DNA from: a virus
Direction: 5' to 3' (one strand)
Length of the DNA stretch: 64,000 bases
Virus record (IMG/VR): IMGVR_UViG_3300033233_000017
Location: 1 to 64,000 of that record
Part shown: positions 1 through 64,000 of the stretch, piece by piece
Layout of the letters: every line of letters starts with the position of its first letter
Position numbering within the stretch: position 1 is the stretch's first letter
Program-made: the position numbers and the translations under genes
The notes under the pieces: generated by a model
The model's database searches: none
The model's input: only the letters and a program-made list of their open reading frames with translations
What the model was told of the DNA's origin: nothing

Positions 1-9143: not shown

Positions 9144-9559
9144 AACTGTACAACATTGATTGTGCTCCATAACGCCTTGAAATGCAATCAATTCCAGAAA
9201 CGGGATACCTTCCTCCCCTCCTGCTGTATTCTTCTCTAAATCATCTGTGTCAAGGGGATAATCTCCAAGCCGAATCCCCAGTTCGCCTGCGAGAAGTGCG
9301 TGTTTGGACGCGGGCCGAGCCACCCGGACTGCCGAACCTGCTATCCGCACTTCGGCATCATCGAATCACTGAACGAGATCGACCGGATTCTGGCGGAACA
9401 CGATCCCAAGCCGGAAGTGTCGGCGTCCTTTCCATTTCCCATTATGGTGAACCCCGATATGCCTCTTAACGAGATCCGCTTAACGGACCGCGAGGGTAAC
9501 GTGCTCGCAAGGATCACCAACATCGGCAATAAGTAGGCGACGTGTGCGCGCATACATGG

Positions 9560-9583
9560 AATCAGCGCAGATCTGCGCTGATT
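9560..9583. repeat. Perfect 24-bp palindrome AATCAGCGCAGATCTGCGCTGATT, member of a repeat family
   Basis: Related copies at 4227, 10920, 14050, 14333, 14384; half-sites at 11024, 14023, 14363. Confidence 0.85.
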
Positions 9584-9665
9584 AATCCGATGGGGAGCAA
9601 TTTTCCTATTGCTTCCCATCGTTTCCTATCGTATGCTCGATTCAGGCCGAAAAGGGGCCTGCTCA

Positions 9666-10469
9666 ATGAAAACAGCGAAGAAGAAAGTTACCCCCAAGGA
9701 AGCACCTTCCGTCATCAACGAGATTCTGGTGAATGTGGTGCTCGACCGCTCCGGTTCGATGTCCTCATGCCGGGATTCCACCATCGGCGGCTACAACGAG
9801 TACCTCAATACCCTGCGCGCCGACCACAACGCCAAGTATTCGGTCAGTCTGATACAGTTCGACAAGCCGGGTTCAGAGGAGGGTTCGGAGCCGGAACTGA
9901 TGGTCTGCTACCTCGACAAGCCGCTTGCCGACGTCCCGGATCTGACCAAGGAGACATACGAGCCGCGCGGGATGACGCCGCTCTATGATGCCATCGGGGA
10001 AACGATCCGTCGCATCGGAGAACGGGCCAAGGGGCGTCCGGTGCTGAACGTCATCATCACGGACGGCATGGAGAACGCCAGCAAGGAATTCTCGCAACAG
10101 GGCATCAAGGCGCTGCTTCACACCAAACAGAAAGAGGGCTGGACCTTCGTGTTCCTGGGAGCCAACATCGACAGTTACAAGGTCATTTTCTCGCTCGGAA
10201 TCCACGCCCAGAACGTCAGCAACTACGACACGGCGAACGTGACGTCGATGTTCCAGAACCTCGGAGCTTCGACCCGGTGCTACGCTTCCACGCGCATGGA
10301 GACCGGCGAGGCGCGGCAGGTTCTTGGCGAGGAGTTCTTCACCGACGCACAGCGCCAGGAGATGGAAGCGCAGACGGTCGGAACCGGTAAGCCAGGGGGT
10401 GCAGGCGCTCCGCCTACTCCCTTTCGGGTCCCAAAGTGGAATATCACTTCCCAGGCTGTTAAGCCCTGA
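9666..10469 (+). CDS. vWA-domain protein
   Basis: MIDAS DRSGSM...GMTPLYDAIG...IITDGMENAS. Confidence 0.9.
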   Translation: MKTAKKKVTPKEAPSVINEILVNVVLDRSGSMSSCRDSTIGGYNEYLNTLRADHNAKYSVSLIQFDKPGSEEGSEPELMVCYLDKPLADVPDLTKETYEPRGMTPLYDAIGETIRRIGERAKGRPVLNVIITDGMENASKEFSQQGIKALLHTKQKEGWTFVFLGANIDSYKVIFSLGIHAQNVSNYDTANVTSMFQNLGASTRCYASTRMETGEARQVLGEEFFTDAQRQEMEAQTVGTGKPGGAGAPPTPFRVPKWNITSQAVKP

Positions 10470-10608
10470 ACAGGTTGCTAAGGCGATGCAGGTGAGCCGG
10501 CGCACGGTGTACAACTGGATGCGTTCGGGCCAGTTGCCTGCCGTCAAGGTAGGCCGGACGTGGCGCACCACTTCCGCCGCGTATCTCGGCGACAAGAAAC
10601 GCAGTTAA
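10324..10608 (+). CDS. HTH_17/excisionase-like protein (true start probably near 10450)
   Basis: LLSPEQVAKAMQVSRRTVYNWMRSGQLPAVKVGRTWR. Confidence 0.8.
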   Translation: MARSSSPTHSARRWKRRRSEPVSQGVQALRLLPFGSQSGISLPRLLSPEQVAKAMQVSRRTVYNWMRSGQLPAVKVGRTWRTTSAAYLGDKKRS

Positions 10609-10659
10609 CCGAGCGTAGCACGGATATAGTATTCGTGCTACGCGGTTCAAAATAGGGGA

Positions 10660-10917
10660 GTGCCTATGACCGACGAAGAGATTATCTGTGGATGGAACCC
10701 CGGCCACGTGACAACGACTCCCCACGTCGATTTCCCCTACCTCTACTCCTGGGGGCCTCGCGGCAACCTCCCCGGCGCGCTCTCCCGCAAAGGCCAGCAC
10801 TGCGCCCTCCTCGCTCGCGGCTCCATGAACTCCGCCCTCGTCCAATTCCCAGACGGCACCCTCGCCGTCGTCTCCCGCAATGCCCTCCGCCGCCGCTATC
10901 CATCCCCCACCCCGTAA
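10660..10917 (+). CDS. Phage hypothetical protein with strongly C-biased codons
   Basis: LARGSMNSALVQFPDGTLAVVSRNALRR; GGGGAG RBS. Confidence 0.55.
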   Translation: MPMTDEEIICGWNPGHVTTTPHVDFPYLYSWGPRGNLPGALSRKGQHCALLARGSMNSALVQFPDGTLAVVSRNALRRRYPSPTP

Positions 10918-11096
10918 TTAGCGCAGATCTGCGCTCTTTCTTTTCCCGTAGCACCTTCCTCTATTTCGTGCTACGCGCACCACCCAACTGTCAAGCATTC
11001 CTTGACTACTCAATCCCCCTCCAATCTGCGCTCATTCTTCTAAACCACCGGAATTATATACTTGACAAACCCACGCCAAAGTATGATAATTGAAGC

Positions 11097-12077
11097 ATGG
11101 AAGACGCCGCGATCATCGCTCCCCACTTCTCCGATCCCGAAAAAGCGCGCGAATTCCTTGAAGCAAAGCGCTGGCCCGATGGCCCGATCTGCCCGCACTG
11201 TGGCGTGATCGGCGAAGCCTACAAGCTCACCGCTGACCTGGAAAACAAGAAGGCCACGACGCACGCCCGCAAGGGCGTATGGAAGTGCGGCGGGTGCCGG
11301 GAGCAATTCACTGTCACCGTCGGAACCATCATGGAAGACAGCCACATTCCACTAAACAAGTGGCTTCTTGCGTTTCACTTGCTTTGCGCCAGCAAGAAAG
11401 GCATGAGCGCCCACCAGCTTCACCGGATGCTCGGGGTCACGTACAAAAGCGCGTGGTCCATGGCGCATCGAATCCGCTACGCCATGACGCAGGAGCCGTT
11501 GTCATCGAAGCTCGATGGAATTGTGGAAGTGGATGAAACGTACATCGGTGGGAAGCTCCCCTATCAGAAGTGGCACATGCAAGAAGTTGGAGAGAGCCCC
11601 AGAAAGCGCCGCAGTTACGTCGCCAACAAAGCCGCCGTGGTTACAGTTCTACAGCGCGACGGTCGGGTTCAGTCCACCCATGTGGAGCGCGTGACGGCCG
11701 AGAATCTGAAGCCGATCATTAAGCAGATGGTCGACGAGAAGGCTCATATGATGACCGATTCCTCTACGGTTCTCGATAGCGCTGGAACGGGGCTGAAACA
11801 CGATCAAGTGAACCACACCGAGAAAGAGTACGTTCGGTACGAAAACGGGCTCTGTATCACCACGAACGCAGTCGAGGGGTTCTTCGCGAACCTGAAACGG
11901 GGCATTAATGGCGTGTACCACCATGTTGGCAAGCACCATCTGCACCGCTACCTTGCGGAATTCGATTTCCGCTATAATTCCCGTGAAGTTTCGGACGTGG
12001 AACGCCGGGATATGGCGATTGCTCAAACCAGCGGAAAGCGGCTGAAGTATCGGGACTCATGCGGAAAGACAGCGTAA
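11097..12077 (+). CDS. IS1595-family DDE transposase
   Basis: RWPDGPICPHCG, KKGMSAHQLHRMLGVTYKSAW, EVDETYIGG, MTD, NAVEGFFANLKRG; promoter TTGACA(11062)-17-GATAAT. Confidence 0.95.
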   Translation: MEDAAIIAPHFSDPEKAREFLEAKRWPDGPICPHCGVIGEAYKLTADLENKKATTHARKGVWKCGGCREQFTVTVGTIMEDSHIPLNKWLLAFHLLCASKKGMSAHQLHRMLGVTYKSAWSMAHRIRYAMTQEPLSSKLDGIVEVDETYIGGKLPYQKWHMQEVGESPRKRRSYVANKAAVVTVLQRDGRVQSTHVERVTAENLKPIIKQMVDEKAHMMTDSSTVLDSAGTGLKHDQVNHTEKEYVRYENGLCITTNAVEGFFANLKRGINGVYHHVGKHHLHRYLAEFDFRYNSREVSDVERRDMAIAQTSGKRLKYRDSCGKTA

Positions 12078-12089
12078 AGAAGTAACGCC

Positions 12090-12917
12090 ATGCCTAGACA
12101 ACTAAGAGTTCGCGCTGTTCTCAATAAGGGCAGGCATGGTGTTCCTCTGGATAAGTTGCCCAAAGTTGTCGCCGAATTCCAGCAGTTCCTGCGCGACCTC
12201 GCTGCGGATCTCGGAATCCATGATGAGGCTGGCTGGCAAGGCGTCGATTTCAAAGACGGATCTTTTGATTTTGTAGCCGTTAAGAACACGTTAGTCGAAG
12301 AGCCCCAGTTCCAGGCGTTTAATCAGTCCGCTCGGCGCATCATCAAGAATGAGCCAGATGATCGGATATCGCGGAGGACCAGAAGCCAGTACGCCAAAAT
12401 CGCGGGGCCGATTGACCCCGATGAGATTGTCTACATCGGTATCGAGCCGCCCCCCATCCAGGAGCCCGATCGCCAAACTGGGCCCACGGAAGACTTTGAA
12501 TTTTTCGAGTTGACGAAGGTACAGGCCCAGCAAATCCAAAATGCCGTGCAGGCCCGTGTTCGTGCAATGGCTTCCATCCAGGGGGTCATACATTCCGTAT
12601 TCATTGAGGGAGATGAACCGCATTTCAATCTACGCGAACTCTCTTCGCAGGCGTTAATCAACTGCACGTACAAGGAAAGCAAATACCCGAAATTAGCGGC
12701 CGCACTAGAGCGCAGGAAAGCCGTGGTCCATGTGTTGGGCACGTCCATTACGGATACGCTATCCCGCAAGATCGAGCAATTGGAAGTAGATGACATCGTT
12801 GTAGCTCCTGTCGTCGGGCGGGACTTCTTGAACCGCTTTTTCGGCTGCGCTCCCGGGCTAGTAGAAGACGACGATATCCAGAATCACATCGAGCACAGTA
12901 GGAAACGTGGCAACTAA
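12090..12917 (+). CDS. IS cargo hypothetical protein, probable partner of the PIN gene
   Basis: 275-aa ORF overlapping the PIN gene start. Confidence 0.65.
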   Translation: MPRQLRVRAVLNKGRHGVPLDKLPKVVAEFQQFLRDLAADLGIHDEAGWQGVDFKDGSFDFVAVKNTLVEEPQFQAFNQSARRIIKNEPDDRISRRTRSQYAKIAGPIDPDEIVYIGIEPPPIQEPDRQTGPTEDFEFFELTKVQAQQIQNAVQARVRAMASIQGVIHSVFIEGDEPHFNLRELSSQALINCTYKESKYPKLAAALERRKAVVHVLGTSITDTLSRKIEQLEVDDIVVAPVVGRDFLNRFFGCAPGLVEDDDIQNHIEHSRKRGN

Positions 12918-13704
12918 GACGCCCAAAGCGTACGTGGACTCGTGTTGTTTCACCGAGCCCGCCAGTTACCAAGTTGGAAAGCATGACCCCGGACAAGAGC
13001 GGGATGTTCAGTTTCTGCGCGCGCTACTCGACGCCGCGTTCGATGGGCAGATAGAACTATATACCTCGTCGCTTTCTGTCTCTGAGTGCTTGTTCGTCAG
13101 AGCCAACACCGACAAGAAGCAGGAGCGCATTTTCACTGATGATGTGAAGGCAAACTTCCGCGCGGTGTTGACCTCCGGACAATTCGTAGCTCTCGTTCAA
13201 GACACGATCCTTATTGCTGAACAGGCCCGCGATCTCCTGTGGGTCCACGGTATTCCATTCGGCGGTGCCGACGGAATCCATGTTGCATCCGCCATCGCGT
13301 CCGGATGTGAAGAGTTCCTCACGTTTGATCACTGCCACATCATTTCGAAGGCCGCGGAACTCGAAGAGAAATTCGGATTGCGGGCGGTTCTTCCGCGCAA
13401 TTCCGTCCTTGTCCCGAAAAGCAAACACCCAGATGCCGGCCCGCTGCTTGCGGGTGTTGGAGCGTTGAAAGATGCAGACACGAAAAATCAGCCTCAGGCC
13501 GCTGAAGTTCGAGGAGGCGGTGACGGACATCCTGAAGATCAAGCCGGAGCCCAAGACACAAAGAGCAGCAGCAAACCGAAAGAAAACGACAAAGAAACGA
13601 GTGGCGTCCCGCAACCCGAAGAAAAGCAGCGGGTAGCCGATAACCCACTTGCGCCAGACGGGAAGCCAGACGATAATGCTTCCAGGCCCTCGGGCCCACA
13701 CTAG
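12907..13704 (+). CDS. PIN-domain (VapC-like) ribonuclease with a disordered tail
   Basis: YVDSCCF...TSSLSVSECL...ADGIHVASAI...FLTFD acidic motifs. Confidence 0.8.
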   Translation: MATKTPKAYVDSCCFTEPASYQVGKHDPGQERDVQFLRALLDAAFDGQIELYTSSLSVSECLFVRANTDKKQERIFTDDVKANFRAVLTSGQFVALVQDTILIAEQARDLLWVHGIPFGGADGIHVASAIASGCEEFLTFDHCHIISKAAELEEKFGLRAVLPRNSVLVPKSKHPDAGPLLAGVGALKDADTKNQPQAAEVRGGGDGHPEDQAGAQDTKSSSKPKENDKETSGVPQPEEKQRVADNPLAPDGKPDDNASRPSGPH

Positions 13705-13707
13705 GTT

Positions 13708-13854
13708 CTACTGCTTTTTGGCAGCGGGGACTTCGATCCGCCAAGCTCGGAGTCCCTTATCCTTCGCATAGACTCGGTTGCCATCTTTATCGGTTATCCA
13801 CGCGCGGAAAATCACACGGGTTCCCGTTCGGACGGCATTGGCTTGATTGGCCAT
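13708..13854 (-). CDS. 48-aa small basic protein
   Basis: MANQ...IFRAWITDKDGNRVYAKDKGLRAW; GGAGGA RBS. Confidence 0.6.
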   Translation of the reverse strand: MANQANAVRTGTRVIFRAWITDKDGNRVYAKDKGLRAWRIEVPAAKKQ

Positions 13855-16323
13855 CGGCGTATTCCTCCTTCCGCCAGCTAGCTTCTGTGCTGACGTGCAA
13901 AGCCAGCCATTCACCAGCAGAACGAAAGTTGCCGAGGGCCTGAAAACTTGACCATTGTACTGCAAGACCCACCAAATCAGCTTGTGGGTTTGTGAAGTAT
14001 ACAACTCCGTAAACCACCCTAAATCTGCGCTCATTACTCTCTCTTAATTAGCGCAGATCTGCGCCCTTTCCTACCTCCCCTCACCCCCGCGCCCTACATT
14101 AAACCCCCAAATACCCGTTTTTACCCCCTAAATCACCCCGCCCCAGCGCGTTCCTTAATCTTCTCCATCACCCCTCAACTCTACGCCAAATGACACTCCG
14201 CCACCCTATCAAATACCCCCGCCCGCCGCCCCGCCTTAATCTTCCAGTTCCCGGCCTCTTCTTACCCCAAAACCTTAATCTTTGGGCTCAAGACTGCCGC
14301 CTACCTTCCCCCTCCCAACCCCTTCCGTATTCAGCGCAGATCTGCACCCTTTATCCAGCTACGTCTGCGCTCATTCTTTAATCAGCGCAGATATGCGCTC
14401 TTTTATCCCCTTTGCTTTCTTGTGTTTATTATTTTTTTTTTCGTAGAGAAACGTCGGAGATTAGGCCATGAACGCGGACCCGCTCGGCTTCGGGGCACCC
14501 GCTGTGCCACTTCCGGCTTCCGGTTCGTGTTACGGTTCTCGCCATTCGTGTTACGCTTCTCTAAGTCTTGCTGTAGCAATACGTTGCGTGCTAGTGCTAC
14601 GGCTGTTGTGCTTCTGGGCTTGCTGCTGCTGGCTGCTGCCTGGTCCGGTTGCGATGCCGGCTTCGCGTGAGCACGGGCGAGCACGGGCGGGCCGGGATGA
14701 CCCAAACTAGCCACGCATAAGAAGATGATAGTAGCACGTAAACACGCTTGCGTGCTACGACGAAGAAAGTCTGTAAGCGTAAGAAAACACACGCCAGAAA
14801 ACACTTGCAATGTGATACTCACCATGATAGTCTGGGGTTCCACTATGACACACATACAAGATGAACGCTCCGGAGAGGATGACTCTCTGAAGGCCCCTGA
14901 TAGGACGGACGTAGGGACGCGGAGTGTAGCGCAACGTATAGTAAACGCTGATGGAGGGTTTTTGCATACGCTGATGGAGCGTGGCGGGTTGACGCGGGAT
15001 CAGGCTATCCGGGCGATGCGGACGTTATTACATGTACGTGCTGCGAAGCTTGACCCGGTACTAGGGGTTATCACAGTGCAGCATGGCGCGTTCTATGAAG
15101 GCTTACCGGTTGGCTTGCAGCGTGAATGGCTTACGGGATGGAGGAAAGGCTAATGGAACACGTTACGCCTGCGGCGAACGCCCGGACCGGGCGCGAGGTG
15201 CTCACGGAATTGCAGCAACTTTCTGAGTACGTGGCGGACTACTGCTAACCCCATGCGCGCGCAAGTTATTAAGGCCCAAACGATCCTACACCATGGCCGG
15301 GACCTGGGAGTCTACCAGCTACGGGCCGGGGGTGTGACGCTGGCGGAAGTTACCAACGGGCGCGGGGAGCCTGACTGGATCGGGCGCGCAGCGTCGGAGA
15401 TTTGCCGCTTGGCTCCTCGCACGGTCGAGGACGCCCGCGAGATCATGCGGGCGAACAGGAGAAAATGAACGTGATAACCGCATCGAAACAGTACGAGAAC
15501 CCAAACCCGTTCAACTGGGAGCCAGAGCCGCAACGCAGCACGCCGGCGTGGGTATGGTGGCTGCTCGCGGACGATGGCGGGCTGGTAGACACCATCCGCG
15601 AGGAAAGCCAGATCCTCACATTTGAGCAGCTATGGGCGGCGCGCGGGCGGCGCGCGGTGCGGGCATTTAAGCGCATGTATGGGGTTAGCCGCGTTGAACT
15701 CCCGTCCCAGATCGGCAAACGGAGGGCGCGCTCATGACACCGGCGCAACGTGACGCAGTGCGGGCGGCGCTATCGCTGGCCGGGGAATTCATTCTGTTTG
15801 TCGCAGTCATGGGCGCGCTGCTGCTGCTCTGGGCTGTGTGGTCTTGGTAAGGAGGAGGGATTCAGATGGAGAGCAGGAAGCCAATACGATTACGCAAGGG
15901 GGCGTTTTACTGCCTCGTTGAAGCGCTCAGGCGCAGGACGCATGAAACAGACCATCTACACTAACACCGCACACGGACGAGTCTTTACGAGTGTCCGCAT
16001 AGACGAGAACGGCAAGGGCACATGGAAGTTTATACCGCGCGATTATCGGGGCTCGTTTACCATCGAGCCAAGCGGGGGCCGTTTACAGTGCGATTCGTGG
16101 GCACGGTCGCGGAGGGCTGAACACATGCCACTGCTGCCGGACTACGACCGAGACGCTATTGCACGCGCGAACCTGGAGCACAAGCGCAAACTGGACCGCG
16201 ACCGCGTTACCGCCGAATGGAGGACGCGCAGCGCGCGGCACCCGAGCACGGACACTATTACTAGCGGGCCGCTATTCGGCGGACCGAAACAGACGACAAT
16301 GTTTGACCAGGAGGATAACACCA

Positions 16324-17100
16324 ATGGGACGAATGAATTCCCGCTATCCCGGTAGTTGCTCGATTTGCGGCAAACGCTTCTCCGAGGGCGCGGATATCGA
16401 CTACGACAAGGCAACTCGCAGCGCGGCGCACTGGGCTTGCAAGCGCGACGAGAAACCGCTACCTGCGGACCTCAAAACGTACCAGATCGGAGGCGGCTCC
16501 GGTTATGGCTGTGTGGGTTGGGACATCGGACAGGTTGTCCGGGCGAGCACCCGAGAAGTGGAGCGGGGCTATCCTGCTTATCTGTGCGTGCTCCAAACTC
16601 GATCTCAGTATGTGAGGGATGATGGGCTGAGCTTCGGCGTGGGCGAAGATTCCGGACACCTCTATACGGCGGTCTGCCGAGAGGCAACAGCGACCGAAAC
16701 CGAGCCACTGATCGCCAAGCAACGGCGAGCCGAAACGATCAAGACCGCTAAGTCCTCCCTGGAACAACTCAAACGCCAGATCCGAGAGGGCGGGGAATGC
16801 CCGCGCGCCGAGGACGGCGGATCGCTGGTAGTGGACGGAGAGCGTTTGTTCGACACGCAGACGATCTACGGCGGAGGGGACTGGTTTGTGCTCACGCCTG
16901 AGCATGTCTGGTACGTGCAGAACAACGGCGCAGACGGCGACAATTGGGGCGCGAACAACGTCCGGACTGGCGGGGCTGGCGCGATTGGCTGGAGGGTCCC
17001 CAGAGATGAGGCACTCGTAGCGTTGCTTTGCCTGCGGGAACTGATTGCTGCACTCTGCCGATGTCGGCGCAACGTACGCGCGCATACGCCGGCAGCGTAG
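16324..17100 (+). CDS. Phage hypothetical protein with an N-terminal Zn-finger-like segment
   Basis: RYPGSCSICG...HWAC; AGGAGG RBS. Confidence 0.65.
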   Translation: MGRMNSRYPGSCSICGKRFSEGADIDYDKATRSAAHWACKRDEKPLPADLKTYQIGGGSGYGCVGWDIGQVVRASTREVERGYPAYLCVLQTRSQYVRDDGLSFGVGEDSGHLYTAVCREATATETEPLIAKQRRAETIKTAKSSLEQLKRQIREGGECPRAEDGGSLVVDGERLFDTQTIYGGGDWFVLTPEHVWYVQNNGADGDNWGANNVRTGGAGAIGWRVPRDEALVALLCLRELIAALCRCRRNVRAHTPAA

Positions 17101-17586
17101 AGCAGGCAGGAGGACGGAGGACACATGATTGACGAAACGGGGATATTCCGAATCCACGACGAGACCGGATGGTACGCTGTCGATGCGACAGGCGAACTAC
17201 TCACCAAACCGGTGGAGACGAACGAGCAGTTAACCGAGATACTTCAATTAGTTACGGTCTCACGCGTGATCCGGAAGGAGGACAGGAGCGCTCGCAACAC
17301 GCGCGGAAGCCTTGTTCGGCGGATCTACCGGGCGCTCAACTGGCATGAGAGTGCGGCCCGCTGGTACGGGCAAGCGCTTGCTCTTGGGTGGGAATCGTAC
17401 TATAACCGAATGCGACCCGCGATCTGGGCCGCGATTGAGGAACGGAGCGATGGATAAGCGCCTGTGTGACGCACTCCTCGACAATACCGCGGACGGCTAC
17501 CTGCTTACGACCGTGACCTGCGGTCCGAGGGAAAAACCGAGACTGATATTGTCAAAGATTCTGTATGCACTGCAAATGGGGCATAA

Positions 17587-17823
17587 CTACCGGGAGCGAG
17601 ACCGACGCATCAGTAAGGCTATCTGCGCTTCTAGCGTGCGGACCCGCTCCCGTAGGTCCGAGACGGAACACTCCAGGGCGCTCTGCCTGCCTGGACGCCC
17701 CATATCGGCGCGGACGCGGCGCACATACGAGTAGCTACAGCCGGCGTGACGGGAGACCTCGCGGGCCGTTAGGTCCGTTGTGAGCAGTAGATTACGGGCG
17801 CGTTGAGCTTTAGGGGCTCGCAT
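17587..17823 (-). CDS. Small HTH protein divergent from the AAA operon
   Basis: LTAREVSRHAGCSYSYVRRVR plus a coiled-coil tail. Confidence 0.5.
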   Translation of the reverse strand: MRAPKAQRARNLLLTTDLTAREVSRHAGCSYSYVRRVRADMGRPGRQSALECSVSDLRERVRTLEAQIALLMRRSRSR

Positions 17824-17968
17824 ACATTCCCAGTTTAAGCCATTGTATGCCTAACTTGATGAAGCCGATGAAAAAAAGGCCCGAAACTCGCAGAAAAGTC
17901 TTGCTACGTGTTGAGCATCGTGATACTCTACCTATCTGCTTGGTGCAGTTACTAAACAGGAGCGCAAT

Positions 17969-19474
17969 ATGACATTGGGCGAAAAGGTCAAAAGGGCGAG
18001 TAAGGTCAGTACCCCGCTCGTTTTTGTTACGACTCCGGACCCCGCTGCTGCCATCGCGTCAATAGCGGACGGGCTCCGGAACGGGGAAGACATGCCACTG
18101 TTGCGGTGGGACATCGCGCAGGGGCTCCAGCCGGGTAACGATGCTGGAAAAGCATCCTGGACGGCCCTTGGCTCCCCCGATCCGATGGCGAGCGGAAACC
18201 CCACGGAAGCGCTCATGCTGCTCGCAAAAGCGCCTGAGCGCACTGTGGTGTTCATGCTCAATGTGCACCTATTCCTGAACGATCCGCCCGTCAAACAGGC
18301 CCTCTGGAACCTGCGAGACCCCTACAAACAGAACCAGCGAATGATCGTGGGGCTCGGGACAAGCGTGCAATTGCCTGCGGAACTCGCCCAGGATGTTGTC
18401 GTTTTCGATGAGCCACTGCCCGATGCAACCGCCATCCAGGGCATTGTGGGCACGGTCCTGGAAGCTGTACCAGGGCAGGACGGAGCGCCCGATCCGGTAA
18501 TCATCTCCAAAGCTGCCGACGCCCTGACAGGTCTGTCGGCATTCAGGGCAGAGCAGACCACGGCGATGTCGCTACGACGCGATGACTCGCAGAAAGTCGT
18601 GCTCGACATGGACATCTTGCGGGAGCGGCATCGTCAGACCATTGAACAGACGCCGGGGCTCAAGGTGGATCGGGGCGATGAAACCTTTCGAAGTGTCGGA
18701 GGGTGCGCCAATATCATCAATTTTCTTGAACGCATCGCGACAGGTAGGCGACCACCGAAACTGGTCGTGCGGTTGGATGAGATCGACAAGATGATGGGCG
18801 GGGCAAGGGGCGACACGTCAGGCACTAGTCAAGACGCTCTTGGGGTTCTGCTGTCGTTCATGGAAGATCACGAGGGCGACGGGCTTACGGGCCTGCTGGC
18901 CTATGGCGTACCGGGAGCGGGCAAGAGCCTGCTGTCCAAGGCTCTGGGCAATCGCCTGGGAACGCTGACGCTCTCTTTCGACATGGGAGCCATGCGCTGC
19001 TCGCTGGTAGGCTCCAGCGAGCAGCGCATCCGTCAGTCGCTAAAAGTCATCGAAGCCATCAGCGGGGGGAATTGCTTATTCATGGGCACGTGCAACCGTG
19101 CCGACGTGCTCCCTCCTGAACTCCAGAGCCGGTTCGGGCTTGGTCAGTATATGTTCGACGCGCCGACCGCCGAGGAACGCGCCGTCATCTGGCAGATCTA
19201 CCTCAAGAAGTTCGACTTGTCGGATCAGGACCGGCCCGTGGACATCGGCTGGACTGGGCGCGAGATCAAACGCTGCGCATCAAACGCGTGGCTGCTGAAC
19301 TGCCCGCTGATCGAAGCGGCTCAGTACGTCGTGCCGGTGAGCCGAGCGCGGGCTTCGGACATCGACGCGCTGCGCAAGTGGGCGGACGGAAAGCTTCTCT
19401 CTGCCGACTACGCGGGGACATACCAATACGAACGCTCCACCGCTACGAAACAGGTGCGAGCGCTGGAGGTCTAG
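17969..19474 (+). CDS. Ycf46-like AAA+ ATPase with permuted motif order
   Basis: N-terminal Ycf46-like region (LPAELAQDVVVFDEPLPD); VVRLDEIDK, GVPGAGKS, VGSSEQRIR, TCN, LPPEL..RF. Confidence 0.85.
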   Translation: MTLGEKVKRASKVSTPLVFVTTPDPAAAIASIADGLRNGEDMPLLRWDIAQGLQPGNDAGKASWTALGSPDPMASGNPTEALMLLAKAPERTVVFMLNVHLFLNDPPVKQALWNLRDPYKQNQRMIVGLGTSVQLPAELAQDVVVFDEPLPDATAIQGIVGTVLEAVPGQDGAPDPVIISKAADALTGLSAFRAEQTTAMSLRRDDSQKVVLDMDILRERHRQTIEQTPGLKVDRGDETFRSVGGCANIINFLERIATGRRPPKLVVRLDEIDKMMGGARGDTSGTSQDALGVLLSFMEDHEGDGLTGLLAYGVPGAGKSLLSKALGNRLGTLTLSFDMGAMRCSLVGSSEQRIRQSLKVIEAISGGNCLFMGTCNRADVLPPELQSRFGLGQYMFDAPTAEERAVIWQIYLKKFDLSDQDRPVDIGWTGREIKRCASNAWLLNCPLIEAAQYVVPVSRARASDIDALRKWADGKLLSADYAGTYQYERSTATKQVRALEV

Positions 19475-19476
19475 CC

Positions 19477-19833
19477 ATGCCTTGCTGGACAGTCACGGCC
19501 AACGAATTGAAGATGATTAACCCCGACGAGGGCCTGCTCCGTGCGACACTCGAAGAACTGGGATACACCGTTTACGAGAATTCCCGGTACGGCCACTTTG
19601 CCGCCGATCACTTTGGTGGAACGCGGAGCGAGTTACAGGGCTCTAGCGTCCAGATCATCGGCGGAAAGATCACGGTGAGCAGCAAGTACAAGACGCACCA
19701 GAAACTCCTGGACGCGAACAAAGCCGTGGCGCAGGGCTACAGCCGCCAAATTGTGCAGGCTTCAGCCAAGCGAACCGGATTCAGCGTCTATTGGAAGTCT
19801 GAGACGGAATTTGAACTGGCGAAGAGGTACTGA
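19477..19833 (+). CDS. Ycf35/DUF1257-like protein
   Basis: LLRATLEELGY...QGYSRQIVQASAKRTGF; position after the Ycf46-like ATPase. Confidence 0.55.
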   Translation: MPCWTVTANELKMINPDEGLLRATLEELGYTVYENSRYGHFAADHFGGTRSELQGSSVQIIGGKITVSSKYKTHQKLLDANKAVAQGYSRQIVQASAKRTGFSVYWKSETEFELAKRY

Positions 19834-19834
19834 C

Positions 19835-20038
19835 ATGAGCGGAATCGACAAGATCAAGGGTAGCATCCTGGAAGACGGGACGATCAAAACCTCGACCGAT
19901 CAGGTAAGTGCGGCGAATCACTCGACCGCCGAAGCGTTCCTGCGGGAACTCACCCGGCTCACGGGCGGCGCGGTGACGCGCATCCGCAAACCGCAGGTAC
20001 ATACCCACCTGCACACACACGAGCACGAAGGACACTAA
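19835..20038 (+). CDS. DUF2997-like small protein
   Basis: IKGSILEDGTIKTST..., His-rich tail; synteny. Confidence 0.45.
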   Translation: MSGIDKIKGSILEDGTIKTSTDQVSAANHSTAEAFLRELTRLTGGAVTRIRKPQVHTHLHTHEHEGH

Positions 20039-20336
20039 CGGAGTCTCAAACATGCCGGTCACCTCAGTAGCGTGCAAGCAGTCCATTGTAGACTGGCTTC
20101 GCGTCCCACCGCTAACACAGGAACAGATTGACGATGCCAGAGACGTGGCGAACTGGGAACTCACATCCACAGTCGCGGAAGGCGGGAATATTGTGCGTGA
20201 GTTCGATTGTCGCAAGAGTGATGATACACTTCGGGGCTACGTCTATTCCGACATCTCAGACTGTCGGATAGTTGAAGTCTGTATACAGGAAGACTAACTA
20301 ACCGCGCGTATGCGCATACATTCAAGGAGAGCAATT

Positions 20337-21317
20337 ATGTCACAGATCGCAGAGCAGGTACTGACGGAAACCGGCAAGCGCGTTGCCGCCGGTGGAAATA
20401 TCTTCGAGCGCAGCATCGTCCTGAGCGTGGAAATCGGTGCGCTCGGAGTGGCGCGGCGCGTGGGCGGAGCGAACGTGAAAACCAAACGCGCTGTCGACAG
20501 CGACGGCATCAGCGCGCCTGTGGTCATCGACTCGGACACCAATATGGTCCGAGTCAATAAGTCGCTCCTGGAGTCGTCGGAGTTGACCACCATCCGAAGC
20601 TTGCACGGCGAGATCCGGACGTATCTCTACGGTCAAACGGTCAAAGGCCCGCTTCGGGCCGGTATGTACATCACCCCGCTGATCTCGGTCGGACCGGTAG
20701 ATCGCAAGCTGGTTGAGTATCAGGCGCAACTCTGCACACTGGTAGATGCGTTCATCGACGCTTACCCCTCGCTGATCGAAGAGGCGCGCGGGAAACTGGG
20801 ACCGCTGTTTGATGCGACTGAATACCCGGATGAAGAGGCCGTACGGCGCGCGTTCTATCTCACCTGGGAGTGGATCAGTTTCGGAGTTCCGGCTTCGCTC
20901 CAGCAGGTTCAGGACGAGATCTATAACCGCGAACTGGAGAAAGCACAGCGCAAGATGAGCGAAGCCGCCGACATGGTGCAGACGGCGCTACGCGCCGAAC
21001 TGCTCGAACTCGTTAACCACGCGCGAGAGCGGCTGAGCGGAACGACATCGAACGGTAAGCCCAAGGTATTCCGGGACACACTGATCGGTAATATCCGGGG
21101 ATTCTTCGAGACGTTCGACGCCCGCAACCTGACGGGCGACGAGGCGCTGCAAAACATCGTGGATCGCGCCAAGGGCTTACTCGACGGCGTGGACGCGGGG
21201 GCGCTGCGCGACTCCGATCAAGCACGTGCCCAGGTCGCTGCGGGCTTCGCGGAGATTCAGGCAACGCTCGACGGCATGATCGTGGACAAGCCCGTGAGGT
21301 TGATCGACCTCGACTAA
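20337..21317 (+). CDS. DUF3150-like phage protein
   Basis: FIDAYPSLIEEARGKLGPLFDATEYP; AGGAG RBS. Confidence 0.55.
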   Translation: MSQIAEQVLTETGKRVAAGGNIFERSIVLSVEIGALGVARRVGGANVKTKRAVDSDGISAPVVIDSDTNMVRVNKSLLESSELTTIRSLHGEIRTYLYGQTVKGPLRAGMYITPLISVGPVDRKLVEYQAQLCTLVDAFIDAYPSLIEEARGKLGPLFDATEYPDEEAVRRAFYLTWEWISFGVPASLQQVQDEIYNRELEKAQRKMSEAADMVQTALRAELLELVNHARERLSGTTSNGKPKVFRDTLIGNIRGFFETFDARNLTGDEALQNIVDRAKGLLDGVDAGALRDSDQARAQVAAGFAEIQATLDGMIVDKPVRLIDLD

Positions 21318-21882
21318 GGGAAATAGACATGCCAGAACCACAGGCTCAAAAGGACGCTCCACATGCTCAATAAGAAAAACTTTGAAATTGCTGCCCTGCT
21401 CGACAGTCATCCTTATTGGGGCGCGAATCAAGAAAGCCGTGCGGCGGCAGGAGATCGGAAGCGATGGCTTTCCGGACGCGCGCAACTGACCGACACCACT
21501 TCTAGGGGGGGAAGACCCGGTACTCCTGTAAGTCACACTAGTGCTTGTGCTGGAGCGCCGATTGTGGCTTATTTGCCTGAGAGGAATATCTCGATGCCTG
21601 AACCCAAACTCATCCGCTGCCGAACCTGCCGCGAGCAATTCCCCCATGACCCACTTAAACCGGGCTACGCGAATCAGTGCTGGCCCTGCACTCAGAATGC
21701 ACTGGACTCCGGGAAGCTAATCGAACCGGAGCCCTATATCGACGTCAGTTGCGCAGACATTGAGGAAGGGCACGCAGTGATACTGGCGCGCGCCAAGCGC
21801 AACATGCCTGTTCCCTTACTCGACCCTGTTCCCTCCGAGTAAGCCGGAGGGATGGCGCTGTAAGCTTGACCATATTATTGTC

Positions 21883-21911
21883 TTGACTAGAGTATCACGT
21901 AAGCGTATACT
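21883..21911 (+). promoter_or_regulatory. Near-consensus sigma70-type promoter of the recombination operon
   Basis: TTGACT-17-TATACT, then AAGGAG RBS. Confidence 0.75.
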
Positions 21912-21929
21912 CACGAAGGAGATTTAATC

Positions 21930-23456
21930 ATGTCACAGCAATATGATAACAACCGCAACTACAACCAGGGGGATCGTCCTGCGAGAGTGATTCCGGAACC
22001 TCCGGAATTTACTGAAGCGCAGTGGAACGAAGTGCTGGCGCTGGTAACCGGGCTGGACCGCAAGAAATTCACCATCCCGGAACTGCGGATGATCCTGCGC
22101 AAACAGCAGATATCGCAAACTGTCCAGATCGTCTTCGGGGACTACGAGCAATTCATCTACACATGCGCGGCGCGGGGACTGGACCCCATGCTCAACGAAT
22201 TGCATATGGAGTATCGGCGCGACAATCAAACCAACTCCTTCAAGTGCTCGCTCGTGACGCACATTGACGGGATGCGCAAACTGGCCGACCTGTCCGGACA
22301 GTATGACGGCTCGAATACCGAATTCGATCACACCGACCGGGACCCCGGAACTTTGGTCTCTGCGACCTGTACTGTGTGGCGCAAGGATGCCACCCACGCA
22401 TTCAAGGCTACTGTGTACCGCTCTGAGTACCTGGGCAACGCGCTGACACACAAGACCATGCCTCATGTGATGCTTGGCAAGGACGCAGAAGCGGCGGCGC
22501 TGCGCAAAGCGTTTCCGGCTGCGGAGGCGGGCATCGTGATCCAGGAAGAACTTGACTCCCCAGCAGCGGACTCCATTGCGAGCGCTGTGGACAAGGAGAA
22601 AGCCACCGATCAGGCTCCCGAGTTCGCGATTGGAAAGAAGGCGGACGCGCCTGTCCCGGCGCAGGCTCCGGTTCCCACCGCGAGCGCCCCGCCTTCGGCT
22701 CCCGTTCAGCCCCAGACTCCGGCCCCCGCACCGGCCCCCGCACCGGCCCCCGCACCGAAAGCTACGGCACCCGCTCCGGTCCTGGAACAAGCACCTATCC
22801 CAGTATCCGGAAAGGACATCGCTAATCGGAAGTGTGAAGCCGTGCTCGCGAAACTCAACACGAAGATGAAGATGGTACGCGAGTTCGCGGTGGGATTCCT
22901 CGGGGAACCCCTGGACGACGGCCTCAAGCGCTTGCCAAAGTCGTCTCTGGTATGGATCGAATTGCTGGACGCGCTGCTCGCGGCGGACGATCCGCTGCAA
23001 GTGGCCGCCTACGGGCAATGTCCCTATGAGTTCGGCAAAACGCTGTCCGCACAACGGCAGTCCGCGCAACTCTCCACGAACGGAACATCCGCGGAGAGTC
23101 TACAGCGGCACTTCGGATGGTGCGAGAAGACGGCCCTGCTCGCGGCGACATACTGCCAGCGTCACGAGTTGGCGATTGGCGATCTTGAGATGCAGATCGC
23201 TAATCTGAACCTCAAGGGAGCGCCAGAGCCACGCTTGCAGTGCTGGCTGAGTATCGGCATCCACACCCCGATTGCGGCGCGCGTGGTGGAAGCTTATCAC
23301 CGTACCGGAACGCCGCTCTCCCAGTACGTCGCGGAGATCGAAGGACACCTGGGTAAACGCCTCACCGATACCGGAGTGGACCCGAAAGCGGTCGAAGCGG
23401 CAGTCAACCAAACCCTTGGGTCACAGGGGCAAACCGGCAGTCTGTTCGGGAGCTAA
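21930..23456 (+). CDS. bet: Bet/RecT-family ssDNA-annealing protein with a Pro/Ala linker and extra C-terminal domain
   Basis: CAARGLDPM...IDGMRKLA..SGQYDG...MPHVMLGKDAEAAALRKAFP. Confidence 0.8.
   Translation: MSQQYDNNRNYNQGDRPARVIPEPPEFTEAQWNEVLALVTGLDRKKFTIPELRMILRKQQISQTVQIVFGDYEQFIYTCAARGLDPMLNELHMEYRRDNQTNSFKCSLVTHIDGMRKLADLSGQYDGSNTEFDHTDRDPGTLVSATCTVWRKDATHAFKATVYRSEYLGNALTHKTMPHVMLGKDAEAAALRKAFPAAEAGIVIQEELDSPAADSIASAVDKEKATDQAPEFAIGKKADAPVPAQAPVPTASAPPSAPVQPQTPAPAPAPAPAPAPKATAPAPVLEQAPIPVSGKDIANRKCEAVLAKLNTKMKMVREFAVGFLGEPLDDGLKRLPKSSLVWIELLDALLAADDPLQVAAYGQCPYEFGKTLSAQRQSAQLSTNGTSAESLQRHFGWCEKTALLAATYCQRHELAIGDLEMQIANLNLKGAPEPRLQCWLSIGIHTPIAARVVEAYHRTGTPLSQYVAEIEGHLGKRLTDTGVDPKAVEAAVNQTLGSQGQTGSLFGS
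22719..22754 (+). repeat. 3 x 12-bp tandem repeat (PAPA linker)
   Basis: CCGGCCCCCGCA x3. Confidence 0.8.
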
Positions 23457-24088
23457 GACGATGTGCTCACACGATTACGGATGGCCCCGGAAGGGGAGCG
23501 ACAAGGTGGATCGGCAGACCTGCGGGCGCTGTGGTGGTGTCCGCGTGTCCCGGATTCAGTTTGATCCAATGCCGGCCCCGGAAGCTTTGCGCGCTGCGCG
23601 AAAAATGGAGCCCGAGCGTATGCGCGCGTACATGAAGGACGACGAACCGAAAGTGATGGCGGCGGGGGCATCCTGCTAAACAGGTGGACGGGAGGAGGTG
23701 GGTGATGGAGTTCACCGTAGGGCAGGAAGTGGCAATCATTAACTACCACTGGGGTCGCCGGGTTGAAGGGTTTTCCACTGTTGCGGTTGTGGGGAAGCGA
23801 CGGATCGTGCTCGCCAATAAGTCAGAATGGAGCATAGAAGGACGCCCATGGGGATACAGATATGAATCTCGGAGCATTGTTCCCGCAACGGAAGAACTTC
23901 ACCGCGAGGCTCTTGACACAGAGAGACGCAACAATGCGCTCCGGGGAATTGATCGCGTTAAGTTCCGCAACCTCACCACGGACCAACTGGAGCGTATCTT
24001 GGCGGTAATCAATGAGCCCAAGACCAAGGAGCCCCCTGAGCAGGAGAATAACTGTGATTGACATGGGCGACGCAGGGAGGACACCTAA

Positions 24089-24694
24089 ATGGCACAGATT
24101 CACGGCCTGACCTTCAATACCGAGCAACACCGCTACGCCGCGCAAGGGCGCGATGTCCCTGGCGTGACCATGATCCTGCACGACCTGGGGTTCTACCCTC
24201 CGTATCCCATGGACCCCTACTATCGGGCACGCGGCGCGGCGGTCCACTCCTGTACGGAACTAATCGACCAGGGAATGCTGGCTATCGCGGACAACCGGGA
24301 GGGACAGACGCGCTATCCGGGGACCGACGAGCGGTTGTGGGGTTACCTGGATGGTTGGCGCGAGTTTCGCGCAGCGACCATGTGGGTGATCCGGGCTGTG
24401 GAGGAGCGCATATCGCACGATGGGCTCTGGTACGCGGGCACGCTCGACCGACGCTTCATCTCGTCCGCGTCGAACATCATCGCGGACATCAAAACCGGCT
24501 CGGCAGAGGAGTTCGTCCGCTACCAGCTTGCTGGATACGCGCTCGGTTGCGGAGACCTCAAAGCAAGGCGCGTAGTAATCGAGTTGCCTGGAGACGGCAG
24601 GTATCATCTTCGAGACGATTTTTCGTGTCCCCAGGACATAGACGACTGGGCCACGATTGCAAAATTCTGGCACTTGCAGAAAAGGAGATCATAG
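24089..24694 (+). CDS. PD-(D/E)XK exonuclease, recombination partner
   Basis: PGVTMIL...RGAAVH...E...YAGTLD...DIKTG...YQLAGY. Confidence 0.8.
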   Translation: MAQIHGLTFNTEQHRYAAQGRDVPGVTMILHDLGFYPPYPMDPYYRARGAAVHSCTELIDQGMLAIADNREGQTRYPGTDERLWGYLDGWREFRAATMWVIRAVEERISHDGLWYAGTLDRRFISSASNIIADIKTGSAEEFVRYQLAGYALGCGDLKARRVVIELPGDGRYHLRDDFSCPQDIDDWATIAKFWHLQKRRS

Positions 24695-24696
24695 AC

Positions 24697-25656
24697 ATGG
24701 CTCGCAAGAAAGTCACCAGCATCGAGACCGCCAAAGGCCCGCTGCTGGACATTGTAGACACCCCGACCGAACCAGGGATGGACCTGGAAGTCATTGTCGG
24801 AACGCCGGGGGATCTGGTCCCTCGCGCGCAGGAATTCATCGAGTTCTTGACCAATGGGCTCTCCGGCTACGGAACCACGAAAGTGGCCGAATTCAACGCG
24901 CAGTTCGAGGGGCTCGAACGCCTACCGGTGAACGCGGAGACTTGCCCGCAGGTCAGCAAGCGGTTGGCGGAACTCAAAGACTGGATGAGCGATATCGACG
25001 CATCTTTCAAAAAGCCAACTGATATCGCCAATCGCATCCACAAGTGCATGACCGGCGCGCGTGCCGCCATCCTGGACACTGCGAAAATAGTGATGGTTGC
25101 CACGAGCAACAACCTCCTGAAGTACAACCTTGCCGTGCGCGAAGAAAACGAACGCCGCGCACGCGCGGCGGAAGCCGAGCGCCAGCGATTGGCCCAGGAA
25201 GCGGCTGACAAGGCTCGCGCGGATGCTGAAGCCGAGCGACAGCGTTTGTTGGACGAGCAGCAAGCGCGTCTCGCAGAACAACGGGCAGCAGCAGAGGAAG
25301 CGGCACCGTGGGACGACGAGCCCGAACCCGTACCGATACCCGAGATCGCACTGCCGGACCCGGAGGAAGCGGCGCGGCAGGCGGCGGAAACGGCACTCCT
25401 CAACGCGCCCGTGGCGTTGAGGAGTGCGAAACCTGAGATGGTTGGCGTGGCCACTCGGAAGACCCCGCTCCATGCGGTCGTGTGCGACAAAATCGCACTC
25501 ATCAAAGAGGCGGCAGAGAACCCGGAAGCATTCGCACAGTATCTAGAACCTGTAATGCCGTTGCTGAACGCACTGGCGAAGCAGGCCGATAAGGAGATGG
25601 TGTACATCGTCCCCGGCGTACGCGCCGAGCGCGGTGAAACATTGGGACGGTCTTAG
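24697..25656 (+). CDS. Coiled-coil phage protein
   Basis: E/A/R-rich helix; ends VPGVRAE. Confidence 0.65.
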   Translation: MARKKVTSIETAKGPLLDIVDTPTEPGMDLEVIVGTPGDLVPRAQEFIEFLTNGLSGYGTTKVAEFNAQFEGLERLPVNAETCPQVSKRLAELKDWMSDIDASFKKPTDIANRIHKCMTGARAAILDTAKIVMVATSNNLLKYNLAVREENERRARAAEAERQRLAQEAADKARADAEAERQRLLDEQQARLAEQRAAAEEAAPWDDEPEPVPIPEIALPDPEEAARQAAETALLNAPVALRSAKPEMVGVATRKTPLHAVVCDKIALIKEAAENPEAFAQYLEPVMPLLNALAKQADKEMVYIVPGVRAERGETLGRS

Positions 25657-26267
25657 CGCGTGTACGCGCGCATATGCGGCAAAGGAGCAAGCACATGAAG
25701 CTGACTATCACCGTCGAAGACAAGACGTACCAGATACAATTCGACCGGATCGAACACTCCTCCGAGTTGAGCGGCTACGACACTCACATCTACGGCACAA
25801 GTGACGGAGTGAACCTCTTCAAGATTCGCGGCGCAGAGCGGGCCACTATCTACAAATCGAATGACTCGTACCTCGCGTCGGGGATCTCGTTCTGCTCGCG
25901 CAAAGAGCGGTGGAACGGGGAGAAAGGACGCAAGGAAGCGGTCAAGAAGGCGCTGCTCGCAGCCAAGGGCTCTTTCACCAAGGCGCAGCGGCATGAGTTC
26001 TGGGACGCATACCGCAGGCTGGACGACGAGGAGTATAGACTCCAGTGCGCCGCCGCAGAGAAGGAGCGACCGATGTGCGCTCCCGATTCCACGCCCGCAG
26101 ACAGAGCGATGACCGGATATCTCGATGACATTCGCGACAGTGCGTCCGCCTGAGTTGCCGGCCATGCCTGCCATACCCCCACCCCCCGCTGCGCGCGAGG
26201 ATGACCCGGACTGCCCGTTCTAACGGGCAGTCAACCTGAAACCGCAGTCAACTAGGAGGATACAGAT

Positions 26268-26492
26268 ATGATGGACATTCCGATGGAGAAAATCGAGGGA
26301 TCAAGCAACATCGAAGCGGCGGGCTATCTGCACTCCGCCATGACGCTGCGCATCCAGTTCACGGGCGGGCGGAAGTACGACTACGCTCCGGTCCCGGAAG
26401 AGACCTGGAAGGCGCTGATGAGCGCTCCGAGCAAAGGGAAGTTCTTCGCATCTAACATCAAGAACATCTACGGTTGCGAGAAGGTTGGCTAG
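26268..26492 (+). CDS. KTSC-domain protein
   Basis: SSNIEAAGY...LRIQF..GRKYDY..VP.ETW..LMSAPSKGKFF. Confidence 0.9.
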   Translation: MMDIPMEKIEGSSNIEAAGYLHSAMTLRIQFTGGRKYDYAPVPEETWKALMSAPSKGKFFASNIKNIYGCEKVG

Positions 26493-27073
26493 GAGCGCTA
26501 AATCATGCGTTTTCCGGACAAGATTACCGCTGGCGAAAAGTACGGTCCGGCGATGCGGATCACGGACCCGGAAAAGGCGCGGGAGTATTTCGAAGCCTGC
26601 GTCGAACACTGTATGCGGAGGACGCACCGAGAGCGCACGGAAGCGGAGCACATCGAACGCATGAACCTAGGTTACTTTGCCGGATACTTCAACCGGGAAA
26701 CCTATGAGCGCGCGCAGCGATTGTACATGTCTTCCCATCCGGCGTTCGGTTCGGGTTACCCCGCTCCCAGAGTTGCGATGGGGGCGGGGCTCCGGGAAGG
26801 AGCCAAGAAGGTAGACTAATCATGAGCACACTCGACACCCTCACTAATACTCTTCTGAAAGTCTCGAAGGAGTACAACAGTTTGAAACTCGCAGTGGAGG
26901 ACCTACGTGCGCAGATGGAGGCCGACGCCATGCGCAAGATCAAACTGTACCTGGAAGCCGAGTACGGCGCGGAACTGCAACGTCTCGCGGAAGCGCGGAG
27001 CGATGCCCATGACGACCTAATGGCAGGGCGGATCATATTGGCGGGGTGAGTACGCTAAGGGGGAACTAGTAAA

Positions 27074-28870
27074 GTGGGATTGCGCGACTATCAGCAAGAC
27101 TGTCTCGACAAGATTCGGGAGGCGAAGCGGAAGGGCATCAATAAGCAGCTTTGCGTTTCTCCGACAGCTTCAGGAAAAACGGTAATTTTTTCCCATCTTC
27201 CTGATGCGCTTGGACTGCAACCGGGCGAACAGATGATGGTGTGCGCCCACAGGAAGGAGTTATGCGACCAGACCGCTGAGAAACTGCGCAGATACAACCC
27301 AGACCTGAAGGTCTCAGTGGAACGGGCCGAGGAACGCGCCGACACCAATGCCGATCTTATCGTGGCATCAGTTCCCACTATCGGAAAGGCCAAGCGGCGC
27401 GAGGCCGACAACGGGAACTTGATCGCATCTCCCGATGACTCCGACCTGAAATGGGAGTTCTGCTCACGCTTGCGCAAGTTCGACCCGGAACGGGTGCGTC
27501 ATTGCGTAATTGATGAATTCCATCACTGTCCGGCTGGTTCCACTTACCACAATGTACTGCGCTACTTCCGTCTCTTTAAGCCGGAGCCGGAGTATGACGA
27601 CCGCAGCAAGACTCTGATCGGGTTCACTGCAACCCCAAACCGAAGTGACAGTATCGGGATGGACGCCATCGTGGACGAGATCGTCTTCCAGCGCGAGATC
27701 CGCGAGATGGTCAAAGCGGGCTGGCTGGAGCGAATCCATGCGTACATGGTTCACACTGAGACGAACATATCCGAGGTCGCTACGCGCCAAGGCGATTTCG
27801 TCCCATCACAGTTAGAGAAGGTCATCAATAGTCCGGAACGCAACCGGCTAATCGTAAGCGAATATCAGAAACGTGGCGAAGGGATGCAGGCGTTTGCCTT
27901 CACTGTCGATGTGCAGCACAGCATCGACTTGGCGCAAGCCTTCAACGATGCGGGTATCCCGGCAGCAGCAATCTCTGGGGACACCCCGCCCGACCTGCGA
28001 GCCGCATACTTCCAGGCATTCAGAGACTACGAGCTACAGATCCTCGTATCCTGCCAAGTGCTACTGGAGGGCACGGACGTTCCGCAGGCGTCCGTGGGCC
28101 TGATGTGCCGCCCGACCAAATCCGGGCTCATGTATACCCAGTCCATCGGGCGCTTGTTGCGTCCGTATCCGGCTCCCGAGGAACTGGCCCGTTGGGTTGG
28201 GTGGATCAAGCCCTACGCGATTATCCTAGACTTCGTAGATGTCTGCGGACGGCATCGGCTAAACACGATTCCTACCCTGTTCGGGCTGCGCCCGGACTTC
28301 GATGCGCGCGGGAAAGACGTCGTGGAGACAGTCGAAGAAGTCGAGCAGTTGACCACCAAGGCGCGCGGCGTGGACCCCGCCCTGTTTACTGACCTCACAA
28401 GCCTGCGGGCTATGGTGGAATCGGTCGATCTTCTGGCAACTCCTACCGTTCCGGAGGCCCTGCGTGGCGTCTCGCCATTCACTTGGATGACCGGACCGAC
28501 CGGAGGGTACGTGCTAATCTTGCCAGAGAAGGCCAGTTACTCTGTGAAGCAGAACCTACTGGGCCAATGGGAGGCATCAAGGAGCGCCAATGGAGTTCGC
28601 TATCCCATGGGTAAATTCAGGTCACTGGACGCTGCGGTGCGCGACATCGACCAGCGGGTTCCTCCCGACGTCCAGGTGATCCTGAAGTCAGATGCCGGAT
28701 GGAGGCGCGAGGCTCCTAGCGACAAGCAGGTAGGACTGCTGTGGAAAGTAGATCGGGAGTTGCGTCAGCGCATCCCCACGTATGAGCAATTCTCCGCATT
28801 TGTGAAGGCGACTTACACTCGTGGAGATGTCAGCAACCGAATAAATCACAACTGGAGACGGGTCAGATGA
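27074..28870 (+). CDS. SF2 DEAD/DEAH helicase
   Basis: LRDYQ, PTASGKT, DEFHH, TATP, EGTDVP, QSIGRLLR. Confidence 0.9.
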   Translation: MGLRDYQQDCLDKIREAKRKGINKQLCVSPTASGKTVIFSHLPDALGLQPGEQMMVCAHRKELCDQTAEKLRRYNPDLKVSVERAEERADTNADLIVASVPTIGKAKRREADNGNLIASPDDSDLKWEFCSRLRKFDPERVRHCVIDEFHHCPAGSTYHNVLRYFRLFKPEPEYDDRSKTLIGFTATPNRSDSIGMDAIVDEIVFQREIREMVKAGWLERIHAYMVHTETNISEVATRQGDFVPSQLEKVINSPERNRLIVSEYQKRGEGMQAFAFTVDVQHSIDLAQAFNDAGIPAAAISGDTPPDLRAAYFQAFRDYELQILVSCQVLLEGTDVPQASVGLMCRPTKSGLMYTQSIGRLLRPYPAPEELARWVGWIKPYAIILDFVDVCGRHRLNTIPTLFGLRPDFDARGKDVVETVEEVEQLTTKARGVDPALFTDLTSLRAMVESVDLLATPTVPEALRGVSPFTWMTGPTGGYVLILPEKASYSVKQNLLGQWEASRSANGVRYPMGKFRSLDAAVRDIDQRVPPDVQVILKSDAGWRREAPSDKQVGLLWKVDRELRQRIPTYEQFSAFVKATYTRGDVSNRINHNWRRVR

Positions 28871-28951
28871 GATGATCGACTTACTAGCCTTCGGTGCTTT
28901 TGCCGTCGTAACCATCTGCGCTTGGATCGCTTTTTTACCAAAGAGGAGCCG

Positions 28952-29335
28952 ATGATACATTGCTTGACCGTCCGGCAACCGGGGGCGTGGCTGTTGATCC
29001 ACGGCACCAAGGACATCGAGAACCGGGACTGGGCCACTAGTTACCGGGGAGAACTTTGGATTCACGCGTCCAAGGGGATGACTAGGAGCGAATACGAAGA
29101 TGCCCGAGCATTTGTGGCACGGTTTGATCCGGCGCTGGCGGAAGCAATTCCGCAACCAGTGGATTTAGTGCGAGGAGCCATCATCAGGAAGATGATCCTG
29201 CGCGTTATTGTTACCGAAAGCGGCTCACCGTGGTTTCAAGGGATCGCTTGGCCTATGGGACTGCGATTTAGTATTACCAGGAGAGTAGGATGGCTGAGAC
29301 AATCAAGACTATCACGGAATTTCATCCGAATTTGA
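28952..29335 (+). CDS. ASCH-domain protein, C-terminus possibly degenerate
   Basis: LTVRQPGAWLLIHGTKDIENRDW...YRGELWIHAS...SPWF. Confidence 0.8.
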   Translation: MIHCLTVRQPGAWLLIHGTKDIENRDWATSYRGELWIHASKGMTRSEYEDARAFVARFDPALAEAIPQPVDLVRGAIIRKMILRVIVTESGSPWFQGIAWPMGLRFSITRRVGWLRQSRLSRNFIRI

Positions 29336-29754
29336 ACATCCAGTTCGAATACGTACCCGCAGACGATCTGCGCAAACTCTTCCCGCAGGAACTCCCTCCT
29401 AATTGGAGGTGCGAGGGATGGGGATACGATGGAGTCGCATACGCCTACGAGCCGCAGTGGGGACGTCGGTTGAAAGTGCTGATCTCCTCCGCCCGTCAAT
29501 TGGACAGTCGCATGTGGCTGCACCTATCCCTCTCGAAGTGGTCTCCGAGTGGATCGACACAGGTGCTTCCCTCCTGGGAAGATGTCATGCAGGTCAAGGA
29601 GATCTTCCTCGGGCCGCTGCGGGAAGCCTACATCGTGCTTCCGAAGCGCGCCAACCATGTCAACCTCGGGGAAGTGCATCATATCTGGTGCCCACTCTAC
29701 GACGACGGGCCTTCCCCACTTCCAGATTTCACGCGGGGGATGGGAGTTATATGA
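29290..29754 (+). CDS. Phage hypothetical protein
   Basis: WLHLSLS...PSWEDVMQVKEIFLG...HVN...HHIW. Confidence 0.65.
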   Translation: MAETIKTITEFHPNLNIQFEYVPADDLRKLFPQELPPNWRCEGWGYDGVAYAYEPQWGRRLKVLISSARQLDSRMWLHLSLSKWSPSGSTQVLPSWEDVMQVKEIFLGPLREAYIVLPKRANHVNLGEVHHIWCPLYDDGPSPLPDFTRGMGVI

Positions 29755-30127
29755 GTAAACTCAGTTCAAGAGCCTACGAATCTACAACGCCCACGCCTTC
29801 GCTGGAAAGGGGAACGTATGCATAGAATACTCCCCGGCAGACAATGGGCGCGGAGTACATGGTGCGCACTTTACCATCTTTCGGATAGGGCATCAAACAG
29901 ATCCAACTGCGCCTTGGTACGCCCATGGCAACAAGGAATTTGGCGTATATGGCAGGACGGCCAAAGCAGGAACGCTTGAACAGGCCAAAGCCTGGGCCGG
30001 CGAGAAGTATGGAATTGAATCCTGGGCGCGGACGCCGTATGGAACCTGGATGGATTCCAAGTTTGTGAAGCGCCGGATCGCAGAACTAAAGGTCAAGTCC
30101 TCTATTCTGGAGACATTTAGCAAATAA
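29751..30127 (+). pseudogene. Frameshifted phage gene
   Basis: Coupled ATG at 29751 is out of frame with a 122-codon open frame (29759-30127) that has no 5' start codon. Confidence 0.5.
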
Positions 30128-30186
30128 GTCACGTACGCGCGCATATGTCTTGCGCTCCCGAGTAACATCGAAGTAGGAGGATATGT

Positions 30187-30555
30187 ATGTCAGAGAACCA
30201 GGATCTAAAAAGCGGAATTCTGTCCGACGAAGAGGTGCAGCGCATTCATCAAAAGCATCACTACAGCCCGAAGTCATCCGACCCTGATCCTCCCGTGTTC
30301 GCCTGCCTGCGGGTGCGCCGCTCCGTCATGGACAAGTACCGGGCCTTCGCCAAAACTGCCAATATCACCACTTCGGAGTTGCTGCGCCGAGCCATTGGGG
30401 TGATCGTACGAATGGACAATCCCCGGATGACGAACATAAACCGGGAAGTCTACACCAAGGGCTACATGGACGCGCTGGAGGACCTGAAGATAAAAGCGGA
30501 CGGAATGGTCCCAGAGCACCTGCGTAAACGCCACCGCGAAGACCCTACCGGTTGA
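30187..30555 (+). CDS. Possible ribbon-helix-helix regulator
   Basis: CLRVRRSVMDKYRAFAKTANITTSELLRRAI; AGGAGG RBS. Confidence 0.5.
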   Translation: MSENQDLKSGILSDEEVQRIHQKHHYSPKSSDPDPPVFACLRVRRSVMDKYRAFAKTANITTSELLRRAIGVIVRMDNPRMTNINREVYTKGYMDALEDLKIKADGMVPEHLRKRHREDPTG

Positions 30556-30891
30556 GACCTGGGCGGACCCGGAATCCATGGGTCCGCCTCCACTCCCCCT
30601 GCTTTAGCCTGCTCTGTTTCCTCCGTCCTAAAACATCCGGCACGCACACACATCCCCCGCAGTTGTGGTAATAGAAGCCCACTATTATTAAATTTCAGTC
30701 ATTCTTGCGCAATAGGGTTCCAATATCCGAAATAAGGGCGTATAAGTGTATACAAAGGTATCTAGAACCAGGGCTTGCGGAGTCGATTTCCATATTCCGC
30801 CACTCCGCAAGCTGCATTCCTGACGGTGAAAATTGGCTCCCTTGTAGAGAATAGGGTGGAATCACAGCGAAGGCAAAGATAGAGGCGAAAT

Positions 30892-31209
30892 ATGGGAACA
30901 CAGACACTAATGTCGCGGCGTGGGGCAAAGCAGCGACGATTTCATCACACCCCTCACGTTTCACGAGAGGAAGCGGCCCGTATCCTTTCCATGAAGGCCC
31001 CGCAGTTGATTGACTTCACGGGGATATTGAACACAAAGGTCTGTGCGTTCTGTGGCTGCGAGTCGGTCGGCCTACACAGGCACCACCATCCCATACCTAA
31101 AATACAGGGCGGAAGGAAAACTGTACGGATCTGCGCCAACTGCCATGCCGAGTTCCACTGGAGCACTACCGCTGTTGACTGGGACAAGGTGGTCGAGGGA
31201 TTGGTTTGA
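30892..31209 (+). CDS. HNH endonuclease-like protein
   Basis: CAFCG...HHHPIPK..GG......CANCHAEFH. Confidence 0.7.
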   Translation: MGTQTLMSRRGAKQRRFHHTPHVSREEAARILSMKAPQLIDFTGILNTKVCAFCGCESVGLHRHHHPIPKIQGGRKTVRICANCHAEFHWSTTAVDWDKVVEGLV

Positions 31210-31565
31210 TGACTTCAACCACGTTCAATCCATTCGAACATGACTGGGTAGTAATCCCGTGGCAGGTGGCTCGCTACCGTGGGATCTCCGCACAGGCTAA
31301 GGTTATCTACGGTCGGCTCAGCCGATACGTGGACGAGAAAGGCTTCGCCTACCCGAACGTAACTGAACTTGGAGAAGAGGTTGGTCTCGGGGAACGGCAG
31401 ACAAGGACTCACCTTCAGGAGTTGGAGAAGGAAGGGTTTATATCTGTCCAGCGCCGCTTCAGGGCATCCAACCTTTACGTCTTCCTGCACCACCCATGTT
31501 TCGATGGGGAAATTGGTTTTCCCCGCGTGACCCCTCCTTTAGCGAAAGCAGGAGGCGCGGAATGA
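31206..31565 (+). CDS. Stand-alone winged-HTH (HTH_36-like) protein
   Basis: AKVIYGRLSRY...AYPNVTELGEEVGLGERQTRTHLQELEKEGFI. Confidence 0.8.
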   Translation: MMTSTTFNPFEHDWVVIPWQVARYRGISAQAKVIYGRLSRYVDEKGFAYPNVTELGEEVGLGERQTRTHLQELEKEGFISVQRRFRASNLYVFLHHPCFDGEIGFPRVTPPLAKAGGAE

Positions 31566-33217
31566 GCGGAGAGATCTTTAACCCATTCACGAAGGGGTGG
31601 TGCCTACACCTGCCGCCAGAGGTGGCGAGTTATCCGGGGCTCTCGTGGCCGTGCAAAGGCGTCTATATGCGGCTCGGTCGGTATGCGGGCCGTAAAGGAC
31701 TGGCATATCCGAAGATTGCAACCCTATCCAGAGAGGTCGGACTTTGCATCCGACAGACGCGAGCCCACTTAAAGGATCTCGAAGTCGATGGCTTTATCCG
31801 TAGCCGACGACGTTTTGGGACTTCTAATGTCTATGAGTTTCTAGAGCATCCATGTTTCTCCAAGCAAATCCCCACTTCTGCGGATACCCGCAAAGATGAA
31901 GAGATTTGCAGTTGTGCGGAAACCTGCATGACTGAGAAAACCGAGGAAATCTCCAGTCATGCAGGAACCTTCCACTATGGAAGAAACCTGCCGCATGATG
32001 ATGCAGATTCCTGCCGCGTTAGAAAGGATCTTCTTAAAGAAAACCTAAAACATACTGTCTCTGAGACTGAAATTCCTCAAACCCAACCCACCACTACCGA
32101 GCAGGCTGCTGAGAGTGAGCCTTGCAATGCGTCCCCAGGGATTAACGTTCCTTCATGTGATTCGTATGACGACTTCTTAATGGGGCTGAAGTTGGCTTAC
32201 CGGAATTGCCGTGGGGCGAAGTTGGACAATCTCAAGGCGAAGGCGAACGCGCACGCCGAACAGCAGTTGGCGGAAGCCTACGAAGCCTACGAGGAGCACA
32301 GCGGGGCGCTACTGGCGGCTGTGGAATTGTACCTCTCCGAGAGCAGCGAGTTCCTGCGGTCGAAGGGATGGCCGATCAAGGTCTTTCTGTCCCAGAAGCA
32401 GAAGTACCTCGACCGGGTGGAGGATTCCAACCCGCGACCTGCGATTAAAACCCCTCCGGCTCCGCGCCCGGTCACCCCAGTGCAACGAACGCCCCCTCCC
32501 CTGGCGCTCCCCACCCCTGAAACGGTCCTGGAGGCTAAAACGGCCCAACGGACCGGATTACCTGAACTGGCGGAAGCCTGGAATAAGCGGGTTCCGCACG
32601 CGACCAAGGTGTCCAGTTGGCTGCGGGAGTGGGACGCGCTGACGCGCGAGCCCCTGATCGCGGAGAATTTGGACGAGTTGTTGTCGAAATGTGACGCTCT
32701 GGCGGTCCAGCGGGAGAACCCCGAGAGTCGGTTCACCACGGCGATCTCCTTCCCCTGGTTCTCAAAACAATGGGAGAAACTCCTAAATGGGGTGTATGAC
32801 TGGGCACTGCCGGATGATTTCGTGGTAGGACCGCCGCCTGCCGACCCCGTTCCGGAGGTCGATCACTCCGAGCCATACAAGGGCCATCCCGACTACGACC
32901 TGATCGTCTCGAATAAACTCTGGGAGCGCCCAGAGGTGCTCGATGACGCCGGGAAAATGCGCATGTACCGGATCGCGCAGCGCCGCGATGCGCTGCTGCG
33001 GTTCTTCACGCTAACCCAGAACTACCAGGACTACATCGAGCAGGAGAAGCAATTCCGGGCCAGTTGGCCTAAGTGCATGAAACCTGGGACTTTCGACGTA
33101 GTGAATGAGCACTACGATGAGCAGGCGGAAGCGCTACTGGACACCTGGGAAGCGTGGCTCAATGATCTCAAGGCGAAGTACCGGGCAGAACAGACACAAA
33201 AAGGGGGCATCGCATGA
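31562..33217 (+). CDS. Replication initiator with an N-terminal winged HTH
   Basis: HTH paralogous to the upstream gene; internal iteron-like repeats; followed by Zn-finger and DnaB genes. Confidence 0.7.
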   Translation: MSGEIFNPFTKGWCLHLPPEVASYPGLSWPCKGVYMRLGRYAGRKGLAYPKIATLSREVGLCIRQTRAHLKDLEVDGFIRSRRRFGTSNVYEFLEHPCFSKQIPTSADTRKDEEICSCAETCMTEKTEEISSHAGTFHYGRNLPHDDADSCRVRKDLLKENLKHTVSETEIPQTQPTTTEQAAESEPCNASPGINVPSCDSYDDFLMGLKLAYRNCRGAKLDNLKAKANAHAEQQLAEAYEAYEEHSGALLAAVELYLSESSEFLRSKGWPIKVFLSQKQKYLDRVEDSNPRPAIKTPPAPRPVTPVQRTPPPLALPTPETVLEAKTAQRTGLPELAEAWNKRVPHATKVSSWLREWDALTREPLIAENLDELLSKCDALAVQRENPESRFTTAISFPWFSKQWEKLLNGVYDWALPDDFVVGPPPADPVPEVDHSEPYKGHPDYDLIVSNKLWERPEVLDDAGKMRMYRIAQRRDALLRFFTLTQNYQDYIEQEKQFRASWPKCMKPGTFDVVNEHYDEQAEALLDTWEAWLNDLKAKYRAEQTQKGGIA

Positions 33218-34107
33218 CCTCCGCCACCCCCTTCCGCGACATCTCCGACCGGGTGAGCTTTGCGACATTACTCGCTTCGCTCGGCTGCGACCCCTTGCGG
33301 CAGGGACGATCCGCCTGCCCAGTCTGCAACGTCACCCGGAACAAGTCGGCGTTCTCTGTCCACGAGCGCAAGGGCGTATGGCAGTGTTTCGCTTCAAACC
33401 ACGGCGGGACCAAGTTGGATCTCGTGATGGGGCTCCAGAACTGCTCCAAGCGTGAGGCGGCGGAGTACATTGCCGACCTCGCCGGCGTGGACCTGAAGCA
33501 CCAGAGTAAAGAGGAATGGCTCCGGCGCAAGCGGTTACTGGAGCAGAGCCGCCACGAGGCAGAGGCGTTCAGAGGGTGGGTACAGAAGATGCACAACGCG
33601 TACGAGGGCATCTTCTGGGCGCTCACCGACGCCCACGTGAAGGTCTGCCGCTGGCTGTGCAACCATCCGCAACCCGGCGCGGACGTTTACCAATGGGCAC
33701 TCCGCTTCGACCGGGCCTATGAACTCGACTCCCTGATCTCCATCGCGCACGGGCAATTGGAGGCGTTCACCTCCACCTCCCGCGCCAAGTTGTTTGCCTT
33801 GTTCCGTACGCGCGCATACTGGAACAAGCCCTCTTCCGCCTACTGGTTACCCGCCTGGACCGGGCCAATGATTTCCCGGTATGTGACTCGGAAGGCCGAC
33901 CAGCGCAATCAACAAGACTGGGATCTCGCGTTCCTGTCCCTACTGGAAGCGGGGGTGACTCCCCGTGAATTTCTTACTGCTCTTAATCTTTTTGATGTTG
34001 ACGCCGACCGCACATGCCCTCATCCGAAGACATCTCAGAGTACGCCCAAACCGTCACCGACGTCGTTGAGACCTATGGAGATGGATCGTATGCCAGTCAG
34101 AACGTAG
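33214..34107 (+). CDS. Protein with a primase-type Zn-binding (CHC2-like) domain
   Basis: CPVC...SAFSV....GVWQCFAS.HGGTKLDLVM. Confidence 0.7.
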   Translation: MTSATPFRDISDRVSFATLLASLGCDPLRQGRSACPVCNVTRNKSAFSVHERKGVWQCFASNHGGTKLDLVMGLQNCSKREAAEYIADLAGVDLKHQSKEEWLRRKRLLEQSRHEAEAFRGWVQKMHNAYEGIFWALTDAHVKVCRWLCNHPQPGADVYQWALRFDRAYELDSLISIAHGQLEAFTSTSRAKLFALFRTRAYWNKPSSAYWLPAWTGPMISRYVTRKADQRNQQDWDLAFLSLLEAGVTPREFLTALNLFDVDADRTCPHPKTSQSTPKPSPTSLRPMEMDRMPVRT

Positions 34108-35417
34108 CTCTCGAAAAGTTGCTGCTTGGAGCGGCCTGCTCGGACCCCGAGGCGTTCCCGTCTATGCGCGGGGTGCTACGCGGGGAAGACTTTACCGATC
34201 AGCGGCATCGGGCGCTATACGGAGTACTGGCGGAGGTTCTCGATAACGGTCTCACCATCGAGCGCAACTCTGTCATCCAAGTACTTCAGCGCCAGAACTC
34301 TCTGCCGCGCATCGGTGGACCGGGATATCTGGACGCGCTAATCGGGGCGGCAAGCGCCAACCCTGTCGATGTGGACAACTCGGTCCGCATTCTGCACGCC
34401 TGCACCACCAGCCGTAAACTGATGGCGCTGGCGCAGCGCATTCAGGCGCAGTCCGCTTCCGGCCAACCGGTGCAGCAGATCATCACAGAGACCGACGATT
34501 ACCTGCACCGCATCGAAGCCGACGCCGACACGGAGCAAGACGGATCGCTCACGATGATGGAGACGATTCGATCCCTGCCGAGCGGACTCGATGAGTTCAT
34601 CAACCCCTACATCAACAACCCAGGTATTAAGACTCCGTGGCCAAAACTGAACGAATTGGTCCACGCGCTCCACGCAGGAGAAGTCGTTATCGTAGCTGCG
34701 CGACCGAGCCAAGGGAAGTCTCTAGTGGCCGGACAGATCGGCGCGTATGCGGCACGTAACGGGCACCAGACGCTATTCTTCTCGCATGAAATGAGCACGG
34801 AGTCTATCTACCGCCGCATCGTGATCGCAGAATTAGGGCTGCTGGCAAAAGAAGTCCGCAGGGGATTTGTCTCCAATCTCGATGTCCTACGCATTGGACG
34901 ACTCGTGACGGAGTGGGCCAGGAGGCCGGAACTGCGGATCAACTCTTCGCGGGGGCTCACGTTACCGGATCTTTCCGCCGTGGCACGGCGGCATCGCAAA
35001 AAGTACGGTCTGAAACTCGTGATCGTCGATTTTCTACAACTGATGCGCTCCGTGAAGCCGATGCACGACAAGAACACGATGTTCGGGGAAATCGCCATTG
35101 GGATGAAGCAACTCGCCAAAGAATTAGGAATCTGCGTATTACTGATCTCGCAGTTGAGCCGCGCGGCGGAGACGCGCGTGGATAAGCGTCCGCAGTTGAG
35201 TGACCTGTATATGTCCGGCTACATCGAGCAGGTGGGTGATGTAATTGTGTTCGTGCATCGACCGGGGATGTACCAGAAGCAGGGCGAACCGCCCAACCCG
35301 GACGGGCTGTTGCTCGTCGCCAAGCAGCGCGAAGGAGAGATCGGGGAAGTGCGATTGAGGTTCAATGGCGCGATGCTGCGCTTTGAGAATTATGATGGGG
35401 AGCCATTGGGAGAGTGA
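34014..35417 (+). CDS. dnaB: DnaB-like replicative helicase
   Basis: AARPSQGKS, FSHEM, VDFLQL, SQLSR, RPQLSDL..SG.IEQ, KQREG. Confidence 0.9.
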   Translation: MPSSEDISEYAQTVTDVVETYGDGSYASQNVALEKLLLGAACSDPEAFPSMRGVLRGEDFTDQRHRALYGVLAEVLDNGLTIERNSVIQVLQRQNSLPRIGGPGYLDALIGAASANPVDVDNSVRILHACTTSRKLMALAQRIQAQSASGQPVQQIITETDDYLHRIEADADTEQDGSLTMMETIRSLPSGLDEFINPYINNPGIKTPWPKLNELVHALHAGEVVIVAARPSQGKSLVAGQIGAYAARNGHQTLFFSHEMSTESIYRRIVIAELGLLAKEVRRGFVSNLDVLRIGRLVTEWARRPELRINSSRGLTLPDLSAVARRHRKKYGLKLVIVDFLQLMRSVKPMHDKNTMFGEIAIGMKQLAKELGICVLLISQLSRAAETRVDKRPQLSDLYMSGYIEQVGDVIVFVHRPGMYQKQGEPPNPDGLLLVAKQREGEIGEVRLRFNGAMLRFENYDGEPLGE

Positions 35418-35420
35418 GGC

Positions 35421-35454
35421 AAGGCCCGCCCCGGACGAGTGAGGCGGGCCTTTT
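35421..35454 (+). terminator. Probable intrinsic terminator after dnaB
   Basis: AAGGCCCGCC/GGCGGGCCTT stem followed by TT. Confidence 0.55.
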
Positions 35455-35521
35455 CAGGAGCACACAGAAGCATCACACGTCACAGACGCTTACAGTTTAC
35501 GTCGGGAACGGAGAAGAAGCA

Positions 35522-36082
35522 ATGGCTGAAACGGAAACAGAAACGTATTCGCCGGAATTTGAAACCGCCATAGAAGTCACGATCTCACGCGAAGGCGGGT
35601 TCGCCTTCGTCAGGCGCACAGGGGAAGTCGTCAAATACGGAATCACCCTCAGACTGTTGCGAAGTCTGGGTATCGACGCGGACATCAACTACGTCCGTCA
35701 TCTAACCATTCCGCAGGCCAAGGCTATCTACTGGGAGCACTTCTGGCAGGCCGCGCACGTGTCGCTGATCCATGACCCGCTGGTGCGGGGTCTGATGTTC
35801 GACCAGTGCGTCATCAACGGCATTGGGACTCCGATCCGTTGCCTGCAAGACACGCTATACGATCTGGGCTACTCCCCCACTGTGGACGGAATTCTGGGTC
35901 CAAAGACGGCGGCGATGGTCAATGCCGAGTGCTCAAACGACGAAGACCGCGAGTTGCTGCTGGCTGAGTTCCGGCACCACATGGGAGCCCACTACAACAA
36001 ATTGGGCGAAGACCCCAAGCACGCGCCCGATGTGGAAGCCTGGATCGCCCGTCTGACGCTGCCGTTCGAAAAGATCCAGTAA
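35522..36082 (+). CDS. GH108 lysozyme-like peptidoglycan hydrolase
   Basis: REGG, KYGIT, AKAIYWEHFW, FDQCVING, VDGILGPKT, WIARL. Confidence 0.8.
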   Translation: MAETETETYSPEFETAIEVTISREGGFAFVRRTGEVVKYGITLRLLRSLGIDADINYVRHLTIPQAKAIYWEHFWQAAHVSLIHDPLVRGLMFDQCVINGIGTPIRCLQDTLYDLGYSPTVDGILGPKTAAMVNAECSNDEDRELLLAEFRHHMGAHYNKLGEDPKHAPDVEAWIARLTLPFEKIQ

Positions 36083-36093
36083 GGAGAACCATC

Positions 36094-36900
36094 ATGTCTA
36101 CCAATACTCTCGCACTTGCCACGACCAGCGACGTGCTGCTGGCTGACATCCTGGACGATTCCGAGCGGCAACTATTGAGCGCCTTGCTCTCGCAGTCCGC
36201 CGCCATCGACTTGGTGATCCCTCTCGACATCAACCTGGACGAGTTATGGAAGGCCCTGACTGTCTGCGTGAAGACCATGAAGCGCCTGCGGGAATCCGAA
36301 GCCCGCTTGAAGCCCCTGGTTGGCAGAATCCTTATGGTCATCGAAGACCATCCCGACCTCTATAAAGACAAGGGCTACCGCACCTTCGATGACTTCATGA
36401 CTCGCTGCATCCCGGAGCAACTGGGAATCGCGCGAGGGGAAGCTTATCACGCCAAGCGCATCGCCAGCCGCTTCTCCACCTCGCTCTCTCCGGATCTGGC
36501 GGCGCGGCTCGGATTCCAGAAGTTGGCGCGGATTGCCCGCGTGACCGGGGACGACGACCCCAAGCGCGACCAGTGGATCGACTACGCCACTAGCCACACG
36601 CTCCGAGAAGTCCAGGTCGCCGTCATGCAGAAATCGGGACTAGAAGAAACCGACTTCCAATACAAACCGCTGCTGCTCGACAAGCTCACACGAACGCAGT
36701 ACGACCGGATCACGGGGTTCCTGTCCGACGCGAGGATGCAGGCGTACTGCGGGACGGATGAGTGGGGAGCGATCCTGTGCCGCTGCATTGAAGAGTGCGA
36801 GTTGGAATGGCTGGCACAGGCGAACGCCGGGAACATCGTGGATCTTCCGGTATCGGACGAGGTGGAATTCATAGAAACACCACAGGAGGCGCGGGCGTGA
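36094..36900 (+). CDS. Phage hypothetical protein, possibly DNA-binding
   Basis: 268 aa; LYKDKGYRTFDDFM...LGIARGEAY; AAGGAG RBS. Confidence 0.6.
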   Translation: MSTNTLALATTSDVLLADILDDSERQLLSALLSQSAAIDLVIPLDINLDELWKALTVCVKTMKRLRESEARLKPLVGRILMVIEDHPDLYKDKGYRTFDDFMTRCIPEQLGIARGEAYHAKRIASRFSTSLSPDLAARLGFQKLARIARVTGDDDPKRDQWIDYATSHTLREVQVAVMQKSGLEETDFQYKPLLLDKLTRTQYDRITGFLSDARMQAYCGTDEWGAILCRCIEECELEWLAQANAGNIVDLPVSDEVEFIETPQEARA

Positions 36901-37144
36901 GCGAGGACGTTCCCTTCAAGCCCCGGATCTACATCGAAGTCCGACTAGGTAAAGACTGGTGTGGCCGCTCCAATAACCTGTGGCGCGGGAGGTCCCCCTT
37001 GCCGGACCTGTACCGCAGCAAACCAGGGGACTTCTACCTCGGGGCTGTGTGTTTGTTCTCGGTCGAGGAAACGTTGCGGTCCTACCGGAAGAAGATCGAG
37101 AGAGCTTATCGCCACGCGCAGAAAGCGCAGAGGAAGGACCAATC

Positions 37145-37513
37145 GTGACAGTCCGAGATCTGGAGTCCATCACTGAGAAGGAATTCCGCGTCCTGGGCAA
37201 CAATCCGGACGGGCTGATCGTCGGACTGTTCCTCGCGGACGGCACGGAGGTTGGTCGCGCCGTAAAGAGAGACCTGAACGCGGGCCTGGAAGCCTTACTG
37301 GAGTCACATTGGAGATGGCTCTGCCGATTGATTGATAAACGCGCCGGGTATCGCTGCGAAGGCTGCGGGGAGATCGTTCCGCTCCAGCATCATCATCGGG
37401 AGTTCCGCTCACATGGGCGCAAGGACACCCTGGAGAACATTCTAGCGGAGTGCTTTCGGTGCCACGCCCGATACCATTCTCGGGAACGCAAGGAAAGGAG
37501 AGCGCACGCATGA
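37145..37513 (+). CDS. HNH endonuclease-like protein
   Basis: CEGCG...HHHREFRSHG..DTLEN....CFRCHARYH. Confidence 0.75.
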   Translation: MTVRDLESITEKEFRVLGNNPDGLIVGLFLADGTEVGRAVKRDLNAGLEALLESHWRWLCRLIDKRAGYRCEGCGEIVPLQHHHREFRSHGRKDTLENILAECFRCHARYHSRERKERRAHA

Positions 37514-37983
37514 ATATACTCGACGAAACAGTGGACTGGCAGGAAGCAGACACAGACAGCCCCCCGGTGTTGCGTTTCTTCGTTCCCGGAATCCCCCGAC
37601 CCGGAGGCAGCAAGAAGGGCTTTTATAACGCCAAGATGCGGCGCGTCATCATCACGGAGGACTGCAAAAAGAACAAAGACTGGCGGGCAAGCGTGGCGCT
37701 GTGTGCGTCGGAAGCCTGCAAGTCGCCGCTGCAAGGGCCACTGAAGTTCACGTTCAGGTTCCTGCTTCCGCGACCTAAAGGCCATTTCGGGAAGCGCGGG
37801 TTGCTGGCGTCCGCGCCCAAATATCCGACCACAAAGCCAGATGGCAGTAAGCTCGCTAGGGGAACGGAAGATTCGCTGACCGGCATCGTATGGCGTGACG
37901 ATGCCCAAGTGGTGCGGCAGACGGTAAGCAAAGACTACACCCTAGACACGCCGGGATGCTGGATCACAGTGGAGGAGTTGTGA
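37510..37983 (+). CDS. rusA: RusA-family Holliday junction resolvase
   Basis: FFVPGIPRPGGSK...KPDGSKLARGTEDSLTGIVWRDDAQVV. Confidence 0.9.
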   Translation: MNILDETVDWQEADTDSPPVLRFFVPGIPRPGGSKKGFYNAKMRRVIITEDCKKNKDWRASVALCASEACKSPLQGPLKFTFRFLLPRPKGHFGKRGLLASAPKYPTTKPDGSKLARGTEDSLTGIVWRDDAQVVRQTVSKDYTLDTPGCWITVEEL

Positions 37984-38912
37984 ACTCGATGAACAGTTGG
38001 CATAGCTATCCATCCATATACAATCTCGGGCACCGCTACATCGCGGACCTACTCACCGTGCCCGTAAACGTGGAAGAAAAAATTGACGGGTCGCAGTTCT
38101 CTTGGGGGACCACAGAGGACGGCGAGATCATGATTCGGTCCAAGGGCGCGGTCATGATTACCGACGCTCCAGAGAAGATGTTCACGGCGGCGGTGGCTAC
38201 CGTCAAGGAACTCGCGCCAATTCTGCATCCCGGTTGGACCTATCGCGCGGAGTACCTCGCCAAGCCCAAACACAATGCTTTGGCGTACGACCGAATCCCC
38301 AAACGGAACGTCATACTGTTCGACGTGAGCACAGGGGAAGAGTCCTACTTGTCGTACTCCGACAAGCAGATGGAAGCGGAACGGATCGGGTTGGAGTGCG
38401 TTCCGCTGCTACACACTGGGTCTATCGCCAATGTGGAAGAATTCCGCGCCTTCTTGGATAGGGAGAGTGTGCTCGGTGGGCAGAAGATCGAAGGCGTGGT
38501 GGTTAAGCCCTCCAGTTACAACCTGTTCGGCAAGGACAAGAAATGCCTCATGGGGAAGTTCGTCAGCGAAGCGTTCAAAGAGGTTCACACGAAAGAGTGG
38601 AAGAATACAAACCCTTCGCAGAACGACATCCTCGATCTGCTGGGAGCGTCATATCGCACCCCTGCTCGGTGGAACAAGGCCGTGCTGCACTTGACCGAGA
38701 TCGGCGCGCTTGAGGGCTCTCCGAAAGATATCGGTTCCCTCATGAAAGAGGTTCCAGCAGACATCGAGAAGGAATGCGCCGACGAGATCAAAGAAAAGCT
38801 GTACGCCTGGGCTTGGCCGCACATCCGGCGTAAGGTAGTTTCTGGCCTTCCTGAGTGGTACAAAGGCGAGCTTCTTAACTCCCAATTCACAATCCCGGAG
38901 CCAACCAAATGA
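37980..38912 (+). CDS. ATP-dependent RNA ligase (Rnl2-like)
   Basis: EEKIDGSQ (motif I), AEY, LFDV, EGVVVK, KFVSEAFKE. Confidence 0.8.
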   Translation: MNSMNSWHSYPSIYNLGHRYIADLLTVPVNVEEKIDGSQFSWGTTEDGEIMIRSKGAVMITDAPEKMFTAAVATVKELAPILHPGWTYRAEYLAKPKHNALAYDRIPKRNVILFDVSTGEESYLSYSDKQMEAERIGLECVPLLHTGSIANVEEFRAFLDRESVLGGQKIEGVVVKPSSYNLFGKDKKCLMGKFVSEAFKEVHTKEWKNTNPSQNDILDLLGASYRTPARWNKAVLHLTEIGALEGSPKDIGSLMKEVPADIEKECADEIKEKLYAWAWPHIRRKVVSGLPEWYKGELLNSQFTIPEPTK

Positions 38913-40261
38913 ACCCAATCTCATCACAAACATACGTTGAAGCAGCGGACTATTTCCGCAATTCGCAGCGACCGGAACAAGCGGAATTCTTCTATCGCCA
39001 AGGGCTGGTGCTCGATCCTGAATATGAGCCCGCGCTGAAGGGGCTAACTACGCTCCTGCCTATGCGGGGTCGCTATGCCGAAGCCGAACGCATGGCGAAG
39101 ACTCTCCTGGAACTCTACCCCCAGAGCGCCTGGGCTCATGCCACGCTCTGCCAAATCGACTTTCATCGAGGCAAGATCTACGACGCCTACGGGCACATCG
39201 AGCAGGCGTTGTTCCTGGACCAGAAAGAACCGTCGTTCTGCCGCCGCAAGGCGCACCTACTCCAGATCCTCGGGGACTTTTCCGCCAGCCTGGAGTGGTG
39301 GTCGAAGGCGATTGAACTCTTCCCGCTAGACCCGTCGCTCCGCACCATGCGGGCTATGGCGAATCTGACGCTCGGAAACTGGGAGGAAGGACTTCCGGAA
39401 TATGAGTTCCGATTGGCGCATACGCCTGTCATCCCGGCCAAAGGGGTCCCGAGATGGGCGGGAGATTCTCCGTTACGGGGGAAGAGGTTATTGCTGGTTC
39501 TCGAACAGGGAATCGGAGACTGCATCCAGTTCGTGCGCTTCACTGAGATTCTGTGTTGGGCTGGCGCGACCGTCAGCCTGTCCCTTCCCGAAACTCACGC
39601 GAAAGCGCTGACTCCGCTGTTCGATTGGGCGCTGCCTTTTGGCAGTATTGCTTCTCCCGACGACACCGATTTCGACTACTGGGTCCCGGCCATGTCTCTC
39701 CCGCTCCTGTGGAAATGGCGTTCACCTTCGCCGCAGTTGGCGTATGTGCGCATACCCAAAGATCCGGTTCCGCTTCCAGGGGATGCTCCGCACGTGGGCT
39801 TCTGCTGGGCTGGAAATCCGGAGCATCCGAATGACCGCTACCGCTCGATCCACCGATCCGAAGATGCGCTGGCACTCACCTCGGTCGAGGGCATCGACGG
39901 ATACTCGCTGCAATGGCTCGGAGATGGGGCCAACGCCGCGCCGATTCTGAATGGCAACCTGAACTCCGGGATCGCGCTGACCTCGTGGGTGGACACGGCT
40001 AGGTCAATCGAGCAACTGGATCTGGTCGTCACGGTCGATACCGCTATCGCGCACCTCGCCGGCGCGATGGGCAAGCCCGTGTGGTTGTTGGTCGCATCGA
40101 ACCCGGACTGGCGCTGGGGTTTGCGCGGAGAGAAGACCAACTGGTATCCGACTATGAAGATCTTCCGGTCTAGCGGGCTGGACAATTGGCAACCGGTGAT
40201 TGAGCGCGTGCGCGCCGACCTCGCGGCGCTGGTGGAGGAAAGGAGCGAAGCGCGTGCCTGA
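38909..40261 (+). CDS. TPR plus GT9-like glycosyltransferase
   Basis: N-terminal TPRs; EQGIGDCIQFVRF, WAGNP.H.NDRYRS, DLVVTVDTAIAHLAGAMG, DWRW. Confidence 0.85.
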   Translation: MNPISSQTYVEAADYFRNSQRPEQAEFFYRQGLVLDPEYEPALKGLTTLLPMRGRYAEAERMAKTLLELYPQSAWAHATLCQIDFHRGKIYDAYGHIEQALFLDQKEPSFCRRKAHLLQILGDFSASLEWWSKAIELFPLDPSLRTMRAMANLTLGNWEEGLPEYEFRLAHTPVIPAKGVPRWAGDSPLRGKRLLLVLEQGIGDCIQFVRFTEILCWAGATVSLSLPETHAKALTPLFDWALPFGSIASPDDTDFDYWVPAMSLPLLWKWRSPSPQLAYVRIPKDPVPLPGDAPHVGFCWAGNPEHPNDRYRSIHRSEDALALTSVEGIDGYSLQWLGDGANAAPILNGNLNSGIALTSWVDTARSIEQLDLVVTVDTAIAHLAGAMGKPVWLLVASNPDWRWGLRGEKTNWYPTMKIFRSSGLDNWQPVIERVRADLAALVEERSEARA

Positions 40262-41285
40262 GCAAGAACAGAAGGTCCTAATTTCGGAATGGATTTCCGC
40301 ATGGGCGGTGAACGATAAGCCCACTCAAGAACGGGCTAATCAGGGCTTGAATGCCACGGGTCTGTGGGCGTACGAGGCCGGTTCTGGGTTGCCAATAATC
40401 AGCCATTGGTATAACGGCCAGATTAAGCCAGGAATGCGTTTTATTTGGAATCCTGGGGGTACGGAACAAAAATGCCGAGTCACCCGTGTGACAACCGGAG
40501 GCGATGAGCCACTGGTGTGGTGCGTAGATGTGGCGGGCGGACCGGAGTTCTATAACGAGGAAAGCCATTTCCGGGCTATGGTAGCCCCAGTTGGTGAAGG
40601 GGGGCAATCGCGTGCCTAAAGGTGGAAGACTATGCCGCGTAAATCCCCACCGCTGTTAACCGTCTGCCGTAAGGGGCTGCATCCCTTTACAGAGGACAAC
40701 TGCACATACTACAACGGCCACCGCCGCTGTCGAGCCTGCATCCGCTTATCCAAGCGGCGGCAGGTGCTTCGCAATCGTAAGACGCAAGACCTTGATCCAG
40801 AAGTAGAGTTAGTCCGGCCCGCTGAAATTCCGCATGGGTTTTCGGTGCGCCCGGTTAAGGGGTTCTGGCCGAGCGTCATGCGCAGGCTATCACTGGTGCC
40901 CAAAGGACACGCGCTCAAGATCGACTTCGGAGCGGACTACTTACCCAATTTGCCTTATCTCTACGAAACGGCGCGGGCGGAAGGCGTCAAATTCCGCGCG
41001 ATTTGCCGTAACCAGATCACCTACCTAATTCGCACAGGATCATACGCTCATGCTCAAGGAACTGTGGATCGGTCTGCTGCATTGGCTCGGGTTTCATGAC
41101 TGGCAGGAATGCGGGTTTAGCTACGTCTCCCCGCTGACCACCACGACGCTGCAAGGAGAACCGGATAGTTTCATGCCGGTTCTGCACGGAGCGTCTCACC
41201 TCTACTTCCGCTGCTCTCGTTGCCCAGATGCAGTGAAGGAAGTTATCGTCTCCGGAAATTTTCGGGCAACGTCACGGAGGGCGGA

Positions 41286-42383
41286 GTGATACACGTTGCT
41301 ATGCCTACGGGCGATTTCCATGGATGGGGCGTCTGCGGGACGCAACTGCTGAAACACATCCCCGGCGCAACCCCTATCGAGGATTTCGAATTCCCACTCA
41401 TAGTGGGCAATCCGGTGCTCCAGGCCATCCAGGGTGTCAATCTACTGCCGCTGCGACCGAATATCTCAAGTTCGGTCGCCAACATCGGTTACGCCTTCAT
41501 CGAAGACGACGAACTGGTCAAGCGGTACGTGCCCAACGGGGAACGCTACTTCGACCACATCGTCGGCGGCAGCAGGTGGTGTGCGCAGATTCTCCGCAAC
41601 GCGGGGCTCAAGAACGTGTCGGACATCCCGCAGGGCGTGGACTATGAGCAGTTCAGCGCATTCACCCCCGCGAATCGAACCCGCTATCGGGATGACTTCG
41701 TGATCTACAGCGGCGGCAAGATCGAGTACCGCAAGGGCACGGATCTAGTCATCGAAGCGGTGCGCGTCATGATGCAGCGGCACGACAATGTTCGGCTCCT
41801 GCCCATGTGGTACAACCCATGGCCGGAGACCATGAAGACGCTGGCACAGTCACGGCTCGAACTGAACCTGTCACTATGCACAAACAGCCCCTACGCCTGC
41901 GTCAACTTCATCCACGACACCCTGCATCGCAACGGCATCCCACTTGACCGGGTGATCCCGATCCGGCAAGTGCCCAACGGGGCGGCGGTAGCCGAGTACA
42001 TCCACAACTGCGACGTGGGCCTGTTCGCCAGCCGCTGCGAAGGCGGCACGAATCTAGGGCTCATGGAGACGCTGGCTTGCGGGATACCCTGCATCGCCAG
42101 TAATAACACCGGGCACGAGGACGTAATTGACGAGGGGGTGTTGCCGCTGTACAAGCAGACTCCCGTGCTCACATCCGGAGTCCATACGTGGTACGAGTCC
42201 GACGTGGAAGAGATGATTGAGGCGCTGGAGTGGTGCTACAGACACCGGGGCGACGCCGAGTACCGCGAGATGGGGGATCTGGCACGCCAGTGGATGCGGC
42301 TCAACTTCACTTGGGACGGCGCAGCGAAGCAGTTTATGGACATTGCGCGCGTATGCGCGCGTACGTCAGAGGAAGGAAAGTGA
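41286..42383 (+). CDS. GT4-family (GT-B) glycosyltransferase
   Basis: GKIEYRKGTD...SRCEGGTNLGLMETLACGIPCI. Confidence 0.85.
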   Translation: MIHVAMPTGDFHGWGVCGTQLLKHIPGATPIEDFEFPLIVGNPVLQAIQGVNLLPLRPNISSSVANIGYAFIEDDELVKRYVPNGERYFDHIVGGSRWCAQILRNAGLKNVSDIPQGVDYEQFSAFTPANRTRYRDDFVIYSGGKIEYRKGTDLVIEAVRVMMQRHDNVRLLPMWYNPWPETMKTLAQSRLELNLSLCTNSPYACVNFIHDTLHRNGIPLDRVIPIRQVPNGAAVAEYIHNCDVGLFASRCEGGTNLGLMETLACGIPCIASNNTGHEDVIDEGVLPLYKQTPVLTSGVHTWYESDVEEMIEALEWCYRHRGDAEYREMGDLARQWMRLNFTWDGAAKQFMDIARVCARTSEEGK

Positions 42384-42458
42384 ACGCACAAGAGTTGTAC
42401 CTAAACGACGGCGGGACCCGGCAAGAAAATGGGCAGGTAATGGTTCGGGTGAGGAACC

Positions 42459-43079
42459 ATGACTGACGAACTCGCGCTGTTTCTGAAGCACTGCCGGGAA
42501 GATATCTACCCAGAGCCGGACAACGAAGGCTCCCGGCAACTGATTCAGCGGCAGTGGCGTGAATTTTTGAATCAGTGCCGCGACCTGCCGCTCCCGGCCA
42601 ACATCCTCGATCTCGGATGCGGGAATGGAGAATCCTTGCGCTTGATGCGGGCGGCGGGCCATTTCCCGACCGGGCTGACAGCGAACCCGGTTGAGTTTGA
42701 GAGCCTGATCGGGGAAGGGTTTGCTATCTCCTGCGTGGACATGCACGAGGCCGAATTCGAGCCTGGGTACTTCCACGCGATCTGGGCTCGGCATATACTG
42801 GAACACAGCCCGATCCCATATTTCATGCTGGCTAAGATCAATCGGGCGTTGTGCATCGGAGGGTATCTCTACGTGGAGGTTCCTTGCCCTGCTACCGACA
42901 GCCGCCACGAGCAGAACCGCCAGCACTTCTCGGTGCTCGGGTGGGAAATGTGGCACGCCCTGTTCTGCCGCAGCGGTTTTAGGAGCCTCTCATCACGCAG
43001 CATTCCAATTTGCACGGAAGGCGGATGGAATGACCGGTACTGGGAGTTCTGCTTGCAGAAGGTAACTGAGCGAGGATAG
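42459..43079 (+). CDS. Class I SAM-dependent methyltransferase
   Basis: ILDLGCGNG, DMH, HILEHS, GGYLYVEVP. Confidence 0.85.
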   Translation: MTDELALFLKHCREDIYPEPDNEGSRQLIQRQWREFLNQCRDLPLPANILDLGCGNGESLRLMRAAGHFPTGLTANPVEFESLIGEGFAISCVDMHEAEFEPGYFHAIWARHILEHSPIPYFMLAKINRALCIGGYLYVEVPCPATDSRHEQNRQHFSVLGWEMWHALFCRSGFRSLSSRSIPICTEGGWNDRYWEFCLQKVTERG

Positions 43080-43559
43080 TTTGGGAACATTCAAGGGAGG
43101 CGGCATGAGCGAAGGAGAAGCGCGACAGGCGCGGGGCTTGGGACCATGGAACCAGGAACAGGTGGGCCGCACTATCGGCCAGATCATCGGGGAGATCGAC
43201 GCGGAACGTCTCGCGGCGAACAGCACTTCGGGGCAAGAACTCAACGCGGCCATGGAGCAGGGACGCAACCGGGCACGAGAAGAAACTCGCAATGCCCCTG
43301 TGCCGGAAATCCCAGGGCAACTCGTAACGCTGAGCCAATCTTCGGTTTGGCTTGACGCTTTGCGTCGGAGATCCCCGTTCGGAGTGACTTTAGCGGCTGA
43401 CGCCTTTTTTATCCGAACGGCTTCCGCTTCCGAATCCGGAGAAATTGGTGGACGCATCCAGTACTCTGCGTCGAGCGTACTGGAACCGCCGAAGTCTCCA
43501 GAACCGGAGATCCCTCCGCTGCGTCCCGTGCGCCGGATCAATTTGGACGATTGAGGATC

Positions 43560-46500
43560 TTATTTGCGCGGAGGTTCAACTACTTTTTTGAACCGTACAT
43601 CTGGCGCATTTCCTCCGCGAAGGATTTTGGCCCTTTCTCTTGAAAGACTTCGGCTAGGTGGTTGACCCGAGCCTGCTTTGCGAACTGCTCCTTCGCCTGC
43701 GCCTTGGCTCGGTTCACTGCCTCCTTCGGCCACGTTATGCTGTCTTGCGAGGATTCCGGATCGGACTCTTGGGCTGGCATACCTGTAGAAATCATAGACC
43801 CTCTCTCCGTGGTGTTCAAAGACTTTCTGCAACATATCGGACATCAGGGAAATGTCTTCCTCCAACGTCAACCCCAGACGGGCATAGCCACCAGACATCC
43901 CATCCGCCATCACTTCTCGGACCAGCGTGTCCGGGTCTTGCTCGTACTCGTAGCGTTCTACCAACCGCTGCGATGCGCGGCGGTAGAGCGGGTGGATTTC
44001 CATGGACTCGTAATTAAACATCTTCCCGATGGCCGCTTGATGGCGGTGCTGTATCTCATGCCGGAAAGCGCCCTTGACGCTTGCCAGCGTTTGCCCTTCC
44101 GTTGTGACCATGACAAACCCGTGCTCGTCGTTGGTATTGATGGCGTGGTCGATAGCATCGGCCAACCGGATGAGCGCGCTCCGGGACTCGCTGGTCATGT
44201 TCGGGTACGGATCTTCCCGCAGCAGACCAGAGAGAGACGTGGCATCTTCGGCAGTGATGTGGACACCGCCAAAGCTCGGAACCGGTGTCTCATTGATGTG
44301 GGAGAACGCGGCGCGCAGCACCCGCATGGCAGCGTCATTAATGAAGAGATGCGCAGGCTTCGCTCCTGCCCTATCGCGGTAGCGGAAGTCGGCTTTCCCA
44401 AAGATGTCCATGGGCTTGTCGGTCGGAAGGACCGGGTTGTCGTTAAGGCCGGACGGAGCGCGCAGCGCCTTCGGAGGCTCCGCGACGGCGGTATTGCCGG
44501 CCTTCTGGAACTGCGGTTGCCCCTCGTAGAGCACGGACTTGCGCATCTCAGGAGTGATGTCGAGGGAGTGGAGTTCGTGGTATCTTGCGGGAACTCCTTT
44601 CATCCCCACTACGTCTTCTCCAGGGACGCGCACGGTCCCGACTTTCGCTCCCCACTTCTTAGCGTACTTGTTGGCGTAGGCGGGGAGGATCTTATCGTAG
44701 AAACTAGCCATCCCGGAGCCACCAACCTTCAGGTCTAGGCCAGAGTATTCCAATGCTTCACCTGTTGGTTTTGTTTGCGCGTCAGTGACGATCTTTTCTG
44801 CCAAGTCCTTCGGTTCGAATGTGCCGGGAACGATGTCATAGTCGCCTGACCCCTTGGGAGTGTAGGAAAGCGTAAATTTTCCATCACTCTGCTTCCGCGC
44901 CAGTACGGAGTCAATCTGTTTCGACAAGTCGTATCGTTCTGCCTGCTCGTAGTGCCGCACCGCTTCCGCGTGCTGGTCCCATATCTGCTGCACCTCTGCT
45001 GCGGGTGCTCCGTTGCGCTGTCGCCATTGGGCTTCGCGCTCCAACCTCCGCGCTTCTTCCGCCCACTCGGGTCCAGTCTTCCCGCCCGCTGGCGAGTGTG
45101 TGATCTCCTTGACTTCGACCGCGTTCTGCTTCAAGTAGTCGAGCACTTCGGCCTTGGAGACCTTCTGGCCTTTCTTGCTCTCCAGCCAGTCGTCCAGCCC
45201 GGTCCACTTCGCTTCATCGGCTTTTCCGAATTGACGCACGATGTTTGTGACCTGCTCCGCAGACGCAGCAGCAGGCATCTTCGCCTCCAGAGCTTTGGCG
45301 GTCGGAGAGAACCACATGGGCGCGAGTTGCGGCGGTTCTTCCACCGCTTCGGTAGTCTTCTGGAAACTTGGACCGCGAACGGGAGGCTTCGGTGTCTCTT
45401 GTATGCGCGCAGACGTGGGCGATTTCATCACCTCGTTAGTTACGTCAACCGCGTACGGTCCTTCCGCATCATGCTCAATCCTGAGTACGCGAGCAATGTT
45501 GGATGCGGGGATGGGTGTTTTGGATGAAAACTCGCCAGCACCTTCATGCACCAACGAAGCGGTTTTTTTTACCTCAAGCAGATAACCGGGCTTAGCGATG
45601 TAACTGGTCGCGATGCTTGGCCTATCACTAAAAAACGTAAGCCCCGCGTGCTGCGTCTTCTTTAGCCTCGCTGCTGTTTCACCACTGGATTCGATTTTCC
45701 CGGATGACAGGATCTTTTGAAGTTCCGCCTCTCCTTCAGATCCGCGATACACGTATCCGTCTTGTAGGCGAGAATGCCCATAGAACGCAATCTCCGCCGT
45801 GTTCGTGTCGGGCTCCTTGGCTGATGGGCGCGCATACGCCTTCCCGCCTAGCGGGATCTCGACCTTGTTGCCGTCCTTTCCCGAGAACTTAACCCGGTCG
45901 ATGGTGACGTTCTTTCCGTCCAGCGCGGCGCTTCCGGCGTACTGCTCTCCGCGCCCCGGCTTCACGTAGGCCACGGTCACGTGCGGCTTGTAGGTGGGGT
46001 GCGTGTCGGTGACTTCGAGCGCTCCGGAGATCTTCTTGTTGAGACGGCGCAGGTCCGGCGAGTCCACGTCGATCTTCACCACGTCGGCGTCGTCGTTCTG
46101 GGACAGCGAGGTCTTCCCGAGTTTTACCGTGACGGGTGGCTCGTTCGCGAGTAGCGCCCGCACTTTGGCCGGATCGCTCGTGTGCAATCCATACTTCACC
46201 GTAACGTGCGGCTCAGTCTCCCGACCATTGGCTGCGAGGTCCCTTCCGGGAATCTTGGCTGCTTCCGCCTTGACCTTGGACGCAAGGGACGCGGGCAGGT
46301 TCACCTGCGTCGATGAGAACTCGTGCCGCCACGGCTCGCTCTCCATCTCTTTGGACGGTGGTTCGCCAGTCCGCTGGAAGCGCGGTGGCGTTCTGGTGCG
46401 ACGGTGCCACATGCTCTGCGAATCCCGAAACTTGGTGCCAAGTTTGATCCCGGCGTCGGAGAGCATGTCACCGTACTTCTGCTGTTCCGACTGCGGGAAG

Positions 46501-49500
46501 CCTGCGATCACTTTGCCGTTCTTGGCGGTATGGATCGGCACCCCGGTGATCTCCGCCACTTTTTCAGCGTCGTTCCCGAAGAACTCGATGTAGTCTCCGT
46601 AGATGGAGCCGGTCAACGTCTGCTGCTTACGCCCGGTCGATTCGAACTTTCCGCCGCTCGCCTCCGATGCCAGATACTCCCTCAATGCGTCCTGCTCGTC
46701 CACGCCGTAATACGCGCCGACGTCCATCTTTTTCGACTCGCCCTGTACGATGCTGGACAGGGTTTTCATCTTCTCGGAGAAGACTTTGGCATTCCATCGG
46801 TCGATGGGGGTGTCTGCAAACAGGTAAAAGACGCGGCCCTTGGACTCGGTAGTCATGCGCCAGATGCGGCCCAGTAATTGCACATTGGACATCGCATCGA
46901 ACTCAGGCGTCATCACGACCACCGTGCGCGGGTGTTTCCCGGTAGTGTCGTCCAGATTGATACCGGTGCCACCCGATTTCGCGGTAGCGATCACGATGTC
47001 GGCTTCGTTGTCCTGGAAACGGCGCATAGCCTCTGCGCCCTTCTCTTCCGCGCCTCCGTGGAGTTCCGCGATCCGGCTCGGGTCGATCCCGGCCTTGATG
47101 AGTTCCGCCTTGAGCGTCTTCGCGGTGCCTTCGGAGGAGTAGATCACTTCTTCCCACTCGTCCACGACCTCGCCATACTGGTTGCGGAGCTTGTGCTTGT
47201 TCTTAACGTCAGAGCGATTCACCCGGCTCGTGAAGATGATGACCTTGCGACCTTCGGCTAGTTCCTTCTGCGCCAGTTTGATGGTGCTCGCCACTTTGAA
47301 CGGTTCCTGCTGGCGGCGCAGGTGCATCAGGCGCACAGCCGGATTTGGCGTCATCATCGCTTTGTCGATGAAGTCCAGGTCCGCCTTGCCCTCTGCGGGG
47401 AGTACCATGTTCAGAGCGTGGATGTCGAGACCGTCAAGGGAAATCTCCTCTTTGCGCATCTTGCCCTGCTCGATCATGCGACCGAACAGCGCGGTGAAGT
47501 TCTTGCGGACTTGCGCCGGGGTGAACCCTTTTCGAATCTCCCAACGGGTAAATGTCTGTCCCTTGGAGTTCTCGTGTTCCACCAACTCCATGCCCAGTTT
47601 GGCGATGGCGGCAGCTTCCGACTGGCCTTCCAGGATGCCGATGCGCTTCAGATAACCGATGTGATAGGGTTTGTCGGCAGGCGTGGCGGTGAGGAATAGG
47701 ACGCCGTGGGCATCGTCGGCCAACCGGGTGATGATCCCAGAGCGGGCAGACGATCCGATGTTCTTGGCCGCGTGTGACTCTTCGCTAATAAACACCGTGT
47801 TCTTGTCCACGGGAGCGGTGCCGCACTTCTCGTACGTGGAGATGTAGAACTTTCCCGGCTCAAACTTAGTGATGCCCTCGTGGTAGCGGATCGGGGCGAT
47901 GCCGTACTCTTTGAGCCAGAATTCGTAGGAGCCCGTGGGCCAATCCGAGTTCGGTTTGGGGAACTTGAATACCTCTGCCGGACCGGCCAGAAAGACGGCT
48001 TTTCCTTGATCGAGGAAATACTTGGCGACGGCGGCGGAGGCCGGCGTCTTGCCGGAACCCGTGCCGCCCGCGTTCAACATCCCTCCGCCAGTCTCGATCT
48101 CCTTGGCGGCGGCGGCGGCGGCTTGTTCTTGATGCGGAGCCAGCGTTGCGGTCTTTGGCTTCGGAACGCTGGAAGCGCCCAGAGTCGGAGGGTTCCCGAC
48201 CGTGATTATTTGCTTGGATATTTTTCCAGTTGGAAGTTCTTGTGAGCGTCCGGATGCTGCTTCATTATTTGCAGCATGTCCATCAGCGCCAGATCCTCCA
48301 TGGAGGGGCCTTCCGAGTCCCAGATCTGCTCCGGCGTTGGGTTGCGGATGACCCGGACCTGCTCCTGTGGCTGGCTTGGCGGTTCCGAGCGTGGGCGGTG
48401 CGACCGGGGCGGATTGGGCATTTTCAGCATATTTGGCCTTCAGGTCTGGAAACGCTGCGAGGTGGCGCTGGAGGCGCTCATCCCCGAGCGAAACCTGCTT
48501 ACTTTCGATGATACTCTCGATCTGTTGCTTGTACCATCCCTTAAAGAAGTCCTGAAACTCCTCGATGTCGGACTTCGACATCGAGGCAGGGAATTCAAAC
48601 GGAGGCGGTTCACCCCCCCCGTTCTGCTGGAAGTTGCCTACTTTTTTTTTAGCCTTCGCCGCTTGGAACTGTTCCAGCGCCTTCGCCATGACTTCATCCG
48701 GGGTCATGTCGAGGATGGTCTTGGGGGCATCGTTGCCCGAGCGGGGAGCCTCTTTCTTAGGCGGTTCTGCGGGTTGGATCACCTCCTTCGAGGCTGGCCC
48801 GCTCGGGACTTTCTGGGACGCCTTCGGCGGCGCTGCTACCGCAGGCGCAAGGGCTTTGAGAATAGCTGAGACGTGGGCATCAGCGATGCGTTCCGCATTT
48901 TTCGCACCTTCTTCGGTGAATGACGCTACTCCCGCACGCTCCATCTCCGCTCGGACCAACTGGCGCTGGTCATAGCGCGGGTTGCCAAAATGCTTCGCGG
49001 TCTTCTCCGTGGGCCACTTATCTACGGGGATGGTGATAGTCGGATAGGTCTTTCCCGCTAACCTAAGACTTCCCGTGATGACACCATTCGCAACCTTGAT
49101 TGTGACTGGGAAATCGCGAACAGACTTGTCTGTGACCTTAACTGGTACTGCCTTCGCAGGCTTGGGTGGTCCCGCTACCGATGGCTTGGCATTCTCAGGC
49201 GCGGGTGGCTCTTTCGAGTAGATCGGCTTTACCACCAACTCCCCGCTCAGTTCGGGACTCTTCGCCTCAATCGGATTGTCGATGGCGAATGCGGACGCTT
49301 CTGTTCTCGCTCGGAGAACCTCCGTTCCGCTCTGTTGGTTGCTCGCTTCAAACCGCACAACCCGGTCCATAGATGGGTGAATCAGTACCGCGCCGTTCTC
49401 CGTTTCGGCACGCAGCCATCCGGTTGGTTTGCCGTGAATATCCAGAGATGAGGTCGCGCGATCCCGAAGAATCTCGATGGGGTCAACATATCGACCCAGA

Positions 49501-52500
49501 ACTTCCTTGGCAGTCCCGTCCTTCCGCCCTGATTTGACGCTGGGAGGCTCGATTGATTTCGGGGATGGATTCGGCGTCTCGGTTGGTGAGAGATCCAGCG
49601 CTTGCTGCGGTTGTTCGTCGATGGGCTTACCGGAGAAGAGGGCGCTGCCCTCCATGTCCGGAGCGGCCACTCCCTGCTTGGCGTTTAACTCTGCTTCGAG
49701 TTGGGCTTTTTGGATGGAGGCTGATCGGGACTCATTGGCGCGTGCGTTTTCTGTGGCGACAGCTTCGGGGTTCCTTCCGAAGAGATCTCCCACCCCGGAG
49801 CCAGTCCCAGTTTCACTGCTCGGACTATCGACGCCAGCACTTGTTCCTTTTCCTCCGCTGAGAGTTTCTTGTAGGGCCTCTCGGACGCGCTCATAAGTCC
49901 GGGCGCGGACTTCGGCTGGTTTTCCGCCTTCGGCAAGTTCACGTGCTCCCTCCTGCAATGCTTCGTTGATGGGGCCGGCGCTGTAGGCTAGTCTACCGTA
50001 TAGCTCCTGCGCTTGCCGCGCCGATTGCGCGACTTCGGCGTTCTTGTCGGTTTGGATGACGTTACCGGATTCGCTCAACCGCTTCGCAGACGCTTCCGAG
50101 GAGACCGCGCCGAACAGTTTCTTCTCCTGCAAGATGCGCTGCTTGACGTAATCTGATAATCCAGCCATCTCGGGAAGGAGATTCACCGTGGCCTCTTCCG
50201 TCCCGAACAAGGTCTCTTCCGACTTCGTTTTCTTGGGCGCACCTTTGGCGAGTTTGATCAGCTCGACCAATCCCCGATTGGTGACGTCGGGACGCTCGGA
50301 CAGTAGCTTTACCAACGCTTCCTGCGCCGGATGGTTGTCTCCCAACATGTTCCCGATGATGACGCCGCGCGCCACTGTGATCTCTTCGTCCACGATCTGA
50401 CGGAATATGGGGTCGGTCAACTTCGAGAGCGCCATGCCCTCGCCTGCTTTGGACTCGCGCAGGGTTAGACCGCGCTGCGCTAGGTCCGCTGGCGTCAGGT
50501 TCGAGTCGCGGAACAGTTTCGCGGCGTCTATGGCGCTTCCGCGCCCTTCTCCGATATTCATGAGCGCCCCGGCGACACGCGCCGCTTGCGGCGTCTTCGC
50601 GTCGTCGAGGTACTGCGCCCGCATGTTCTCTACTCCGAGGCGCTTGGCAAGTTGCAACCGATGATGCCCGTTTACCACGAAGGTCTTCTTCGCTACCGGG
50701 TCCCACCATAGCCAGATTGTGCCAGCTTGCTTGGGGTCCCAGACCGAGACGTCCCGCAGTAGGTCCGTGGTGCCGCCTTGCCCGATGGCGTCCATCTTGT
50801 ACTGAAAGCGATTCGGATCGGCTTCGATGTCCGCCGTGGGCACGATCACCGAGTCCTGATCGGATGGATATGCCGGACGTCCGTTCGGAAGCTTGGAAGT
50901 AGGCGTTGCGGTAGGCGCTACAACCGGCGCTACAACCGGCGCTACAACCGGGGCTACAACCGGGGCCGCTGGAGCGGGAGGAATAGTTTGGGCAACAGGA
51001 GCGGCGGCGGGGGGAACGCCGATGCCGCTGGAGGCGGGAGCGGCGATGCTAGTGCTGCCCAAGGCCGGGGGTTCGGAGGCTGCGCGGATCTGGAGTTCCC
51101 GTTGAGGTGGCTCGGCCCCCTGCGGGGACATCACCACGCGACGTTGATCTTGCCGCAGTTGTTCGAGTTGCAGATTAAGAGTATCCGGAGTCTCCGGAGT
51201 GGTGGAAAGCGCGGCGCTCTTGGGAGCAGCAGCGGGCGGTTCCGCAACCGGAATTCCCATGTCCGTCAGGACCGCCTTGTAAGCGCTCTGCGCTCCCAAG
51301 CTTTCCGCGCCGTGCAGGGCGACTTCGTAGCGATAGCGCAGGCCCAACGGTAGACCGTCGATAGTGGCCTGAATCTGCTGCTGGATCGCGTCGTGCTGTT
51401 GCCGCAGTTCTGGCAGGTTGGTCACGGCACCACGCCGCAATGTTCCTTCGCGGATCTGCTCAGACAGCGGTTGCGCCTGGGCTTCCAGCGCCGCGATCTT
51501 CGCCTGGACTTCCTGTACCTGCGGATCAGCCTTGGCGTTTGGCGTAGCCTGCGGTTCCGGTTGCTTGCTCACCACCTCAAACGATTTCACTTCCGGCGCT
51601 CGTGGCGTGGAGATCGGCGGCATCGGGATCGCCGGTCGCGCTGCTTCCGCAGTGGCGGGAGCGGCAGGCGGCGGAGATACCACCTCGAATGGCTTTACCA
51701 CGGGACGGTGAGCTACCAGGAGCGGAGTTCCTGCCGCTCCTGGTAGAAGCGGTGTCCCTGCGGGCGCGGACGGCATGGCGGGCTCCGGAGTCGCCGTCTG
51801 CGGCTCTCCTGCCGGTGGGAGCATGTTGAGGTTTTCCGGACGCCGCGCGGTGGGCCTTCCTATTCCCCGCGTGGGCACCCCTTCCATCACCACGCCAGCG
51901 GCAATCGAGGCTGGCAGTAGCAGGTTCAGCGCCGTCTCGATGTCTTTCTGGTACGACTCCAGTTCCTTTCCTTGGCCCTTCAGCGCCTTGGACTGCCGGC
52001 GCGCTTCGATCCCGCCTTCGAGTCCCATGGCGGTGAAAGCCACCTGGGGACCGCGCCTCAGAGCTTCGTAGATGGCGTCCCGCACAATGGGGACACGGTT
52101 CAGGGTTGCAGCAACACGTGGAGCTTGTACCAGTTTCCCCAGTGCGCCAACTACGCCGGTCGCGGCAAGCATGGAGGCAAGGCCGTCCGCTGATACGAAC
52201 CCGAGCGCCGTGCCGAGGAACGCGTTGCGCCACGCTTCCGGCTTCGTCTTGGGCGCGGGAAGGTATCCACCATAGCCACTCCACGCGCCTTCCATGACTT
52301 TCTGCGCTTCGGGAGATCCGAGGTCAGCCTTTCCCCACTCCGCGCCGGAGAGCGCCACACCTTTCTCGCGGGCGGGCATTTGCGCGAAACCTTCGACCGA
52401 CTGCTGGATACGCTGCTGTACGCCAGGGTCGAGCATGGCGTCCTGCGGCGGCGCGGGCACCTTGGGCGGGTTCGCCGCGATCTGACGCGCGCCTTCCGAA

Positions 52501-52907
52501 ATCTGCGTGTCCGCGTTGGCGTATGCCTGCGCCAAGGGGATCGGAGGTTGCGCGCCGGGAACTCCAGGAGCCTTCGGAACACCGAAACTACCGGAAGTGA
52601 GACGCCCGATCTCGTCGCTGGCCTGCTTCTTCGAGAGCTTCGGCGGCGCGGGTGGCGCGGGTGGCTCCATGCTCACCGCGACCGGAGCAGTTGGCGCGGG
52701 AGTATGCGCGCGTACGTTGAGTTCCTGCTGTGCTTCGGGAAACTTACTGAACCAGAGTTGCCGTTTGGCCTCTTGGGGAAGATCAATGGCGTCGAACGAG
52801 TCGATGAATTGTCGGCGGTCCTGCGCTCCGTAGAACGCTTTCCAGGCTTGGTCCTTGACCTCCATCGGAACCGCTGTACTGTCCAGGATCGACTTGATAT
52901 CGGGCAT
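43560..52907 (-). CDS. 3115-aa polyvalent (DarB-like) probable ejected virion protein: ParB-like, SF2 helicase, MutS-I-like, 2H phosphoesterase, ART-like and zincin domains
   Basis: VVNGHHRL; GGTGSGKT/EESH/TATP/QLLGRIWR; GDYIEFFGNDAEKVA; HVTVKYG..HVTVAY; YRG..FFS..GEF; HEIQH; last gene of the virion operon. Confidence 0.8.
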   Translation of the reverse strand: MPDIKSILDSTAVPMEVKDQAWKAFYGAQDRRQFIDSFDAIDLPQEAKRQLWFSKFPEAQQELNVRAHTPAPTAPVAVSMEPPAPPAPPKLSKKQASDEIGRLTSGSFGVPKAPGVPGAQPPIPLAQAYANADTQISEGARQIAANPPKVPAPPQDAMLDPGVQQRIQQSVEGFAQMPAREKGVALSGAEWGKADLGSPEAQKVMEGAWSGYGGYLPAPKTKPEAWRNAFLGTALGFVSADGLASMLAATGVVGALGKLVQAPRVAATLNRVPIVRDAIYEALRRGPQVAFTAMGLEGGIEARRQSKALKGQGKELESYQKDIETALNLLLPASIAAGVVMEGVPTRGIGRPTARRPENLNMLPPAGEPQTATPEPAMPSAPAGTPLLPGAAGTPLLVAHRPVVKPFEVVSPPPAAPATAEAARPAIPMPPISTPRAPEVKSFEVVSKQPEPQATPNAKADPQVQEVQAKIAALEAQAQPLSEQIREGTLRRGAVTNLPELRQQHDAIQQQIQATIDGLPLGLRYRYEVALHGAESLGAQSAYKAVLTDMGIPVAEPPAAAPKSAALSTTPETPDTLNLQLEQLRQDQRRVVMSPQGAEPPQRELQIRAASEPPALGSTSIAAPASSGIGVPPAAAPVAQTIPPAPAAPVVAPVVAPVVAPVVAPTATPTSKLPNGRPAYPSDQDSVIVPTADIEADPNRFQYKMDAIGQGGTTDLLRDVSVWDPKQAGTIWLWWDPVAKKTFVVNGHHRLQLAKRLGVENMRAQYLDDAKTPQAARVAGALMNIGEGRGSAIDAAKLFRDSNLTPADLAQRGLTLRESKAGEGMALSKLTDPIFRQIVDEEITVARGVIIGNMLGDNHPAQEALVKLLSERPDVTNRGLVELIKLAKGAPKKTKSEETLFGTEEATVNLLPEMAGLSDYVKQRILQEKKLFGAVSSEASAKRLSESGNVIQTDKNAEVAQSARQAQELYGRLAYSAGPINEALQEGARELAEGGKPAEVRARTYERVREALQETLSGGKGTSAGVDSPSSETGTGSGVGDLFGRNPEAVATENARANESRSASIQKAQLEAELNAKQGVAAPDMEGSALFSGKPIDEQPQQALDLSPTETPNPSPKSIEPPSVKSGRKDGTAKEVLGRYVDPIEILRDRATSSLDIHGKPTGWLRAETENGAVLIHPSMDRVVRFEASNQQSGTEVLRARTEASAFAIDNPIEAKSPELSGELVVKPIYSKEPPAPENAKPSVAGPPKPAKAVPVKVTDKSVRDFPVTIKVANGVITGSLRLAGKTYPTITIPVDKWPTEKTAKHFGNPRYDQRQLVRAEMERAGVASFTEEGAKNAERIADAHVSAILKALAPAVAAPPKASQKVPSGPASKEVIQPAEPPKKEAPRSGNDAPKTILDMTPDEVMAKALEQFQAAKAKKKVGNFQQNGGGEPPPFEFPASMSKSDIEEFQDFFKGWYKQQIESIIESKQVSLGDERLQRHLAAFPDLKAKYAENAQSAPVAPPTLGTAKPATGAGPGHPQPNAGADLGLGRPLHGGSGADGHAANNEAASGRSQELPTGKISKQIITVGNPPTLGASSVPKPKTATLAPHQEQAAAAAAKEIETGGGMLNAGGTGSGKTPASAAVAKYFLDQGKAVFLAGPAEVFKFPKPNSDWPTGSYEFWLKEYGIAPIRYHEGITKFEPGKFYISTYEKCGTAPVDKNTVFISEESHAAKNIGSSARSGIITRLADDAHGVLFLTATPADKPYHIGYLKRIGILEGQSEAAAIAKLGMELVEHENSKGQTFTRWEIRKGFTPAQVRKNFTALFGRMIEQGKMRKEEISLDGLDIHALNMVLPAEGKADLDFIDKAMMTPNPAVRLMHLRRQQEPFKVASTIKLAQKELAEGRKVIIFTSRVNRSDVKNKHKLRNQYGEVVDEWEEVIYSSEGTAKTLKAELIKAGIDPSRIAELHGGAEEKGAEAMRRFQDNEADIVIATAKSGGTGINLDDTTGKHPRTVVVMTPEFDAMSNVQLLGRIWRMTTESKGRVFYLFADTPIDRWNAKVFSEKMKTLSSIVQGESKKMDVGAYYGVDEQDALREYLASEASGGKFESTGRKQQTLTGSIYGDYIEFFGNDAEKVAEITGVPIHTAKNGKVIAGFPQSEQQKYGDMLSDAGIKLGTKFRDSQSMWHRRTRTPPRFQRTGEPPSKEMESEPWRHEFSSTQVNLPASLASKVKAEAAKIPGRDLAANGRETEPHVTVKYGLHTSDPAKVRALLANEPPVTVKLGKTSLSQNDDADVVKIDVDSPDLRRLNKKISGALEVTDTHPTYKPHVTVAYVKPGRGEQYAGSAALDGKNVTIDRVKFSGKDGNKVEIPLGGKAYARPSAKEPDTNTAEIAFYGHSRLQDGYVYRGSEGEAELQKILSSGKIESSGETAARLKKTQHAGLTFFSDRPSIATSYIAKPGYLLEVKKTASLVHEGAGEFSSKTPIPASNIARVLRIEHDAEGPYAVDVTNEVMKSPTSARIQETPKPPVRGPSFQKTTEAVEEPPQLAPMWFSPTAKALEAKMPAAASAEQVTNIVRQFGKADEAKWTGLDDWLESKKGQKVSKAEVLDYLKQNAVEVKEITHSPAGGKTGPEWAEEARRLEREAQWRQRNGAPAAEVQQIWDQHAEAVRHYEQAERYDLSKQIDSVLARKQSDGKFTLSYTPKGSGDYDIVPGTFEPKDLAEKIVTDAQTKPTGEALEYSGLDLKVGGSGMASFYDKILPAYANKYAKKWGAKVGTVRVPGEDVVGMKGVPARYHELHSLDITPEMRKSVLYEGQPQFQKAGNTAVAEPPKALRAPSGLNDNPVLPTDKPMDIFGKADFRYRDRAGAKPAHLFINDAAMRVLRAAFSHINETPVPSFGGVHITAEDATSLSGLLREDPYPNMTSESRSALIRLADAIDHAINTNDEHGFVMVTTEGQTLASVKGAFRHEIQHRHQAAIGKMFNYESMEIHPLYRRASQRLVERYEYEQDPDTLVREVMADGMSGGYARLGLTLEEDISLMSDMLQKVFEHHGERVYDFYRYASPRVRSGILARQHNVAEGGSEPSQGAGEGAVRKAGSGQPPSRSLSRERAKILRGGNAPDVRFKKVVEPPRK
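50914..50961 (-). repeat. 4 x 12-bp tandem repeat (VVAP)
   Basis: GG(C/G)GCTACAACC x4. Confidence 0.8.
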
Positions 52908-52910
52908 GGC

Positions 52911-55091
52911 CTATTGCGCTCCAAAGGGATCAGGATTGGAATATCGGTCGGTCTGTACGGCTCCTCCGCGCGTCGGCGGCATAGAGACTCCGAAGGCAGG
53001 AGGACCGCCCTGCTCAGGCGGAAGTGCCGCGCCAGATTGGTCCTTCGCCTGAGAGTAACCCTGTTGCGCTTTCTTGTTCGCGTCAGCGGTGCGCAGAGCG
53101 GTGGCAATCATCGGTTGCGAGAGTAGCTTCTGCCCCCACTTGTTGATGAACTGTTTGGACTCCGCCATCCTGCCCTTCTCCGCCAACTGGAGGCCATTGA
53201 GAAGTAAGTCGTTTATGACTCTGTTCTTGGCGCTGTACGCGATGAGCCCAGGGATAAGACCGAACGCCAACCATGCTGGATTGTGGGTAGCGATGGAGGT
53301 TCCGGCCATCCCGCCTGAGAATAGGTTCCCCACGGAGGAGAGCATACTGTACATAGTCTGCGTGCGCGGAGATCCTCCAACTCCCACCCTGCTCAGTGCG
53401 TCGGCCAGATCCGAGAGACGCTGCAACTCGTTCTGCCCTCCAGGACCGAAGAGGGCCTGGAGCGTGGGCATCCCGACGTCTTCCATGCGTTTCTTCATCC
53501 CGATCAGGTAATCCATGGACTGGTTCGGAGTAGCCTTTGGAACTGAAACTCCGCCTAGAATTTGATCGCGTACGTATTGGTCCTTGAAAATTCCCCACCG
53601 CCGTTGAGCCACGGCTTTTTCTGCCGTAGATCCGTAGCGCATTGGGTACTCGTACAGGGCTTCCCGGACCGCAAATGCTTGGCTCGGGTTGGAGCCCACC
53701 ATCCCGAGGATGCTTTCGGGGATCTCCGCCGTCGCCATGCGACTGACGTTACTGCGGCCAAAGATGCCCATGCCCTCCTGGTAGAAGCGGTTGGCGTCCT
53801 GCCATTTCCTCAAGGCGTCTTGCGCCAGCGCGTTCCCGCGTCCGGCTTCCGCCTGAATCGCGTCCGTGATGGCCCCGGTGAATTTCTTCGCCAACCCTTC
53901 GGCTTGGTTGGCATCGACGGCGTTGAGTTCCGGGGTGTACTTCATCAGGCGCGACCGGATCTCTTTCAACTTGTCCAGTTTGACGAAGGGGAGTTGTTCG
54001 CCTTCCCCGAGATTCGCCATATCCTCCAAAAGCTGCTTTGTGTTTGGGCTCAGTGAGAACGACTTAGCGGACCCCTGCGTAGTTTCGGCCAGCCTTTCTT
54101 CTGCGGTCAGCATCGCTCTGGCGGTATCTCGTAGGTCCCGAACCGGAATCGTCACGTTCGGCGCAATCTCGTCGAATGCCTGATATGCCCGGTCTGCCTG
54201 TTTCCGGAATACCTGTTCTCCGACCTTAATCCCGCGCTGTCCCTGCCGTGCAGCAAGAGCCACCTTCCCCGTAGACCAGGGAGTGATATTCTGCAACTCC
54301 TGTTGGACAGCGTTCTCCCCCGCTACCATGGATTTAGAGCGGCGTAGATTCGCAATACTTCCTCCCACGAGAGATGTTTCTCCGATATATTGCATCGGTT
54401 GGCCGATCTCTCCCGCAATGCTGCCGGTCGCCAAGGCTGGAGCCGGAACGTTGAGGCTGTACTGATCGCTCATGGCCTTCGCCCCGACGTTCTCAGGACG
54501 TTCCGCGCCCGCCCTGAAGATCCCGGTCGCGCCTTTATGGAGCAACCCTGCCGCCGCGCCGAAACCTGCCTGTTTCGTGCCTTCCCAAGTCGCGGTCTTG
54601 ATGGCGTCCCACCAACTCTGTGGAGCACGCGGACCGCCTAGCGCATACTGCGCGACCTGGTCTATCGCGCTACCAACCGCGCCAAGCGCCACGTCCTTGG
54701 CAACTCCCAGTGGGGTGCCTTTGAGAATACGTCCCGCGATGGGGATCTTGTTAATGCCAAAACTCCCGATAGTAGTCGCAATATCGGGAGCCGCCGATGC
54801 AAAGCCGAGTACTGCGCCGCGCACGTCAATGGGTTTAGCTTTTTGGTATCCCAGGGACTCGTTCCGCGCCTCCTGGTTCAAAGAAGGAGGTCCTCCGAAG
54901 CCACCTGGAGATCCGGGAGCTCCGATCAATTGATAGCGGTCTGGGTGGTCCTGAACGAGACGGCCCACCAGTTGGTCATCGGGAAGTTGCGAGACGGGAT
55001 CGGATTGTCCGGCGCGCTCGCGGTAAATCCGCGCCGCGTCCTGGACCGTCCACTTGGTCCCATCCATCTTCTGGAGATAGGGCTCGGCCAT
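52911..55091 (-). CDS. Probable internal virion/ejection protein
   Basis: 726-aa Ala/Gly-rich helical ORF; AAGGAG RBS; synteny. Confidence 0.6.
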   Translation of the reverse strand: MAEPYLQKMDGTKWTVQDAARIYRERAGQSDPVSQLPDDQLVGRLVQDHPDRYQLIGAPGSPGGFGGPPSLNQEARNESLGYQKAKPIDVRGAVLGFASAAPDIATTIGSFGINKIPIAGRILKGTPLGVAKDVALGAVGSAIDQVAQYALGGPRAPQSWWDAIKTATWEGTKQAGFGAAAGLLHKGATGIFRAGAERPENVGAKAMSDQYSLNVPAPALATGSIAGEIGQPMQYIGETSLVGGSIANLRRSKSMVAGENAVQQELQNITPWSTGKVALAARQGQRGIKVGEQVFRKQADRAYQAFDEIAPNVTIPVRDLRDTARAMLTAEERLAETTQGSAKSFSLSPNTKQLLEDMANLGEGEQLPFVKLDKLKEIRSRLMKYTPELNAVDANQAEGLAKKFTGAITDAIQAEAGRGNALAQDALRKWQDANRFYQEGMGIFGRSNVSRMATAEIPESILGMVGSNPSQAFAVREALYEYPMRYGSTAEKAVAQRRWGIFKDQYVRDQILGGVSVPKATPNQSMDYLIGMKKRMEDVGMPTLQALFGPGGQNELQRLSDLADALSRVGVGGSPRTQTMYSMLSSVGNLFSGGMAGTSIATHNPAWLAFGLIPGLIAYSAKNRVINDLLLNGLQLAEKGRMAESKQFINKWGQKLLSQPMIATALRTADANKKAQQGYSQAKDQSGAALPPEQGGPPAFGVSMPPTRGGAVQTDRYSNPDPFGAQ

Positions 55092-55100
55092 GGCTTCTCC

Positions 55101-57551
55101 TTACAGTACGGGCTGTGCCCTGCTTCCCGCTGCTGGTCGCTCCGGAGCCCGCTTCGCTCCGGGAGCCAGGAAGAGTTCAGGGTGCTGCTTGTACACCTCG
55201 TTCAGCGCTCCCGCCTTGCGCAACTGCTCGTAGTACCCTCCGAGGACTTCCTGCATGGTGAGTGGCACGTTCGGATGCGCGGCCTTGAACCGCTGTACCT
55301 GCTCGGGACGCCAATTGTTCATCTGCGCGCGCACGGTCAGCACATCGTCCTGCGCAAACAGCGCCACACGTTCATAGGCCAAGCCTTGCGATTGTCCCGG
55401 CTCAGGGAACAACCGCTGGACACGCACCTCGTCCTGATTGGTGATGCGGTAGTTGTCGTTTCCGATGACCTTGGCGGGTGTGTTCAGTTTTCCTTTCAAC
55501 CTCTCGAATGGGGCTTCCGCATCGGGGTTCACTGCGAGCGAAAGCGGCCCAAGGAACTTCTGCACCAGCCCGGACTTAGATGGGTTAAACCGATTCAGGA
55601 ACTCCATCATGTCCGGGAGCAGGTAACCATTCGCCTCCACCGCTGCGAGTTTGTCGCGCTGCGTCTTGGTGAGCCTACGGAGGTTCTGCGCACGCATGGC
55701 TGCGTCGATGGCGGCATAGTCGCCCTTCTCCGCACCCTCCACTTTGTCACCTTGAATCATCTGACCAGTGGCGTACTGATCGGTCAATTCTCCAATCCGC
55801 GCGTCGTCGTACTGGCGCGGAGCAGCTTTGGACATGCGCGCGCCGGCGGGAATGCCGGGAGGCGCAGCCATGGCTCCTGCCGTCCCTTGCGTCGGTACAG
55901 CGTACGGAGAAGGCGGAATCCCTCCAGGGGTCGCTAGTGCCACGTTCGCAGGAGCCCGCGATGCCCGCGCAGGCGGCTTGGGTGGATTCGGAACACCTGG
56001 GGCATTGGGAGATTCCGTCGTTACAGGCGCAGCCCCGGAGCGGCGCTGCGTCGGCGGGAATCCGAAGTACTGATACTGCTCTCCGCCAGGACCAGTGTAA
56101 GTCATGAGTTGCGCGCCAGGAAGCGAGTCGGAATAGAGGTAGTCGCCCTTCGTGTCCTTCAGATACTCAGGCGGTTGTCCGGGCACGATGCGCGCCAGAA
56201 CCCGCTGTCCGCCTCCGGGAATCTGGACGGACTGAACGGATGGACGCGCTGGAACCGCCAAACCCGCCTTAATTGCTCCGGGGATGAGCGTCTTCGTCTT
56301 TGCGTCATAGACGCCGACCGGCCTGCCCATAGCGTCAGCAATGGGAAGTCCCGAAAAAGTGGTTCCGTCTGGCGCTTGATAGTTATCCTGCTGCGCTCCA
56401 AACATGGCTTGGGAGAGGTAGATCTGCGCGGGAGTGACGCTTCCGGCAGGCGTCGGACCAGAACGCGATTCGCTGGCTTGTCGCACCCCGGTTTCCTGCG
56501 CTGGAGTTCCCGCTGTCGCGCCAGCTTGCGGAGCGGCTAGATTCGCGGGCATGGAACTCCACACCTGCCCTGCGGGAGACTGCGGACCTTGCGGAGTCTC
56601 CGTAGGCTGCGTGCCGGAGGCGGAAGATAGTGATTGCCCCGGTTTGCGCATTACGCCAAGTTCCTGCATCGCCTGTTTCGCGTAGAACACCTTCATCCCT
56701 TCCATCGTGTTGATGTTGGGAATATAGGGTCCTAGCGCCATCTGGAGTTGCGGGGGAATCTCGCCCGTGGGGTGATGCTCAAAGATAGGCGACATCACCT
56801 CTGCGAACTCAGGATCAGAAAGGATCGAGGCTTGATCCACCAGCGGTCCGTATTTGGCGGCGATTTCGGGAATCCTCTTAACTGCCGCATTGATCCTCGC
56901 CTGATCCCTGAATGCGAACGATTTCTCGGGCTTGGAGATGTCGGCCAAGGCGTTCTTCATGACCCGATCCGCGTTTTGCTGCGGCGTTAATCGCTTCGTC
57001 GTGCCCGCAGTCGTCCCCATCGGGTTTTGCAGATCCGCGCCGATGCCCAACGATCCTGTCGAGGGCGCTCCTTCCTGCACTTCGGTTGGAGTACCGGAAT
57101 TTGAGCGGCCACCGCCGAGCGCTGCATCCACAATCGGTCCGGCCTTCTGCGTGATGAAGTTCCACACATGCGCGGCTGGTCCGGCATCGGGTCCGAGCGG
57201 TTTATAGGGTTTCCCCTTTTCGTCGTGTGTCAGAAATGCCAGTTGTGCAGCTTGCAGGTCGGCAGTATGCTGACGGATAAATTCCGGATCAAGGCCGGAC
57301 TTTGCCAAAGTCTGCTGCATCCCCTGGAGCGCCTGCAATTGCTGATGCTTCTCCAATTCAGATTGCGCGAACTGGCGGGCACGCGCCTGGGAGAAGCCCT
57401 GCATGAAACTGGAGACAAGGTTGGCGACCTGCCCGCCTTTGCCTTCCCACCCGGATGCCTGCTGCGGACGCGGGTTGTAGTATGGCTGCGTGAGGTACTG
57501 GCTGAACGGTCCGTAGTCGAGATTGTCGATCTCACCCTGCCCTTGCGGCAT
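55101..57551 (-). CDS. Probable internal virion/ejection protein
   Basis: 816-aa Gln/Pro/Gly-rich ORF; AAGGAGG RBS; synteny. Confidence 0.6.
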   Translation of the reverse strand: MPQGQGEIDNLDYGPFSQYLTQPYYNPRPQQASGWEGKGGQVANLVSSFMQGFSQARARQFAQSELEKHQQLQALQGMQQTLAKSGLDPEFIRQHTADLQAAQLAFLTHDEKGKPYKPLGPDAGPAAHVWNFITQKAGPIVDAALGGGRSNSGTPTEVQEGAPSTGSLGIGADLQNPMGTTAGTTKRLTPQQNADRVMKNALADISKPEKSFAFRDQARINAAVKRIPEIAAKYGPLVDQASILSDPEFAEVMSPIFEHHPTGEIPPQLQMALGPYIPNINTMEGMKVFYAKQAMQELGVMRKPGQSLSSASGTQPTETPQGPQSPAGQVWSSMPANLAAPQAGATAGTPAQETGVRQASESRSGPTPAGSVTPAQIYLSQAMFGAQQDNYQAPDGTTFSGLPIADAMGRPVGVYDAKTKTLIPGAIKAGLAVPARPSVQSVQIPGGGQRVLARIVPGQPPEYLKDTKGDYLYSDSLPGAQLMTYTGPGGEQYQYFGFPPTQRRSGAAPVTTESPNAPGVPNPPKPPARASRAPANVALATPGGIPPSPYAVPTQGTAGAMAAPPGIPAGARMSKAAPRQYDDARIGELTDQYATGQMIQGDKVEGAEKGDYAAIDAAMRAQNLRRLTKTQRDKLAAVEANGYLLPDMMEFLNRFNPSKSGLVQKFLGPLSLAVNPDAEAPFERLKGKLNTPAKVIGNDNYRITNQDEVRVQRLFPEPGQSQGLAYERVALFAQDDVLTVRAQMNNWRPEQVQRFKAAHPNVPLTMQEVLGGYYEQLRKAGALNEVYKQHPELFLAPGAKRAPERPAAGSRAQPVL

Positions 57552-57560
57552 GTCCCCTCC

Positions 57561-58124
57561 TTATGGCTTTTTAAACGCTCCGCCACCCACTGCTGTCCCC
57601 GCGGCTCCGGCTAACTGCCCGAAGAACCCCATCGTCGTGGCCTTGCCTTGGGCGTCTTGCTGCATGACGTTGCCGATCATGGACGCCGCGCCTTCGTTCC
57701 CGCGCAGTCCCGCGCCGGTCTGCTGCAACGCCACCTGTGCGTTCTCTTTGCCCAAGTTCGCCAGCCCGCCGAAAGCGTTCATCCACGTGTCATTTAGGTA
57801 CTTCGAGACGGCATCGCCTTTGGCTGTCTGGGCGCTGGCAAGGGCGTAGTCCCGCCCCGCGCCTGCCGGAGTCTGTTCGAGGATGTTCTCTTTGGCCTGC
57901 TGATATTGCTTGGAGATGTTACTGACAGCGGGCGCGGTGGCTTGTGCGGACAGATCCCGGCTCCCGCCGATGATCTTCTGGAACAGGTCGGCAATGGGTT
58001 GTTCGTACTTGGTCTGCTTGTCGAAGCCCTGTTGCGCAAGGGCAGCCATCTTGTCCGCGACATCGGACTGCTTGCGTGCGGTCTCGCGCTCAAACGACTT
58101 GTCTTCCTGTTTAGGTCCCGACAC
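57561..58124 (-). CDS. Small ejection/pilot protein
   Basis: 187-aa Ala/Gly/Gln-rich ORF with a Gly-rich hydrophobic C-terminus. Confidence 0.55.
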   Translation of the reverse strand: MSGPKQEDKSFERETARKQSDVADKMAALAQQGFDKQTKYEQPIADLFQKIIGGSRDLSAQATAPAVSNISKQYQQAKENILEQTPAGAGRDYALASAQTAKGDAVSKYLNDTWMNAFGGLANLGKENAQVALQQTGAGLRGNEGAASMIGNVMQQDAQGKATTMGFFGQLAGAAGTAVGGGAFKKP

Positions 58125-58710
58125 TTACCACCTCCGTCTCTACCCACTCGCTACGCCATGCGTCCCGCTCCGCCATCGAAATCGCCACACTGCACAGGTT
58201 GTTCTTCCACGTCGTAAAGTTGGGGATCTGCGCTTCAATCTTCATGCCGATCAACTGCGCGTACCGGATCGCCAGCGCGTTCGGAAGCGGCGTCGTGCCG
58301 TAGCAGACGTTGACGTTCACCCGCTCAAATGCCCATTCGAGCATCATCTGACCGAAGCGCACTTTCGCCAAAGGAGAGTATCCATCGAAGAATGCAAAGC
58401 CCACTTCCGCCTTGCGGTGATCGCGCCCAATTTGAGTCACGGTGTTGATCCAGCCCATCCCGATAAACTCCGGGTCCCGGCCATCGGCGTATGTGCGCAT
58501 ACACGCGAGGAAGTTGTTCTTTGGATTGTCGGTCCAGTCCAGCCACCAGCGCAGATCGGGGACACCTTCGTAGAAGAGGATAGGGAGCGTGCCGTCCTGT
58601 GCCCACCGCAGATAGGCTACGGCCAGCATGGAGGCGTCCCGGCAGGGCGTCACCAGCAGGTCGCCACAGCGATAGGCGAGTTCTTCTTTGACTAGGCGCA
58701 AGCGTTCCAC
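58111..58710 (-). CDS. GNAT-like protein preceding the ejection genes
   Basis: AEVGFAFF...YGTTPLPNALAIRYAQLIGM. Confidence 0.65.
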   Translation of the reverse strand: MERLRLVKEELAYRCGDLLVTPCRDASMLAVAYLRWAQDGTLPILFYEGVPDLRWWLDWTDNPKNNFLACMRTYADGRDPEFIGMGWINTVTQIGRDHRKAEVGFAFFDGYSPLAKVRFGQMMLEWAFERVNVNVCYGTTPLPNALAIRYAQLIGMKIEAQIPNFTTWKNNLCSVAISMAERDAWRSEWVETEVVSVGT

Positions 58711-58910
58711 TACAATTCCAATTCTATAGGCGAATCAACTGGTTAGCCAGAAAAAGTTAAAGCTGAAGATGTGTTGTCAAGCCTAAGTTGTTGCAGGTAA
58801 CGATATTTGTCATCGCGCATACGTTTTCAAGAATCCGACACTCAACTCTTTTTGTAATCGTTTCAGTTACTTGCATACTTGTATACGAATACCGTAGTAC
58901 ACTGGGAAGC

Positions 58911-59351
58911 ATGAAAGCCATCGTGTTGCTGTTGTTCGCTGTACTCTCTTCCGCCGCGACCATCGACCGAGAGATCGAATCCGCGCAGATTACGCCGATC
59001 AATCACAGAGCATGTTTACTATTCGTTAGCCTCGGGATCGAGAAAATCGAGAACTGCCGTCCCCACATCGCGGTGACTTGGACTTATACCGCGAAGCCGC
59101 TGAAACGCGGAGAACTCTTTCGCATTGAACTCACCTATGCGGATGCAACCGGAATGTGGCGCACCCTTACGCAATATCCCGAACGCGCGCAGAGTCGATT
59201 CCCTGTCCGCTTCACCCAACTATGCGCCTTCGATGTGGAGGAATTTTCAAGGCCCCGTGTCGTCATCACGCGCATGGTGATGACAGAGCAGGTCGAGGCC
59301 GCTACTGACGGAAGTGCTCCGATAGAATCGGACACCGCTCCGGGGATGTGA
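58911..59351 (+). CDS. Exported hypothetical protein, moron-like and opposite to the late operon
   Basis: Signal peptide MKAIVLLLFAVLSSA; AT-rich upstream gap. Confidence 0.55.
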   Translation: MKAIVLLLFAVLSSAATIDREIESAQITPINHRACLLFVSLGIEKIENCRPHIAVTWTYTAKPLKRGELFRIELTYADATGMWRTLTQYPERAQSRFPVRFTQLCAFDVEEFSRPRVVITRMVMTEQVEAATDGSAPIESDTAPGM

Positions 59352-59357
59352 TCCCCG

Positions 59358-59597
59358 CTATTCGTGAGTATGCGCCGGCGCGACGGAGCGTAGCCCCATC
59401 CCAGGCATGGGGTCTTTCGGTTCTTCGGGAGGCTCCAGCCCGTACATATTCTCCTGCAACCGGAACCCTTCCATGCTGTGCTGCGTGGCGATCACCTGAA
59501 GCGCCACGTCAAGGGACCGCTTCGCCATGAGTAAGTCCTGGTTCAGTCGCAGAACCATCTCTCGCTCTGCCACCGTAAAGGTGTAGCTTGTTTTCAT
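59358..59597 (-). CDS. Small protein after the tail fibre gene, possible chaperone
   Basis: 79-aa ORF, AGAGG RBS. Confidence 0.5.
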   Translation of the reverse strand: MKTSYTFTVAEREMVLRLNQDLLMAKRSLDVALQVIATQHSMEGFRLQENMYGLEPPEEPKDPMPGMGLRSVAPAHTHE

Positions 59598-59619
59598 CTT
59601 TACGCCTCTATTCTGAGTA

Positions 59620-62600
59620 TCAACCCCACCATGTTACCAGCGTACGGAAGCAGTTCGGAAGAGATTTAACCACGACGTAGAAGGCATTCCCGTCCCACTG
59701 CAATGCAAACTCCTGATCGTTGAGCGCCGCCCTTACCTGCGCATCCGTATAGGCGCTATTGAAGTACCGCAGTTTCGCCCACGTGAGATCCGTTCCTGCG
59801 TGCTGGTGCGACAGGGGCGCGTACCCGGAGTGGGTATGTGTCGCCGCCGCCTTGTTGCTAAGATCGGTGACTAGATTCGTGACCAGACTTTGAGGCATGG
59901 ACACAGATCCCGATTCCGCAAAAATCGTTGTTCCTCTGATGCGAAGAGAGTATAAGTCCGCAAATCTCCCAAGCACCGAACTAGCCCGAATGTGGTGCGT
60001 AAGGACGTTGTAGTCGTCATACAGTTCCAACCTCGCCCATGCCCCTGCCCCACCACTCTTTAATTCAAAATACATTGCCCCTGATGCTAATCCGGTCGCA
60101 TAGGAGGTTGACGCCAGCGAAAATCCGGAAGCATAATACCTGCTGTCATACCCATTACTGTCAACGGTTTGAGTTTGAGATAAGACCAGCCACCCACTGT
60201 CCAGTTGTCCTGTCTGTACGCTAGATCCGACTGCACTGTATACTGACTTAAAACCAGTGGACGCGTCCACTGTGGTTGTGGTGTGGTACAACGTTGAGGA
60301 GAGAGCTATCTTGCACTGGCGCGTGGAGTTGTTGCCCATAATCACGTCGCCGTTGTTGTCGATGTAGAACGGCGCGTCGGCGGGACTGGTTCCGCCTGCC
60401 CAGAAGTTCGACGCCCATAGCCCCTCGTAGTTCCCGTTAACCCCGGCCCACATGACCATCTTCTCGGTGCCGTTGGGATAGTGCCCGTATACCGCAATCT
60501 GTCCGGGACGCGGCGTTCCGCCTGGGAAGTAGTATCCGACGCGCAAGGTCCCCGTCAACATCTTGTCGGCGGAGATCGAGTTCATCATGAACTTCCCGGT
60601 AGCGGGGTCGAGTTTGAATTCGTCTGTACTGAAACTGCCCAGGTCCGCCCGTCGCAGATCCAGCCCGCCGACCTGCGTGGTGGGCACGATGTCGTAGTGA
60701 TCCGTGCCGCCCGCGAAAGCGTCCGTAACCTTGGTTTCGACACGCTTCTGGCTCATTGCATAGAGAGTCAACCGGTAAGTCCAGGTGCTCTTGCAGATCC
60801 AATCCATGGCGACCACCCAGGTCTTCCCTGCGCCATCCTGGTCCGTCCAGACGCGGTTCTCGCCCAATACTCCGGCGACCGGCTGCATCGTGATCCGGTC
60901 GAGCACCTGCACCCGGAGAGAGTTGTACCACCAGTTCGGATCGGTGCTGGTGTTTACCCCGGTGACTTTCGCGGTCACGTACCAGATCCCGTCGTCGTTC
61001 TTGTAATAACTCAGCGCTCCCACTGTGATGCTGGAGCCAGTGCCCGAGCCCGCCGCGCTTCCAAGTTTCGTGACGGTGAGCGTGACCTTGTTCGAGTTGT
61101 CGGTCGCCACGTCGCTGGACAAGCCTTTGCCGTAGAGCGTCGAACGCGGAGCCAGCACGATTTCCCAGGACTCGTTTGCGGTCAGTGGGCGAGTCTTGTA
61201 AATGGTTGCGTTCTCGTTCTGTCCGACCGCATTGAGGGCGAGGAACAGACCGCAATCGACGTATTCCCCGGTGCCCCGGCGCAACCAGACGTCCACGCCG
61301 TTGATGTCCGCCGCTGGCCTAGTCCACGTGATCGAGATCCCTATGACCTGTTCGCCTGTGACGTCGTTGTGACTGGGAATCTGCGTAGGCGTCCCGACGA
61401 TGGCAGGGAACAGGCGCTCCTGATACTTAGTGACAGAGATTCCGCTGATGATCGAGCCCGTCGCCCCCTCATCCGGCTTGGTGGTGTACCCGTCCTTGCC
61501 GCGCGTCGTCAGCGCGATCTTCCAGGTCGAGTTCGCCATGGGACGGTCATCCCAGAAGGCATCACTGATAATCTGGTCGGCTGGCAGCGTAGCGGTGTAG
61601 GGATAGTAGAACTTGAACTGGTATCCGAACCCGTCGTTCTTGTCCAGGTATACGTCCACTCCGGCGAGGTTGGCGTCGTTCGGAGGCGTGTATTCAAAGG
61701 CCATCCCGACAAACTGCTTCGGGTTAACCTTGACCTGCGGGTCGTAGGTGTAGTTGGGGTTCGACTGCCATCCCGTAGGCCACTGGCTACGCTCCGGCTC
61801 GGTGCCTGCGAGCAGGTGCGCGCCCGTCACCGCAGCCACGGGGACTGCCGTGCTTCCGGGGTCTTGCGGTAGCGTCACTTGCAACGGACAAAGCACGTCC
61901 GCAGCCGCCCGTTCCCCGCGATGGTTGACCGAGTAGTAGTAGAAATGTATGTGCGCAGACGCGGCCTTGGGAAGCTGGAACGTCCCCGTCTTCCACGCGC
62001 CGTTGCCGCTGGAGTCCGCCTTTACCGGGCAGTAGTAGACCTCGTAATCCTGCTCCACCCCGCCGTAGACGTACTTGCCGATGACGCGCATTTCCATGAA
62101 GTACGGGAAATTAGCGTCTGCTATGTTCACGTGGAAACTTCCACTGAGGGTATAGTCGGAGCCGGAAGTTTCGAGCGTGATATATGGTGAGGTTCCAGTC
62201 GGCACGGACACGGGCGGGATGCCCTCCGCGCCGGTCGCGGCCTGCTTGTGGACCGTGCATTCAAAGTAGGTGGTGGATCGGGCACTCTGCTGGCCGTTCG
62301 AATTCACCGAACGCAGATACAACCGCCACACCTCGTCCTCCGCCATGGGGCGCGCGTACCATTGCGTGACGAACTTGGCGTTCCCGCGCCCGACTTCGGA
62401 TTCAGTACCGGCCTCCACCCCTTCGACGATCTTGATCCCCATGACCGCCACGTACGCTCGGTCGGCCACGTAGATATCGTTCTCCGGGAAAACCCAGGAG
62501 CCCTGGAATTTATAGGAAGTGGCGTCCTCGATCACCATCATCCGGTCTGGATTCGTATCGGTCGCATCCAGCACTGGCTCAGGCGGAGGCGGGATTGACG

Positions 62601-62850
62601 GCGGCGTGACGGCGGTGGACGGCAAGGGCTGAACCGGTTGGTTCTGCCAGCGGCGCTTGGTCAGTGCGTTGCGCAGCGCGTCCGGACCGTAGAGCGCGGT
62701 GGCCTGTTCTTCGGTGAGATATCCCTGCCCTACCTGCGAGGACACCTTCTCCAATTCCTCATAGATGGTGTGAAGATGGCGGTTCAGCCAAAACGGTTCT
62801 GCCATGTCCGCCTTGGTGAGACCCTTGAACGCGCCCTCGTTGTCCGCCAC
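59620..62850 (-). CDS. Tail fibre/receptor-binding protein
   Basis: 1076 aa, beta-rich repeats, ISADKMLTGTL, APFYIDNNG, HTH..HQH fibre motifs. Confidence 0.7.
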   Translation of the reverse strand: MADNEGAFKGLTKADMAEPFWLNRHLHTIYEELEKVSSQVGQGYLTEEQATALYGPDALRNALTKRRWQNQPVQPLPSTAVTPPSIPPPPEPVLDATDTNPDRMMVIEDATSYKFQGSWVFPENDIYVADRAYVAVMGIKIVEGVEAGTESEVGRGNAKFVTQWYARPMAEDEVWRLYLRSVNSNGQQSARSTTYFECTVHKQAATGAEGIPPVSVPTGTSPYITLETSGSDYTLSGSFHVNIADANFPYFMEMRVIGKYVYGGVEQDYEVYYCPVKADSSGNGAWKTGTFQLPKAASAHIHFYYYSVNHRGERAAADVLCPLQVTLPQDPGSTAVPVAAVTGAHLLAGTEPERSQWPTGWQSNPNYTYDPQVKVNPKQFVGMAFEYTPPNDANLAGVDVYLDKNDGFGYQFKFYYPYTATLPADQIISDAFWDDRPMANSTWKIALTTRGKDGYTTKPDEGATGSIISGISVTKYQERLFPAIVGTPTQIPSHNDVTGEQVIGISITWTRPAADINGVDVWLRRGTGEYVDCGLFLALNAVGQNENATIYKTRPLTANESWEIVLAPRSTLYGKGLSSDVATDNSNKVTLTVTKLGSAAGSGTGSSITVGALSYYKNDDGIWYVTAKVTGVNTSTDPNWWYNSLRVQVLDRITMQPVAGVLGENRVWTDQDGAGKTWVVAMDWICKSTWTYRLTLYAMSQKRVETKVTDAFAGGTDHYDIVPTTQVGGLDLRRADLGSFSTDEFKLDPATGKFMMNSISADKMLTGTLRVGYYFPGGTPRPGQIAVYGHYPNGTEKMVMWAGVNGNYEGLWASNFWAGGTSPADAPFYIDNNGDVIMGNNSTRQCKIALSSTLYHTTTTVDASTGFKSVYSAVGSSVQTGQLDSGWLVLSQTQTVDSNGYDSRYYASGFSLASTSYATGLASGAMYFELKSGGAGAWARLELYDDYNVLTHHIRASSVLGRFADLYSLRIRGTTIFAESGSVSMPQSLVTNLVTDLSNKAAATHTHSGYAPLSHQHAGTDLTWAKLRYFNSAYTDAQVRAALNDQEFALQWDGNAFYVVVKSLPNCFRTLVTWWG

Positions 62851-62862
62851 GGTCCGCTCTCC

Positions 62863-64000
62863 TTACGACTGCACCTGCATCGCTTCCCAGAGTAAGTTCT
62901 GGTTGTAGCCCTGCCGCTGATCGCCGCTCAATTGTTTCGATTCGACGCGCGAGCCGTCGCCGTAGACTTTGAAGATGTGCTTGGTGCTGTACTCGTCGGC
63001 CACCGATTCGACCTCAAACTTATAGCGGATGCTCTTATTCAAGATCGAGCCCGCGCGCAGCGGGATCAGGAAGTGCTCCACGTCGCGGTAGGTGTGTGGC
63101 GGAAGGCGCTTGGTGTAAAGCAGTTGCCCGCCATCGCGGTAGATCCGGAAGTCCACGGACCCGGCGCTGATATAGTGCAGCCACACCTGCTTCAGAAACT
63201 TGTAGCCTTCGTAACCGAGCACAATCTCGCCGGAGCACCAGTACGTCAGTGGTGCGGGCTCGCGGGCGAAGTTCCAGATCGGAGGATTGGTGAAGAGTTG
63301 GAATTTTCCTCCCGCTCCCGGAGTGGGCACGATGCGAAAGAGCTTGCCGACGATGTTCGGCTGAACCGTCAGGATGCGCGCCCGGTCCAACGTGCCGGAG
63401 TTCACTGAGAAGTTCTGATAGGTGACGCCATCGGCCTGGAATGCTACGTTTGCAGCCACCCCGCTCGTATCCACTCCGAGCGTGAAACTGCGCATGACTT
63501 TCTCGAAGGGATACCCGCAAGCGTCCCATTCGGTCGCGGCGATGGTATCGGGCGGATAGTTGTCCTTGTCGATGGTGTACTTCCACTCCCGGAAGTCAGT
63601 CGGCAACAGCGGAGCGGCCTTCGGATAGATCCGCACCATCTTGACCACTTTCCCGTCCGGGATCAGGAAGGTTTCCAACCTGCGCCCACCCGTCACTAGA
63701 TTGAACTCCATGATTTGGGAAACGGTTTGCGCGCCGGTCAGACCAAATAGACCGTCCATGACCATGGTGGCCGGAGTCGTGACTTCGTATTCGATGATGA
63801 TCTGCTTGAGCTTCTTGTCATAGGGATATCCGAGCGAATCCCAGTCGAAGCTGTGCATCACCGGACCTTTATCGGCAGGCGCGACGATGAAGTCCGGCTT
63901 GGAGAACATCTGGAACTTGCCGTTGGTCCCCGGAGTGACGCGGATACGGGCTTTCTTTCCCGAAATCCCTTGGTGCAACGTAAGGTTCTGCCGACGCGTA
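62863..64000 (-). CDS. Virion structural protein (tail tube/nozzle-like), 5' end outside the window
   Basis: Beta-rich internally repeated ORF (GYPYDK/GYPFEK/GYEGYK) continuing towards the window edge. Confidence 0.55.
   Translation of the reverse strand, partial: TRRQNLTLHQGISGKKARIRVTPGTNGKFQMFSKPDFIVAPADKGPVMHSFDWDSLGYPYDKKLKQIIIEYEVTTPATMVMDGLFGLTGAQTVSQIMEFNLVTGGRRLETFLIPDGKVVKMVRIYPKAAPLLPTDFREWKYTIDKDNYPPDTIAATEWDACGYPFEKVMRSFTLGVDTSGVAANVAFQADGVTYQNFSVNSGTLDRARILTVQPNIVGKLFRIVPTPGAGGKFQLFTNPPIWNFAREPAPLTYWCSGEIVLGYEGYKFLKQVWLHYISAGSVDFRIYRDGGQLLYTKRLPPHTYRDVEHFLIPLRAGSILNKSIRYKFEVESVADEYSTKHIFKVYGDGSRVESKQLSGDQRQGYNQNLLWEAMQVQS

What the first reader, a model, noticed from the sequence alone, without database searches (positions are those of the whole stretch)
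18690..19200. AAA+ ATPase with Walker B placed before Walker A (internal permutation)
Seen order: VGG...PKLVVRLDEIDK(18761)-GDTSGTS-LLSFMED, then LLAYGVPGAGKS(18905), FDMG, VGSSEQRIR, EAISGG, then directly LFMGTCN (sensor 1) and LPPEL.SRF. Known: canonical Ycf46/AAA order is Walker A, pore loop, Walker B plus helix, sensor 1. Here the Walker-B strand and its helix are transposed N-terminal to the P-loop with all motifs intact. Inference: a rewired but functional P-loop fold, not a simple circular permutation.
Basis: partly seen in the sequence, partly recalled or inferred. Interest (0 to 1): 0.72.

Follow-up and report, generated by a model that had tools for sequence, protein, structure and literature searches.

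The report
AAA ATPase with swapped Walker blocks
A phage gene encodes an AAA-type ATP-driven motor in which the 41-residue piece carrying the catalytic Walker B acids is encoded in front of the ATP-binding P-loop piece instead of behind it. Every sampled relative from phages and prophages shares this order with all catalytic residues kept, so one of biology's best-studied enzyme folds has a natural rewired form that I could not find described in print.

Summary

- **The gene.** ORF 17969..19474 (+) encodes a 501-aa protein with two domains. The first is a degenerate AAA-like domain with no P-loop. The second is an active-looking classic AAA domain whose blocks run a0 / Walker B strand + helix a3 / P-loop-a1-b2-pore loop-a2 / sensor-1 strand. 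The normal order puts the P-loop block before the Walker B block.
- **Out-of-order match.** Pfam AAA matches aa 257-305 to profile positions 58-96, and aa 306-362 to positions 1-54.
- **Not a misassembly.** All 331 aligned relatives, 80/80 viral loci and 80/80 bacterial-genome loci have the same order. E271, K319 and N376 are invariant, and R388 is kept in 330 of 331. A contig from a second sediment sample bridges one junction.
- **Normal-order relatives.** Phage Ycf46-like ATPases in the normal order (Rhizobium phage L338C, RcTiptonus) are homologous over the full length. Swapping the two blocks in silico makes each collinear with the other family's profile.
- **Fold.** AlphaFold2 is confident (pLDDT 94.7). 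Coevolution places the moved strand between b2 and b4, as in a normal AAA fold.
- **Gene module.** The gene heads a conserved module with DUF1257-, DUF2997- and DUF3150-like genes.
- **New here.** One catalytic arginine sits either at SRH position 387 or at sensor-2 position 431, never both and never neither.

ATPase activity and biological role are untested. This scan has already found the same rewiring on other DNA. I found no paper on it.

The parts
17969..19474 (+). Whole gene: 501-aa two-tier AAA protein (degenerate D1-like domain plus block-swapped active D2 domain)
   Evidence: ORF list and translation. PF00004 scores 57.7 bits against a cut-off of 21.2. AlphaFold2 pLDDT 94.7, pTM 0.89. 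VIA-align to p97 D1-D2 (7lmz_C) gives Z 18.9 with 400 residues aligned at rmsd 4.5 A.
17969..18613 (+). D1-like degenerate AAA domain (aa 1-215) in normal b1-a1-b2-a2-b3-a3-b4-a4-b5-lid order. It has 'TTPDPAAA' where a P-loop would be and no DE box.
   Evidence: Secondary structure of the model. Aligned with p97 D1 in the whole-chain matches. No Pfam hit when scanned alone. Homologous to the N-domain of normal-order relatives.
18707..18739 (+). Helix a0 of the active domain (aa 247-257, '...GGCANIINFLERIA')
   Evidence: Model helix 247-257. Strong couplings between a0 and the P-loop/a1: C246-G318, L253-L326, V243-L321. Eight such pairs fall in the top 100 (p 4.6e-6).
18758..18880 (+). Transposed block C' (aa 264-304): Walker B strand b3' (265-269), D270-E271, a short helix, the 'GDTSGTS' loop and helix a3' (286-300)
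   Evidence: Pfam PF00004 positions 58-96. Normal-order profile positions 356-392. E271 in 331/331 and D270 in 328/331. Couplings V267-F337, V267-C369, V267-F371, I272-G373, F297-F371.
18881..19072 (+). Block B' (aa 305-368): b1, Walker A G313-S320 (nt 18905-18928), a1, b2, pore loop L346-V347-G348 and a2
   Evidence: Pfam positions 1-54. p97 240-294. G316 and K319 in 331/331.
19073..19159 (+). Block D' start (aa 369-397): sensor-1 strand b4 with N376, the SRH with R388 (nt 19130-19132), and b5
   Evidence: N376 in 331/331 and R388 in 330/331. Model strands 369-375 and 392-396. b1-b5 coupling A311-F396.
19160..19393 (+). Helical lid (aa 398-475) with 'GWTGREI'. R431 (nt 19259-19261) sits at the AAA+ sensor-2 position.
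   Evidence: Model helices 401-472. VIA alignments run to residue ~485. The S387-R431 coupling ranks 3rd.
19477..19833 (+). 118-aa DUF1257-superfamily partner gene
   Evidence: No direct Pfam hit. An iterative profile seeded with it recruits 76 downstream ORFs. These include Tunturi_3 gp102 (E 2.4e-11) and L338C_052 (E 1.2e-4), both Pfam DUF1257-positive.
19835..20038 (+). 67-aa DUF2997-superfamily partner gene
   Evidence: Profiles seeded with three Pfam DUF2997-positive phage proteins recruit it at E 1e-15 to 1e-11. tblastn finds homologues in 34/80 viral loci at the same position.
20310..21317 (+). 335-aa DUF3150-like partner gene
   Evidence: tblastn homologues lie downstream on the same strand in 77/80 viral loci. 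Fifteen members of the scanned set hit Pfam DUF3150, best E 2.7e-9; 35 of that set were homologues of this protein. The window's own copy does not reach the model.

Best explanation
The gene encodes a phage Ycf46-like classic-clade AAA ATPase. An inactive D1-like tier is followed by one active AAA domain whose chain has been rewired. The b3-a3 unit (Walker B strand and the following helix) is encoded between helix a0 and strand b1, and helix a2 runs straight into the sensor-1 strand b4.

In three dimensions the sheet keeps the normal order b2-b3-b4-b1-b5. Only three loops are reconnected: a0 to b3, a3 to b1, and a2 to b4. Each reconnection lands one strand over from its usual partner. Walker A K319, Walker B D270/E271, sensor-1 N376 and the SRH arginine R388 can therefore form an ordinary AAA active site.

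The protein most likely hydrolyses ATP as a ring and uses its 'LVG' pore loop to remodel or unfold a protein substrate. It probably works with the co-transcribed DUF1257-, DUF2997- and DUF3150-like proteins, at the head of the phage's recombination and replication operon.

Shown: the order, its homology to normal-order proteins, family-wide conservation, and the strand neighbourhood from coevolution. Inferred: ATPase activity, ring assembly, substrate remodelling, partner use, and an origin by tandem duplication of the b1...a3 segment with loss of the outer copies.
For: **Out-of-order homology.**
- Pfam positions 58-96 lie before positions 1-54 in the chain.
- The normal-order family profile gives five out-of-order fragments on the native protein (best 47.6 bits, total 109.8). 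After an in-silico block swap it gives one main collinear domain of 133.5 bits plus a 5.5-bit C-terminal fragment (total 141.8).
- Conversely, L338C gp050 goes from four fragments (total 191.0 bits) to one domain of 228.2 bits on the permuted-family profile.
- Profile-profile comparison of the two families gives probability 100%, E 3.6e-46 and 457 aligned columns, with reciprocal gaps at the two block positions (BLASTP E 5e-19).

**Family-wide conservation.**
- All 269 collected proteins carry a DE or EE box before the P-loop: 250 match the strict motif and the rest carry variants in the same aligned position.
- Conservation in 331 aligned sequences: E271 331/331, K319 331/331, G316 331/331, N376 331/331, R388 330/331, D270 328/331.
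- All 80 IMG/VR loci match the query over nearly its full length. All 80 bacterial-genome loci are collinear with the permuted profile; these were the best of at least 402 loci.
- The order is also present in the isolated Tunturiibacter phage Tunturi_3 gp103 and on the finished Nitrospira moscoviensis chromosome.

**Fold.**
- AlphaFold2 gives pLDDT 94.7 and pTM 0.89. The elements run b3' 265-269, a3' 286-300, b1 307-313, a1, b2 333-337, a2 349-365, b4 369-375, b5 392-396.
- The element lengths match those of the normal-order relative's model.
- The active domain aligns to the p97 D2 crystal structure 6g2v with Z 16.9 and rmsd 2.3 A over 198 residues.

**Coevolution (mean-field DCA, 331 sequences, effective number 281).**
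- b3'-b4 has 4 pairs in the top 100 (p 4e-4), and b3'-b2 has V267-F337.
- There are no pairs for b3'-b1, b3'-b5, b2-b4 or b2-b1.
- a3'-a2 has 6 pairs and a3'-pore loop has 4.
- Expected control pairs appear: A311-F396 (b1-b5) and L326-M372 (a1-b4).

**Other support.**
- Inteins sit exactly at sensor 1 (T374|C375) and inside the P-loop in some members. By general knowledge, inteins favour conserved active-site motifs.
- Assembly: a 102,483-base Logan contig, possibly from the same sample, covers the stretch with no differences. A contig from a second study spans 18749-18917 across the C'/B' junction with no differences.
- Module: partner genes are conserved downstream in the viral loci. Normal-order phage relatives also carry DUF1257 and/or DUF2997 genes downstream.
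Against: - No biochemical or structural experiment exists for any member that I could find.
- I could not read coordinates of the model, so the distance from E271 to the P-loop was not measured. The 3D placement rests on DCA plus the model's confidence.
- DCA cannot tell contacts within a chain from contacts between chains.
- P0001 lacks the two family-typical arginines R386 and R387 (it has Q386 and S387), although R431 appears to compensate.
- The window's own partner genes reach no Pfam model directly.
- The biological role of Ycf46-type modules is unknown even for normal-order members.
Confidence: 0.8

Rival explanations
1. The moved b3'-a3' block inserts into the neighbouring subunit's sheet (3D domain swapping). 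The Walker B residues would then be supplied in trans, and the chain order would reflect an obligate intertwined oligomer rather than a rewired monomer fold.
For: DCA couplings cannot separate intra-chain from inter-chain contacts. The a0-to-b3' connection is a flexible 'TGRRPPK' stretch.
Against: The monomer AlphaFold2 model is confident across the block and its flanks, with pLDDT 85-97 for residues 261-310. The a3'-to-b1 linker is only about 3-6 residues, the same length as the a3-to-b4 linker of normal-order relatives. That fits a neighbouring strand in cis, because b1 lies next to b4.
Confidence: 0.07
2. The domain is a nucleotide-binding but hydrolysis-dead pseudo-ATPase. The upstream 'DEIDK' block would be a structural remnant that no longer serves as Walker B.
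For: No assay exists. P0001 has lost R386 and R387. The D1-like tier shows that this lineage tolerates dead AAA domains.
Against: E271, K319 and N376 are invariant and R388 is kept in 330 of 331 sequences that are only about 45% identical overall. The block couples to b4, b2, a2 and the pore loop, as a working Walker B unit would. An arginine is always kept at either 387 or 431, which argues for selection on catalysis. Inteins target its P-loop and sensor 1.
Confidence: 0.06
3. The order is an assembly or sequencing artefact of this metagenomic contig.
For: The window comes from a metagenome-derived virus record. The only full-length read support may come from the same sample.
Against: The same order occurs in every aligned relative from hundreds of independent samples. 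These include an isolated phage genome and a finished chromosome. A contig from a second study bridges the C'/B' junction with no differences.
Confidence: 0.01

Closest known systems
Normal-order Ycf46-like AAA ATPases of phages: Rhizobium phage vB_RleS_L338C gp050 (AHC30467.1) and Rhodobacter phage RcTiptonus gp60 (QXN72530.1). JGI names their relatives 'SpoVK/Ycf46/Vps4 family AAA+-type ATPase'.
   Same: - Full-length homology: hhalign probability 100%, E 3.6e-46, 457 columns.
- The same two-tier build with a degenerate N-domain.
- The same signatures: 'DE[IV][DE]K', 'GD(S/T)SG(V/T)S', 'L..MQ[ED]', 'LVGQSE' pore loop, sensor-1 N, 'LP.E'.
- DUF1257 and/or DUF2997 genes downstream.
   Different: They run P-loop block, then Walker B block, then sensor 1. 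Here the two blocks are exchanged. The roughly 12-residue segment before b1 ('F..DAKKFGI.AP') is absent. The SRH reads 'ELRRRF' rather than 'FLRRGRLD'.
Type II AAA unfoldases p97/VCP, Cdc48, Drg1/Afg2, NVL and Rix7 (solved structures)
   Same: They are the best structural matches over both tiers: 7lmz_C gives Z 18.9 with 400 residues at rmsd 4.5 A. The active domain matches p97 D2 (6g2v) with Z 16.9 and rmsd 2.3 A over 198 residues. Vps4 (6bmf_B) gives Z 17.1.
   Different: Sequence identity is only 15-22%. There is no N-domain. The D1-like tier has no P-loop or DE box. The chain order of the active tier is rewired. Only about 198-215 of about 255 active-domain residues align sequentially.
Circularly permuted GTPases (YlqF/YawG/YjeQ type). 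This is recalled from established knowledge and was not tested here.
   Same: They are a natural example of a P-loop NTPase family whose motif order differs from the norm while the fold and catalysis are kept.
   Different: Those are whole-domain circular permutations in the GTPase class (G4-G5-G1-G2-G3). Here the domain termini stay in place and two internal blocks of an ASCE/AAA core are exchanged.
PHROG family phrog_8638 (function unknown)
   Same: It is the best library match for the whole protein (E 1.5e-39, four stretches).
   Different: It carries no annotation of function or topology.

Membership tests
AAA (PF00004, classic clade of AAA+) | Whole-protein score over Pfam's curated cut-off | tested here: met
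   57.7 bits against a cut-off of 21.2, E 2.2e-15.
AAA (PF00004, classic clade of AAA+) | Walker A GxxGxGK[ST] | tested here: met
   G313-V-P-G-A-G-K319-S320. G316 and K319 are kept in 331/331.
AAA (PF00004, classic clade of AAA+) | Walker B hhhhDE on a strand next to the sensor-1 strand | tested here: met
   L265-VVRL-D270-E271. E271 is kept in 331/331. DCA pairs V267-C369, V267-F371, I272-G373 and V267-F337 support the placement. Adjacency is inferred from coevolution and was not measured on coordinates.
AAA (PF00004, classic clade of AAA+) | Collinear order b1(Walker A)-a1-b2-a2-b3(Walker B)-a3-b4(sensor 1) | tested here: not met
   Profile positions 58-96 precede positions 1-54. The normal-order profile is matched out of order. 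The model's element order shows the same.
AAA (PF00004, classic clade of AAA+) | Sensor-1 polar residue at the end of b4 | tested here: met
   N376 in 'GTCN', kept in 331/331.
AAA (PF00004, classic clade of AAA+) | Second region of homology with arginine finger(s) | tested here: inconclusive
   R388 is present (330/331). The family's R386 and R387 are Q and S in this protein, with R431 present instead. Which arginine acts as the finger cannot be told without a ring structure.
AAA (PF00004, classic clade of AAA+) | Ring (usually hexamer) assembly | not testable with these tools
   No usable result was obtained; see Tried and rejected.
Ycf46-like AAA ATPases (SpoVK/Ycf46/Vps4 group) of phages and mobile elements | Full-length homology, including the N-terminal degenerate domain | tested here: met
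   hhalign E 3.6e-46 over 457 columns. BLASTP E 5e-19. N-domain fragment at profile 23-221.
Ycf46-like AAA ATPases (SpoVK/Ycf46/Vps4 group) of phages and mobile elements | Neighbouring DUF1257 and DUF2997 genes | tested here: met
   Shown through iterative profiles that link the window's 118-aa and 67-aa genes to Pfam-positive members. Direct Pfam scans of the window's copies are negative.
Ycf46-like AAA ATPases (SpoVK/Ycf46/Vps4 group) of phages and mobile elements | Normal block order in the active domain | tested here: not met
Circularly permuted P-loop NTPases | The old N- and C-termini are joined and new termini are opened inside the domain | tested here: not met
   a0 and b4-b5-lid align collinearly with normal-order relatives. 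Only two internal blocks are exchanged.
Type II AAA unfoldases (p97/Cdc48/NSF type) | Two nucleotide-binding AAA tiers plus a substrate- or adaptor-binding N-domain | tested here: not met
   The D1-like tier has no P-loop or DE box and no Pfam AAA hit. The model starts directly with the D1-like fold.

The most novel reading that the evidence does not exclude
This is a large clade of AAA ATPases, borne by phages and prophages across many bacterial phyla. It carries the first natural non-circular permutation of the AAA+/ASCE catalytic core and is still a working ring motor. Within it, one catalytic arginine has moved back and forth at least a dozen times between the SRH (position 387) and the lid's sensor-2 site (position 431). 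Together these would show that both the chain topology and the arginine geometry of the AAA active site are far more plastic than the textbook says.
Probability: 0.6. Interest if true: 0.82.

Novelty: new variant of a known kind. Interest (0 to 1): 0.74.

Why it matters
The AAA+ core is one of the most studied enzyme folds, and its element order is treated as fixed. The order underlies motif-based annotation, clade classification and mechanistic models.

A widespread natural family keeps every catalytic residue while encoding Walker B before Walker A. This has several consequences.
- The fold tolerates a block exchange, which gives a natural test bed for folding-pathway and allostery questions.
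- It explains why profile searches cut these proteins into fragments. Pfam sees only about 55 residues as the best stretch.
- It offers a template for engineered permutations.

The either/or arginine at 387 or 431 bears on the long-standing question of how arginine fingers and sensor 2 share the work at the gamma-phosphate.

The conserved module with DUF1257, DUF2997 and DUF3150 proteins, placed ahead of the recombination and replication genes in ~100-kb phages of Acidobacteriota, Nitrospirota and others, points to an uncharacterised early phage function.

Tried and rejected
- **Oligomer prediction.** Complex prediction with three copies of aa 225-501 plus ATP returned 'no answer' (score 0.00). 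This is no evidence either way.
- Gene context was taken from the search for related loci instead.
- **Partner genes, direct scans.** Pfam scans of the window's 118-aa, 67-aa, 81-aa, 335-aa and 159-aa downstream proteins gave nothing useful. Searches of the virus record with PF06868, PF11211 and PF11348 gave no match.
- **Partner genes, pairwise.** BLASTP of the two small proteins against Tunturi_3 gp102 and gp101 was not significant. Only iterative profiles made the link.
- **NCBIfam.** It gave only weak partial AAA hits, all far below cut-offs.
- **Intermediates.** I looked for duplication intermediates with two P-loops or two DE boxes in one domain among 390 collected proteins. None were convincing.
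- **Expression.** No RNA holder was listed for the stretch.
- **Second sample.** The contigs of X2 leave parts of the gene uncovered and do not formally bridge the A/C' and B'/D' junctions.
- **Promoters and terminators.** The scan of 17400-21900 found nothing above shuffled expectation.
- **Literature.** Searches for Walker B before Walker A, permuted AAA+, non-circular permutation of P-loop folds, Ycf46 and the DUF names found no description of this order. The same is true of the Tunturi phage paper, a jumbo-phage survey and an AAA+ insertions review. The library lacks most subscription journals, so a missing paper is not proof of absence.
- **Model coordinates.** I could not read them, so no distances were measured.
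Full report
**What is there.** The finding lies in one ORF, window 17969..19474 on the + strand, encoding 501 aa.
- Walker B 'LVVRLDEIDK' is aa 265-274, with D270 and E271.
- It is followed by 'GDTSGTS' and a helix ending in 'LLSFMED' (aa 300).
- Only then comes the P-loop 'GVPGAGKS' (aa 313-320).
- Next are b2 ('LTLSFD'), the pore loop 'LVGSSEQ' and helix a2 ending in 'EAISGG' (aa 367).
- The sensor-1 strand 'CLFMGTCN' (aa 369-376) follows directly, then 'LPPELQSRF'.

There is no second DE box between a2 and sensor 1.

**The order really is out of register with the AAA profile.**
- Scanned on its own, aa 257-305 matches Pfam PF00004 at profile positions 58-96 (E 2.9e-4, 21.7 bits, cut-off 21.2). 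The piece starting at aa 306 matches positions 1-54.
- Against PDB sequences, aa 308-362 align with p97 residues 240-294. A separate alignment puts aa 348-419 on the p97 stretch that follows Walker B.

**It is a family trait, not an artefact.**
- A word-indexed search found 444 relatives at about 45% identity over the full length.
- A profile search of 1.84 billion cluster representatives gave 24,678 hits at E<=1e-3 and 3,643 at E<=1e-30. The best 150 all scored below 1e-170. How many of the weaker hits are permuted is not known.
- All 269 collected family proteins carry a DE or EE box before the P-loop.
- In a 331-sequence alignment, E271, G316, K319 and N376 are invariant. R388 is kept in 330, D270 in 328 (the other three have E), and T374 in 324.
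- Eighty IMG/VR viral loci all match the query over nearly its full length. Eighty bacterial-genome loci are all collinear with the permuted-family profile; they were the best of at least 402.
- The hosts named in the records span Acidobacteriota, Nitrospirota (including the finished Nitrospira moscoviensis chromosome), Armatimonadota, Planctomycetota, Myxococcota and others.
- The isolated Tunturiibacter phage Tunturi_3 encodes a permuted member, gp103 'ATPase', at 38% identity.
- The window itself is part of a 102,726-base IMG/VR virus record that CheckV rates complete.
- Logan's assembly of one sediment run gives a 102,483-base contig with no differences over 17900-19900. That run may be the source of this DNA.
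- A contig from a second study covers 18749-18917 without differences and so bridges the junction between the Walker B block and the P-loop block.

**Normal-order relatives and the exact rearrangement.** tblastn against phage genomes also found AAA proteins with the usual order: Rhizobium phage L338C gp050 and RcTiptonus gp60. Writing the active domain as A (helix a0), B (b1 to a2), C (b3 to a3) and D (b4 onward), they read A-B-C-D. This protein reads A-C-B-D, with C' at aa 264-304 and B' at aa 305-368.
- BLASTP of P0001 against L338C gp050 is significant over the whole length (E 5e-19). Two reciprocal gaps fall exactly where each protein keeps its C block.
- Profile-profile comparison of the two families gives probability 100%, E 3.6e-46 and 457 aligned columns, and shows the same two gaps.
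- A profile of 121 normal-order proteins matches native P0001 as five fragments. Positions 356-392 (aa 266-301) lie ahead of positions 296-353 (aa 308-365). The best fragment scores 47.6 bits and the total is 109.8.
- When the two blocks are exchanged in silico, the match becomes one main collinear domain of 133.5 bits plus a 5.5-bit C-terminal fragment (total 141.8).
- The mirror experiment gives the same answer. Against the permuted-family profile, L338C gp050 goes from four fragments (191.0 bits) to a single domain (228.2 bits) when its blocks are swapped.

**Fold.**
- AlphaFold2 with 120 relatives is very confident (mean pLDDT 94.7, pTM 0.89).
- The N-terminal 215 residues form a normal-order b-a-b domain plus helical lid with no P-loop. 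Whole-chain comparison puts the two tiers on p97/Cdc48 D1-D2 (Foldseek E ~1e-13; VIA-align Z 18.9, 400 residues, rmsd 4.5 A).
- The active tier alone superposes on the p97 D2 crystal structure with Z 16.9 and rmsd 2.3 A over 198 residues, and on Vps4 with Z 17.1.
- About 55 of its roughly 255 residues stay unaligned. That is about what a sequential aligner should drop for a transposed 41-residue block plus loops.
- A model of the normal-order relative has the same elements with the same lengths in the usual order.

**Does the DE strand sit where it should?** I could not read model coordinates, so I tested this with coevolution. I ran mean-field DCA on aa 225-470, first with 269 sequences and then with 331 (effective number 281).
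- Expected AAA contacts served as controls and appeared: a0 with the P-loop/a1 (8 pairs in the top 100, p 4.6e-6), A311-F396 (b1-b5), L326-M372 (a1-b4) and N248-Y394 (a0-b5).
- The moved strand couples to b4 (V267-C369, V267-F371, I272-G373 and one more in the top 100; 4 of 100 possible pairs, p 4e-4) and to b2 (V267-F337).
- It has no top-100 pairs with b1 or b5, and there are none between b2 and b4 or between b2 and b1.
- Its helix a3' couples to a2 (6 pairs), to the pore-loop region (4 pairs) and to b4 (F297-F371).
- The single strongest coupling, L265-S365, ties the start of the moved strand to the end of a2. In a normal AAA domain these two positions are chain neighbours.

This is the pattern expected for the normal sheet order b2-b3-b4-b1-b5. 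Geometrically, each of the three new connections reaches the strand next to the usual one in the same direction, so crossover handedness can be kept. This last point is inference from the known AAA topology. DCA cannot exclude that the block completes a neighbouring subunit. The short a3'-to-b1 linker and the confident monomer model argue for cis.

**Origin (inference).** The C'/B' junction of the family ('MQD..A.G.IF.GPPG') has almost the length and pattern expected if the end of a normal C block ('MQETHAP') were fused to the start of a B block ('KGMALIGPPG'). A tandem duplication of B-C followed by loss of the first B and the last C would create exactly this. I found no intermediate with two copies among 390 proteins.

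**Gene neighbourhood and likely role.**
- The gene opens a + strand run that continues with a 118-aa gene, a 67-aa gene, an 81-aa ORF, a 335-aa gene and a 159-aa ORF.
- Further downstream are RecT, a weak exonuclease-like protein, an SF2 helicase, a replication initiator-like protein and DnaB.
- In 80 viral loci, tblastn finds the 335-aa protein downstream on the same strand in 77, the 67-aa protein in 34 and the 118-aa protein in 12. The usual layout is ATPase, about 105 aa, about 67 aa, about 310 aa.
- Iterative profiles link the 118-aa protein to Pfam DUF1257-positive proteins: Tunturi_3 gp102 at E 2.4e-11, and L338C_052.
- They link the 67-aa protein to three Pfam DUF2997-positive proteins at E 1e-15 to 1e-11.
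- Fifteen members of the scanned set hit Pfam DUF3150; 35 of that set were homologues of the 335-aa protein.
- Normal-order phage relatives also carry DUF1257 and/or DUF2997 genes downstream. The rewiring therefore happened inside an existing module.

The function of that module is unknown. I commit to an ATP-driven protein-remodelling ring that works with these small partners early in infection. I give moderate confidence to the enzymology and low confidence to the biology.

**Further observations.**
- *Arginine relocation.* P0001 has Q386-S387-R388 where the family has R-R-R, and 'GWTGREI' where the family has 'GWTGAEI'. Across 331 sequences, R at 387 goes with a non-R at 431 in 316 cases. 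A non-R at 387 goes with R at 431 in 15 cases. There are no exceptions in either direction, and the pair is the third strongest DCA coupling. On a tree built without those columns the state changes at least 12 times. All six well-supported independent contrasts agree (sign test p 0.031). Position 431 is the sensor-2 position of AAA+ lids, which is Ala in the classic clade by established knowledge. One catalytic arginine therefore appears to be interchangeable between the SRH and sensor-2 sites.
- *Inteins.* Several members carry inteins at T374|C375 (sensor 1) or inside the P-loop.

**Novelty.** Full-text searches found no description of this order. I checked, plus three papers read directly. 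The library is incomplete. Earlier notes of this same scan report the same rewiring in at least eight other genomes, with the same verdict. They gave me the lead to the DUF partners, which I then tested. I file this as a new variant of a known kind: an AAA ATPase by every catalytic and structural criterion except collinear order.

Noticed in passing
window 19127-19132 (aa 387-388) and 19259-19261 (aa 431): One arginine sits either at SRH position 387 or at lid (sensor-2) position 431. In 331 relatives it is R387 with non-R431 in 316 and non-R387 with R431 in 15, never both and never neither. This protein is of the rare R431 type. The state changes at least 12 times on the tree, and 6 of 6 supported independent contrasts agree.
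   Followed up: partly
family members P0126, P0203, P0223 (insert after aa 374) and P0158, P0206 (insert at aa 316-319): Inteins interrupt the sensor-1 motif before the conserved Cys375, and the P-loop. They carry LAGLIDADG or HNH homing-endonuclease domains, or none in the short P0223 insert.
   Followed up: partly
window 18869-18889 (aa 301-307): This protein has three extra residues ('HEGDGLT') in the a3'-to-b1 linker compared with nearly all relatives. The linker is the new connection created by the block swap.
   Followed up: no
window 20052-20297 and 21363-21842: An 81-aa ORF and a 159-aa ORF lie inside the module. They have no family hit and no tblastn homologue in the 80 viral loci, so they are lineage-specific insertions between conserved partners.
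   Followed up: no
window 17587-17823 (-): A divergently oriented 78-aa ORF lies just upstream of the ATPase operon. It is rich in Arg and looks like a small DNA-binding regulator, but no family search was run on it.
   Followed up: no
window 21930-35417: Downstream on the same strand lies a recombination and replication block: RecT (PF03837, E 3.9e-17), a weak exonuclease-like protein, an SF2 helicase, an HTH_36 initiator-like protein and DnaB.
   Followed up: partly
L084-L163 (bacterial genome loci): Permuted-family genes lie on large chromosomal contigs of Acidobacteriota, Nitrospirota (Nitrospira moscoviensis NSP M-1, finished chromosome), Armatimonadota, Planctomycetota and others. The family is therefore common in prophages or other integrated elements. 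Some genomes hold two or three copies.
   Followed up: no
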